DNA from: Marsupella aquatica
Lineage: Eukaryota; Plantae; Marchantiophyta
DNA length: 64,000 nucleotides
NCBI GenBank assembly: GCA_973895155.1
Contig: OZ316893.1
Location: 7,526,963 to 7,590,962 of the forward strand
Reading direction: 5' to 3'
Below, piece by piece: positions 1 to 64,000 of the stretch (the first letter of the stretch is position 1; every line of letters starts with the position of its first letter). The position numbers and the translations under genes were made by a program. A model generated the notes under the pieces. That model was not told where the DNA came from and did no database searches. It saw nothing but the letters and a program-made list of their open reading frames with translations.

Positions 1-328
1 GACTCAAATAGGTTTTTTGTCATTTCAATCATAGTCCAAAATGAATACAATGGTGCTAAACACTGATTTATCATTGTTTTGATAGGTTACGTCATTTAGG
101 ACATATGTTTGAATAGACCATTTTAAGAAAATGGTGTCATTTTGGTCATATCAATCATTACAGACCTTTTACAAAATGACACAAAAATGATCATTTTGTC
201 ATTTCAGTCTATTGGTTATTTGGACAGTCATTCTCCGGTCATTCATTTTGTGTCATTGAGTATTTAGGTCATTTATGCATTTCAGTCATTGGGCGGTAGG
301 TCATAAAGGGCCATGTTTTCTTCTAGTG
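1..328. mobile_element. Right terminus of a CACTA element extending left out of the window
   Basis: Ends ...CATGTTTTCTTCTAGTG at 328 (reverse complement CACTAGAAGAAAACATG). It is preceded by dense GTCATT/AATGAC subterminal repeats. Confidence 0.7.
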
Positions 329-648
329 TTTGTCGATAGAGATGCTGAAGTCGGGGCTTGATTGGAAAATAATGAAAGACCTACCAAAATCAATGTAACA
401 TCATCAATTTGACGTCAATAACCCTAAACGTCCTTCCAAGCTACGTGACAGAAATAAGAACAGGGTCACAAATGATGTTTTTTTACTATGATGTACCTTG
501 CAACATTTCTTATTGTTTCACATACGACGTTAATAAAAATCTGCGTTGTGTTAGAAGACGCTAAGTTAGGTTGACGACGTAAAGTAATCGAGTAACATAG
601 GTATATACAACATAGTTTGAAAGAACGCAACCCTAAAAGTCAGACTTT

Positions 649-3600
649 TGGTTTTTTATCAGTGTATGCACCGAATAATACTGGGGAACGGACCTTGCTG
701 TGGAATGATCTTCGGGATGAACTCCCTTGCAACCGTTGGGTTGTTTGTGGGGATTTCAACATGACAGAATTTTGCTGTGACTCCACGGGCGTTTCACCTC
801 TACTCGCTGGACGGGAATTAGAGTTTTGGAGGTTTCTGAAGACCTGCCTCGACTTACAAGATGCAATTACCATTCTGAACGAGGTGACAGGTTCCAGGTT
901 CACTTGGCGTAGGGTGCGCAATGGTATACTTCTTCAGTCCCGCCTTGATCGGTTTTACTTCAGTGAGAAAGGCAGATGGACTGACGAGATTGTTGATCTC
1001 ACTCATGACGGGACTTCTGCACTGTCTGACCATGATCCAGTGATTATTTCTTTCCGAATGGGTTCCATTGCATTGGTTGAATCACAAAGGCGACGAGGCA
1101 CATACTTTAAGGCTAATCCGACTGTGCTCAGGGACTCCGCAAATCTGGAACGACTTAAATTGGCATGGACAGACGGAACTGAGGATGTTGTTGACCCCCA
1201 CCTGAAATTAGATCGGGCCTTCCATAGGTTTCGTGTCTGCTTCATGGATCTTCAGTCCTTGAAACGACCTCAAGTGGTCGAATTGGCTGAACTTAAAGAA
1301 AAGCTACGACTTCTTAAGATTTCCATCATGGATGACTACTCTATAGACAGCATCAGGGATTTCTCCTATCCCGAAGACTGTGTTCGGACGTTGGAGCTAG
1401 CGGAGGCACATCACAACCGCAGGCTCTCCCGGATTAAATGGCTTGGCCAAGGGGACGAGCCTTCTAAGTTTTATTTCTCCTTAGTGAAAGCTAAATGTCA
1501 GAGGGAGAAAATGGAGGTGCTACTAATAGAAGGCGGTGAGATGATTCTGGAGGAAACACTAATTGTAGAGGAAGTGCAGAGACACTACGAGGAATTATAT
1601 TCTCCACCTGAGATGAGTGCAGCACTCGTGAGCGAGAGGATTGCTGCCCGCAGGAGACTGAGCAGCCACACTCATTTTGCCCCTTCTGCGGTTGAGATCC
1701 GGAAACTTGCAGCTCTTCCATCCATACAGGAATTACATGAAACATTGATGCTGCTGCCCGCTGACAAAGCCCCAGGAGTGGACGGGTTGACAGCCGAGGT
1801 TTTCAAGTGCTGTTGGGAATTTATGAAGGTTGATATTCATAATATGGTCTGTGAGTTTTGGCAGACTGGAGAACTGGCACATTGCATCAAAGAAGGGGTG
1901 ATTCGATTCATCCCCAAGAAAACTGACAAGAGGAAACTGAGCGATTGGCGACCTTTAACTATGCTGACCACTATGTACAAAATCTTGGCTAAACTGCTGG
2001 CTGTGAGACTGAAGGTGCTTCTCCCTAAGATAATCAATCCTCAGCAGACAGGATTTATCCCAGGTCGCCATATCTTAGAAAACATTTCCCTTACTTGGTT
2101 AATGAACGACTGGCTGAGCTACACTGGAACTCTTGCTCTCTTCCTTAAACTTGATTTTGAAAAGGCTTTTGATCGAGTGGACCACTCGTACATCTGGGAC
2201 ACGATGCACCTTCTGGGACTTGGCCCACATTTTATCTTCTTAGTTAAATCACTCCTCAGTAATGCAAGCTCTAAGGTTCTCGTCAATGGGCTATGGACTG
2301 CTGATGTCCGGATGCTTCGGGGTGTGCGACAGGGCTGCCCCTTGTCCCCCCTTCTCTTTGCCATTTCGACACAACCGTTGATGGATTGTTTCAGTGCAGA
2401 AATCATTGCTGGCAGGCTCCAAGGCATCCAGGTCTCTCAGTTTCTGAATATCTGCTTTCGACTTTTTGCGGATGATTTAGGACTTTTTATCCCTGCTACA
2501 GAAGTAGCTTTCAATCAAGCCCAGGATGCTATCCATTGCTATGAGATGGCTACGAGAGCTAAGCTCAATCTGAAGAAATCTGTTGTTATTCCTTTTTCTG
2601 TTGATGTGATCCCAGACTGGTTGAAGGACACTGGGTGTTTTATTAGTGAACCCGGCGTGGTGCAGAAGTACTTGGGTGCACCCTTCGGGAATGGATTAGC
2701 GGAGAGCCAACTCCATTGCTTCTGTCTCGATCGTATTGGGGCTAGGCTCTCTTCATGGTCTACACGTTTCTTATCATTTACTGGCAGATTGCTCCTGGTG
2801 AAACATGTCCTCCAGGCCATTCCAGTATACCACATGATGTTCCTACGGTCACCGAAGGTTTTGACCAAGAAACTGATTGCTCTGAGCAGAATCTTTCTAT
2901 GGGGCACTAATGTGCTGGGGGGCAGGCGTGTCCTGTTGGTGGCATGGGAGAAGCTTACTCGTCCCAAGCTGGTTGGGGGCCTTGGTCTGAAAGAGTTCCG
3001 AAGCCATTCGGATGCTCTTCTGAGCAAGTGGTTCACTGAGGCTCTTGACCATCCGTCATCTGAATGGGCTTCTCTGTATGCTGAGAATCTCACTCTAATC
3101 AAATGGAGGAACTACAAGACGATCCGCAGGAATAGGTACTCTATGTCGGACAAGATGCTGCTTAGCACCCCACGTTCTTTTGGGAAATTCATTTATACTG
3201 GTCAACTGTGGGCTGCTTGGGAACTTGTGCGAGCCAACCTTATTTTTATTCCGGGAGTTTCTGCTATCCCTGGTCACTGGGGTATGGAGGATCTGCTACG
3301 TAGTATGATTGGCTTTTATGATCTCCCTGAGTCTAACATACTTGCGATAGTTAAGATCTGCGGTCGTCTGGGATCCCGTACTGTTGCGGATCTATGGTCT
3401 CAAGCTGACAGGGAATGGAAACCCGTGACTGATCTTGTCGTACGGTTCAGGGGATTTTCCTGGGAAGTGAAGCAGGGGACACTTGCTTTTATCCGGGCTA
3501 TTCACCTATCTGTTTTCCGGGGATGTGCTTTTGACTCAATGGCTAGGCAATGGAGATGGTTAGATAAGGACACTGTTCCCCATTGCTTTGAGCTATCTAA

Positions 3601-4594
3601 CAGCCGGGTGTATGAAATGCTCCGCCCCAAGGGCTCTGATTTCTGCCGGCTCAACCGGATCTGGAATGAAACACTAACTGAGGCTGCCTGGTGTAGAGTT
3701 TGGACAGTGGTGTGGACGGCTGACCTCTCTACTAAGGCTAAAACTTTTGTATGGAGGATATTGGCACAAGGACTTTTCTCTGGTTCCAGGGCGTTGAGGA
3801 TGTCTAAATCAGATGGAACTTGTACTCTGTGTGTGGGCACTGTGGAAACTATCCCCCACATTTTCCTTTACTGCAGACATGCGATCTGCTGTTGGAGGGT
3901 GATCCGAGGCTGGCTGCTTGGTGCTTTAGACCTTGGCCTTTTGTCTATCGTTGGTTTGCTTCACTCCAATACGGGGAAGGGACCTCTGACTACACTACGT
4001 CTTTTCCTATTGTATCAATCCCTATGGTGCTTATGGCTTGCACGGAACTCTCAGACTTTTGACCGATCCAAGTTGAGGGTGTTCGATCAACTGTTGATCT
4101 TCTCAGAGACCCTTGATCACCTGAATGCAGTAGCCGCATCCTCAGTCCTGGGCAAGAAGCATAGAAGACTTACTCAAGCTATCTCGATCTTAACTGTAGA
4201 ACAGAATAGAATTCTCCGGAGTGGTGTACGTCGCACTGTTACTCACTGACTTGTGTTCTTTTTGGAGATGCAGCATATGAGATGGTTAACTAGGAATTGC
4301 TCTATGATTGATAGTATACTGTAGGTCAGAGGTTTCTTCATAGTAAAAGGGATTTTACTAGGATAATCTAAGCACTGCTGGATCCCACTCTATGAAGTAT
4401 CTAGTCTGATCACTGAGCTATGTTGCTCGGTTACTCTATTGGGAATCCCTTGGCTTGTATACTGCTTTGTTGTTGCTGCGGCATAGCTCTGTTTTTTTTC
4501 TTTCCGCCCTGGATGGCCTGCCGCCTTTTGGCCTGCTTGGTTCCCCCATCTGTGGGGTTCACGCGGAATAAAAATTAAATTAAAAAAAAAGAAA
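649..4594 (+). mobile_element. 5'-truncated L1/Tx1-like non-LTR retrotransposon (LINE)
   Basis: 14-bp TSD AAAAGTCAGACTTT at 635-648 and 4595-4608, AATAAA plus A-rich tail at ~4567-4594, and an uninterrupted ORF2. Confidence 0.93.
650..4249 (+). CDS. LINE ORF2: C-terminal part of APE endonuclease, reverse transcriptase, zf-RVT
   Basis: Endonuclease motifs SVYAPN, GDFN, SRLDRFY, SDH. RT motifs KAPGVDG, WRPLTML, LDFEKAFD, GVRQGCPLSP, LFADD, KYLG. C-terminal CxxC...H...C. The listed ORF start at 617 lies in flanking DNA. Confidence 0.93.
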   Translation, partial: GFLSVYAPNNTGERTLLWNDLRDELPCNRWVVCGDFNMTEFCCDSTGVSPLLAGRELEFWRFLKTCLDLQDAITILNEVTGSRFTWRRVRNGILLQSRLDRFYFSEKGRWTDEIVDLTHDGTSALSDHDPVIISFRMGSIALVESQRRRGTYFKANPTVLRDSANLERLKLAWTDGTEDVVDPHLKLDRAFHRFRVCFMDLQSLKRPQVVELAELKEKLRLLKISIMDDYSIDSIRDFSYPEDCVRTLELAEAHHNRRLSRIKWLGQGDEPSKFYFSLVKAKCQREKMEVLLIEGGEMILEETLIVEEVQRHYEELYSPPEMSAALVSERIAARRRLSSHTHFAPSAVEIRKLAALPSIQELHETLMLLPADKAPGVDGLTAEVFKCCWEFMKVDIHNMVCEFWQTGELAHCIKEGVIRFIPKKTDKRKLSDWRPLTMLTTMYKILAKLLAVRLKVLLPKIINPQQTGFIPGRHILENISLTWLMNDWLSYTGTLALFLKLDFEKAFDRVDHSYIWDTMHLLGLGPHFIFLVKSLLSNASSKVLVNGLWTADVRMLRGVRQGCPLSPLLFAISTQPLMDCFSAEIIAGRLQGIQVSQFLNICFRLFADDLGLFIPATEVAFNQAQDAIHCYEMATRAKLNLKKSVVIPFSVDVIPDWLKDTGCFISEPGVVQKYLGAPFGNGLAESQLHCFCLDRIGARLSSWSTRFLSFTGRLLLVKHVLQAIPVYHMMFLRSPKVLTKKLIALSRIFLWGTNVLGGRRVLLVAWEKLTRPKLVGGLGLKEFRSHSDALLSKWFTEALDHPSSEWASLYAENLTLIKWRNYKTIRRNRYSMSDKMLLSTPRSFGKFIYTGQLWAAWELVRANLIFIPGVSAIPGHWGMEDLLRSMIGFYDLPESNILAIVKICGRLGSRTVADLWSQADREWKPVTDLVVRFRGFSWEVKQGTLAFIRAIHLSVFRGCAFDSMARQWRWLDKDTVPHCFELSNSRVYEMLRPKGSDFCRLNRIWNETLTEAAWCRVWTVVWTADLSTKAKTFVWRILAQGLFSGSRALRMSKSDGTCTLCVGTVETIPHIFLYCRHAICCWRVIRGWLLGALDLGLLSIVGLLHSNTGKGPLTTLRLFLLYQSLWCLWLARNSQTFDRSKLRVFDQLLIFSETLDHLNAVAASSVLGKKHRRLTQAISILTVEQNRILRSGVRRTVTH

Positions 4595-4608
4595 AAAAGT
4601 CAGACTTT

Positions 4609-4975
4609 GTTGTTTTCACATTGCTTTGAGGAAAACATTACCTTTTCTACAATCTTGTCTCCAATGGTGTCTGGTCGATACCATGGAAGCCCAAAGTGTT
4701 CTTCTGGGCAGTGAGTGTGATCCTGGTACACCCCTAAGCTATACAAGATGCACCCACTTGGGCACATGTGGATAGTCTCTAAAGCCAATCCAATTGGGCT
4801 AACAAAATCTTAGCCTCCCTCACACATCCAGGGAGAGTGTTTGGTTGGGGCAAGAGTTTGGTGTGGAAAAATTGGAAGAGTGCATCTGGATGGACATGTA
4901 TGGACATCCAAACCATTGAAAACTCCTTGCAAATTCAACATCAACAAAGTTGCACCCAACTTGTATTTGCAAAAC
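4609..4975 (-). pseudogene. Degenerate CACTA transposase fragment
   Basis: KLGATLLMLNLQ and IHMCPSGCILY...C...WYRPD align by eye with RLSAILGLMNLQ and VHACVNDCMLF...RYDP of the transposase at 8436-9644. Confidence 0.7.
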
Positions 4976-5219
4976 CACAAAAACCACTTCATGCAATTAG
5001 TCCAAGTAGCTAGATGGCATGCTTGGCACTACAGCTTAGACTGCCCAATATGTAGTGGATGAAATTCCAAAGTTGTGATAATTAATGGACAACCTTAATA
5101 CTGTGAGGAGGTCAATTGCAAGATTGAGGGGGGCAAAAGGACGCAAAAAGGATTAGCTCAAAAAGGAGAGACAAAGGACTCAAATATCATAAAGATTTAG
5201 TTGAACACCCACTACAACA

Positions 5220-5705
5220 TATTTGACACTTTTGCGAAGGTATTTTTGTCGACGCTCTTGTATTTCCGATGGGCGGCGCTTTGCATATTTTGCGAATCAA
5301 CCCGCATCGCAATTTGCGATTCTATCCCTATCGCAAATATAATAGCTGAAGCGCATTATATCGCTAATAAATTGCGAAGTAAGTGGTTTTGCAATTTTTA
5401 CCGAAATGCGTCGAATGGAAAGGCACCTTCCAAAGACGGAAAAATTGCTTGCCGACTCCGAAACTAACTCATGTAAATATTTGCGAAGAATATTGGATTG
5501 AAAATGTTTTGCGATAGTAGTTGTTTGACAAGTTTAAAAATGTCGGAGGATGGAAGATTTGCGAAACGCTGAAAATATGAAATTTGTGATTGATTTTGCA
5601 TCACAAGTTTGCGAAGAGTGTAGTATGGAAATATTGAGAAACGAGAAGCTTCATATAAATTGCGAGTCCGGTGAGAGTTTGTGAGCTTCGCAAATTGTTC
5701 GCAAA
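5220..5705. repeat. Left subterminal TTGCGAA/TTCGCAA repeat cluster of the CACTA
   Basis: Many copies in both orientations. Matching clusters lie at ~11940-12170, ~13440-13630 and ~14500-14900. Confidence 0.8.
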
Positions 5706-6170
5706 CTAAAAATTAAGATTATTGTGAGGTGAGACAATGAAGAGGGTGGATGGTCCAATATATGGATGGGGCAGGAGGGAAGAGGAAGGGAGGATGGAGG
5801 GAGGTACAATGAAGGATGGAAAAGGGAGGGAGTACAATGGAAGAGGAAGGAGGGAGGAGAAAGAGGAAGGGAGGAGGAGGGACAGACGTACCACGGAGGA
5901 GGGAAACACGAGGGTGAGAATGAAAATTATGGAATAAGTAGGAAATAAAGTTATATTGAGCAACAGAGGTTAGATAGAAAGTTGCATGTAAAATTCACAA
6001 GTGATCACAATAAAACAATACAATACATATGTCATGAGTATGACTCATTCAAAAGTGAATGGCAAATATAAATATAGACAATCCTTTTTTTTATATCACC
6101 AAACATGAACAAATCAAATATAACATGAACAAATGTCTAGGCTGGACCCAAGTGCATATAAATATGTCCC

Positions 6171-9100
6171 TCACACTTGGTCCTCATCGGCCTCAAGGTC
6201 ATCTAGGTCTGATACAATAACATCTGGCTTCTCAGAAACAATGGAACGAGAACGTGGCACATAGGTGATGACAATTGACCACTCGGTGTCTAAGGGGTAT
6301 GGAATGTAGAAACATTGCTCCAAGTGTGATGGGAAAGCAAATGGTTCTGACGTTTGCCAATGAGATGCTTGAACACTAGTGGCACTTGTCTTCAACCGTG
6401 TAAACCCACTCTCATCTTGAAGTACAGTGCAATTTTGACCAACAAGGTTCACTTTGAACCACTTGCACTTGAAGACATATTCCTCAAACTTTGAATGGTT
6501 GTCATATGATACCACCAAGATCTCCTCTATCTTCCCATAGTGTGGCACAACATCTCTAACAATGTTCCTGTCATGGCGGCTGCTTCTGGAGTCTTGAGAA
6601 AATTCCCCTTGAACTCCACAATCAAAAGTACGACCCCTCTTCTCATCAAGGGAAGAAACCCTAAAAGTAACAAAACCCACAAATTTTTATTACACTATAA
6701 AAGATACCATTAATGTAATAATCATCAAAATATGACACCCATCCCTAAATAGCCAAAATCCACATGGCCTATGGCATAAATATAGAAGCCAACATTACAG
6801 TTATGGATGTCATTAATGATAATAGAAAGTTTTTAAACAATAGAAATAACTAATCAAAATGAGGTCTACATGAATTAATAGAGGAAGAAAGGTTAGGTAC
6901 TAGTGGACCTGAAGTGTCTCCCTTGTGTCCACATAGCCGTCTTGGATGTCACCACTCTCAAAGGGCCATGAACAATGGTCCGAACGTCATCTGTGATGGT
7001 AGGAAAGTGGGACACATCTCCTCCTTGTGTCACCATGTCATCCAACTCAAGCAACTTTTGCTTCATATACTCATGCATCTTAGGAAAAATTCTTGCTCTT
7101 TGACTTGTTCTCTTGGCATTCTCATAAAACTCTCTCCATTTCTCCATGATATTACTATTACTCAACATAAATGTTGTCAACTGTGACCACTCTGTTGATG
7201 TCAACATGCGTGTTTTTGTGGCACCTGTTAAACGGTCCTCCTCCTCTTCTCTTTCGTGGACAAGTAGGATCAATGGTGGCCAAGATGTTACTACAATAAA
7301 ACATACTCTCTGCTGCCAAGTATCCTGTAGCTATGCTTCTCTCCACCCGTGCACGGTTACGTACATAAGCCTTCAACACCGCCATGTAACGCTCAAGCCA
7401 ATACATCCATCTACAATGCACTGGACCTGCAATGGCAACCTCCCGCACAAGATGCACAAGTAAATGAACCTGACAATCAAAGAAGGAAGGAGGAAGGGCT
7501 TTCTCCAACTTGCATACCACCTCAGCTGCCAATACCTCCATCCCAGGGATCTCTTCTACATATATCTCCTTTGAGCATATCCATCTCAACAAACGACCCA
7601 ATGACCAGATGGCATCTTGCACTTCTTCACTCCCTATACCTATAATTGCCACTGGCAATATATGCTGCAATAGGCGATGATAGTCATGTGTCTTCAGATA
7701 TCGTGGCCACTTGTGATTGTCCTCCATCCCAAAAGCTTTTCGAAGGTTGGCACCATAGCCTGTAGGAAACCGCATCTCTCCTATACGGTTCCAAAATTCA
7801 CGTCTTTGGCCAACACTCAACACCCAAGGAGCAGAAGGACGATTCTCCACACCTGTGATAGGATCAATTGTCACCCAAACATCTGGATGCATTTCCATCT
7901 CCTCGCATACCTCCCTAAAATTAGTGTCCTTCTCCCCATAAAAATGCTTTATCAAAGCCTTCCCCACATTTCCCTCTATGTGCATGGGGTCTAAAAGATG
8001 GCGGATCTTCAACTCAGACCAATAGGGCAAAGTGGCTAGTATACTCCACCTGGTCAAACCTGTCCTATCAAAGGTGAAGGAATCATTTGGGTCTGCCACC
8101 CTATTAGCTAGTGACTTCCAATGTGCAAAACTTGTTGCATCAGGAATTTCACGCTCATCACCAAATGGCATGTCAAAGGAGGAGAATAGAAGTGGGTCAA
8201 ACCTCATCTCATGCCCCATGGGAAGAAACTTTGTATGCCCAATATAAACAATCTTTCTAATCCATGAACAATATGTGGCCATGTCCTCTAAGCTTGGGCC
8301 ACAAGTAGAGCAAGCTTTGTACCCCTGAGTTTGCAATCCAGAGACAAAACCAAACCCTGCTTACATAGAAGAAATCAAACCATGCAAACTTTATGTTAGG
8401 GTTGTCACATGAGAAACATCAATAGGAACTACACATTATTGAAGGGTTGCAAATGGCATGGAAGTCATCTTACCAGGATAGTCATGCATTGTCCAACAAA
8501 TGATCCCTCTCAATTGAAAGACACGTGGAAAACCTCCTGTAATTTTCCTGCCATCATATGCCCACACTCCATTCCATAATTTTTGAAGTTCTCCAACCAA
8601 TAGTGCCAAGTAAGTGTCAAAGTTCTTCACCTTTTTTGGACCTGGGATAATCAAAGACAATAAAAGGAACCCCTTCTTCATGGATAGCCATGGTGGGAGG
8701 TTATAATTCATGACAACCACAGGCCAAACTGATGTAGGTTGCCCCTTTCCTCCAAGTGAATGAGGGCTAACTCCATTAGATGCCAATCCTAGCCTCACAT
8801 GGCGAGGATCATGTGCAAAGTCTGGCCATGTTGCCTCAATATGTTTGTGAGCAGGGGAGTCAACTGGCAACCGCATGACACCAGACTCTGATCGATGAGT
8901 CTTATGCCATACCATCAACTCTGCCAAGTCAGAACACCGATACATGTGCAACAACCGAGGAATGATGGGAAACCAACGAACAGCCTTCCTTGGCACCTTC
9001 TTTGTTAGCATGTTGGGGTCATAGCGAGGCTCATCACATGTTGTACATTGTGTCATGTTTGCATTGGCCCCATGAAATAACATGCAATCATTCACACATG

Positions 9101-10976
9101 CATGAACAATATGATATTCCATGCCAATAGATGAGAGAACACTCTTTGCCTCCTTCCAAGTTGCTGGCAACACATTCTCAGTGGGCAACATAAGGTCATG
9201 GCAAAGTGCAAACATATCAGATAACAAGGCATTGCTTGCCTTGTGTTTGGCCTGTAGGTTCATCAACCCCAAGATGGCTGAAAGACGACTCAAACGAGCA
9301 CCCTCATAGATAGGTGTTCGGGCATGTTCCTCTGCTTCTTCCCATTGGCGTTGTCCCTCAGGGGTATGCCTTGGGCGTGGATCATTGGGGGGCACCTGCC
9401 CTTCATTGGGAAGGTCATCACCAAGGTTGTCGGCACCAAACCAATCAACCATAAAGTCATCCATGGCTCTATCCTGGTCATCAGTTACTTGTTCATCCGT
9501 CCGAGGTACCTCTTCATCAGGGTTACTGCTTCCACTAGCACTTGATGAGGAGTGTGACTCTGATCCATGTCCTTCTTCTGGCATACCCATTTCTCGATAT
9601 GTTGCTCTCAATCTCCGTGGTAACATATTTGGAGAGGGTCGCACATTCTAAAAACAAAGCAAACAATTGAAAGTTATATTGCAAAGAGAACACACACAAA
9701 AATGGGCTAGGGGTGTGCAAAAATGAAATAATATTGGTTGTGGTGCAAATACAAAATGTGGCCAAAGGCCATATGTAGTGCCCTTTGATATGCAACATAC
9801 CACCTATGACCCTTAACTTAACCCTAATCCCACTCATAGTGAGTAAATAACTCATCCCCTGAGTTAATGGTCCTTGTTGCTACAACTAGGCAATGGTCAT
9901 GATGATATGTCTGGCCATAAGGTGCTGGCGGAGGACCCTCAATAAAAACCCACTCACAATTTTGCCTACGCTTAGGGCGAGTCCCCACGGTACTGTTTAT
10001 GAAACCATCAATATTCCCAGTCCGTATGGGGTCCCCATCTATGACACGCTGCTCACTATACCTTCTAGTGTTTCCATCAAAAGTATCCATGTCCAATGCA
10101 TAAGTCTTCCACTCAGGGTGTTGTGCAAGGATCATGTTCCAATGTCTTCTCTTGTAGATGGGTCCACCATAAGGAAACAAAGTAGGCCCCTCTCAGCCGC
10201 GTCCACCTCTACCACTCTCGGCGTCTACAATGATGTCCTCACAGGCAAAAACTCCATAGCCATGTCTATCCCCAAGTGTGGAAGGTTTGATAACCCAACG
10301 TCTACCCCAAACCTCTACCTCCGCACCGTAGGAAAGCTGTTGTGGCAAACCAAGAGTCTCAGGATCCCAGTCCTTGATGATAGGGACACATCTGCCAGTG
10401 AACTCACAATCACCCCACCGACCCGTAACCACTGCCTTGTACAAATCAGTATCCCCTCGGGCCCGCCTCTTGGAACGCTTTCTCCCTCTTGGGACAATAG
10501 CCTCAACCCCAACTTCCCTAGGACTGGTGGGCCTTGCCGCTAGACCCAAGGCTTTTGAGAATGCATTGCCTATAGCATCTAGAACACCTTGTGATGGGAC
10601 ATAGGGTGCTTGTGCTGCAGGTCTAGGCCTATTGGATACCTATTCCACCGAAACCAAAACAAACAAAAGTAGGTGTGAAATTGCAAACCTTCAACCATTG
10701 AGTAATGGGAATAGGGTAGGAAAACTAAGGCATAACACTTACCATATGAGATGAAGAAGCCCCTGCCGTATGACGTCCACAATGCCCATATCTCTCAATA
10801 TGTTGGGCACATATGTAAGATTTTTGGGAAACCTGACCCCCACATCTGGAACATTCACAAAGTTGACGGGGTGGACCGCGAGGAGGAGGTGCGGTCGTGT
10901 GATGTTGAGGTGGAGGTGGTGTATCTTCATCAGAGGAGGACGAGTCTGTGGTGGAGATTTCAGAAGATGAAGACAT
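6171..10976 (-). CDS. CACTA TnpD/Tnp2-type transposase, spliced, with one frameshift near 7255
   Basis: Predicted exons 10976-10743, 9647-8474, 8356-6909 and 6660-6171, with GT-AG sites in compatible phases. Motifs HACVNDCMLF, WFPIIPRL, SVWPVVVMNYNLPPW, DYPG, LDPMHIEGNV, LKTHDYH, VHLLVHL, WMYWLER, HYGKIEEI, FKCKWF and QCFYIPYP. Confidence 0.9.
9824..10639 (-). pseudogene. SET-domain (lysine methyltransferase-like) exon inside the CACTA, with one in-frame TGA at 10193-10195
   Basis: ORFs 10193-10549 and 9824-10180 share one frame: WVIKPSTLGDRHGYGVFACEDI...LFPYGG...YAL...IDGDP..TGNIDGFINS...QNCEW...LVVATRTINSGDELFTHY. This matches SET motifs I-IV. Confidence 0.85.
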
Positions 10977-11429
10977 ATCCCCTGTAACAAGATATAATTA
11001 AAATGGGCATGTTATGACCAAAACATACCACAAAATGATATAAATCAAAGTTCCCAAATAATGATGACAAGAAACCCAAACCAAAATGACCATAGCAATA
11101 AAAAAGGTACCTTTATGAGACCCGGGCTCAGCAGTGCCAATAGCTCTTGTGGCTCTAAGATAATTAATGAACCCAATCTGAAAGTATGAGGGAAAAGCTG
11201 CAACCATTCCATGTATATGTAAGCACAATAATCTGGACCAGACAAGAACAAAAAACCCTATATACATGTCCCCTTTATACATAGTGGCAACCAAAAGTGT
11301 TAAGTACATGAAAGGAACACTTTAGCCGATCATGCAATGTTTACCTTTCAGATGCCCGGGCTCTCACAATGCATATGCATTAGTATCAAATCATCAAAAA
11401 GTGCCGCACCCTGCAAGCTATCATATATT

Positions 11430-11830
11430 CCCCTCCTTTGTTAGCAAAACCCATGCCAATCCCCTTTTGATTCATAAACCCAATGAACCTCTCTTAAACC
11501 CAAAAGGCTGCAATATAAATCTCATGAAACCTTGCTTTGTCTTATCCAAACCTTCAACCCCAAACCGCATCCTACCTATTAAACCTAAATCTGACTTACA
11601 CACGAACCCAAACCTTTCTTCAACCCTAGAGACCTTTCTATTTAAAAACCCCAAACCCTAAAACCCTAAACCCAAACCTTACTTATTTCTTGTAAACCAA
11701 ATCCCACACCTTTATTATTTCTTCTAAACTAATGTAAACCCAAACCTTAGCCTAAACCAACACCATACATAACCCATTAACCTGAAATCTGCCTAACCCT
11801 TCAAACCTGCCTTCAACTATTATCTAACAC
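11430..11830. promoter_or_regulatory. AAACCC(T)-rich spacer between the divergent CACTA genes, candidate bidirectional promoter/leader
   Basis: Dense degenerate telobox-like AAACCCTA/AAACCCA repeats between the head-to-head ORFs. Confidence 0.35.
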
Positions 11831-12275
11831 CCAAAACATGGCCAAAAAGCATTCCAAATATGAGTATAGAGGGGTCCACTTCACCTTTGAAAAAAACCCT
11901 TTCAAATGAAACCAACATTCCCCCAGGACGAGTTGCCAATGTCTTGCGAAGCCGCTTCCTTCGCAAATACCATCACAAATTAGAATTGAGGTTTGCAAAG
12001 CTACTGCTTTTGCAAGACCTTCAGAAAAACAGAGCCCGAGAGCATTTCTGCGAGAGAGCGAAGGTGTTGCGAAGCCTTTCACGTCGCAATGGTTTCGCAA
12101 AATTGAGAAACTATATGCGAAACAAGAAGAATCGCAACTTGCGAAACGGGTTGCTTCGCAAGTCTTTCCCGCTTGTACTTTTGCACTCGGCCGTGGCATA
12201 CTCAGCGGCATTTGACAAATTTCAAGCGTAGGGAGGGAGAAGGGAGCTCGCGCGCGCTCGGGGGGTGGCTTGGCT

Positions 12276-14246
12276 ATGGATTCCAGTGGAGCAAATGGAG
12301 GTGATAGGGCAGGGGTGAGTGAGAGTGGCAATGGGAATGAAGGCAATGGGGAGCAGGAGAGGAATCGATGGACCGATTTGATGGCTGAGCACCTCAATGC
12401 AGCACAGTTGAGCCACTTAGATTTGACTACACCAGCAGGGATTGCTTCTTTGAGTGCAATCCTTGGGCAAGCCTTGCAAACGGGAGTAGATGCAGGGAAC
12501 ATTGCAAGGGAGGAGGAGCAAAGGAGTGCAGCTCAACAGAAGGCAAGAGAGAAGAAGCGTAAGAAGGAGGAGAGGGCCAAGGCAGGAGTAGTCTCACCTG
12601 TTGCCCTAGAAAAGAAGAGGAGGAGAGAGGAACGAGATGAGATAAGAGCACAGCGGGAGGAGCAGCAAAAGAAGGAGGAAGAGAGGAAGAAGCTGCCTAT
12701 GATTGCCTTGATCGAAGGCATTCCTACTGAACTGGCCTACACCGGTGCAAAGAGCACTATCAGGCTTATGGTGCGCTCCAATTTTGCACGAGGAGTTGAG
12801 TGGGGGAAACTCAACAAGGCAGACCAGAAGAAAGTAATGAGTCAAATCAAAGATTCATTTCAAAATGGAGCAGAGATTGATGAACAGTGGCTTGCAGATA
12901 GAATTTCCAATTCAATGTCTCAAGCACGGTACCATGATAGGAAGAAGGTAAGGGCCTACCTGGCAAACTTGGAGGAGTACAGAAACGTGAGGAGGCCACT
13001 GCAATTCACTGAGGACGTGTGGAATGCCTTTTACAAAGTGGAGGTGCGGATGAGAGCTGCCAGGAACCTTCTCTTCTGGAAGGAGATGGAAGCCAAGGCA
13101 CAGAAGGCCGGGAAGTCCGACCGAGAGCTCAAGGCAATGGCTGAGAAAGTGTCTCACATGCAGCACATTGTGGATGAAGTGGGTGCACCACCCCAAAAAT
13201 TCATCCTTGCAGCTGAGCGAGTCAGCAAACGGCCCAAGACCACGCACAAGATGGGCCAAGGTGGACTTCCCGGCCTCAAAGCACACTTTGTGAGTGGGCC
13301 CTCTCCTCTCCTCCCCTGCTTCTGTTTCCTTGCTTTCAATTGCTATCCAAACCTGCAATGCCCCCCCTGCATACCTCTTGTTTCTTTCTTACGGCCTGCC
13401 TTGTACTTTAGGTCACCCTGACACATTGCGTGCCTTAGAGATTTCTCGGAATTTTTTAAAAACAGAGTTTGCGAAGCTTTTGCGATGCGGGTTGCTTCGC
13501 AAATGTTTTGCAAAGTCTATCATGGCATTTTTTAAAGTTGTAAATGCGAAGCTATTGCGAAATAACTCGCTTCGCAAACTACTTCGCAAACAGCCAATTT
13601 ATTTGAATTTGCGAAGTGGGGAGTTTCGCAAGTGTGTATTATGTTTTAAAAAAACCGCTAAGGGTTATTGAGCCCAGTTTTGTGTTAGGGGGCACCCTAT
13701 TAGCACCTCCATGCATTTTTCTTGGGTTTATAGCATATTAACCTCGATCTATTTTGGTTTTGGAATGTTTGGTTGTGGTAGTATAAGAGGTACCGCAGGA
13801 AGATAACAGCAAAAGAGATGGAGATAGGAGCTGCGCATGGAGCCAAACATCTCTTTGACTTGGTTGACGCAGAGTTGGCGACTGTAAGTGCATGTATCCC
13901 CTTCAGTTTTTCCCACCCAATCCACTTATCTTTTCATTCCGTAAACCTAAACCAATTTGGCGTTGTGTTGTGCAAACAGGATGATGAGGATGCCAGTGAT
14001 ACCAGCAGCACCGATGAGAACAATGAGGGGACCACGACAAAGGGGCCCAAGGTAGGAGGGAGTAGTGGATCTGGACCAGTAGGAGGAGTTTCCCAGCAGG
14101 AGGGGGAGGAAGAGGATGAGGACGAGGACGAGGAGGAACCAGATGTGGAGGAGCAGCCAGCACCACCTCCTGTGCCACGTCCGGATCGTCGCAAGAGGGA
14201 CAAGGGGAAGAGGCCGGCGACAAGGAGTAGGAGGACCCCATTCTAG
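12276..14246 (+). CDS. CACTA second gene (TnpA/Ptta-like accessory protein), 3 exons
   Basis: Predicted exons 12276-13289, 13782-13883 and 13980-14246, all phase 0 with GT-AG. It has a charged coiled coil, W..L...Q..V, 'RP.QFTEDVWNAF', 'THKMGQGG' as in Ptta/En-Spm accessory ORFs, and an acidic/basic tail. Confidence 0.7.
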
Positions 14247-15171
14247 AGCTTGGTGGTGTAGTGCCTATGGGATGCCCATTTACTTAGTGTAGTATATAGT
14301 TTTGATATGGGTAGTCTTATAGGGACCTAGCTTGTCATATGACATCCATCTAGGGTTTAGGGTTTAGGAAACCCTAATTTTTGTGTACCTATCAATTTTC
14401 TATAAAGCAATTTTGATTCAGACCTCATTCTCCATGTTGGACGACAAGACCCCAACCATAATTCAAAACTCTAAATCTAAACCCTAGCCTCAAGACATCT
14501 TGCGAAACCTATGCGAACAACCCAATTCACATATTTACCATATTGAAGGTATCGCAAACATTATGCAAACCACATACGTTCACAAAAATGCGAAGCCATG
14601 TTCATGGCATAACTACCATTAACTTAATATCGCAAACCGATTACCAAACTTCTGGGATTGCAAATATTTAACTGCTTGATTATTATCGCAAGCCTCTCGC
14701 GACGCCCACGGAGTCGCTTAAATGTGAGTCCTTTGCGATTCTATTAGTGTCGCAAGTTGCGAAGGTCTTGCGAAAGACCGGATGCGAACCTTTGGGCTTC
14801 ACAGTTTGCGATTCTATTGCGATGCGCGATACTTCGCAAAGGCGAGTTTTGTTTTTTGATTTCCTTTGTTGTTTGCGATGCTTTCAAGTTCGCAAAAGGT
14901 GTGGGTAGTGTTGTAGTGACCACTTCCAAAAAGGTTGGACACACTTCCCAAATTGTTGTGCACACTTCCAAGAAGATTGAGACTTCCTAAAAGCCTGGAC
15001 ATACTTCCAAAGACTTGGCATGCAAGATCTCACCTTCCAATCTCAACTAACTAATCCTAGCCATTTGGTGTAACACCTGTCCACCCCTTGTAAATTGGGA
15101 AGGATTGGAATCCTTTTGGTGGAGAAATTGGAGATCCTTTTTGCCCCCCTCAAGCTTGCAATTGACCAGGA

Positions 15172-16598
15172 TGGAGAACCCTCAAATAGTGGTATTCTTG
15201 CTTCAGTTTCCAAGTGATCCCAATCTTCTTGATCTACTTCCATGATAGGTTGCTCGGCGTCAGGCTGGTGCATGAGGTCCAAAGTGGATGTCAACAAGGT
15301 GGGCAAAGGAAAATTCTTCAAGGGATAGGGTCATGTCCCTCATCTCCCTCGTCGTCAACATCATCATCCAACTCTCCATCATATGCATCATGGTACTCCT
15401 CATCCTGATCGTCCATATCATCATCATCAAGGGGATGACCCTCAACATCCTCCTCATCTGAGAAATTTAAGGTGGCACGAACGTGAAAGGCATGGGCTGA
15501 TGTAGTCATCATTGATGGGTGAGATGTGGGACTAATAATTATGTACACCATCCTAGAGTTATCAATAATTATGCAATGATAGATCACAATTAGAGAAAGG
15601 GTTTCCATGATAAAGCTTACAATGAAATTGAAATAATGCAAAATGCAAGGGCCACCCCATAATGAGTAACTATGTCATGTACACATGTAGTCATCAATGC
15701 CAATCATAATCTACCAGAATCTCTTCCCTGCTCTAATGGTGTAGGTAACATGTGTCAAGATGTAATGCGTGCATGCTACAGGCAAACGAGGGTGACTCTG
15801 GTCATGGTACTCGTGCCACTCAGCGTTTGGCCTAAACCCGAAACGCCAAGAACCAATAGTGTTGTTGATATAACCCACCAAGTTCCCCGTCCGAGGCAGG
15901 TAACCATCAATCGGAGCATACCTAGGGTCCAACTTTAGTGACATGCCATATCGACTAAAGGTTGGACTCTGTTGGGACAAGATGCGCCATCTCTGAGCCA
16001 AATACTTTGGCCCATAGAATGGAAACAACTAAGGCAAATCATTGGGTGCACAATCAGTAGGGACCATGATATCCACAAGAGCAAATACTCCAAAGTCCTA
16101 CATGAGTCCCCAATGTGGAGGGGAGGAGGACCCATGGGCGGTTCCAAACTATAATAGGTTCTCGAAGGTGGAGGTCCATAGGGAGTCCAAACTGGGCTAG
16201 GAAGGAGTCCTTTAAGATGTACAAGGCTCTCCTTTGCAACTCTCTTGGTGCCCGAGATACCAATGCATCAAGAAAAGGGCATGGGGGCGAAACAATCCTA
16301 GGTGGACAAGTGTCAATCGATCGGGGTCTAGTGATCACCACTACTCCCCTCTAGATAGGGTGCATCCTAAACACTCTCCTCCTCCTACAAAATACACGGT
16401 CTATTGCCCTCAATGTGGCTGGCAATGCGGATGGATGGATGAGTGGTGCAAACGCACGACGTGCAATGTCTCTCAAGCGGTCCACAGGCAAAGACCCTGG
16501 GCCCCCACTCCCAGCAAAATATATGTACCCACTATGAACAGATCCCCCCCTTGGTACTGTTGAGCATAGACGACACTCATAACGGTAAGCACATGACA
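15172..16598 (-). pseudogene. Older, diverged SET-CACTA relic (SET exon followed by transposase N-terminus)
   Basis: WNRPWVLLPSTLGTHVG/(frameshift)FGVFALVDI..*LFPFYG..YGM..IDG..TGNLVGYINN..PNAEW..ILTHVTYTIRAG at ~16150-15711. An acidic exon follows, then EARIPLFEGS (compare HARTPIYEGA). Confidence 0.8.
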
Positions 16599-17088
16599 CA
16601 TCCAACGCGCAAGTAGTCAACACAAGAGATACGTGGTTCACCTCCTCAAGGCTACGTCCACGGGAACACACAAGAGAGCTTTACTGAACTCTAAGCCCGT
16701 CGACCATACCAAGTCTCCATAGTGTAAGCTCTCCTCATCTCTCAAGTGGCTCCATAACAATGAGCCTAAGTTCCACTTATCCAAGCAAACACCGCTTGGC
16801 ATATAGTGTACATCCTAGTTAACCTAACCACATCTCCGACTATGGTTAGCCTAACTACGGTTACATGTCGTAACCCTAGACCTTGAGTAAATACCTAATA
16901 ATCTCCCCCTTGACTCTGGTCTAGGGGAGGGTAATACTGTCTATATGATTCTTCAGCGGGAAGTTCTGGATGAAAACTAACATGGTTTCCCCTCTCTAAC
17001 TAGAGCAAACCAGAACTAAGCCGTAGCCTATTACTAGGAGTGAAGAAGAGCATATATCAATAATTACAGCAAATGTTAAGAAAAACCC

Positions 17089-20000
17089 TTACTTGTGACG
17101 TAATTGCAAAACTTGCAGCACGTCACGATATCTAGAGAAACTTTCCAAAGGAATCATTTTGGTAAATGCGTCAGTTAGGTTGAGTTTACCGTCTATCTTG
17201 ACTAGCTCAAACAAATTATCAAACATAGCCTGCCTGATAAAATGGTACCTGACATCTATGTGCTTCACTCTACTGTCCATCACCTGGTTCACAGCAAGGT
17301 GGAGCGCACTTTGACTATCACAATGGAGCTTCACATTCCCCTGTGGCAATCCCATTTCAGTGATAAGGCTATCCAACCAAATCGCTTCCTTCGCTGCTTC
17401 CGCTACTGCAACATACTTCGCTTCTGTAGTAGACTGAGCAATACACTTTTGCAAAATAGATCTCCAACTTATGCATCCACCGCCAAGTGTGAACACGTAC
17501 CCTATTGTTGATCTCCTTCGGTCCAGATCTTGTCCATAGTCAGACTCTACATAGCCAATCAATGATCTCGCATTCTTTGCATTTGCATCAAATAAAAGAC
17601 CATGATCCACGGTACCCTTCAAGTACCTGATAATCCACTTCACTACTTCCCAGTATACCTTCCCTGGATTTGACATGTACCTGCTCACCTTGCCCATAGC
17701 CATGGCAAGATCAGGTCTAGTGCAAGTCATCAAATACATGAGACTTCCCACTGCCTTATCATAAGGAACTTTTGACATCAGCCCCTTCTTTGTCGCATCT
17801 GTGGGACAAAAAGCTGATGACAATTTGAAGTGTGCAGCCAAAGGGGTACTTACTAGCTTGCTATTCCCCATGTTGAACCTAGCAATTACCTTCCTCGCAT
17901 AACTACTTTGTGTCAACCATAGCTTACCAGCCTCCAAGTCCCTAGTGATCTCCATACCCAAAATCCTCTTAGCTGGCCCTTGGTCCTTCATCTTAAACTC
18001 TGTACTTAGCAGTGCCTTAAGCTTAACAATCTCAGACCTATCCTTGGCCGCAATAAGCATGTCATCCACATAAAGTACTAAAACAATGAACCCAAAGACA
18101 ACATTCTTCATCGGTTTCAAATATACACAAGGGTCAAACACACTCCTGTGAAAACCTTGTGACCGAATCCAATCGTCAAACGCTTGTTCCACTATCTTGG
18201 TGACTGCTTCAACCCATACAAGGATTTCAGCAATTTGCAAACCAATTCCTCCTGTCCTCTCTTCACAAAACCTAGCGGCTATTTCATGAAGATCACCTCT
18301 TCCAAGGTGCCATAGAGGAAAGCTGTGACAACATCCATCTGATCTAGCAGCAGACCAAACATTACAACAAGCACACACAATAGCCGTATCGTAGAGTACT
18401 TAGCAACTGGTGAGAAGACCTCATTGTAATCCACACCTTTCTCTTGTGTGAATCTCTTTGCTACCAACCTAGCCTTGTAGACCTTTGATCCACTTCCCGG
18501 CCTCATTCACAATTGGAGGACCCAAAAGGAATGTCACACTCAAAAGTGACCATAGTTTATTATGCTTTAGGATATCATTTGTAGGGTGTAATGACATGAT
18601 ATAGAAAATTTGATGTACTATACTTAATAAACATCTTGTAGGTTGGTAACAATCATTAAACTATCTAGCATTTGAGACTTTGAAGCTTTCCTTATATGTT
18701 CTTCAAAGATTGATAAAAGGACTTATCACGCAACGGGTCACATCCTTTCATGACTCAAAAGGACTCTAAAAAATGCATTTTAGACAATGAAATTTTACCA
18801 AAGCATGCATACTAATAGAATAATCTTATATTTCAAAACTCAAATATTGACACACACTAAACCTTTATGTACAGGACAAAAATAATCAGTAATTTTGGCT
18901 TATTTAGGGCCATCAACAATAGGATCCCTTAAAACAGTTGAAAACTTGATTTATCTACATGGTGAGGTAGGTAACACCATGTAAAATAGTCTTGTGAAAA
19001 AATTAGACTTAAATGTCTTGAGATAAAATCATGATGAACCTTTTTCCATGTTATGAAAGTCATTTTTCACTAAAAAAACATGTTTTTGAGTCCTAAAAGT
19101 GGTTTCTGTGAGGTACACCCAATTGTGAATGAGGCCTCCCGTAGACTTATCCTTCAACTTGTATATCCACTTGCTGTCCACCACTTGTTGACCCTTAGGC
19201 AGCTTAACAAGCTCCCAAGTTTTGTTGTCCTTCAATGATTACATCTCCGTTTGCATTGCTGCACAGTCCACTTCTGCTTCTCCTTTGAAGCACTTGCCTC
19301 ATGAAATGAAGAAGGTTCCCCTTCTTCCAAAATTAACGCATCACCCTCATCATCAACTGCAAAATCATCCTCTTGCAGTTGAGATGAATCAACCCACTGT
19401 CCATACCTAAGAGAAGCGTGTACAGTGCGACCAGATGTTCTTCTAGCCGATGACTCTGGTTGAATTGCGTTTACTGGTACGATTTGAAGCTCAGCAGCAT
19501 CCACTTGCTGCTCACCAGCATCAATAAACTCCTCTTGTTCCTCTAGCACAGGAACCAGCTCCATGCTTGGAGCACCTCCTTCTCTTCGATCATGCACTTC
19601 ATGATCAATCTCCCCCTCAACGAGATCCGAGATAGGAGATTTTCCTTTGTCAATACAGGAGACCTGAGTATTCTTCCCCTCCTTCAATAATCTGGATTCA
19701 TTGAAGGAAACATCCCTACTGACAATGAACTTACAGGCAATAGGATCCCATAGCCTGACTGTAGGCCTTCACACCACTCTGATACCCAAGAAAAATACAT
19801 TTCTTGGACGTAGGATCCAACTTGGTCCTATTCTGCTTTGGTATGAGAGCATATGCATCACTTCCAAAAATTATCAAGCCATGATAGTCTGCTTGCCACT
19901 TATAACACATTTCAAATGGTGTTTTAAAATTGATTGCACTAGAAGGAGAAAGATTTACCAAATAAGCTGCAGTATTGATAGCTTTCGCCCAAAATTCTTG

Positions 20001-21883
20001 TGGTAAACCTGATTGGCTCAGTATACTTCATGACCGCTCCAATAGTGTTCGATTGAGCCTCTCAACGACACCATTCTGCTGCGGAGTATAAAGTGTGGTG
20101 AGATGGCGAGTTATCCCCTATTCTGCACAATACTCTTCAAATTCTATTGAAGTGTACTCCCCGCCGTTGTCTGACCTTAGACTCTTCACCTTGGTATCCA
20201 AACACTTAATCGTGTTTCCCGTCTGATTCTCCACTTGGGCATTCCACTTTGTAAAAATGGACAAGACATCAGACTTATGCGTCATGAAATAAATCCATAC
20301 AAATCTTGAGTAATCATCAATGAAGGATACATAGTACAATTTTCCAGAATGTGAGGGAGTCGAGGATGGTCCCCACACGTTACTATGTATGTACTCAAGA
20401 AACGCTTTGGAATGATGAGTTCCAACACCGAAAGAACAACAATGCTGCTTTCCAAAAATGCAATGCTCATAGAATTCCAATTTACAAGACTGCAAATCAT
20501 AAATGAGCCCATTCTTCCGCAAGATAGCCAAACCCTTCTCACTCATGTAGCCTAACCGTGAATGCCACAGTTGAGTCATTTTCTTGTGAGACTTGGTTAC
20601 ACTGGCCTCTCCACATACTGTATTGCCCTGCAACACATACAAATTCTTCTGTCTGCTCCCCTTCAAAATCACTGTCTCTCCCGACATGACTTGAAGTTCA
20701 CCATCAATTACTCGCCATTGATGACCATTTGTATCCAACACACTGAGTGAAATCAAATTCTTACGCATGCCAGGTACAAACCTGACTCCGGACACTGTGC
20801 GCACAATGCCATCAAACATTTGAATCTTTACAGACCCAATACCCTCAACTCGACAGGAGTGATCATTTCCCATCAAAACTGAACCGTTTGACACAGAATA
20901 AGAATTGAAATACTTGCGAATGTAACAAATGTGAAAGGAGCAAGCACAATCAAGAATCCACACATTATTTGCTCTCCTAGATGATGTGCACAGGGCATAC
21001 TCCTGACTTCATAAAACATAATCATCATTGAGTAAATCAACTTCTTTATCCGCACTAGCCACATTGGCTGATGAAGAGTCAACTGCCTTAGCCTTACAAT
21101 CCCTCTTAACGTGACCAACCTTGTGACACTTCCAACAGACTAATGGCTTTCTCTCCTGGGACTTCCCCCTTGAAGTAAATCTTGTCCTAGATTTACTTCG
21201 TCCCTTGCCATTCGTGCGCTGCTCGGGACGCCGAGCTGTGACCTCCCACGATTCACATTCAAGGCAGCACCAAATGACGATGTTGTCTGGGCTTGACCCA
21301 ACTTCTTTTGTGCATCATCTGACAGCAAAGAGCTTACCACCTCATCATATGAAATAGACTTCAAGTCTCTATACAAGAGAACCTGCTTCAAACCCTGATA
21401 AGATGGAGGTAAGGAGCTGAGAAGAAGCAAGGTCTTGTCCTCTTCTTCAATGCCCTTACCGAGATTAGACAAATTAACAACTAGGCTATCAAATTCATCC
21501 AAGTGATCCTGGAGCTTGTTCCCCTCTTTGAGCTGAAGGCTCATTAAGAGAGACTTCTTGTACAATCGATCATATGCATCCTCCCAATAGTACTTCTCCC
21601 TTAGGGCTTTGAATAGAGATGCACAATCTGCGTAGTCATCCAACTTCTTGATGATATGCGGCTTCAGATAAAGCATCACCGCATTCACTGCAATTACTTG
21701 TTCCTGCCTCCACCTCTTTAGTGAAATCTCCTCCTCATCATCGTACATCTCTTGTGTAGAGAGAAGATGATCTAGGCCCATAGCGCAAAAAACTCCTTTC
21801 ACTTGCTTCTCCCAGAGCAAGTAGTCCGTATGCCCATCATACTTTTCCACCTCAAACTTGATACCTCCGAACTTGGATGCCAT
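17089..21883 (-). pseudogene. Copia gag-pol in the order gag, zinc knuckle, protease, integrase, RT, RNase H; frameshifts and stops present
   Basis: LLLSSLPPSY, WILDCACSFH, LWHSRLG, FIDDYSR, LRSDNGGEY, YKARLVAK, QMDVVTAFL, LYVDDML, TRPDL, KHIDVRYHF. Confidence 0.92.
18499..19136. mobile_element. 638-bp MITE inserted in the copia RT
   Basis: Perfect 18-bp TIR GGCCTCATTCACAATTGG and 4-bp TSD TCCC (18495-18498, 19137-19140). Removing it restores KDKSTGSGSKVYKARL. Confidence 0.9.
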
Positions 21884-23014
21884 CTATTTTTCCTTCATAA
21901 TCCCTTCTACTCGCTGCACCGGTGATTGTACTGGTGTCATGTGCGCTTCCTCCTGCTCCTCTCTCTCCTCCTCAAACCGTTGTGATGATCCTCGTGCTTC
22001 AAGATCTACTTCTTCAAAAATCTCCTCCGAATCACTTATGTGAGAATGCAAGAAAAAATGATGTTTTTTCAATTTCTTCAAAAAACTCAAAACTTATCAC
22101 CGCCGCGTACCCCACAAGCCTAGCTCTCCAATGCTGAAAACCATAATCAAAACTGAACTCCGACGTAAAAGTTATTCACTTTTTGGTCGGGGTGGGTAAA
22201 ACTTGGAATTCTCCCCCGTTTTGACCACCTCGGGGAATAACCAAAAAGTGAACTAGTACCCGAGGTTGGAAATGCAATTCAATTTGTGCACCGCGTTGCC
22301 AACTTTGATGGCTAGCAACTTGCCGAAGACGAAGGAAAAAAGTTACCTTTCGGCGGACAGAATCTTTGACGGACGGCCGAAAACATGCTCTCTGTTTTTT
22401 GGGAATATTCCCACACAGAGCAGCAGGGCTCACAGGGGGCCGTTCCCCCTGTCCAAGCGGTTAAAGTGGAGGGCGGCAGGTCCCGGGAAGCGGCACAAAT
22501 AACAGGAAGCCGGGGAGGAAAAAAAATGTAAAAAAACAGACTTAAAGGGGTGTAAAGCCACTTTCGAAAAAAAAAGGTATAAAGGCCGGGGGCATACAGG
22601 GACCGGGGAGGGCGTATGGCGGGGCGAGGATGGAGGGGTTGACAACCGGAAGTGGGTGGTCGGGGCAGGCTGCTGAAGCCGCGAAGCGGCTGAACACGGG
22701 CGAGGCAAGGCGCGCGGGGGGGGGGGGACGCGTAGTGGGCGGGGAGGGAAAAAACTCCGGGCGGCAGGCTGCGCTCCGGCCTGGTCACGGGCTACGGTGA
22801 GTAATGGCGAGGGGTGGCCAGGGGGTTGCTTGTGCGTAAAGGAGGGGGAGGAAGGGGTAACGAATGCGTGTGTATACACACACAAAGTGTGTCAACACCC
22901 CCCAAAAAATACAAAGGAAATAACTGGCAAAGAATCCAAATTGCACGTTATCACCGGCAAGGGGCCCGAAGAAATATTTCCTTGCAATGTGAGAGAGAGA
23001 GAGAGAGAGAGAGA

Positions 23015-24229
23015 TTTACATTTCCATATACATAGATAACACCCTGCAATAGGTCTTATTGTTCACATGTTCGCTGTTCCATTGATTTGCAGTGCAACAA
23101 CATGAGTATACAGATACATATGAACATAAGTTTACACCATATAGATAGTTTAGTTATCAAGCCTTTAATAAAGATATTGACATAGGATTTCACCTGTCAT
23201 CGATATCAAAGCATAAATTTCCTCTGTGACAGTGAAAGATCACCCTTGCTTACAGGTTAGACTCCTTACGCTATTACCCAAGTGAAATTAGTCATTGGGC
23301 CTGTACTGGGTGACAGTATTACTCTAATGCTGTGTCCACAGCATTGAGCATAGGCCATAATCTCTCTCCAGGAATAGACGGACGATATCTATTCACCCCT
23401 CCAGTGTCTTCGTTCAGCCCCCGCCACTGGAGTGAGATCGTATTTCATTCATACGATTTCGTGTCCCATGTTTCTGTAGCAATGTCTAGACGGCTGCGGG
23501 GAGACATGGGCCGGAAAGAGGCGAGCCACCACAGCATTCTATTTATTCTAAATTGTCATTTGTTCATATAGAGGCAACATTCAGACATTCAAGTAATTTT
23601 TCACATTCAAACATTTTAGATATGCAGCTACGTGTCTATGATGTAGCACCTGAACCGGTTGGGAGCTCATTGTGAGCACGAGTGACTGTTAGCTGGATGC
23701 TGTTGATTTAGTTGCTCACTGCACGTTCTCCTTCCAACGCTCCGATCCTCTGCCCCTCATGAGCTGCTTGCCATTTGTGTTGTCTGCCAGTGTTGCACGA
23801 TACTCATGCTGCCATGCCTTGCTATTTCTTTGGTGATTCCTTGTATCTCTGTAGAGTGCAGGAAGTGGGATATGGATATAGAATATTTTTGGCTATTCCT
23901 GTGGAAGGCAGCGCCGCTATGCTGGGTCATATTTTAGGGTAATCTTTTGAGATTGCCTTGTGCATAGATGGCCCAAATATTCTGTGGATAGATCAACGGT
24001 TGAGATGGTAGTCATAGTATAGCGGGAAGCTTTTTGTTTGGGCATTGGTTGTGGATATTATATGTGCATGGTATCCTATGCTGTATACATATATCATATA
24101 TTTTAGGTATCTTGTCTTTTACAAGTGTCATGCAGCTTTGTCTCTTGTATGTCCTCGTTGTTGAGGAAAGGCATATTCATGTTAATGTTGATCCCAAGGC
24201 TGATCCTCTCCTCGTCAGCTTATTCTTTT
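23015..24229. mobile_element. Unit 1 of a pair of related non-coding elements bounded by GA repeats
   Basis: Follows (GA)12 at 22991-23014 and ends TCTTTT|GAGAGA. It is collinear with and similar to unit 2. Confidence 0.55.
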
Positions 24230-24235
24230 GAGAGA

Positions 24236-25365
24236 TATTATATATAGATATCCATAGATATATTACATCCTGCATTAACGCAGGTCCTATTGTTCTCTAT
24301 TGGCCATTCCTTGATTCAACATTCAATCATATGCAGAGTATCGATCATACATTCACACATACAGGTTTCGATACTGCGAACGTCTGTTAACCATGGAAGT
24401 AAGACATGCTTATTCTGTATAACTACTCTTATTTATAAACTATCCATTTTCAAAACAACTAGATCTATAAAGCTGAGTATCTTTCGATGCTGAGCACTGC
24501 TTGGTGACAGTGGTACTCAAACGCTGTGTCCACAGCATTGAGCATGGACCATATTCTTTTACCGGGAATGGACGGACTGTTTCCATTCACAATTCCAATG
24601 TCTTCGTTCAGCCCCCGCCATTGGATCGAGATTGTGCTTTAGTAGGCACAATTTCTAGTCCCATGTTTCTGCAGCGATGTCTAGACGGCTGCAGGGAGAC
24701 ATGGGCCGGAAAAAGTTGAGTCTCCCAAGCCTTGTTATGTTCCTTTTTATTATTAACTCCAACATCACATTCATGCATACCAATACGTCGTGAATGGTAT
24801 AGAAAAGAAGGAGCAACATCTGCTATAAAAAAGTGTGAGCTAGCTCCTGATTTGGTGGGTTGCCCATTGAGCCACGACAGGTTGTGTGTCACTGTGTTGC
24901 TTCAGCAATCCTTGATCCTTGGCCTGCGCTGCTGGTCCCACAATCTCCTTGCCAGTGCAGTGTGTCCTCTTACTCTGCCATGCATGTCAGCCTATGCTTC
25001 CCACAGGGTGTGTGCTTCTTCACCTATCGAGTGTTTTCAGAGAAATGTAAGCTCTGTGGCTGGATGGTTGGACTTGGTAGCGCCGCTATCTTGGCTTGCT
25101 TTTTAGGTCATGGGCTCTGGCATCTGGTTGTCTTGTGTGGCCCAGATGTATTGGGAATAAATCAATGGCTCTGGTGGCGGGATGATTATATCCTGGTTAT
25201 TCTGGATTTTAATTTTAACTTTATCCCTGTATCAGGTGACAGGGGGTATATATCCGTAGTGCATGTCATGGGACCTACCCAGATATGATGAGATCATGTT
25301 CTTGTCTTGGTGCCCACCTATCTTTAGCCATGGGAATCATTAGTGGCTTATCATACTCTTTTCTT
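24236..25365. mobile_element. Unit 2 of the GA-bounded element pair
   Basis: Lies between GAGAGA (24230-24235) and the GA tract at 25366-25388. Shares a conserved ~210-bp core and flanking blocks with unit 1. Confidence 0.55.
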
Positions 25366-26386
25366 GAGAGAAAGAGAGAGAGAGAGAGTATTTTTTGAAC
25401 AAAAACTTGCCCCGTAAGAAATCCAAAAATGCTTGTGGAAATCAAAGGAAAAAAGCACTCACCTTGTAACGTTCGGATTATGGTGAGAAATCAGAAACCG
25501 ATGTTGGTGGGTTGGAAAGATTTGCGCACCCGCACCGTTTGCTGGTCAATCAGTGGCAAAAACTCAGAACTCCTTCCTCCCGTGGGCAAAATTGTCAATC
25601 TTGGACTCATCCAACGCGCAAGTAGTCGACACAAGAGATACGTGGTTCACCTCCTCGAGGCTACGTCCATGGGAACACACAAGAAAGCTTTATTGAACTC
25701 TAAGCCCGTCGGCCATACCAAGTCTCCACAGTGTAAGCTCTCCTCATCTCTCAAGTGACTCCATAACAATGAGCCTAAGTTCCACTTATCCAAGCAAACA
25801 CCGCTTGGCATATAGTGTGCATCCTAGTTAACCTAACCACATCTCCGACTATAGTTAGCCTAACTATGGTTACATGTCGTAACCCTAGACCTTGAGTAAA
25901 TACCTAACAGGTACCCCTTGTTATTGTTTTTTGATCTATAAAAATTTCCCTTGTTACTTTAAAAAATGATACGTTTGACAATACTTTCAATCCTTTAGAC
26001 TATTATAAAATATTAATTTGAAGGATTATAATTATGCTTCTTTAGTTACATATTTCTTCAAATCAAAGAAAACCTTCACATGTCCCATCGAACAAAATGC
26101 TAGCTTGTAGCCCAATGTGCTACATTTTATTAATCATACTCTTTGAGAAGGAAGAATATCTTTCAATATATACATATTTTACAATATGCATTAATGACAA
26201 GAAGATCATTTTCTATATGCCTATTTGGCAACACCATATCAAGTACATGTTGACAGTTGGGCCACTAATATGATGACGCGTGTCACTACCTATTAGAGCC
26301 CCCCTTCCAAAATTCTAATCCCGACCAAAATTCAATACATTACATTACTTACATGTCATGTTTACCATAAAAATGCGGGTTGCATA

Positions 26387-26715
26387 CTCGGGGGGGGGGT
26401 CACTATATGGAGGGCCATACATCGCATGCAACGTTTTAGGGTTTGACCCCCTAACTTATAAGTGAAAAATATTTTTTGCAAAGTCCTTTCTTTCTTTAAA
26501 TTTTGTCATTTTTTATTAAAAAACCCCTAAAAACTTTAAAGAAAGTATTTTTTGCAATTAAATAGGCCTATGTGTTCTTTAAAGTCGACCAGTCAATAAA
26601 ACATGCCCTATGTGTTCTTCCACTAAACTTTGGAAGTCTTTTGCCACACCCATTTAAATGGGCCTATACTTCGTCGCACGTGATGTGCCACTTCCGTGGA
26701 AGTGACCCCCCCGAG
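26387..26715. mobile_element. 329-bp MITE with 8-bp TSD
   Basis: TIR CTCG(n)TCACT / AGTGAC(n)GAG. TSD GTTGCATA at 26379-26386 and 26716-26723. Confidence 0.85.
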
Positions 26716-29199
26716 GTTGCATAGTTGTAACTGATTTCTAAAAATTACCTCAAAATGACCCTTAAATTGTTCTCACATCCGACCCGTATTACCTAAGAGT
26801 GGGGGCCCAGGGGGTGAAGATCGCACTACAACAGGAATCTGTTCCACATGTTCACCAAGACAAGTCCAGAATATGACAATCAAACCATAATTCGAGGAAG
26901 GAGAAGTTTTCCTAATTGCAATACCCAAGCAAATTGTATTACCTCTTGATGGTTTAATGGTTTTGATGGTTTAATACATAATTATTTCAACGTCTTCCCC
27001 GGTCCGACAGGTCGTCCCTCCCCCTATGATGATGATCGTCTCTGCGTCCCCGGGGTCCTCACTTATTTGCTTCTGACCCATCACGCGCGAACAAGTATAG
27101 GGTTTTTTAATTCAAATTTGCGGAATACTTAAGAAGTTTTGTTGAAGAACTTTAGGGGTTCAATAATAAATCCCACAACTTAGAAGTACACTAGGGGTGC
27201 TTAAATACACACTTCTTAAACTTAAGTTGTGTGTTTAAGATAGGGCATGTAAGTCTTGGACATACACAAGGGACACGCATCTATTTTCTATTGGTCCATG
27301 TGGCACTCTCTCATGGGCTTTAGAGTTTAGGGTCAACATGGGGGGTTTTTGACGGAAGGATTTGAATTGTGTGTATGGGCGGGAGCTGCACGTTGAGGGG
27401 AAGGGCGAAGGGTAGTGGCAGGCCGTATGTGGCCATCATTTTCCCAAGTTAATTGCGCATTGTAGCTGTCATGGCCATGGGCTATCCATCAATTTGACAG
27501 GCCATCTGTTGGTTTTGGTTTGTCCCAATTGTTTAGTGCAAATGTGTGCACAATGAAATGTGTTTCTCAAAAGAAAAATGTGCAGGTTGAGACGGGGTCG
27601 GGGCTGGGCACTACCACAAACGTTTTTGAGAGGAATGCACACAGATTGGGTGTTGCGGCTGTGATTGAGACCTTGGGCAATGTGTGCAATGGAGTGAGAT
27701 CGGGGGGCGCTGCTGCTGTGATGGAGTGAGGTTGGGGTACGCTGAGTGAGGCTAGGTCGGGGTGCGCTGCAGCTGCTACGATTGTTGATTGAAGGTTGGG
27801 TGATCAGGGTGAGGTGGGGGTGTGCTACTGCATTGCTGGCTGTGCTCGAGTGAAGGCCAAGTGAAGATCGAGTGAGTTTCTGCTGCTGTGATTGAGTCAA
27901 GGTGGGGTGATACAAGCTGCGCTGTGTTTCTGGCTGCAAACAAGTTCATAGAAGGTGTGGTCGAGTGGTTTGTTGGTGCTGTGATTGAGCGGAGGTGGGC
28001 TGATTTGAGCTGCAATGCGCTGACACTGGCTGCGATTGATGTTTGAGCGCAAGTAAGCTGCCTGATCAAGCTCTGCTCTAGGCTCGACTGGGTGACTGTG
28101 TTGTGTCATGCTTTGACTACATCTGGTGGAGTTCTCACTCACTTTCCTGCTACTTTGATTTGATCCTTAGACTACACTCTAGTCGATGCTTGGTTTCTTT
28201 GCTAGATAGTGCTGTAATCTCTGTGTCTCGTTTGCTCTTGAGTTCCTGAGCGACTTTGCTTGTAGGGAGCCCTACGTATTGTTAGCTTGTTCCTTAGTCT
28301 TCTTTTGTTTACAAGCCAGCTATTTTGATTCAACTATTCTAGTGATTTTGGCATGGCCAAAGGAGGACTGGCCTGAATGCCCACGATAAGTATTATAGCT
28401 TAGGGTGGGTGTAAAGTTCTTCTTCCACCCTCTGGACTACTGTATGGGGATTCTATTTGCACATAGTTCTTTTTGCATGGGACTGACTATATCATTCTTC
28501 CCAGAGTTGCTTTTGACTGTGAATAGCTCATCATTCATAGAACAGTCAAGTTAAGCAAGACAATGCAGTGTTTAGAGCTCTCAAATAATCCATGATATAT
28601 GTACCTCCCCCTCTTTTGCAAGCAGATTTTGTCTGCGGACCTGCTTGCAAGGATTGATTGATGGCTTAACACTCTAGATATTCAAGTGAAAAGAAATAGT
28701 ATTTTTTTTCATGCTCAACTATGCAATATACAACTGAATTAGATTAGACAACTGAAGGAAGAATCTAATAAGGATTAGATTAGTTGCTGAGTATAAGTCG
28801 AGAAACAAAAGCTTTCATTCACATTCAGTTGGCACTATGTTGTGCAGCTTGTTCAGAAGAGGACAGTGCTTCTTGTCTAGGATCTCTGTAAGTTTAGAAC
28901 CTGGAACCAATTCTTGCCAAGGTACGTTAAGTTGTGGCTCTTGTGTTGACAATATTATTTCTTGGTTTATGCTCAGTTCTCCATGACTCTGCAATTGAGG
29001 ATTTTGTGCAATTGGTACAAAGTACTGGCCTGGGAGGTACAAATCCTCCACCAGCTTCCCACCTCCCATTTCATTTCATTTCATTTCCTTTTTCCAGGTT
29101 TTTTTTGTGTCTCCTCCTTGTTTTAATTCCTTCCCATTTGTTTATTGCACTGCAAATTTGTAACCACTGCAAAAAGAACAAGAGTGCTTATTATACTTG

Positions 29200-29443
29200 T
29201 TAATTGTTTCATCATTCAAAATTTCATTGCAATTTATGGCCATTGCTTTATTTCTATTTCATTGTCCATCATTCATTCATTGTCATTTCATCATACTGTG
29301 AGTGTCATTTCATGAATGGGTCATGGTGATTTCATTGTTGAAAAATGATGCTCCAATCATAGGTCATGAATGATGAGATGATAGTTTGTAGTTGATACAT
29401 TTCGGGGGTCAAGGAACCATGTCCAAAATTTTTCATGCTAGTG
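29200..29443. mobile_element. Possible solo CACTA right end
   Basis: TCATT-rich subterminal-like repeats ending ATTTTTCATGCTAGTG. No partner end with a matching TSD was found. Confidence 0.4.
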
Positions 29444-30039
29444 ACCTACCTGCAAGTCATCCATTGCAAATAAACCTTCAACTCGACGAAGTGTGTGGAT
29501 GGGGTGTAGTGGTGGGAGTATTGATTATCTCCTCAGCCCTGGTTGCCCACTTTGGGTTTTGGTTGATACTCTCTCCCTCCTGGTTTGGGTCCTGTCGGAT
29601 CCCTGGGTATTGTCCCCTTGTGACTGCCCTACATAGAAATGCATGCTCCAAAGCAAGACATTTATCCTCTCTTGGATGGGCTTGCTTTCTGTTTCCAAGG
29701 CAAAAAAAACTCAATGAACCGATCACATTGTTCAACAAGAGTACTGCCATGCAAATTTGGAACGTCACTCGATCCAATCCATCCATTTAATATTGGGACC
29801 TGCAATCAAACCTACAAAATAGGCGACAGATGCTGAGACTCAACAAAAGAACAAAAGACACACTTCTTCTTTGCCAGACAACTCAAAAGACAGACACAAA
29901 GAACGGTTGACCACAAATCATCACGATATATGGGCAGCTCTTCTTTAGTTAAATGTAAGTGTTAGAGACGGCTGGCTATTGGAATGGATTTCATTTTGTT
30001 TTCTTGGGGCGGTATTTAGTGTTACCTAACTCTAAGGTA

Positions 30040-30212
30040 CAGGTCAACAGAATGCCGATGCCTCCAAATGCACACCATGCCTCCTCTACTGCTTTGTGTA
30101 CAGCTTGGCCCCCTCTTGTAGCATCTAACTCTACCACCTTCGCAGTGTCAGCACCATAGTCTCTGTTTCCGGGCATTCCAGGCTCTGCGTCTGCTGCAAT
30201 TTTACCGAGCAC
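30040..30212 (-). pseudogene. Short-chain dehydrogenase (SDR) gene fragment
   Basis: AKVVELDAT...AVHKAVEEAWCAFGGIGILL resembles the SDR segment 'LDV...AV.EAW..FG.IDVLVN'. Confidence 0.55.
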
Positions 30213-30756
30213 CCATAACCATTAAAAATGCCTCAGAAGATGTTGTGAAACGGAATCCTCACTCCAATTTTTCAACACGAGTGAATGAACAGATATCGCC
30301 ATTCCAGCTGCCAGTCCTCATGGCTTGAGAACACAAGTAAAGGGTGTAGAACTTCCATCCAAGTCCACTTTAACGAGAATTACTAAGCACAGAAGACCGG
30401 CTGAACAATTTTTAGGGAGGCTCTCATTGCTCATAAGAACTCATCAAAAGACAACCCCAAGATTGATCTCAAGGAAATCACGGTGGAAGTCGCGAGTTCT
30501 CATAAAGAATACGAATAGCAACGATGGGCCACTTCTAAACCTTAGAAACAAGGGAGCTCACCAGATTTGAGTGCATGCTTGTTCCACTCGAGCGAGGGGC
30601 CACCCAAGCCGCACGACTCGGCAACTATGGTTCACAAATTCAACAGCTAGGCAAATTCCCCCGGATTCCTTAGTCCCAACAGTGGATCAAGGCTAGCGGT
30701 AAGACAAACTCCGAATCGATCAGAAAATGCTTATCGACATGTTTCTTTATGTACCT

Positions 30757-30836
30757 GATCCACGTAGAGCTCCTAAACTTATCACCAAGCAAAGCGACAC
30801 TGCAATGATGCTTTATTCATCTGGTACTACAGGACA
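30757..30836 (+). pseudogene. AMP-binding enzyme (4CL-like) fragment
   Basis: Hand translation DPRRAPKLITKQSDTAMMLYSSGTTG contains the AMP-binding signature. No surrounding intact ORF. Confidence 0.6.
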
Positions 30837-33079
30837 TCTGCACCGCATGGCACTTACTTGTTAAGCGATTGTCAAGGTCAATCCCAAAATTCAAATTCTT
30901 GAATAGAGGAGGACCGCCGGGATGTTCGGATGAAGCATCACTGCAATTGTCACAAAAGAACTATTCAGGAGATAGGTTCTTGAGCAAAATGCACCACCAT
31001 TGCGACAACAAAAAGATAAATAAGCTGCACTTAGAACGTTCCCTCAACAGAATTTGGACAATCCATAGCTGCAAGTTAAGAAACCTCGCTGACCTGAAAC
31101 TGATGATTGGTGCGGCAGGCTTCTCCTCTGGTGTAGAAAACTCAAATTTGTAGCGGGAGATAAGTGTTCCCTTGCCAAATGAGAATTTATTTCCCAAGGA
31201 GCACCATCTTGCCCACTTAAGATTTATACCCAATCAAAAGACAAGCCTTTGCTGTTCAAAACGCAGCCAATCATTCAAGCTGTTCCTAAGAAAATATGAA
31301 TGTAGGAATTCTGCTCCTTCAGTCCGTAAATGTGGGATGTACTCGAATCATACTCAAATCAGACTAGAGAAGTGATGTTGACTCTGCTTCCCTATGTCAG
31401 GGTGAGCCAATTACCCACATTTGGAAGAGCACGGTTTGATCATGGAAATTTTTCCAGACTCACACTAATTGTTAGAGACGGGTAAGGGAGCACATTGCAC
31501 TGAACTTATAGAAAACATATCGGAACAGGATCTCTCACTTGCCGATTGAGATTGATTGTTTCTATGGCATCGTTTAGAGAAGTAATAGTAACCCGCTGGA
31601 GTGTAGTGACTCAGCCTCAACCAACCAGGCTAAAGACTTCAGTTGGCGTAAACGTTACATGTGGCCCCACTGATGTTTCAGAAGTCCGTGCTTCATGACG
31701 GTCAAACATACGATCGCTGGACACCTTCCTAATTAGCTTAAGGAGTCAAACTTGTGAAACCAGGAGCTACAAATTGAACATTGTTTGAACTGCAATTACA
31801 ATTCATATAAGTATCACCGAAAGAATTGGAGGGCCAGCCATGATATCTAAGCAAACATTTTTCACTTCGTAACTTAAAACTTCATGCCCTAAACTATGAG
31901 GAAGGGAGAACAGAAATGAGAAAGAGATGACAACCGCCTGAAGCTGAGCATACCATTCGTGCCCCGGTCTCATCTTCAACACAACCGGAGTCAACCAGAA
32001 GAGAGCCCACTGCTTCAAATGCACCCTCCCTCTTCCATCCGAATTCAAATTCTTCATCCTTGAGCACGTATGAGTATGGTGCAACGAATCAACTCTTATC
32101 AGCGACACAAGCAACTGATTTGACAAAAACATTTTACTTTGTATTGTAAGTAGGTAGTGTAGTCGTTGCTGTCCCCAGCGCTGAGATCTGCGGTTAATTT
32201 TAATGAACTCTGACTTTGCAAACCGTAACTTTTGTCCATATTTAGTGTGTGCCTTGCTTGAATTTTACTTGCAGTGCGGATAACAAATTGCATGTTCTTC
32301 ATCGTAGTGTTTCGTAAGTTATCGAGTCCACATATACCTTAAAATAAAGTTCCGATTGGGTTGACCTGCGTAACGTTCGTGATACGCGATGTTATCCCCT
32401 CGAATAACTTCCTCAGATTTGTAAACGAGACTTCATTAGTTAGCCAGATTCTATGAACCCATAGCCCAGTACAGACGGTTTTTGGCGCCTTTACCACAAT
32501 TTACAAAGCGCAGTCTTCGAGTGCAAGGTACGAACATTTGCCCATTTGTCCTGTATGCTGTTCATTCTTTGCCCTTGGAAATCAAGACGTTATCGCCGCG
32601 GCTGTAGCAGCGTCCAATCGCCTATATGAATGTGTACTAGAAGATGCAAGAGCATGTTCTTAAGGTGGCTCTATTTTTCAGAGGAGCGACTGTAGATGAG
32701 GCTATTGTTTATGAATACAGGCTTCTTTTGGAAATTCGAAGCAGTTCTGCAACGAATAGGGTGAGGATTCTCGGAGTGCGAGTTATTTTCGGCTTTTTGG
32801 CTCACGCTGAAAGAGATTCTACTCTTGTTGTGATTAACAGTGATCATTACAAATAGCTAGAGATTACAAATCTCGTTACAAATCCAACTTGACCAGACTT
32901 ACTATTCCTTCATCGTATATATAAAAATTCTGTTAGAAATCGCAGAAGACATGTAGCAAAAGTAAAAATCAAATGATTGAAACTTCCAATCGGAATTACC
33001 TCAACGACTTCCGTCACTGATACAACTGTCTCTGCATTCCAACGGTCCTCTCAAGACCTACACAAAAGCAATCCCTGAA

Positions 33080-33320
33080 AGATCCATCGACGAGTCACGA
33101 GCAGCAGAAGTAAGTGGATAGAAAGCACAATAGGAGCCTAAATTATTTTATTCATCGACGATCAGCAGAAGTAAGTGGATTGAAAGCACAACAGCAGGAT
33201 GAACTCGAAGTCAAATGTCTGCTGACAGCCCAACAACAGCCAGCAGGGTGAACTTGAAATCAAATGTCTGCTGGAAGCACAACGTACGACAGAGAGGGAC
33301 GAACTCAAAATCAAATATCT
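33080..33320. repeat. Short local direct repeats
   Basis: AGCAGAAGTAAGTGGAT-GAAAGCACAA occurs twice, and GAACT..AA.TCAAAT(G/A)TCT three times. Confidence 0.6.
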
Positions 33321-33944
33321 CCTTTGCTTGCACCTGCATTCGATCTGTTCTCAGCCAGGATCGACCAAACCGATGTCCAGCAAAACTCGTTGGCGATCCC
33401 TAAGCTCCATGAACAGGGGGAGCAAACAAGCAGATCGCTTCCATAATCAGAATTTCCATCTAATCGTCGGAGATTCGGTGCTCCTTCTTCCTGGTCGTCG
33501 ACCTGCAGAGTCTTCAAGGTGACTGAAAAACAAACACACTCGCGCAGACGATCTCTGTCTACCCGCAAGTTCCCTCCCGGCCTCTTGGAAAAATTAAAAA
33601 ATGCACGGGAGCGCGAGAACAGACGCCCGATCAAAAAGATGAATTAATCGACTTCACATTGACATATATGAAAGCACCGTCTGCTCTCTATTATCCGCAT
33701 AAAGCAGCCCGAGTCATTGAATGTTTTCAGCACAGCCGAAGTGGAGTTTTGGGCCCTAAGGGATCACTCGAAACTCAGCTCTCTCCTCTACTGTAGTCAT
33801 ACCGGTCAATCGGTTTGCATTCCAATAAAATCTCCCTCATCTCTGTCCCATGCTTACCCTTGCCGAGGCCTCCTAACTACAGTAGATGCACCAGACTACC
33901 TTTTACGATTTAATGCGCTGTGTGTGTTCAAAAGCGTCACGTAG

Positions 33945-35276
33945 TCAAGTTGCCATTCGACTGAATTTGGTACCAATCTCTGTCACAGAAGAATCGCTTA
34001 TGGCAGTGCACTCTGTGGATACCTCATGAAAAGAGTCACTCGTGCCACTAGACTCTGCAGTTTCCTCAAGTGAGGTCTGAGGGCTCGATTCCCTGCTTAG
34101 CTTCATGATGTACGCTACACAAGAAAAGACGGCTGAAATTTGTCGAGGGTCTAATTTTCTGCTTTCTTTGCCAGAAATAAGGACCAGGTTACTGTCTTGG
34201 TCGTAAAGCCGCCGCCCTGATATATCTGGAGTTAATTTACTGAAACGCCATTGCCACCCGTCACTGAGAACGAAAAAGACAGGGCCTCCGCTACCACCAA
34301 CACCGAGCCCCTTTTCTTTTCTGAGGTTGAGGGACACCGCAGCTTGAGCGAGGGCTTGTTTATAAGCTTCGTCAAACTCAAGGCCTGTCTTCACAGCAAC
34401 TATGTGGACATCAGCATCTGGAGGATTTAATCTATCATCCATAGAATGTCCAACTACCAAATCTCCTATGCCAGAATACCTCACATAAAGAATTGAATTC
34501 TTTAGTCGCCGGTTCTGGATACACGAGAGAACAGTTTCTTCGTCGACACACAGCGAACTCTTTCCATCTGCAATGCTGTCAACAGCATATTGTAGAATTG
34601 TCGAAACCATGAATCGTCTGGAACTCTCTAGGCGGAGAGTATTATTGCGAGCAAAAACCTCGAGAGTTATTAGCATCTCTGCCGGTGCATCCATCAAAGC
34701 AGCTTCTTTCACTATTTCCCACCGGGCTCTATCTTTTACAATGTGGAAATCTTCTAGAAATTGAAAATAATCCATCGAAGGATCAGAGAAACTAATTTCC
34801 AAATCCGCAGTGGCCTTTCTTCTCACTATCCATTTATGTAGTTGCGATGTTGTAAATGTATTCCAACTGAATCCATTAGGTCTTTCAATGATGGGAAAAA
34901 GGTCAAAACCGTCCTTGTAAAAGAGGGCCATAGGGTCTCCAAGATGATGCATCAGAGAGCGCATGTTCACACGCTCTCCATAAAGCTCAACGTTCATTGT
35001 CATGAACGGCTCACTTTCCTTCCATTCGTAAAATTGAACAGTCACTAAACTCTTGGCGAAAAACTCCGCCTTCAACTCTTTAATCTCCTTCAACGGTTTT
35101 GCGAGCGCTTCACTCTTGGCGAAAAGCTCCGCTTTCAACTCTTGAATCTTCTTCAACTGTTCTGCGAGCGTCCCGGGGGCTTCTGTGAGCGGCTGAGAGT
35201 TGCCTGTTGTCTGAGAGTTGCCTGTTGTCGCACCCGACTGCCTTCGTCTCCTTCGTCTCTTTTTGCTCCCGGCCAT
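33945..35276 (-). CDS. Intronless 443-aa protein: basic NLS, coiled coil, small N-terminal domain, C-terminal PD-(D/E)xK restriction-endonuclease-like domain (Crinkler/CR-REase-like)
   Basis: ESSRRFMVSTIL...VDEE...YSGIGDLVVG...HIVAVK...QALAQ...VFFVLSDGWQWRF follows the REase pattern E.RR..I..L / G.xD / ExK / Q..A / TDG..W.F. Confidence 0.65.
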   Translation of the reverse strand: MAGSKKRRRRRRQSGATTGNSQTTGNSQPLTEAPGTLAEQLKKIQELKAELFAKSEALAKPLKEIKELKAEFFAKSLVTVQFYEWKESEPFMTMNVELYGERVNMRSLMHHLGDPMALFYKDGFDLFPIIERPNGFSWNTFTTSQLHKWIVRRKATADLEISFSDPSMDYFQFLEDFHIVKDRARWEIVKEAALMDAPAEMLITLEVFARNNTLRLESSRRFMVSTILQYAVDSIADGKSSLCVDEETVLSCIQNRRLKNSILYVRYSGIGDLVVGHSMDDRLNPPDADVHIVAVKTGLEFDEAYKQALAQAAVSLNLRKEKGLGVGGSGGPVFFVLSDGWQWRFSKLTPDISGRRLYDQDSNLVLISGKESRKLDPRQISAVFSCVAYIMKLSRESSPQTSLEETAESSGTSDSFHEVSTECTAISDSSVTEIGTKFSRMAT

Positions 35277-35539
35277 TTCTGCTTTCGAGCTCTCCCCACC
35301 CTTCTCTTCTATGAGCTCCCTGAGCGCCGACAGTACGTTCGGAGAAACTCTAGAATTGGAATTTCAAGACCAACTTTCAAGACTGCCGTCGTCTCCTTGC
35401 TGGCCATCTCTGTTCTCGAGCTCTCTATCTAGAAGGTACTTAAGATAACACAACCCCTTCATAAGTAAGTACATAAAGACTTGCAAGAGACGGTGGCCCA
35501 GTTGGACAATCGGAGATCCCAGCCGCATGACCATATCCA

Positions 35540-35925
35540 AATTCTGGACCTCTTACCCGGAGTGTCTTGAATATCGACATCAAGCCACATCTCCTGCCTC
35601 ACCATCCGTGCAAGCTCCGTGGTCCTTTCATTTCTGATCGAAAATAGCATGTCCATATCCAATCTGGACCTCTTACCCGGACTGTCTTGAATATAAACTC
35701 GACATCAAGCCATTCATGCAATCCCAGACAGGTGCCGTGCTCTGTTTCTTTTCCAACCAAAAATAGTCACTTCCTCGAAAAATAGTCACTTCCTCGCATG
35801 ATTTGTGGATTTCTGATTTTAGCATGTACTTTGGAGATCTTAGTCCATTGACAGGAAAAACGCATGATCTGTATTTCTGATTTTAGCATGTGCTTTGGAG
35901 ATTTTAGTCCATTAACAGAAAAACC
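35540..35925. repeat. Local tandem duplications upstream of the REase ORF
   Basis: CTGGACCTCTTACCCGGA.TGTCTTGAATAT, AAAATAGTCACTTCCTCG and TTTCTGATTTTAGCATGT.CTTTGGAGAT each occur twice. Confidence 0.6.
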
Positions 35926-37272
35926 ATTTGCGTGGCAGAATGACACGCTACTCTAAGAGTTGCGTGAAAGAACGTTATTTGGGGATGGTTGCCGTCGAGC
36001 TTACAATAGTTTGTGCAAAGGATGGAGAATTAATCTAGGATCGTAATTTACGACGAGTGTGAAAGCCATTTCCTAACCAAATCCTTGTCCGTTACAAACT
36101 TGGTTAAGCTCTTGTTGTGAGGTCCCCAAACCTTGGCTGCAAATATAAATATCTTGGGAGGTCTTTATTTTGATATCAAACTCGAGTGTGCACCTGTTCA
36201 ATTCCTGTACTCCATCAGATACATCGTTTACAATGTGAATCGATTGCTATCCACTCACATGGCTGCAGCTTTATTTTAATAATCTACAGTCGTTGTAAGT
36301 GCCAAGGACGCACCGGCCTTTGATAGTGGGGAACACATCAAGTATTCAGAAACACTGGAAGGGCCAGTAGCTGATACAGAAGGATAGCTTTGGCTTTGTA
36401 ATTCTTTCAACAGTGCTGAATCACCACGATCCATTTGCTTTGTTTATTAAAGCCTGTACATTAGCCGTCCTTTCATGATAACTCATTTTTCTACTCTCCT
36501 CAACCTTTTACATTGAGAATGTTGTTCTGGAAATCCAGGAGCTGCACAGACACTCGTTGCAGTCAAGATATCAAGCACATTCAGATATCAAGGTCCGGAA
36601 ATAGGAGCAATTTCATGCTTTTAAATTCAGTCACTCTCAGCTTTGGTTCAAATGCAATGCCTGCTCAACATGGAGGCAACTTAATCTGAGATTTTCACGG
36701 ATGTTTGTGAGAGGTTGTGCCAGAATTTCGCTGGCATCTCATGACAGAAAAACACGAGAAAACAATTTCCTCCAAGCAACAAATCTTACGGTAGACATCC
36801 ACAGACTAGCAGGTGCAAAGAGCCGAAAATTCGTAAGGTAGAGAGCAGGCCTGGCCACCTGCTGTCCGCTTCATCCCAGTGCCACGGCCCAATAGCCTTA
36901 TTCAGATCAGGCCATCTCCATCGTTCTTTGACGGGCTTTTCAAATACTCAGTATCATCAGAAACTCCCATTTAAAACCCTAAGAGAGGACAAAATGCCAA
37001 TGCCAATTAGTTCAATATCCACGAGTGAACTGATCCCTGGTTGCTTGGATGCATGAAAACGAAACTGTTGGGTGACCGCATCACCTCAATTGCGTGTGCG
37101 GAAACCAACAAGAGTAGATACAGACACTGATACTGGATATTGTTCACACGAGCCTGACTTTTGAAACATTTTGCATCTAAACCCATTCGCATGGAAATGG
37201 GCATGCACTTACAAGTTGACATTAAGATTGCCGTCGCCTTTTGCCTGTTGTATTCTTTGCGTTGGAAGTCAA

Positions 37273-39178
37273 CTAATTGTCCCAGTAATCTAGCAGTCGG
37301 GCAATGTGCTTCAAAAGCTCGTCTTTGCCTTGCCCAGTTGTAGAACTTGTCATGATCCAGGGGGGTGTTTGGGCATATGACTCGTGAAGTTGCTTCTCAA
37401 ACTCTGCAACATTCTCATCAGGCGGCTTCCCTCCATTTTTCCTTTTCTTCCTCCTGTCGCACTTGGTGAATACAATAGTGACAGGAATCTACAACAACAT
37501 ATTCCCACAGGGATAAGTAGGCAGCAGAACTCAGTGACACCCAAAAATATCCAGAACAACCGGCGGCTCCTTTCAGCTTATTAGCACTAGCAGACCGTCG
37601 AAAGCAAGTTTGCATTGCAATTCGGACAGTTACACTCAAAGAGAAACGTTCACTGAAAATAAATGCAAACAATCCATCGGGAACTAACTACCTTATTCCT
37701 CCCCAGCCAATCAGCGCAGTCAAGATCAATCTGCAGTGGGGGGATGCTTGCATCCACAAGAAGTAATACCGACACCAATGTCTTGCGGTGGAGGAAGTAG
37801 GCCTTTGTGAAATCATTCCACTCTGTCTTTACCACCACAGGGGCTTTGGCATACCTGGGAACATTAATGGCACAGTACGACGGACGAAATTTCGTCAAAG
37901 AAAAAGTAAATACTTTTCAAAAAGCACAAAATGTGAACCCCAGATCATGGAATGAGTTTGCAATTCCAACCAGGCACTATGGACAATTAAGATCTATTGA
38001 TCGGTAGAGGATCCAATTTTCTGTCACAATTTTCTGTACAGACCAGACTCTCCTTCACACCTCCCGCTCTGTGTTCACCGAAGATTTGAGGCGATAGGTA
38101 GCAGCGCATGAGGAGAAAGTCAACCCGAAAGAGACTTTCATAAGACGCCAATACTGTCCCCTATGTATTTTCGCTGAGACAGGATGAAACTCTCATATAG
38201 ACTGATGATTCTACATATAAACTTACTCCTCGCGAACGTTCAAAAGCATTACCCATAGCCAGGCAAATCCACCAGGTACCAGCTCTTATTTATGCGAAAA
38301 TGATTTATTAGTTGAGTTTTGCCTGCACAAATCATTTCAACAAATCTTCAGCCTTCAAAAGAAATCAGTAAGAACCCACCTTTTATCAAAGAATCTCATG
38401 AAATTAAGGCACTGAATCTTTATCTCCAATCACGATACGTACACAATCCCCTAAACAACCACTATCAAAAGACTCATCCAATGAGAACGCGACAACGGTC
38501 TATGTACCAGATTCCTGGCGTTGGACTGCCTACGCTCAAGACCCTCAACGACATCAAATACTACGACTGCAATAAAGGAAAGAGCATACCAGGCCTCTTA
38601 GAAGTTTGTGCCATCTCCTTCCTGTTCACCAGGGCATTAATTAACGATGACTTCCCAACATTCGACCGCCCTACCAAAGCGAACTCAGGGAGCCCATCCT
38701 TCGGACATTCAGACTCCCGAGGACTACTTTTAATGAACTCAACTTCTTTTATTAAGTGACGTCGTCCCATGTTTACATCCATGACAATATTTGATCCTGG
38801 TAGCTTCCTCATATTCCCCTCTAGTTTGCTGACATCAATTTCGCTCGAGGTCGTTCGTCCAACCTCCTGCAAAGATCTTTCTTCTACCATCGTTGTTTCT
38901 TCAGTAGAGAACGACGCCAACACTCTTGAAGTGGCTGCAGCAGCTCTGACATGTGCTCTACCAGCCAAAGTTCTAGAAAAAACTAGGGATAACTCCTTCG
39001 CGGGACAAAAATCTTTCCAGCCTGAAAATCGATTATGAACTCCCAGAGGAATCGAGGGACGAATCATCGACAAGTGAGACCGCCGACTCTTAAAACCGCC
39101 AACAGGACCTCCCAATTCACTGCTTGAGGTAGAAGAGACGAAGGAGAGAGAAATTCGGCATTGTCGAAGGCACAACAT
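37273..39178 (-). CDS. engB: EngB/YihA (YsxC)-family GTP-binding protein with an organellar transit-peptide-like N-terminus, 4 exons
   Basis: Exons 39178-38590, 38322-38253, 37854-37692 and 37488-37273. G1 [10 protein letters not shown]2 PGKT, G3 DLPGYG, G4 TKCD, G5 TSS. S/R-rich N-terminus. Confidence 0.92.
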
Positions 39179-41018
39179 GGTGCCACAAGTCTAAGATCAC
39201 AACAGCGCACTGCTCAAACGAAGCTTCCAGAATTCGTTTGGTTCATAATTCCAAAAACAATGCCGGGATGCACTTTGCCCTACCACGACCCACCTATCCA
39301 CCGTGAGAGAAATCTTATTCAGCGAAAAACAAGGTTGCAGTAGAGAGGACGGGCCCAGACATTTTCCTCACGGATGAGCAGCGAATTGGTTCCACGAATT
39401 CGAATTGCTTCCTCAACCCTGCTCAGTTCTTTCAGCTCGTCCAGTCCTGAGGACCATGTACACCGCTTCCAATTTGTTCGATTCTCTGTTGACACGCTGC
39501 ACCATCCTTCAGCAGCAGGAGTGGATCTCTGAACACTGTACAATAGCTCTTCATTTGCAGCTTCCGGTATCATCGGTTTCAGGCCATTACTTGGGACGAT
39601 AGGGTTTAGGGTTTAATGGAATATACACACTTTTTACATACAAGGACCAAAGATAGTACAAACGAACAAACAAAAGGGGGTCCAAGTGGACAAAACCAAA
39701 CTTAAAACAAGTGAGCAATAGGGAATCACAAAACCAAGAAAGAGAAACTACAACTAACAAGAATACAGCTAAGAAGTGAGTTAGGGAACCCCTAAAAACC
39801 AAGAAAGAGTAACTAAAATTAATAAATAAACACTAGGAAACCCGTAAAAACCAAGAAAGAGTAACTAAAACTAACCCAAATGGACCGAGGTCCTCATCAT
39901 TCCTAGCAAATGTGGCAAAAAACTAATGATCCACATCAAGTGTCGAAACTAAATAGGCAAGTGGGATTGGAACATCCTCTAGGGGAGCGAGCCGCTGCGG
40001 GGGCACACTAGCACCCACTGTAAGAGATCGACACTTGATGTGGTTTAATGGGTCCCAAATAACATTTATCTAAATTTCATATTATAAAATTTTTAGAAAA
40101 TGAGCTTCAATCAATTTAAAAAGCATCATCCTCGGATGGATGGTCACCATGTTGAACATAGTGCTACCATGGAGCACATTTTGGTGGTCCATGGGAGTTT
40201 TGGGCTATAATTTGATGAGTATGAGTCTTGACATAATCTTTAGTTTTTCACTTGCAAAGCAACTAGAGAAGGAGGACACAATAAAAAAAACATAAGCCCT
40301 AACATTTTCATATTAACAAATGAAAATTAATGTGATAGAATTTACCCCTCCTCATTCATTCCATGATGAATAACTCAAACCAGAATGTTCAAAAATTCAT
40401 AGGCAGTTTGATGGGAGTGTACCTTAACTACTCCTCTAGCACATCCTCCAAACTAAAAATATTGAATTTATGAGCATCAAGTTATTACAATTAATCTCAA
40501 ATTTTGGGACATGTGGTCCATGGAGGTTTCAAAAGACCAACATTGTGGTCCATGGGAACATCATTTTCTGCATTATAATCATTTTGACATTCATAATATC
40601 TCATTTTTTTCTTTCCATTCACATAATTTTGGTGGGGCCCTAGAGTCATGATCTAAAGTCTTCACTCTAGAAACTCTAACTTCTAATCGCAATTAGTTGT
40701 ATAGATTAGAGCATTCCGACGGGTAGTCATGGACAACTTCTGCATGACCAGCTTGTGATCTCCCCTTAGTTAGCCTTGCAAAATTAAAATCTGGGAGCCG
40801 GGCCCACCAGAAGTTGCCACCCGTGCTCCAGAACTTGTGAATTTGGGAGGGTGGGCACCAAACACTATGAATTGCACAAATCAACCCATAGAACATCAAT
40901 GCTGATTCAAATTAACAATTAAAAATAGTTGTGTAAGATAAGACTTCTCAGTCTAGGTTTTAGTCTATTGTGATTGTGAAGGAGATACTGGTTTTTGAAT
41001 GTTTTGAGGACACATACA

Positions 41019-43701
41019 TGTTATGAGTCATCTAGCCCCAGACTAGACTAGAGTCACTATACCATGGTTATACCTTAACCATACCTGTACACACACATAT
41101 ATATAAAGCAGAACCGTGACCCCTAATCGGTATCTGATTCATTCTCGATTCATTCTCTCTTAACACGTTATCAGCTCGACTCTCGGAGGCTGAGCACTTG
41201 AACTTTTTTTAGGGATTCGACAAGTGACAAAAATTAGACACTTGAGGGAATCCCAAGACAAAATCCCTTCAAGGAAACCTTCATTTGAGAGTCCATGTCA
41301 ACCTGGTGTTGGAAATTGATGGAGTATCCTCTGTGAGAAACTAACTCCCAAGAAATTAGAAGAAGCAAAATCAGAAGGAGAGGCTGATCAGACAAAGAGT
41401 CGAACCCCTGGATTGACCCTTGTGGGATCATTAAAGCTTTAGAGGAATTGATTCTGAAATGTAAGATTGAAAGTACGCAGCATGATTTATGGAAGGAGGA
41501 GAAGAAACACTGCAGCGCAAAGTCCATAGAGAAACCAGGATAAAGTTTGGGCCGGAGTCAATCAATCCAATCAAAGAGACCTGATTGAATAGAGGCAGAG
41601 CACAATCAACAAAATTTCAATCAAGGTGAGATCTGAAAAGGCACCACACCCTATAGAGAACGAATGTTGCATTAGGGCTCAACAACCGGAGGGTGAAAAG
41701 GACTGAAGGAAATATGAGGGATGGAAACCTCATGAGAAGACAACACAGTGATCACCGACGTAGCCGCGAAGCCATGCAAAAGGGGGAGAATTGATGCACA
41801 AGCCCAAAACGGCAAAATTTGGACCAGGCTTTTCGAGAAACCATCGACAAAACTTGATAAGTGCAAAACCCCCATACTTGCAACTCATTATAAAGAGTAT
41901 TTTTACTTACAAAAGAATCAGATCACTTAAAGCATCTTTTTCAAAGTTTTTAAATCACTTTAAGATACATGTGTAATCCTTAACATAAACCTAAATCACA
42001 AGCTTACACTCTCATTTTACAAATGTGAATAATGTGCCTTTACACAACACATTGAATACATATAACATGGTTATTACACCATTAATATCACTTTCCACCA
42101 TAGGGAGAGGAAAGCACATTGTACCCACAACTATCTCCCACCTCCTAATGTCATTTTGGTTCATTCACCTTCTAGTACCATTTGAACTTATACACCTTCT
42201 AATATCATTTGATCTCATAAGATCCAAACGGACTCAGATAAGAAACTTTCCATGACTAACAAAGGTAAAGGTAGAGATGATTTGATAGTGGGCAAAGCCC
42301 CTAATCTCATCTATACATGAGTTAATGAGGGAGTTAATATGGGCAAAGCCCGTAATCTAACCCCTACATGCTCTTGATCAGTGGGCATTCCTATCGGACC
42401 TTACCTATAGATGAGTTCCAAATTTCAGAGATATTCCTCACACTCACAATTTTAAGAGAAAATAACATGCATTTTATGCAGATCAATGGGAAGAAACTTC
42501 ATTGTCTCTAACTTATCTACTCAAAAACTTAAACCAAACTCATACACTACAATGAAAAGTACCTCTGTACTTGGCCATACTTGGCTATACCAGGAGTTTG
42601 CCACTCCATGACACTCTTGTCAAAATAACACAAAACATTGCAGACGTGCAAGGCAGAAGTGCCCATTTTAAGACAAATCATGCACACGCCCTGGTGATGC
42701 CATTTTAAGCAAATTTATATATTCTCTCACAAGGCACACCCTGTTCTACAAGAGAAAACAACTTTTCAATATACATGATTTCTCCATGTGCCCACTGCAC
42801 ATGCATCTATAGTTAAATCCCTCAAACTCAACTTGAGAAGGAAATAGTACATGTACCTCAACCTCATGTTGAGGGGGAGATAACATCATTCAAACCATAC
42901 ATATCCAACATAGGATAAAATCCACGTAATATACACAAATCACATACAAATACCCAATTATATTCTCTTACAAGGAGTAGAAGTTATTATTTCTATCCCA
43001 CACTTGACATTTGATAACACAAACCTACGACCACAAGATATAGCAACATACTATCATACCACTTTCATCTTTGAGGGGGAACAACACAATGTGATTTTCC
43101 AGCTACTAACCTAAGCTCCTCATTATATTGGACATGAACTTGACTTGTTTGTTGCCAGGCTTCATCTAAGATATTGCAAACTTCTGGAGACAATTGAAGT
43201 TCCTGTTGCATCTTAATACCTTTGACGACCCTACATACCATGCGATTGACTTACAACACATGATATCTACTGATTGATGACTCCACCTAATGCTAATGCA
43301 TTTTCCTTTATCGCCAAGAGGATCGACGGGCTGTACTCTTTTTCCTTTAGGGTCATATACTTTTTTCTCTACTACCCTAGTAGAGTTATTTTTTACCTCA
43401 ATCTAGCCCCGCTAAAGGTTTTAACGAGGCAGTCCACCTCTTTGGTCAACGTAACATGCGTATCTATAAGCATGATGATAAATTATCATTTTTTTGTCTA
43501 GCTCTAGGACTAGTCTAGATTGTCTTCATAATTCCCATTATGTCGTCAATGGGGAGTGTTATGAGTCATCTAGCCCCAGACTAGACTAGAGTCACTATAC
43601 CATGGTTATACCTTAACCATACCTGTACACACATATATATAAAGCAGAACCGTGACCCCTAATCGGTATCTGATTCATTCTCGATTCATTCTCTCTTAAC
43701 A
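41019..43701 (+). mobile_element. Young non-autonomous copia-type LTR element (TRIM/LARD-like, Bianca-like signals)
   Basis: TG..CA LTRs at 41019-41165 and 43557-43701 that differ only by one CA unit. TSD ATACA, PBS CGTTATCAGC, PPT ATGGGGAG. No long internal ORF. Confidence 0.9.
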
Positions 43702-45908
43702 ATACATTGTTTTTATATTTCTTACAAAAGAGCAGCTGTCCCTCCTTAAGTGCAAATATGCAGGCGCACAACAAGCTTAGGGGGACTTTACAAGATGATG
43801 GGGGGAATTCAGTGTCTCTCCATCCAAAGCAAAGCTGATGTCCAGTTTCATACACTCAAGTTCAAATGCATGAGCCAAAATGTGAAGAGAAGATAAATGT
43901 AATACCCTGAATAGCAGCTGCCACTTGCACTAATATAACTTTTAGACCACCTCAAGAAGAGGTCTAAGTTTTTGGCAAAAAAACACACACACATCAGCGA
44001 AAAAAGGGGTCCCACTGACATATGATTAGGTTCAATGATGGTTTTGCCTGATTATTGCCCAAGTTCATGTAAAGTGAAGTGTGGCCTGTTCACACATTTG
44101 AATGGTTAGGATTGTATCTCTACATTAGAAAAAAAAAACAAGTACAGCCCCCAAGTTCTTATAAAGCCCACCTTATATTAACGGAGTAGAGGAAACATGA
44201 GTGACAGTTTTAAATATGAACATAGAGTTATAGTTGCAGCTGTTGCCAAGGTAGAGATTCTTGCAATTGTTTTCTTCGGCGTAATTAGCACTAATTGAGA
44301 GACTTGCAGTTATGCCTAATAAAGGGACCTAGCACCCTGAATCAAGTAAAAGTAAGTGGCTATGGACATCATTCTACCCTCTTCCTGTCAATGCAACATT
44401 CTATAGCTTGACTTTTACAATTATCACTCCGTTGAAAAAATTCCAATCATGGACACGAAGCCCTCCGCTATGTTGACTGTGTACATTCCATAATTGCAAT
44501 TGATACTCGATAATTTTCCTGACAACTCGTTGGTTTGCATTTAGGGAGTGATTGCACTTCGTGCGGTTGACCTTAGGTAGGGACCACTCTGCGTGTACTA
44601 CAAGAGTAAAAATGTTTCTCTACTTCCAGTTTATTTCTGGCCTTCATCAACCAGAATTTTCTATCGCAACCCCTTTATCTTCTTGCACGTTGTTGGTACT
44701 TCTTCAATAAATTTATCTGTTCTCCTTCAAACTTTTAGGAAGTGGAAGCTTAGATAGGACAAAAAGGGTTGGCACTGCTACTTGGATAGACTCATGGACA
44801 TTTAAAATGTCACAGTACTCCCGGAACCTTACACTGTCATGGTGAGGAAATGTAATAAATTTTATGCATCGTAACCATGTTACCCAAAAGAACAGAATTC
44901 CTTGAATTGAATTAGAACTGAGGCCATTATGTGGACAGAATACTGGAAAAATAAGACCATGGAATACTTCTTCTTACTAGTCAAGTGCATGTTTACATGT
45001 CATCTCTGGAACACATATGTCAAATAGGTCATGCTAACAAATTTAAATCTTTATTTATGTCGGTCAGGTCTTTGTCATATCCTTCTAGTCATCACGTCAG
45101 TGTGTCCTCCCTTCCACGTCAAATTTTTAGTGTCAATACCAATGACAAAATAACAATGTAATGCATCGTGTATGTACGGGTTCCCTCACTCACTCATTGA
45201 AAAACGGTGGCCTTGAAAGACGGTGCGAATTTCCACAGAAAAGTCTCTCCACGTCGTCAAATTTCAACGCAACTCCAGACATTTACATAGTAGGTCCTCG
45301 GGCCATCTTTTGGCCCCCCACAACCCACGACCTCAGATTGACCGTGCCAGGTTCGATCCTGGGCCGGCGTGCCCCTTTAGGCTTTAGGTACAGTAATCCG
45401 ACATAATTATAGAGGACAAAGAGAGCATTCATGGCTATCCTATGTGAGCGGATACTCGGATAGGCGGATAGCCAAGTTATCAAAAGGTCTGACGTGAAAC
45501 GTTCACTTTTCAGCATCCCACCACTTTTCAGCATCCCACGAAGATACCGTATCAGAACTTTGAATCGTAGGCGTCCATCATCGAGATCGACGGATACGAT
45601 ACAGTTTGAGGGAATAAGAGATAAGAATCGCACTCCGCTCTGCGCAAGCCATCTCTCTCGGTTGGATCGCCGGCTCGTTGGATTAAATGGATGGATGAAC
45701 GCAGGGGTGGGGTGGATGGACGGACTCCTATTGACGGAGAGCCCACAAGCTGGCTTTCTCACAAGTGAGTGTTGCTCAGGCTGAGGACAGGATAAAGGCA
45801 GGAACGACGATGGAAGGGTACCCAAGGCCAGGAGGTGGTCATTATCGGCCCTAATCAGGAGCGGTGATTCCAGGGGACGAGGGGGTTACAGCCATGGCCC
45901 TAAGCATA

Positions 45909-46236
45909 AGGGCAAGGTTCCATGGGGCTGGGAGAGAGGAGTGCACATGTGTGTTAGCATGTTTGAGCCAATAAAGATCACAACTTTTCCAGTATTAGGA
46001 GTGTACAAATATGATAATAGTGAGTATGATTTTCTCACTCCATGTTAAACTTTAGGGGCACCGGGCACCCCCCCCCCCCCTGTGTAGGGGCAATACAATG
46101 CATTCTCATTGGCTCTAAAATCAAAACCCATATATTTTAAACACTATGTACACATTGGCATATTTTGTATTTAGGGCCCAGGGGTTGTCAGAGGAGTGAT
46201 CGTACTCCCTGCCCCTGGCCCATGGAACCTAGCCCT
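45909..46236. mobile_element. ~330-bp MITE
   Basis: TIR AGGGC(A/T)AGGTTCCATGGG in a TA/TAA context. The exact TSD is ambiguous. Confidence 0.7.
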
Positions 46237-46839
46237 TAATCTTTCCTCGCATCAGGTTTGAAAGTTTGAGACTTGGCGAGGCATGGGTTAGCAAGTAATT
46301 GAGCTTGTATTCTCGGCTAAAACTAGCCGAGCAGGAATCAGACTATAAAATCTGTCAAAGCATGGGCCTGCTGCTAAAATTACAGCAGTATCGAGCATAG
46401 AAGCATATATGGGTCCATTGCTGAAAATTAGCTGACCATAGGTCATCTCTTGAATCAGCCAAGCAGGGGTCCACTATCAAACTTAGTCAAGCATGGGTCT
46501 GTTTCTAAAATCAGTTGTTTAATCTGTTACATTGAACCATGATCGTTTTGCATAACACTTACAGTTCCACTAATTGGTTGTATGCTGAGCTGCTTCACTG
46601 GTGAGACAAGCTTTTTCAACACATCGACAATGTCTTCATGTTCCAGCCCATCCCTCACTATATAAGATAGGTTGAATTGAATTAAAAGAAATCAGCATGA
46701 AATACACTCTTCACTGTTATGAGCCTTCGGGTAGGAGGAATGAGCCATATAGAAGTCTTTCAAGTCCCAGCCGATCCCCTTATTACATAAGATAAGTTGA
46801 ATTAAATCATAAGAAATTAACGCAAAATCCACTGAGTGA

Positions 46840-47320
46840 TTGACTGAATAATCATGTTTATCATGGCATGGAGTGACTTAGTACACCTTCTATTGTCATA
46901 CTTTGATGGGACTCACCACTATGACCCTTAGAATGAGAGCAAAGAGCTTTTGAAGAAAGGGAGGACTAAGGAATAGTATGGAATGAAAGGGCGAGATGGA
47001 GGTAAATCAGACAGCTTGCATGGACGGACAGACTCAAAATGTGTTAGTATATTGCTTACACTCAGTGGTTTAAACAGAATAATCATGTTTATCGTGGTAT
47101 GGCATGACCCCTCTTACACGTGATATTTTGATGTGCAATTACCTCGTACACACCACTATGACCCTTAGAATGGGAGCAAAGAGTGATGAGAGAATGGAGG
47201 ACACAGAAAACATTGTGGATTGTTTCCCTCCCTTCCTCCCTTCCTCCCTCCCCTGGTTTGCAGCTTGGAACGAAAGGGACGGGCCGGAGGTAAATCAGAC
47301 AGCTTGCATGGACGGAAGGA
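46840..47320. repeat. Diverged tandem duplication (~240-bp period)
   Basis: GAATAATCATGTTTATC, CACCACTATGACCCTTAGAATG and GGAGGTAAATCAGACAGCTTGCATGGACGGA each occur twice. Confidence 0.7.
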
Positions 47321-49181
47321 TGGCAGAGGGGTACGGTTCTGTACGGCAAAGGCTCGGCTAAAAGTCAGACCGTAGGTTTCTCGGACAGACTGATGGATGG
47401 CGACTCCAGCTGATAGGTAAGGCCGCAGACTGTTGGTGTCGTCTTCCGTCACGAGAGCAGGAGGGACATGCGAAAAGGAAGGAAGAGGAACAAAAGACGA
47501 ACGACAAATCGAGAAAGAGAAGAGAGAGAGCGAGAGAGAGAGGGAGAGAGAGAGAGCTTTTGTTTGTTTGTTTGGCGAGAAAGAGGGAGCGACGAGACGA
47601 CAATCGACAATCGAGTGCGTTGTATTGTTGTTGAGGAACAAATTTGTTGGTTGTGTAGCGCGAGAGAGAGGGAGGGGTGCCGCGACGACAATGGAGGAGG
47701 AGTGAATTGTTGGCAATACTGTGTCTCAGTTGTGTCGTGGAGCCGAGTGTTGTTTGTTGTGTGGCGAGAAAGAGGGAGCGACGAGACGACAATCGAGTGT
47801 TTGTTGTGACGGAGGAAGGGAGGGAGGGAGAAGAGCACAAGGCCTGGCCTGCGCTGTGGTGCACTGCATGTAGCCTGGAGGGGGATTGATTATTGTTGTC
47901 GAACGTGGCTGAGAATGAGCGTGTTGTGGTGACTGATGTGTGTGCGGGGAGGAGATCGTCGTTTTGGGGACTAGTCTTCGGTGAATTTCTGAACTCATCG
48001 CGATCATGTGTAGTGAGGGAGGGAGCGAGGGAGGGAGGGAGTCAGGCAGGCAGGAACGTCTGTCGAGCTTGGCCGGAGCAATGAGGCGTTGATTACAATG
48101 AGCGAAGACAGTGAGCGAGCTAATGAATGAGTACTGAAGTGATTGAGTGAGCCATGGAGTTATGATGAGTGAACAGGTTGATCGACGATAGTGTTGGGGC
48201 GGCAGTGCTGATGGTTGTTGGTTTGACTTGCCGGCATCGCCTCGCCTCGCCCCCGCCCCGTTTTCCACTATGTTCGAGAAATTGTAGTTTCTAGAGTTGG
48301 AGTGCACCCTCCTGCCCTAAACTCGCAGCAGCCCCGTTGATGTAGTGGTAGAGCATCTTGTGAATCCCGCCTCTGTTTGTAACTCAAATTAGCGTGAGGT
48401 GACGTCGGCTTGCGAATTTCGGCCTGTCTGTTATTTTCGAGAGCAGGGAATAACGTGGATGGAAATGCATCTCTTCTCATATCTGAATAGTCTGTGCTTC
48501 TTCTTGATGCGGTACTTGTAACGGATATTGCAGCCCTGGGGATTTTATTTTTGGGGTACACTCCCTCGACCTAGTTGGAAATAGTCTGTTGACCTAGATG
48601 AGTGGATAGAGGGAACTATTAGATCCCACTGGCCCAGAATAGCAGGTTACCGGGAGTTTTGGTGTAGTGGTCAGTGGTTCAGGGATTCAATCCTGTGCAA
48701 TTGTCCCAACATTTGCACGATCATTGGTCAATCAGATCCGTATGTGACGTCTTTCGGCAGATCCACATTGAGAATATTCTTTTCATGTGTGGCATCTAAT
48801 TAGCTTTCGCATAGCTTCTCCTTCTTCTTTCATAAACTTTCTATTGATTGAAAAGAACTCAGAAAATTGGTGAAGAAGGTGCTGATGGTGTGTGCTCTAA
48901 CTCTTGGCACCTGTGCTTCGGTTTTCCAGGCGTTCTGTCCACCGCATCCTGAAATTTTCTCAGGATGTCAAGAAGGCTTTTCCCACAAGATAGTGGCCAT
49001 GCCCTGTCTTGCATATGGGTGGGGGTTTCAGTCCATGGCAGTTGTACCCCACGCGTGTTTTAAAATCCGGTTTCAGCTCGGTGGTGTGATTCAAGGGGAT
49101 ACATCTTTTTGTTGACAATCCGGTTGTCCATCAACAGAGGAGAGGAAACTGGTATTGAGGAGGGGCGCTTTACCAACCGAA

Positions 49182-52100
49182 ATGCGGGTGCCTTGGGGGA
49201 AGCTGGGAGCCCTCTCCCACAAGATAAATCCTCTTGGAGCTCTGTCCCAAAGCCATCATCAACAGGGCGGATCCGATGTGCCCAGAAATGGGCATCAATC
49301 GACAAGAAATGTGGATACGAATGCGACCACTACTCACACTGCTCCAGGGGCTCCAAAGAGCAGGTGGAATCTGCGATCTTCCAGTCGAATGAATCGGTCG
49401 AATTCAGCAGAAAAGAATGATATACAGCTTCAACAACAGAACGGAAACGAGGTTAAAGTTGATATCCCCGAAGAAGAAAATTCGGACTTGCTCGGCGAGA
49501 TTGTCATGTCTGGAATGTTGCACCTACCTGGCAAGCTGATCCACACAAACGTGGGCCACGCCGAGGTCACTGCAAAGCTTACGACCAAGGCATTTTTGTG
49601 GTCTCTGCACTGCCTACGCCTGGAAGACATTGTTGCGGTTCGTTCCCGGCCATCCTCTGTAACAGTTCTTCGTTCCTCTTTCCAATTTTACAATTTGGCA
49701 TATCGAGACTGTGAGTGAGGTCCACGCAACGCAAGAAATTCGATCCTGTCTTATTGTAATAGAACAAACTCTCTGAAGGACACCCACAGGAAATGGCTGT
49801 TACCTGTTCACTGACTTGGAAAGTTCGGGACAACTTAGCGTGGCTTAAGGGCCACTAGGAAGTGAGAGTACGTTCGAAAAAAGTGCACATCAGTAGCCAA
49901 CTGCGTAGGAGGTAGATTCTTGATTTATCTTAAAAGCAGAAGTTTGGAGAATCTGGCTAGCGGTCTGTGGGATGAAATCTTGCGACATGATGTAATGAGA
50001 ATGAATTTCAGATTAGGTCTCCAATGCATTCTTTCACCTTGCTTTCGCAGGTGTCCTGTTACAATGGCAGTAAGCGATTCACAGTTCATTCGTACGCCTC
50101 TGTAAGAACGAGGTGGGTGCCTAAGGCTTTTGGAAAGGCACGCCGTTGCAGATCAGATATGCACTTCTATGCGTCTAAACCAGAGGAGGCATTGGGATGG
50201 GTGGCTGCCTTTGCGCAACAAGGGTGTTACATCAATTTTCTCTCGAATCCAAACCCATCCAAGAAGGGGTCTGCGGGAGACGATGGAGTTTCTTCGGCCA
50301 AAGCAACTGTAAAATGCCGAGCTCCCCCGCAGATGCTAGTAGTTCTGAACCCAAAGTCTGGACGAGGACTTGCCCGCAAGGTTTTTCGCAAGAAAGTGCA
50401 GCCAATTCTAGAGGTATAAAATCTTGAGCCTGCTTCTCTGACGTAAGTTTATTTTGATATCTAATATTGATGTTCTTTCCTCTGCATTTCTGTAAATGAA
50501 GGATTCATTTTCAATCTGTTTTGCGAACAGCTTGCAGGGTTCAAGCTGACAGTGGTGGAGACTACTGGCGCAAGACACGCTCAAAAGATGGCAGAGCAGC
50601 TCGACCTCACAACTTGCCCTGATGGTATCACGGCCCTACTGTCCTACATTTGCATCCTTTGCATTATTTGTATATTTGTGATCTAGGGCGTATTAGATCA
50701 AAACTCCCATGAATAGTAATTGCCTGGTCTTGGCACCGTCCTAGGGTAAATGGAGTTGAACTTAATGGATAAGCAACTCCGTTGCTATCGTCCACTCCCA
50801 ACTCGCTTCCTTTCCTCGCAGAGCGCCGTTCGCACAGTCACTGTGCAATGGCTTCGCCCTAAAGAGTCTGCAAATAAAAAGTGGGGTTAAGTAACGTAGG
50901 AAATCGTTGTTTTAGTAGCTGAAGAAGTAAGCGTCTCTTGGAGCTGAGTTGTCAATCCTATCGTGCCTTGACAGCTAGTTTGTCACATTAAATGGGGGTG
51001 CGTTCCTACTGTTAATCCCCTGCACTGTCAGGCTCCTCGTGAGCAGCCAGTGTCACAGTACGGAAGTTACCCCTGATGAACAGACTTACGTTGCTGAGTA
51101 CTCCATAGGTGCAGAGCTCTCATGATGGGGGGCCTTGTAACAGGCCTTCTTAAACGTGAAGCTATCCACAGGTCTTGAGGGCTGCGAAATTCAAGAATAC
51201 CATCTGATTATGGTGCAGGTATCATATGTGTCGGGGGAGACGGCATCATCAATGAGGTTTGTTTTATATCCTATATCAGATGGAGTGGACAAGTGTTCCT
51301 CATCGTTCTTGGCACAGGACCATCATTTTCCAATTAGAATTAGTTAAAATCGGATTCCATGGAAAACATGAGGGAACCGAAAATTATCGTCACTTTCTCT
51401 GAGCTCGCATCTGAATTTTGGCGAGTAAAGTCCAATTGAAATGTTTTAAGAAATTATAGGTTTCGTGGGAATGTTTCCTAACTCAAGCGTGGCCATGTGC
51501 AAGTGACTTTTGTAAGATTGCCGGGAGTATGGATTTCATGAGCTCATGCGAAGCACATCGTTCTTGCTTTATGACAATTTAATTTGAAGCCTTCTGGCAG
51601 TGCAGGTCTTGAATGGTCTACTTGGTAGACACGATGCTGCACGAGCTTCCACAATTCCCATAGGCATAATACCTGCTGGCTCTGACAACTCCTTAGTGTG
51701 GACTATTCTTGGTGTTAAGGACCCTACTGCAGCAGCTTTGGCTATAGTAAAGGTCTTTAGTCTATCCTGGATCCCTGTCATCATTAGTTAAATCTTTTCC
51801 CGTTTCTCTTAATTGCCACCCTGCCTGCGAAAAAGCTCTAGATGTTCGTAGCTCTAAATGTGTGTTTCTCTGCATCCAGTAAGAAGGTGAGCAGCCTAGT
51901 AATAATCAAATGTTTACTGTCCTTGCTGTGAATCTGCTCTGTCACAATGGTTCATTGTTGAAGGACAGCTTGTGAATATTAATCTCTCTATTTGCTGAGT
52001 GCGGGTTGTGATTTGTTCTTAACAGGGAGGGACAGTTGCTACAGATGTATTCACAGTTGAGTGGACAAAAACCGGTGCAACACACCTTGGCCACACAGTC

Positions 52101-53732
52101 ACCTATTATGGCTTCATGAGTGATGGTAAAACCTCATATTCTGCTTTGTTTTGTTGTGGTTTTGTTTCCTTTTCTCAACACTTATCAAGATTTTGGCTAG
52201 TTAGAGGGGTTCTTGCCATGCTCCATGCCCGTGCTCCTACAGCACATGACAAACTTCTGTGAAAGGTTTGGTTTGTCGGGTTTGTTCAGTTTTGTACAGT
52301 TGAATGCAGTGACTTTGGGAAATAATGTCTTTGGTTTGTCCTTTTGTAACAGTGCTGGAGCTCTCTGCAAAATATCAAGGTCGATTTGGACCGTTGAGGT
52401 ACTTTGTGGCTGGTGCAATTCGTCTCCTCCACATCCCTAAGTACAGATGTGACGTGCGGTTTCTTCCTTCAGAAGATTTAGAGGTTAAAACAGTGGATTC
52501 TTTAGAGAACCCATTGGATGCTGATAAGGGTCCGATATATGACAGTGACACGGACATCGTGGCTGAGCCAAGACTGAGTAATATGGACGGTATGCTGCCC
52601 TCGCATAGCAGGATAGGCAGCGAAATAGACTTCTTTGGGGTTCCAACAGATGCAGCAAATGAGCCGTCAGATTACGTACGTGGTCTGGATTACAAGGCAA
52701 AGAGGTCTCCGTCTGGAGGTCGGTATTCGTCACCTGCTGTACTCGAGGAAGTTGTTGCAGTTCACTCATTAGCAGGAGCAGCCAGCCCATCCCCCCGGTC
52801 TCGTTCACGAAGTAAGTCACGGTCTGACGGTGGCTCCGGATTGAGTGTTATGACTCCAGATATGATACGAAGCTCCAGGTCTTCGCCACAGCTTGTAAAC
52901 GCTGAAACAGGAGTGGGTGGTGGCTGCTTGGGTGACAACATTACTAACAGTCTAGGTAGAAGGTGGGGACCATTGGAGGGAGTATATGATCCCAAGGTTG
53001 GAAGTACCGCACAGATTGAGCCCGTCTTCCGGATCCCGAATGAACAAACTGGTGAAGAGTGGGTGGTGAGACAAGGTCCCTTTCTTGGGGTTATGATTTG
53101 CAATCACGAATGCAAAACAGTACAGTGTCTGGAATCCCAAGCAATGGCACCTACTGCTGAGTATGACGATGGCACTCTGGACTTGCTATTGGTGCGGTGT
53201 GTGGGCCGATTTCAGCTTCTTCGCTTTCTCATCGCAATGCAATTCAACCGCCATTTGTCGTTACCTTTTGTGGAGTACATTAAGGCAAGGCTTGCTCTTT
53301 TGAATCGTCTTCTGCGCAAACATTCTGATTGAAAAGTTGATTAGTGTAATCGTATCATTCGCATCCAGACCTGTGAAACTAGACTTGACACCGGGTTGGC
53401 TATCTCGCTGAATGCTCATATTCTTCACGGGACGTTCTCATCTGATAGCTTAGGGATTTTATTGTATTGAGTAGCTTTCGTGTGAACGGACGAATTTTTC
53501 GATTTTGATGTCGGAGAAATGCTGAAGGCTATTGATCCGGATTCCCTCACTGCATTTGACGTGACTGTTGTTGTTCTTGTTTCAGGTCAAATCAGTGATA
53601 CTAACCCCAAGCAAGAAAGGGCATCTTAGATGTGGTATAGATGGTGAGCTGTTGACTCTAGATGGGCCCATAACGACAACCGTTCTTCCCTATCAATGTC
53701 AACTCATTGGTTCTGCAAGAAAACGTTCATAG
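49182..53732 (+). CDS. LCBK1: Sphingoid long-chain base kinase (LCBK1-type, DAGK catalytic family), 8 coding exons
   Basis: Exons ~49182-49637, 50051-50413, 50531-50624, 51219-51256, 51606-51752, 52026-52125, 52353-53284 and 53586-53732. Motifs LNPKSGRG, VGGDGIINEVLNGL, IPAGSDNSL, YYGFMSD, GPLRYF, DDGTLD, CGIDGE. The start codon is uncertain. Confidence 0.9.
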
Positions 53733-54834
53733 TTCAAGGCACCTTATGAGAGTTGTTTGAGGTATTCATTTGCTGCTAAACGGATTTGTGTAGGTAATTT
53801 GTTATCCGCGCTAGAGGTAGGTTTTCCTAAGCCTCTGCTCGATCAATGGGTAAACGTTGAAGGTGGTTCAACAATATAGGATTGTTTGTAGGTGATGTTG
53901 TAAGTACCCTTGCCCTGTTAGCGGTGATACTTGTGGGTGTAGAAAGAACCTTAGGGAATAATGAATTTAAAGGTGTGGTAAGGCATTTGTGAATATGGAG
54001 AGGTTGACGTTGTTCAAGAATTGCATGTAATAGTATCCTTCTGACGTTATCTAGAGACACAAATGTGTCATTGACTCTGTAGAATAGTGTACCATTCTGT
54101 GGGTTGAGTTTTATATAAGCCTGCTGAAGCAATTTTTTAGTATGTAATCAAATAAAACGGAAAAAGTGCTTGAACACCTTTTCCTCAGTGTTTCTGCGCG
54201 GACTCGTTAACGTGTCCATAATGTTTGTTCCTATTGTAGTGATGATTTGTCTTCTGCATTGAGTCTGATTATGAAGTTTTGTCCGTTTGATATCCGATTA
54301 GTGCAACTGTGTGAACTCGTTTTTTAAATTACTGCAAACTAGAGAGAGCCTCAGCCTATATCTTGGTCTTAGTTCCGTATGTGAAGTCCTTTTCATTTCA
54401 CAGGAAGTCTACATTCGGTTCCATGCAGGTGTAGCGTTCATGTGGATTCCCTTCAGAATTTCATCGTTCCTGATCTCGGTAGATACCTTCTAATTTTGCA
54501 AATCCAAACTCTATAATTGGGCTCAAGAAGACAGATTCCGTGCTGTTGGTGGGTGATGAGGTGTACAGGCTGCACCTACAGTTCCCCCTTTCGAAAAGCA
54601 TAATGAGGGGTGAACATACGGAAGAATTCCCTTGTTTTCTTCCTTTCATATCTGTCAGTGATACTGAATGTCCAACTTCCCTGGCCGCAAGTGTTTAGGG
54701 TTTAGAATGTCCAACAGCTGTGTAAAACTTGTTGTCATTGACAACTATAATAAGGGATCCTTGCCTCCTTCATCCTAATACCAAAAAGAAGCTCCTGAGC
54801 AGCAAAGATCCACAGTTGTTAGATTCGATTAGCT

Positions 54835-55116
54835 TAGCTGTTTGATTCTATTACCTGCTGTTTGATTCTATTACCTGTTTTCTATTCTATTAGCTGTTTG
54901 ATTCTATTACCTGTTTTCTATGACCATTGATAGAGTAAATGTGCACCCCTAACAGATATGTGCTTCCCAACTCACTTTCAAGTTTTTGAAGCTCTATATA
55001 TGGTGAACCCACCTTTCACATTTTGTCTTATTAAGATTTACATATGTGCTTCCGAACTCACTTTCAAGTTTTTGAAGCTCCTATATATGGTGAACCCACC
55101 TTTCACATTTTGTCTT
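54835..55116. repeat. Short tandem repeats and a ~75-bp direct duplication
   Basis: GCTGTTTGATTCTATTACCT-like repeats, plus two copies of ATATGTGCTTCC.AACTCACTTTCAAG...TTTCACATTTTGTCTT. Confidence 0.65.
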
Positions 55117-58100
55117 CTTCTGATTTTGTATCATGTATTTTTATTTCAGTGTGCCTTATCAAGGGGGCAGCCTTTGTATCATATACATTTTTTATTGATG
55201 TTTAGACCCTTTAAGTTTAGGTATTCTAGAGTATTTTGAACTTATTTTGGCAGCCTCCTTACAACTTTTAAAGTTTGTGATCTCTTTGAGACATGACTCC
55301 CACCAAGAGGACCACCACTTGAACAAAGTATTCATTTCTGAATAACATGAACACATAGTGTTTTAAGTTCCCCATGTGTTTCTTTCCTAAGTTTATGTTT
55401 TTTTATTGAAATGAGTGTCATTCATAAGGTACATTGAATTAAGTGCACATCATAGCATCCTTGTGTCATAAAACTTGACTGTGCTTTTTCATTGGTCACT
55501 GTGCTTTTCATGGCATTTATTTTACTGACATTATTTTGTCCTTCTAGTTATGTTCTCATATTTTATTTACTTTCAAATCATTACAAGACAAAAAAAAAAA
55601 TCAAGCATGTTCCAGGATGAGCATGCTATATGATATAGCCAAAAAACATGTAAGTGTAGTGGTCAACATTTACACAATTTTCACTGATTACCAACATATG
55701 AGCAAAATCAAACTCTTTTGTGGTAATTGTCTGCAATGAGGTTTCTCTGCATAATAGAGCGTTGTAGGGTTGTGCTGGTGCCCAAGGTTTAGGGGTGCGC
55801 TGGTGCCCTTGGACGATTAAATGCTACAACTCCCTCAAGACAGGGTATTATTAACACATAACCCATGTCTGAGCATGGGCACAATGGCATGGACACTGCC
55901 TCCACTGCTGTAAGCTTAAGGGTGGGAGGCACCCAAAGAAAAGGTGCAAGAGCCCTGTATATTACAATTTAGAGAAAGGGGCAAATTAATGATAAGGGCC
56001 AAACAAAGTACACTAAAGTAAAAGCAAAGAATATACCTGCATTTCAGGAGACCTTTGGACTTCAAGCTACTTATATATGAACCCTAAATATCATACTGCC
56101 TGAACAAAGAGGGCCAACCAGGAGACAGGATCCCAAAGGCCAAAGACCAATACAGAGGAGAACACAAAACCTGAGGAGTACCAAATAGCAAACAGCACGA
56201 GAGTACCCACAAACAGCAAAAGTAACTAAATTCCTATTGTTCCTCAAACTGGAACTATGACTGCCCGGTAACTTTTGAAACGTTCTCACACATTATATTT
56301 TTGCAGAGTCTCACACACCTGGCAAATGCTGGCCCCCTATATCTTCGTTTATGTGGACCCACCCCTACAACTCGTTCCTTGTCTTATTATGTTATGCTTT
56401 ATAATAAAGTAGTTGACACAGGAGACCGACGCACTCCTGCTATAGCTCAAAAAGACTTCAAAACATTAAAGTAGCCTATCTATAAGTGTTGTGCCCTTTC
56501 CATGTACGTCTGTTTAAAAAACAATTCGATGAGATGTTTCAGCTTTTGTCTAATAAAAACCTTTTATGGGAATGGTGACTTCACACCTCATCTCAAATAA
56601 CAAGTGATCGAGGTTAAAGGAAATAGAGTGGTTCTTTTCCCAACGTAACCCATCCGTCTTTTGTCCTAGTATAGCTCGTAAGGTTCACATGGTAGAGAAT
56701 CCTCCCCTTTATAGACTATGAAATGAAATTGGGAGCATTATGTTGTACCTTCTAGACTCAGATTTGTAAAGTGACTGGTATGATATTCCTTTGCAGATAT
56801 TAAACATTGACACTTGGACAATGAGATCATAGCCTTAGTACACTTTCTCACCTTTTTGCAAAACCTGTCAGTATATAGATATTGACTGAGATCAAGCTTT
56901 CCGTTGGTTTAGATGGATGTTGTTAACTCAGGGCCCACTCTACATACCAGTATGCATCGTCCTATTTCCCCTTTTGCTGAGGAATAAGAATCTCTGGTCA
57001 TACCAAAAGTACTGCTCCAAAACGCCAGTAAATTAGGGTTGAATTGGAGAATTTGGTGACCATATATTAAGAGTCGACATTGAGAATACTGCAGTCATAA
57101 TATTGACGGTCCAATTTAGAACAATGTACTGTAGAGTGCCATCTAGAAAGCCTTAAGCTACAGAAAATTTTCCCAAATACCACACCATTAAGTTTATAGT
57201 CTTATGTCTTTGTCTTATTATTTTAACCTTCAAATGCACCTGCTACAGAAACCTTTGCCTACCCAGCACCTGGGCAATGGGGAAATTTACAGGCACTAGA
57301 ACCTAAAAATTGGGGCAGCCAGTTTTCATGCTCCTGCCCCTGCTTACTGCCTGCACAGTTAGGAGCAACTCTTGCTGGCCAATCCCTTGGGGAACTCAAT
57401 CAGTATTACTTGTAGGCTGGCCACCCTAGGCTGGCCGGGAGCCCAACCTGACTGCACTTGATATGAGAATCATTTCCCACCTTCCTTTCCACTGAAGAAA
57501 TTTCAAGTGCCCACAAGACATTTGATTGTATTCAATGTGGCACTTCCCAACTCACTTTCAAGCATGCATTTTAACAAAGCATTCAAATTTGAACCAGCAA
57601 TCCCCTCATTCTGAAATTTGGCAAACTGTCACATCACCTGCCCTCATCACTTTCATTTACTTGAGTGTGGCCCAGAGGCAAGGGGGATGACATAGTGGCG
57701 ACTTGTATTTTATTTCAAAGACTTGAGTCCTCCTTTCATAGTGGCAAATATCAAGCATAGATCTCAAGCGCATTTTGCTTTGGCAGGTAATCTCCCAATG
57801 AAATTAGAGTAAGTGGCCTCTTGCATGCATTCCAATGCTAGAGCACATCTCCATCAGCAGCACAACTTGTCCAGGTTTCCTCTTGTGCTTCTGAATTGCA
57901 AAAGTTACAGCTTTGTATAGTGAACTTTGTGGTATCTTCACAGGTGTCTTCATCGAGTCCAACTATTGCACTAGTCTTTGAACCTCCTTAGTTCCATGTT
58001 TTGGTGACACAGCTGCAGCTAAGAACAAGTGCTCAAACTGATCTTCTCTTTCGATTACTCCGTGGACTCAGTTCCCCAGACCATCTTTGTGCCATGGCCA

Positions 58101-58196
58101 AACTTTGTACCTAATCATGCAGCCCAGATATTCAGGTGTATCTCCCCTTCCTTTGTACTTATGCAGCCCAGGTGTTTTGAAACCAATCAGAGTAAT

Positions 58197-58370
58197 CTGA
58201 TTGGTACATAGGAATAATCTCTGATTTTTGCCCATTCAAAAGTGTACTCTGATTGGTACATAGGAATCATCTCTTATTTTTGCCCATCCAAAAGTATACT
58301 CTGATTGGTACATAGGAATAATCTCTGATTTTTTCAATTCAAAAGTGCTCTACCAGATGTTTTTGTAGTG
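58197..58370. repeat. 52-bp tandem repeat x3 ending in a CACTA-like terminus
   Basis: CTGATTGGTACATAGGAAT.ATCTCT.ATTTTT...AAAAGT at 58197, 58249 and 58301, followed by ATGTTTTTGTAGTG ending at 58370. Confidence 0.6.
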
Positions 58371-58644
58371 CTTCACTTTGTACCTTGCTGTCTTGAACTC
58401 CTTCTATGAGGCAACCAGGAAAGGCCAGTATTGTCAACAAACAATTGGTGGCACAGATATATTGCTATCTTGCTTAAGCTTCAATCCTTGTTACTCCCTT
58501 CTTCAATTTTCTGCTTCAATAGAGTCATCAAGGATTGCGCTATCAATGTAAACAATAAGCGGGAAAGTGAACTGCAAAGCCAATTGATTGATCGGTCTAC
58601 CAATGCGCAAGTGATGGGGGGCAGTGGTCCTATGGAATCGAGTC

Positions 58645-59560
58645 ACGCACAACACAGTGCAATGTAGTATCCGGGGGAGGGGCCCGAGGTATCAATCATG
58701 ACCTTGAAAGTTCTTACTGGTGTGGAAGTGCCCCGAAGCTGCTGCCAGCACAATGTGATGTGATTTTGTTGTACCTTGAATTCCCAGATGAGGAGAGCTC
58801 CACAAGGGAGCTCAGCTTCCATGAACACTGGAATTCTCTCTCTGGGGTTCTGGTGAAGTTCGGGTAACTTGACCAAGTTCCCAATCAGCTTCCAGTACGC
58901 CATGGCACAGTTGCCCGGTAGTAGCCCATTCGGTCCATCCTCCCACCTAATGAAATTACCATTGACTCCTATCACGTCCGTCATGTGCACAAATCCAACT
59001 CTGAATATCCTTCTTTGTGGGTTTTGTGAACACTTAGCCTGGTTGGGTTGGATATGATTAAGGTGGGGTCTCCAAAGGGGGAGATGCAGCCACCCCTCCC
59101 TGTGGCCAGGAGCCGTATGCCGTAGATTCTTTTTTATCACATCCCAGCCAGTGCAGATGTTGCACCATACGTGAGACCATCCTTAGGTAGCGTATGGCAC
59201 TGTGAGACCACCCATGAGAAGTCCTCGATTCCCCACTTCTGCTTTGAAAGCATCCTGATTTTGTACTGAAGTATGCGTCGTAGGGGGTGGTCCTCCTCTG
59301 TCAGGGCCCAGTCTAACTCCCCTTTGCAGGTTGACCTGTTTAGTGACATTCCCGTTGATGTGCATGTTTGATTGGGTTTGTTCAACCCAAGATTCAGCCA
59401 GCCTTCTTACTGGGGCATCTCACATATGGCAAGTTTGGGGAAATTTGCGTGCCAGGGGTACTGGCCCACGGGCCTCCGGATAGGACTGGTCAGGCACCGA
59501 TTGTAGTGCCCGACCAGTCATGCTCGGGAATTTCCACCGAAACCCCCGCCTCCGTGATTA
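58645..59560 (-). pseudogene. Degenerate LINE ORF2 C-terminal fragment
   Basis: Broken W-rich ORFs (WALTEEDHPLRRIL..KWGIEDFSWV; LPLWRPHLNH) resemble the post-RT region of plant LINEs. Confidence 0.5.
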
Positions 59561-60169
59561 ACCCTGGTTACATGTATAGGGTTTACAACGATCCTTTGTG
59601 CAAACAGCACAACGAGCAGCATATCGTTCACTCTACTTTATCTCCATTTTCACACTACAGGAATTTGAATCACAAAGCTCCACGTGCGCATTGTCATGCC
59701 GAGGGACAGTGCCTCTTATGCACATTGGCATGTCCCTCGCCTGCCCGCTAGGTATGTAGTTAGGGCTAGTGTACTACCTGAGTTAGCGACATGTTCTTGT
59801 AGCAAGTCTGGGCCGTTCTTGAAGCAAATGTGCTTGTTAGTGTGACGCCAGGACTTTGCTTGCTTAGGGCATGTCTTTCTTTTTTGGTTTTCAGTTCTTC
59901 TTGAATCGCTGTTGACAGAGCTCAGACAGTGCTCGTCGGTTCCGTACACGAGATTCACATAGTGATTCGTTAGATGCTCCCGACCGATCTGGGCATCCTG
60001 CCGGTTTTCGATTTGATTTCAGTACAATTGTTTCTCTTACGCCTTTTATTCAAGAAGAACTGCCGAGTTAGCGGTGAGGAGAAGAAGATTGCTCGTGGCG
60101 ATTTCGACAATTTCTGGTGAAGCTGGTGCAATTTCTATGGAAAAACGCTGAGCGATGGGGTGGAAGTTA

Positions 60170-63100
60170 TGACTTTAAGTGTATACACTTAAGTATACAC
60201 TTAAGTCAAACAAGCCCCCCTCCCTCGTTTTCCTTTGCATTTTTGCCCAGGCTTTTCTTTTCCGACCGCAACCTGTTTCGCAACTTGCTATTATCGATTG
60301 CTGCATCGACGCCGATTGCACAGGGCGCACCCGCGCTCGCGTTTTTAATGACCTCTTTGGGGCCCTTTTTTGTTTACCGGCCACGACTACCTCGGCCACC
60401 GTGCGCCCCTTTTCTTTCGTCCTTTTTTGCCTTGCCAAGCCTCGAAGTTCCTCCCTCCGTTTGTTTTCCTGCCTTTATCTCGCAAGCTATGCGTATAGGG
60501 CATCGTGCCTCCCACTGCCAGCATTTAATTAAGGAGAGGAGGGGGAGCAAGTACAAGCCGGGAGTCGAGGAGAAGGCATAGAGGCCTATGAGCATTAAAT
60601 CAGGGGGGAGGGGGGAGTCGAGGCTGGAACGCAAGGAGAGGAGGGGGACTGGCAGGAGCGAGTGTCCCAGGAGAGGGCACAAGGCCCTATGTTGAATTAA
60701 AGAGGGGAGGGGGAGTTCACATTCAATTCCCTTCTCGGGAGGCCCACAGTGCATTAACGAAGGGGGGGAGAGTTTACGTAGACTCCTTTTGGGAGTCCTC
60801 TTGCAGGGCACGAGGCCCTTTCACAACATTAAAGAGAAGGGGGGGTACAATCGACTCCCTTCTCTTGGGAGTACTTCGGGAGCTCATACGGAGGGGGCGC
60901 GAAGCCCTATGCAGGGCTCGTGCCATTAAGAGGGCCCGATTTCTTTTGCCCTCACCTCGCCTTGGCTTTTCTCCTCTTTTCGGCCACCTGCGAGCCTGCC
61001 TCGACTATTTTCCCCTTTTTTGGCCTTTCTCGTTTTTTTTGCCGCGCCACGATCGACCTGCTGCCAGTTCCCGGGTCCACATAGGGCCGATGTGTATACA
61101 CTTACGGGGGCCCCTTTCACGTGTTGCAGGGCCCATTTCTTTCCGTTTGCTCTTGCTTTGTTCTCGACTACTTGCATAGGGCATCGTGCCGGCCGGTCCT
61201 TCCTTTTTTGGGTCCACATAGGGGCCCGACGTATACACTTTAAAGGGGCCCAATGTGTACACTTAAGGGGGCCCCTATTCACGTTTTCAAGGGCCCATTC
61301 TTTCAGGATTTCTTTGTTGCCGCCACATGTCATCTGCATAGACTTTGATAGTTTCTCAGCGCTTACACATTCTACACATTGCTGCCTTGCACCGTTTGTT
61401 TCCTTTGTGGGTTTTATTTCTTAGCCTTGGGGCTGCCACTCCTTTTTCTTGTCAATTTCTTTCCCATTGGCACCCCGGGTGAGCATGCAGCATGTCAGCC
61501 GATGACCTAGGAGGTAGCAGCTCATCACCACCAACACCCCGATACCACTTACGGAGTGATCCACGACCCTTGGTGCCAATTTCATTGGAGTCTCGGCAAT
61601 TTCAACGACGTCCACAGACAGCAGCAGCACCCACACCACGCAATCCTTCTGCTCAATTTGGTGGTCGCTTCACCCTACCCCGAAGCCTGCTATCACTTCC
61701 TTGCCATTTACCCCTTCTGCATCAGTGGTTGTTCCAGCTTCACCGACATACAGCATGGATGCTAGCCACTCATCTGGCCGCATTGAGCGCTTCAGCGGGC
61801 GGCCAGGCACTGTTTCTTTGCGTGAGTTCAAATCCACTTTCTACACTATCGTTTACGAATTGGAGTTGAAGTACGGCAGCAATTTCACAATTAATGCTTT
61901 TGCATTTAAGCAGCTAGCCAGGTATGTGCACCATGAGGCTTTGGATGTGTATGAGCAGCACTCTCAACGGCTGCTTGTTGTCACACAATTGCCTAATCCT
62001 ACCTATGCTAGTGCAATTGCAGCTGCCTCACAACTGGCATTACAGAATGCCATTGCAGCCCATGCTGCTACTCCTACTACTTCCCCTCCTACTCCAGTTC
62101 CTACCACTGCGCCAGTTACTCCCACTATCTTGGCACAGGCTACATCAGGCATTTCTCTCACTATTGATTCTCCTGCCTTTGCTGATCCAGTGGCTGAGTT
62201 TTTCCAGGTTCTTGAATTGGAATTCCCAATCAAGAGTGCTGACAAAATCATGCAGTTGGCTACCTTTGTGAGGCAGCGCGATGAAACATTAAAGATGATG
62301 TATCACCGGCTTCTCAAGCTGAAAGAGGACACCCAAAGCATCACTGACCTGGAGGTTGCGCATTGCTATTGTTGTGCATTGGAGGGCACACCAGCTCTCC
62401 ATTCGCAAGTGTTGCAGCAAGTATTCTCAGAGTTTGGAGATAGCTACACATTGCTCAATGTCTATGACACTACTGAGAAACTTGAGTTGGTCCATGCACA
62501 TTATGAGGCCAGTATTGTGCGTCCACCGCGATCTAGGTACCAGGCTGCTGCCCCTACACTGGCCACCCCTTCCCATGTGCCATAATATGGTTCCAAGACC
62601 AAGGCAGCACATGCTGCTTTCATGCTGCCATCTTGCAACTACTGTGGTAACCCCAATCACAAGGCTAATGAATGTGATATTGTTGTTGAGGATCTGTCTT
62701 GTGATTTTTGCGGGAAAGTGGGTCACTTGGAAGCAGTTTGTTTTGCCAAATTCCGAGAGTGGAAGCAGCTATGACAATAGGCCACTCATCCTGCTCCTAT
62801 TTCCACTCCCCCACCAGCTAGGAGGGCTCCTACTGCATCAGTTGCTCCTCCTTCCAGTGGCAAAGCACCCAGTGCCAACAAGTTGCCCAAGCAGCAACAG
62901 AAGCAACCAGCTCAGAAGGAGGCTCACAATGCACAGGCAACTCAACTCCAGTCTCTAACTCATGAGGTTGAGTCCTTGCGTGCCCAACTTGCCAATATCA
63001 AAGGCAAGTCAATTGCCTCTGCTGGTCCTTCTCAACCGGCTGGTCACGTGCAACCCATCCCTGGCTCAGGCACCACTGACAGTTCAGCACCTCTACCCCG

Positions 63101-64000
63101 CTCTTTCTATGGCTTGTCATTTGATGCTCATATGGGTGAGTGTGTACTGTCCTCTGCTACACAGCCTGGCCTTACGGCAGAATTTTCAGATTCATTCTGC
63201 CCTTCCTATTTTGCTTACCAGCAGGCCAGTGCTGCTTCCTGTACTACTCCCACCCGTCGCATTAAACAGGCTGATGGCTTTGCGCTGGTCCTATGACTAG
63301 AGCCAGGGGAGCTCGGGCTGTCATGCCCCAATCCTTTCAGCCACTCACACTTGCTGAAGAGCGCACCTTGTTGGCGAAGGGGGAGGGAGCTGCAGCTACA
63401 TCCATTCCACCACCAGTTGCTGCTAACATTTCACAGGGAGTTGTTTCTCCTGAGCTGCTTGAGCATTTCACCTCCGATGTGGCACAAAGGATTCTTACAA
63501 CTCCACTTTTCAGTTGCCATGATTTACAGCTGGATGCTAGAGCTATCATCAGAGCGCTAGAGGGCTCACTGCATTCTTCATCAGCCCCTGTGACACCGGT
63601 TTTGGAGGTCCAATCTCATGTACATACTGGACCTTCTTCTTCTCCATTACATGCTTCCACTGGTTTGGCTATCCCAGTACCAATTTCTAGTGGTAGCGAT
63701 GACAGTATTGTTACAGATTGTGTGACCAGAGCTACACTGGATTCTGGTCATGCTGCTCCATCTTTCCTGACTATGCTGTTGAGTGGAAAGACCGTGGATA
63801 CTAACTCCCTTCACAAGGTACCTCATCATCTGCCAAAAGTGGTGCCTAGCGACAGGACTTCAGTTTCCACCACCATTGCCATTGTTGACAACAGGAATTC
63901 AGCGGTCAAGTTGGAGGGTCACACTCCTCAGGTGGTCATGCTAGACACAGGCGCTCAACCAGTGATATTGGGCATTCAGTTTGCCAAGAAGATGGGACTG
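60170..64000 (+). mobile_element. 5' part of a Ty3/gypsy-like LTR retrotransposon, running off the window
   Basis: Putative LTR end CA plus PBS-like TGGCACCCCGGGTGAG at ~61465-61483. Gag from ~61755 with two CCHC knuckles. Protease VMLDTGA at ~63935-63955. The left boundary is uncertain. Confidence 0.7.
61755..64000 (+). pseudogene. gag-protease with in-frame stops
   Basis: IERFSG..SLREF, RQRDETLKMMYHRL, CNYCGNPNHKANEC, CDFCGKVGHLEAVC, LDTGA. A TAA interrupts at 62583. Confidence 0.75.

Follow-up and report, generated by a model that had tools for sequence, protein, structure and literature searches.

A SET-domain exon in a bryophyte CACTA/EnSpm transposon, probably placed within the first intron of its transposase gene

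SETMAR, a domesticated host fusion, carries a SET domain beside a transposase, and VANC of the VANDAL elements is a transposon-coded anti-silencing factor that is not a SET-fold enzyme. SET genes have been described as cargo of HarbingerS and MuDR elements of Phytophthora (PMC12730594) and of Helitrons (bioRxiv 10.1101/2025.02.11.637652). The latter source also describes PAG2 of red algae, an accessory gene of Plavaka elements of 17–19 kb (EnSpm/CACTA superfamily) that fuses an N6-adenine DNA methylase to a SET domain (PF00856). Transposon-borne SET domains are thus already known from HarbingerS, MuDR, Helitron and Plavaka PAG2 elements, and the first-pass annotation of the locus studied here overstated the novelty of the association. 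In maize En/Spm and Arabidopsis EN/SPM3, TnpA and TnpD are produced from one gene by alternative splicing, and TnpA is described as a DNA-binding regulator which induces hypomethylation and acts against silencing (PMC13547354; bioRxiv 10.64898/2026.08.24.746577); the term "SET domain" does not occur in either of these two sources.

The present locus lies in a window of 64,000 nucleotides of Marsupella aquatica (contig OZ316893.1), which is the whole stretch of DNA that was analysed. The CACTA superfamily is defined by CACTA...TAGTG termini in terminal inverted repeats (TIRs) (PMC4158355). Such termini, a duplicated target site (TSD) of 3 bp and a DDE transposase of the Tnp2 type that bears C(2)C and H motifs are found at 5210–14918. 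The features of this element are given below, in window coordinates; the loci mentioned are homologous metagenome loci considered further on.

5210–14918, no strand assigned: CACTA/EnSpm element with TIRs and TSD ACC; empty-site joint 5207>14922 in run X3
5210–5239, plus strand: TIR beside the 3′ end of the transposase, perfect over 10 bp and imperfect over about 30 bp, with subterminal TTGCGA/TCGCAA repeats next to it
6174–6660, minus strand: last transposase exon, DUF4216
6896–8356, minus strand: middle transposase exon or exons, C(2)C and H motifs, DUF4218 with the catalytic Glu; deletion of about 10 nt and frameshift near 7255
8474–9647, minus strand: transposase exon with a phase-0 acceptor, Tnp2 (PF02992, E 5e-38), first catalytic Asp replaced by Asn
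9648–9823, minus strand: AT-rich spacer of 176 nt from the SET stop to the acceptor of the transposase exon, candidate SET 3′ UTR and/or end of a skipped intron
9824–10639, minus strand: SET exon, 271 codons and a stop, with a basic patch (10492–10454), the SET domain, a TGA (10195–10193) and an end 3 residues past the catalytic Tyr
10640–10742, minus strand: intron 1, 103 nt, GT..AG, donor kept in 15 loci
10743–10976, minus strand: exon 1, 78 codons, with a Ser/acidic leader, a Cys/His Zn-knuckle-like motif and a phase-0 GT donor
12276–14246, plus strand: second gene, in the ORF2/TnpA position, divergently transcribed; exon model provisional past 13289
14889–14918, minus strand: other TIR, with 13 TTGCGA/TCGCAA repeats ahead of it in 14480–14918

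The element has 9,709 bp and the TSD ACC on both sides, and its TIRs share a perfect 10-bp sequence (CACTACAACA), followed by an imperfect match to about 30 bp. A search of the window for CACT[AG] ends with a 10-bp inverted match returned seven pairs, among which only 5210/14918 has a matching TSD; a contig of run X3 that joins 5207 to 14922 represents the empty site. TTGCGA/TCGCAA repeats occur 13 times in 5210–5720 and, as listed, equally often at the opposite end, with a density of 25–36 per kb in these end regions and around the second gene versus 0.32 per kb in 16900–64000. The transposase matches PF02992, PF13960 and PF13952, all above cut-off. Its first catalytic Asp, which is Asn in the window copy, is Asp in 6 of 7 loci. 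The second gene, on the strand opposite to SET and the transposase, has no match in Pfam and is 55–59% identical in 11 loci. The first-pass annotation had called the CACTA complete, which holds for the structure, with intact TIRs and TSD, but does not extend to function, given the transposase frameshift and the Asp-to-Asn change. With the stop in SET added to these two lesions, the window copy is dead. Contig depth, which gives no copy number, suggests that many near-identical copies of the element exist.

A single minus-strand frame (10639–9824) holds GYGVFA (10261–10244), FPYGG (10177–10163), GNIDGFINS (10018–9992), NCEW (9961–9950) and ELFTHY (9853–9836), and its sole break is the TGA at codon 149, in agreement with what had been annotated. 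At this site, 21 of the 38 homologous loci align and 17 do not; 18 of those aligned encode Arg (AGA) and 3 encode Lys, and a fair inference is that the stop arose from CGA by a change to TGA. The Pfam profile check proposed in the first-pass annotation came out positive: read with X at the stop, the frame matches SET (PF00856) with E 1.9e-5 and 25.4 bits, which passes the cut-off of 22.4, while some intact homologs score just below it (P0002, 21.7 bits). An antisense ORF on the plus strand (9890–10543) overlaps the SET exon and was treated as a shadow frame.

The range 9824–10976 corresponds to a two-exon gene, formed by exon 1, an intron and the SET exon. Exon 1 is also present in the homologs P0002 and P0005 and in distant Riccia members, and it is linked to SET in two database gene models, P0002 of Calypogeia fissa (73% identical) and P0005 of Sphagnum. 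The transposase exon has its acceptor at 9647, 176 nt past the SET stop, and this acceptor, the SET acceptor and the donor are all in phase 0, in the window and in the loci; among the 38 loci, pattern searches recovered the donor in 15 and the transposase acceptor in 18. The 7 codons ahead of the first Met of the transposase exon carry N-I/V-R-P-S in the window and, under a looser pattern, in most of 21 loci, a conservation which suggests that they are coding and hence spliced from upstream. In a diverged subfamily represented in run X1, the alignment breaks approximately at the exon edges (it skips 9777–9824, 10608–10737 and 6693–6907).

The three conserved phase-0 splice sites suggest SET and the transposase as alternative splice partners of exon 1. 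The transposase gene probably contains the SET exon in its first intron, with exon 1 common to both, and one pre-mRNA with two products would be the simplest reading of this layout. A direct junction of exon 1 to the transposase was found in 0 of 14 longer proteins that bear exon 1, and translation of the transposase could also begin independently, at the conserved Met that forms codon 8 of its exon. Exon 1 in one of 10 proteins scanned (P0096) presented a weak match to Transpos_assoc (PF13963; E 0.031, under cut-off); the same profile had no match in exon 1 of the window, and a search of the Atlas with this exon returned no usable match.

Homologs of the SET protein occur in mosses and liverworts. 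A first search returned 42 proteins, of which the named ones are from Calypogeia, five Sphagnum species and Riccia. A profile search over 1.84 billion representatives returned 129 clusters at 50% identity, 48 of them with E<=1e-30, and the organisms named among 30 members looked up were Riccia (4), Calypogeia (1), Ginkgo (1; E 3e-4) and Psilotum (1; E 5e-10). Of 38 metagenome loci, 23 have no more than about 150 nt between SET and the transposase that follows it, with exon 1 (Zn knuckle) ahead of SET; the 38 represent mostly one Sphagnum-type family from few data sets (L012 groups with P0005) and are not 38 independent cases. Of the remaining 15, four have a 3′-truncated SET, and the other 11 run out at most about 230 nt from the match. 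The CACTACAAC end is found upstream in five of the 38, two of which are probably one locus, and 6 of the 17 near-full-length SET exons are free of stops. SET parts and transposase also occur in single gene models of Sphagnum jensenii (P0029) and Riccia sorocarpa (P0056 and P0104), and in P0125 and P0132; Tnp2 is present in 3 of 49 longer family clusters scanned, besides Riccia P0056. The viral-contig loci L039 and L040 were rejected as members, since they match by chance, with 12 bits, within an unrelated protein.

Selection was estimated by the Nei-Gojobori method with bootstrap. Between the window and single loci, SET presents dN of 0.16–0.18 and dS of 0.65–0.69, with omega of 0.23–0.28 (bootstrap upper bounds 0.35–0.43), and omega is 0.32–0.33 for L002 against L012 and L001. 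Between families, omega ranges over 0.23–0.33 for SET, 0.28–0.30 for ORF2 and 0.09–0.17 for the transposase. Among 11 close copies of the Sphagnum type, pN and pS of SET are equal (0.060/0.059), while the transposase has pN below pS (0.071/0.111); the equality is expected of decaying copies, and there is no sign of recent selection on SET within this family. The dS of SET to the window is about half of that of the first transposase exon (1.3–1.5), which may reflect constraint at the DNA level on an alternative exon or a later exchange of the cassette. Overall, these comparisons support SET as a standing, selected part of the transposon family.

A second SET-CACTA lineage is present in the window, outside the element described above. 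Its remnants are the following.

4636–4962, minus strand: continuation of the older element's transposase, 28% identical to Riccia P0062 (E 3e-8)
15168–15231, minus strand: start of the older element's transposase, cut by a MITE
15714–16242, minus strand: second SET remnant of an older SET-CACTA, about 36% identity (E 3e-16), frameshifted and with stops

A further piece of the older transposase, past a LINE, matches weakly at 371–333 (E 0.43). The MITE has about 350 bp, a TIR of 29 bp (5110/15167) and the TSD AGGA, and the CACTA later jumped into it; a contig of run X1 which links 5097 to 15168 represents the joint without the MITE. In a tree built from family members alone (30 rows, partial and fused models left out), the older SET is placed with P0060, on a branch that is both deep and long. 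The occurrence of the same SET-transposase order in lineages so far apart indicates that the link between the two is old. Neither this second, divergent SET-CACTA nor the probable placement of the SET exon within the first transposase intron appears in the first-pass annotation.

Among the known systems, the PAG2-bearing Plavaka elements are similar in being DNA transposons of the CMC/EnSpm superfamily with SET as standing cargo of putative function. However, PAG2 is a separate methylase-SET fusion gene, whereas the window family, a canonical CACTA of the Tnp2 type in land plants, has a stand-alone SET exon within its transposase gene. A methylase domain is absent from all 51 family proteins scanned, so that the fusion typical of Plavaka PAG2 is lacking, and the transposase is of the Tnp2/DUF4218 type. 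The SET-bearing HarbingerS, Phytophthora MuDR and Helitron elements belong to other superfamilies and hosts (oomycetes) than the window CACTA. In the inferred layout, the element would resemble En/Spm in obtaining an accessory chromatin-affecting protein and a transposase from one transcription unit; in contrast, TnpA is no enzyme, and the window element additionally has the separate ORF2 on the other strand. A SET exon in a canonical CACTA of bryophytes was not found in the literature searched, whose scope did not include Repbase, subscription journals and preprint supplements. The present analysis contributes a structurally complete element whose family is a further one, nearer to the Calypogeia protein, together with a second deep lineage next to this element and a mapping of the active site.

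The fold was predicted for the homolog P0010 (32 sequences; pLDDT 90.9, pTM 0.86), and a Foldseek search with this model returned 280 PDB matches at E<=1e-3, the best 40 of the 280 being all SET proteins. The top matches are SET8 (E 2.6e-7), LegAS4 and MLL1. SET8, LegAS4, MLL1, EZH2 and G9a have similar scores (E 3e-7 to 3e-5, TMq 0.40–0.50, 17–24% identity), and the matches of the predicted fold single out no substrate class. A search of the Atlas likewise pointed to SET. Cellular SET folds match at least as well as viral ones, and a viral origin is therefore not claimed. An earlier model (24 sequences, pLDDT 58) had no significant match in Foldseek and was set aside.

The canonical SET motifs are RFINHxCxPN and ELxFDY, the latter with the catalytic Tyr (PMC9692433). 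Counted over 140 aligned rows of the family, where each position is covered by part of the rows, the ELxFDY motif is present as ELFTHY, with Tyr in 77/77 and Glu in 84/84. The RFINHxCxPN motif is replaced by G[FY]INS...N, which keeps both Asn (96/107 for that of motif III and 100/101 for the later one) and has Ser for His (His 0/106) and Gly or Ala for the canonical Arg (106/107). The GxG residues are found in 96/100 and 98/103, the Y/F of motif II in 101/103 and the second Tyr in 91/103. A basic patch precedes SET in 43 of 55 long members. Past the catalytic Tyr the tail has just 3 residues in the window copy and in 33 members, with Trp or Phe at +2 in 50 of 73; the post-SET lid thus appears to be missing, as does a counterpart of LegAS4 Tyr231. 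Pre-SET, post-SET zinc and reader domains are absent from the family proteins scanned.

Searches of the PDB by sequence found no match at E<=10 with a single protein (phmmer) and no real relative with a shallow profile, while the 46-sequence family profile has LegAS4 as its best match (E 5.6e-6). LegAS4/RomA of Legionella (PDB 5czy, 8swi) is thus the nearest solved relative by family profile; it reads YINFS at motif III and likewise lacks the His. It is described as an active H3K14 methyltransferase with the cleft residues Tyr135, Ser158, Tyr159, Asn181, Tyr220 and Tyr231 (bioRxiv 10.64898/2026.05.29.728679). In a manual mapping (chain number + 49), the first five correspond to Y157, T179, Y180, N215 and Y268 of P0001, and Tyr231 has no counterpart, since P0001 ends three residues past the catalytic Tyr, a residue whose role is described in PMC4919437. 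The window family and LegAS4 have in common GN before motif III, the lack of the motif-III His, N-x-E-aromatic after it, the lack of a post-SET zinc and an upstream basic patch. On the other hand, LegAS4 is only about 24% identical, and its ankyrin repeats and C-terminal helix are absent from the family. The likeness is a lead and indicates neither substrate nor donor. Given the conserved residues, SAM binding by the SET protein and methyl transfer to lysine are likely.

Then, we propose that the SET exon of these bryophyte CACTA elements, together with the common exon 1, encodes a small nuclear lysine methyltransferase which would act on histone tails of the element's own copies and keep them open to transcription and transposition; we assign to this reading as a whole a probability of about 0.45. 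Its bases were observed, namely the element, the exon layout in the DNA, the family-wide linkage to the transposase, purifying selection, the predicted SET fold of a homolog and the active-site residues. One promoter near 11.0–11.9 kb would give a single pre-mRNA. Joining of exon 1 to the SET exon would yield a product of about 349 aa with Zn knuckle, basic patch and SET, and joining to the transposase exons, with the SET exon skipped, would proceed as for TnpA and TnpD in En/Spm. To judge from the splice sites, this alternative use of exon 1 under one promoter is quite probable. The SET protein would methylate histone tails at the copies of the element, and if it is active, a histone is somewhat favoured as the substrate. 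Targeting could occur through the Zn knuckle or through the ORF2 protein bound to the TTGCGA repeats, and the net effect would favour the element by offsetting host silencing; benefit and targeting are the weakest step of the proposal. An extended form has only a small chance of being right: an ancient land-plant CACTA lineage would carry a LegAS4/RomA-like SET as an alternative exon and write a histone mark that host writers do not make, which would shield its copies from silencing.

Other readings are less probable. The SET protein could be an active methyltransferase of a non-histone target, such as its own transposase, the ORF2 protein or a host silencing factor. Non-histone targets are common among small SET domains, and the layout implies co-expression with the transposase of a SET protein that has no pre-SET, post-SET zinc or reader domain. 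Against this, the nearest solved relatives in sequence and in fold are histone methyltransferases, and the basic patch resembles the NLS of RomA, which engages nucleosomal DNA; we consider a non-histone target unlikely. The mark could instead be repressive and the exon a self-limiting switch, whose inclusion would remove the transposase message and silence the copy. The SET and transposase isoforms are indeed mutually exclusive under the splice model, and bryophyte transposable elements are described as bearing H3K27me3 and H3K9me (PMC11982613; bioRxiv 10.1101/2022.10.24.513474), but the known transposon-coded regulators, VANC and TnpA, are activating, and the sequence has no affinity to the plant E(z) or SUVH families past the common fold; such a switch is distinctly unlikely. 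Improbable as well is a catalytically dead binder, which would hold histone tails or block host methyltransferases. The departure of motif III from RFINHxC and the near absence of the post-SET lid would fit it, but the catalytic Tyr is invariant (77/77), the SAM-contacting Asn and GxG are kept across lineages just 30–45% alike, and LegAS4 is active likewise without the motif-III His.

The remaining readings concern the status of the exon itself. Parts of SET are joined to Tnp2 in several of the gene models found in the database, and P0104 retains the SET C-terminus in the join, as expected if the real product were a SET-transposase fusion, a mobile counterpart of SETMAR. In most of these models, however, SET breaks off ahead of motif IV, and they look like artefacts of gene prediction. 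In addition, the SET exon is closed by a stop in the window and in 22/22 loci whose SET end matched the search pattern, and the strong donor at the NCE codons is in phase 1 and would lead to a stop at the phase-0 acceptor; a fusion is very improbable. Passive Pack-CACTA capture of a host SET gene would agree with the broken window copy and with pN = pS among close copies, but not with omega of 0.23–0.33 between families and the kept splice sites, nor with the same position of SET in lineages 36% alike. A single protein has no PDB match at E<=10, and the family profile, with 129 clusters in total, reached no host SET class in numbers at E<=1e-3. Of the two refuting outcomes named in the first-pass annotation, the lack of a SET profile match and a passive capture, neither came about, given the profile match, SET in multiple families, dN/dS in that range and no close host SET, and capture is extremely improbable.

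For oomycetes and red algae, SET proteins coded by transposons are on record, with putative functions in the sources cited above. The plant anti-silencing factors that are understood, VANC and TnpA, are DNA-binding proteins and not enzymes. Some bryophyte "SET domain-containing" annotations are transposon cargo and not host genes. A long-kept SET exon in CACTA elements of mosses and liverworts, together with naturally intact copies such as P0002, P0004, P0005 and L001, makes it testable in Marchantia or Physcomitrium whether a transposon writes histone marks of its own. If the extended form of the proposal is true, a plant group amenable to genetics would contain a transposon that supplies its own catalytic writer of chromatin marks.

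Around the main CACTA, which carries the SET exon, the window holds a MITE and the remains of an older SET-CACTA:

5110-5209 and 14922-15167: MITE of about 350 bp, in two parts
16242-15714, 15231-15168, 4962-4636 and 371-333, minus strand: remnant of the second SET-CACTA

The MITE has 29-bp TIRs, beginning with GGTCAATTGC, and a 4-bp TSD (AGGA). In this window, the second SET-CACTA remnant is deeply divergent; it is broken up by the MITE, the main CACTA and a LINE, and its upstream part is truncated by a Copia LTR at 16595. The LINE was inserted in the transposase of this older element, and its ORF2-like open frame of 1,217 codons (596-4249, plus strand) is apparently intact, with endonuclease and reverse transcriptase motifs recognised by eye. 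The Copia-type LTR retrotransposon (16595-25903) has a broken minus-strand pol and LTRs of 300 bp each, which are 96% alike. At 41019-43701 lies another pair of direct repeats, nearly identical to each other, spaced by 2.5 kb and beginning with TGTTA; they probably flank a small non-autonomous retroelement as its LTRs.

Two ordinary host genes are also present: exons of an EngB/YihA-like GTPase (MMR_HSR1; 38561-39190, minus strand) and of a ceramide/sphingosine-kinase-like gene (49116-53332, plus strand). An open frame of 472 codons (33945-35363, minus strand), with two 59-nt tandem-like repeats close to its start, had no match in the Pfam search; it contains a D-G-x-x-W-x-F motif, which may recall restriction-endonuclease-fold or Crinkler-like proteins.

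The distant SET-family proteins P0147, P0182 and P0118, of Psilotum nudum, Ginkgo biloba and Calypogeia fissa, have long, unrelated N-termini and are possibly domesticated or cargo of other elements; the Psilotum nudum record carries a name resembling a transcript assembly.

In comparisons with the homologous metagenome loci L001-L029, the SET exon (9824-10639) shows about half as much synonymous divergence as the first exon of the transposase, whether families or close copies are compared. Such low divergence may reflect DNA-level constraint or cassette exchange.

Follow-up and report, generated by a model that had tools for sequence, protein, structure and literature searches.

In maize En/Spm, according to the accessible parts of the relevant papers, the tnpA and tnpD products are generated by alternative splicing (PMC1636069, PMC13547354, bioRxiv 2024.04.02.587720, PMC4158355). 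SET-domain genes have been described on the HarbingerS and MuDR families of Phytophthora and on Helitrons, and the red-algal Plavaka, a CACTA-related (CMC) element, carries PAG2, which encodes an adenine methylase together with SET (PMC12730594, bioRxiv 2025.02.11.637652). The accessible parts of the literature examined report no target or activity of transposon-borne SET proteins and offer sequence annotations only; the accessible part of PMC11982613 contains nothing on SET-carrying elements of the kind presented below.

The element analysed here shares with maize En/Spm and with Arabidopsis EN/SPM3 and EN/SPM7, as far as these are described in the accessible text, CACTA terminal inverted repeats (TIRs), a target site duplication (TSD) of 3 bp and the domains Transposase_21, DUF4218 and DUF4216 (PMC1636069, PMC13547354, bioRxiv 2024.04.02.587720). 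It also resembles En/Spm in that a single transcription unit would yield, by splicing, the transposase and a second protein, which is in our case a prediction from the sequence. This parallel, drawn in a preliminary description of the locus, holds only loosely: in the accessible accounts of En/Spm the splice choice lies between TnpA and TnpD, and no enzyme is nested in a transposase intron. Here, the second product would be a SET enzyme, whose last exon is nested in the first coding intron of the transposase and which would have a coding domain in common with it; moreover, the element carries a separate, divergently oriented accessory ORF. HarbingerS, MuDR and Helitrons represent other superfamilies and hosts, with SET as an accessory gene and no mention of a common coding exon in the accessible text. 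Plavaka is similar, as a relative of CACTA (CMC) whose accessory gene encodes SET, but PAG2, as described in the same sources, is a separate methylase-SET gene within a three-gene cassette, whereas the SET domain considered here is devoid of a methylase and would be led by the Cys/His module of the transposase. No description of a bryophyte CACTA element with SET, or of a nested shared-exon layout, was found in open-access full text, although Repbase entries and bioRxiv supplements may list such families. SET-carrying transposons and alternative splicing of En/Spm are both known.

Structure of the element and its related loci

The window, i.e. the whole 64,000-nt stretch of DNA analysed, contains a complete CACTA/EnSpm element of 9,709 bp (5210–14918, minus strand). 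It is bordered by TIRs starting with CACTA (CACTACAACA, at 5210 on the plus strand and at 14918 on the minus strand) and by the TSD ACC (5207–5209 and 14919–14921), and it encodes a TnpD-type transposase, with Transposase_21, DUF4218 and DUF4216 detected by Pfam. The element is multicopy in the contigs of four coded runs. One contig of run X3 joins position 5207 to 14922 and thus represents an allele without the element; one base is missing compared with a clean empty site, so that this allele may either bear the footprint of an excision or predate the insertion.

A scan of metagenome contigs with the first coding exon (exon 1) yielded 65 related loci, nearly all belonging to one family, whose proteins match Sphagnum gene models; at least one other family is represented (L031). 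A CACTAC end was present 3.2–3.8 kb upstream, with varied flanks, in 19 of the 65 loci. SET was found in 22 of the 25 loci with at least 300 nt downstream of exon 1, and SET followed by the transposase in all 9 with at least 1,150 nt. Out of 1,564 candidates, a search with the SET exon identified 42 proteins; those with a species name belong to Calypogeia fissa, Sphagnum species and Riccia sorocarpa, which points to a bryophyte, either a moss or a liverwort, as the likely host of the element. One SET-protein cluster has 360 members. No relatives of the SET protein were found in viral or prokaryote contigs, and a search for longer proteins, performed with the transposase, returned one plant protein only. 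The SET proteins of Calypogeia and Sphagnum are 63% identical, and dS between the window and loci L055, L052, L047 and L060 is only 0.7–1.4. Should one host be a liverwort and the other a moss, such divergence would be low for lineages of this age and could point to horizontal transfer.

All exons of the transposase gene lie on the minus strand. Two conserved, probably non-coding 5' exons can be proposed: (i) 11345–11381, open-ended at its 5' end, with the donor AAG|GTAA and 80–87% identity to loci L031, L016 and L028, and (ii) 11111–11177, with an acceptor at 11177 or 11195, the donor AAG|GTAC and 70–80% identity to L031, L063, L037 and L012. A coding role of the latter 67-nt exon (11177–11111) upstream of exon 1 was rejected because of frame-breaking indels among these relatives. 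Exon 1 (10743–10981) has its ATG at 10976, followed by a Ser/Pro-rich leader and a C-x-C-x2-C-x13-H module; its 78 codons (10976–10743, CECSRC...CAQHIERYG) end in the phase-0 donor ATG|GTAAGT, and the translation and the letters agree with the preliminary description on this point. An intron of 103 nt (10640–10742, GT..AG) separates exon 1 from the SET exon (9824–10639, 271 codons and a stop), which opens in phase 0 at 10639 (VSNRPRP...) and in which Pfam recognised SET at 10192–9827 (E 2e-5, above the cut-off). A 176-nt spacer (9648–9823), presumably comprising the SET 3' UTR and polyadenylation region, carries the distal acceptor, TTTGTTTTTAG. Transposase exon 2 (8474–9647) then opens in phase 0 at 9647 (NVRPSPN-M...) and contains Transposase_21 (9647–8439 in the Pfam match), exon 3 (6909–8356, with an inferred 3' border) contains the end of this domain and DUF4218, and exon 4 (6171–6660) contains DUF4216 and runs to the stop.

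The anatomy of exon 1, the SET exon and the transposase exon is thereby confirmed. Both 10639 and 9647 directly follow an AG within an in-frame TAG, so that each continues exon 1 in phase 0, as originally proposed. The claim that both acceptors are of the polypyrimidine-AG type was borne out for one of them: 9647 passes a test of 70% pyrimidines over the last 20 nt before the acceptor, whereas 10639, which is U/G-rich and ends in GGTGGAATAG, fails it and is the weaker site. The intron of the transposase that holds the SET exon would be its first coding intron and probably not its first intron, given the two probable non-coding exons upstream.

The copy in the window is dead, a point absent from the preliminary description. 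Its SET exon contains a premature in-frame TGA (10195–10193) at a codon that specifies Arg in 28 of 35 matched homologues; in the transposase, Asn stands at 8777 in place of the first catalytic Asp (Asp in 111 of the 115 matched relatives, 151 having been examined); and a deletion of 14 nt near 7255, seen by comparison with L064 and L050, shifts the transposase frame. The copy thus lacks the intact frame and the DDE residues of an autonomous, active element. The Asp allele at 8777 was read by contigs from all four runs. With three inactivating lesions in this copy, the question of splicing concerns the family.

On the opposite strand, the element carries the accessory ORF (12276–13421, 381 aa), conserved at 50–60% in 50 of the 65 related loci and without a Pfam or Atlas match; it may be the equivalent of TnpA/ORF2, facing away from the transposase. 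A further frame on the plus strand (13782–14246), the first ~40 codons of which are kept in relatives according to sequence comparison, may belong to this accessory unit, as a second exon or gene. Repeats of TTCGCAA/TTGCGAA are clustered at both element ends and near 11.9–12.2 and 13.5–13.6 kb.

Fragments of a second, older and decayed SET and transposase element (16242–15714, 15231–15133 and 4962–4636, minus strand; 30–43% identity to the family) flank the CACTA element, which appears to have inserted, as a young copy, into the transposase of this older SET-carrying relative. A Copia LTR retrotransposon (~16560–25907) with a broken gag-pol and LTRs that are 96% alike lies 5' of the older SET remnant, and the remains of the older element adjoin a stop-free frame of 1,217 codons (596–4249, plus strand), which from its motifs we take to be LINE ORF2-like. 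Elsewhere in the window, three regions probably represent host genes or ORFs of another kind, namely a frame of 472 codons of no kind that we recognise (33945–35363, minus strand), a presumed GTP-binding-protein-like exon (38561–39190, minus strand) and presumed lipid-kinase-like exons (49116–53332, plus strand).

Predicted splicing of the first coding exon

We consider it likely, with a probability of roughly two in three, that intact members of the family splice exon 1 to one of two partners, the SET exon or, with SET skipped, the transposase; both junctions are predicted from sequence. The original proposal of a shared, alternatively spliced exon is in this form supported by comparison of the donor and of both acceptors, as well as by the likeness of exon 1 to the N-terminal domain of CACTA transposases. 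Spliced forms were found at none of the 65 related loci. The contig joints of runs X1–X6 were rejected as splice junctions, since they behave as DNA, with an unsequenced stretch between the joined parts, and correspond to the diverged introns of sibling families; among those listed, none corresponds to 10743->10639 or 10743->9647.

The donor GT of exon 1 is kept in 53 of the 54 loci readable at this position (65 were fetched), in 48 of them exactly as GTAAGT. Among the 33 loci long enough to include the SET acceptor, 26 have TAATAG, 5 TAATAA and 2 are rearranged, and the intron between exon 1 and SET is more alike in the window and L055 than in any of 200 shuffles (200/200). Gene models of Calypogeia and of five Sphagnum species, which are predictions, join exon 1 to SET. 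Since there is no Met before the SET core either in the window's SET exon or in the Calypogeia protein P0001, SET would need exon 1 for its translation. The missing Met argues against the very improbable arrangement in which exon 1 serves the transposase only and SET is expressed from its own start or is a passenger, as do the conservation of the first coding intron with its acceptor and the purifying selection acting on SET. Such an arrangement draws on the loss of the acceptor AG in 5/33 loci and on an early Met of the SET exon, 4–6 codons from its beginning, which L031 and Sphagnum-type loci possess; in Sphagnum-type SET exons it lies 4 codons in, and 263-aa models start there.

The transposase acceptor, AG|AAT in phase 0, matches the window in its codon position in 9/9 loci that reach it, all of which belong to one family and so come close to a single independent comparison; in L029 one codon is missing behind it. 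Alignment of the spacer ahead of this acceptor does not exceed chance, as 53 of 200 shuffles were as good. The retention of the donor and of both acceptors at the same codon positions, next to a spacer that cannot be aligned, is therefore more than would be expected by chance, and the request for conservation made by the preliminary description has its answer in the figures of 26/33 for the SET AG and 9/9 for AG|AAT. As for the donor that feeds 9647, the conserved GT sites within SET are in phase 1, a mismatch with the phase-0 acceptor, for which reason they were rejected, and no conserved phase-0 donor scoring at least 7/9 was detected in SET or in the spacer. This leaves exon 1 as the donor.

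Codon 8 of the transposase exon is Met in the window and in 9/9 loci, and this allows another assignment, which we regard as rather unlikely: exon 1 would belong to the SET gene only, the Cys/His domain having been handed over to SET, and the transposase mRNA would pass from a non-coding 5' exon, or from the leader of a separate promoter, to 9647 and be translated from this Met. Two conserved non-coding exons with good donors are indeed available upstream, two separate tandem genes occur in some Arabidopsis EN/SPM families (in the accessible part of the literature), and the gene models with exon 1 are all of the exon 1–SET or read-through type, a direct exon 1–transposase model being found for 0 of 14 exon-1 matches. 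This last point loses weight, as gene predictors seldom model skipping over a coding exon. What speaks against initiation at the internal Met is that the seven codons preceding it keep N-[VI]-R-P-S (N-I-R-P-S-E-D, with single variants, in the loci; N-V-R-P-S-P-N in the window) with synonymous third-position changes in the Arg and Pro codons, a pattern that coding sequence behind a phase-0 donor should show, and that a CxCxxC domain, none of which is present in the window transposase exon, is kept on the transposase in 45 of the 62 relatives with room for one. If exon 1 is joined to the transposase, the distance from the motif to the core would be long, at 220 aa compared with a median of 172 (2/40 are as long), which counts against this junction.

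A single long transcript running from exon 1 into SET, either dicistronic with re-initiation at the transposase Met or spliced from a donor inside SET into an exon 1–SET(part)–transposase fusion, is still more improbable in our estimation. Automatic models do fuse a partial SET to the transposase in Sphagnum (P0028) and in Riccia (P0052, P0054 and P0056, with SET pieces ahead of the transposase and, in P0054, a Cys/His lead), yet these fused models differ among themselves and are truncated. The spacer contains no AATAAA, and the maize tnpD mRNA is, according to the accessible text, dicistronic; on the other hand, the SET stop is conserved in every locus that reaches the end of SET, the SET-internal GT is unfit for the phase-0 acceptor, as stated above, and the conserved acceptor at 9647 needs a donor.

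The Cys/His module and the SET protein

Exon 1 resembles a diverged and shortened Transpos_assoc domain, which the window transposase exon lacks. The earlier assignment of exon 1 to the N-terminal Cys/His associated domain of CACTA transposases agrees with the C-x-C-x2-C...H...G pattern, the profile likeness and the position N-terminal to Tnp2, but Pfam gave no match, including Transpos_assoc (PF13963), to the window exon or its close homologues. Comparison of exon-1 homologues with the N-termini of relatives by hhalign gave 94.7%, in a test that is partly circular, because the N-terminal templates were chosen by the motif. C40, C42, C45 and H59 are invariant over 31 aligned proteins, Pfam recognising Transpos_assoc in 18 of these. 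Shuffles with the motif held fixed were beaten by 5 of 6 exon-1 homologues (0–8 of 500), whereas the window's own exon failed to beat them (84 of 500), so the assignment is weak for this copy. The structural model of exon 1 is confident over residues ~35–65, which form a hairpin and a helix, in keeping with a putative Cys3His zinc site; it had no match in Foldseek or VIA-align. The module is a small domain, and nothing in the model points to a new fold. No function of Transpos_assoc was found in the open-access full-text literature.

The assignment of the predicted second product to the SET-domain proteins is based on Pfam (above the cut-off), Foldseek, VIA-align and Atlas. The model of P0001 (mean pLDDT 60) has a SET fold, shared with SET8/SETD8 (Z 8.3, rmsd 3.1, 116 aligned), EZH2 (Z 7.5), MLL1 (Z 7.3) and SET7/9 (Z 7.2); with an identity of 15–20% to these enzymes and tied Z scores of 7–8, neither the subfamily nor the substrate can be assigned. 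Aligning the SET homologues against PDB sequences gave no match. GxG is retained in 38/42 homologues, YxG in 40/42 and ELF..Y in 33/42; together with RFINH, these correspond to what we take to be the cofactor and catalytic motifs of SET (GxG, YxG, RFINH, ELxxxY). The canonical Asn-His is replaced by Asn-Ser, with (F)INS in 34/42 homologues and Asn-His in 0/42. Loss of this His is compatible with activity in PR-type domains. In the Atlas features of P0001 residues 145–351, its own clusters are followed by an unnamed cluster and SET proteins of Nucleocytoviricota and haptophytes, which may hint at where the captured SET came from.

The ratio of dN to dS, calculated from separately computed values for the window and six loci, was about 0.17–0.21 for exon 1, 0.20–0.24 for the SET core and 0.14–0.15 for the two longest transposase stretches, which indicates purifying selection on all three.

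Expression model and its implications

The splicing of exon 1 to either partner would operate within one transcription unit, with a promoter upstream of ~11.4 kb and two non-coding exons preceding exon 1. A Cys/His and SET protein of ~350 aa would result from the use of 10743->10639 and polyadenylation within the 176-nt spacer, while 10743->9647 would give a transposase of ~1,120 aa with the Transpos_assoc-type, Tnp2, DUF4218 and DUF4216 domains. With its proximal acceptor and spacer poly(A) site set against the distal acceptor, SET, captured by the first coding intron of the transposase, would behave as an alternative last exon. The splice choice would then ration the transposase and tie SET expression to the activity of the element.

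As to function, we tentatively suggest, at less than even odds, that the shared module, which probably binds zinc, recruits the SET enzyme to the element ends or the transpososome, where it would methylate histones or a partner protein; by analogy, such methylation would probably counter silencing of the element. More doubtful is the general scenario in which CACTA elements of bryophytes acquired their alternative last exon by taking up a lysine methyltransferase, with the N-terminal zinc module of the transposase put to further use in addressing this enzyme to the element or its transpososome. Such a chromatin writer would target itself, one splice choice would balance its dose against that of the transposase, and it would have been kept across peat mosses and liverworts.

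If the two-junction prediction is correct, the element would make its own candidate chromatin-modifying enzyme from the transposase transcript, and the shared exon would offer a handle on the Transpos_assoc domain. Since this is a high-copy family of land plants, with many intact-looking members in the sequenced genomes of Sphagnum and Calypogeia, the question of function is testable. It would also follow that hundreds of peat-moss gene models annotated as 'SET domain-containing' (360 in one cluster) are transposon genes.
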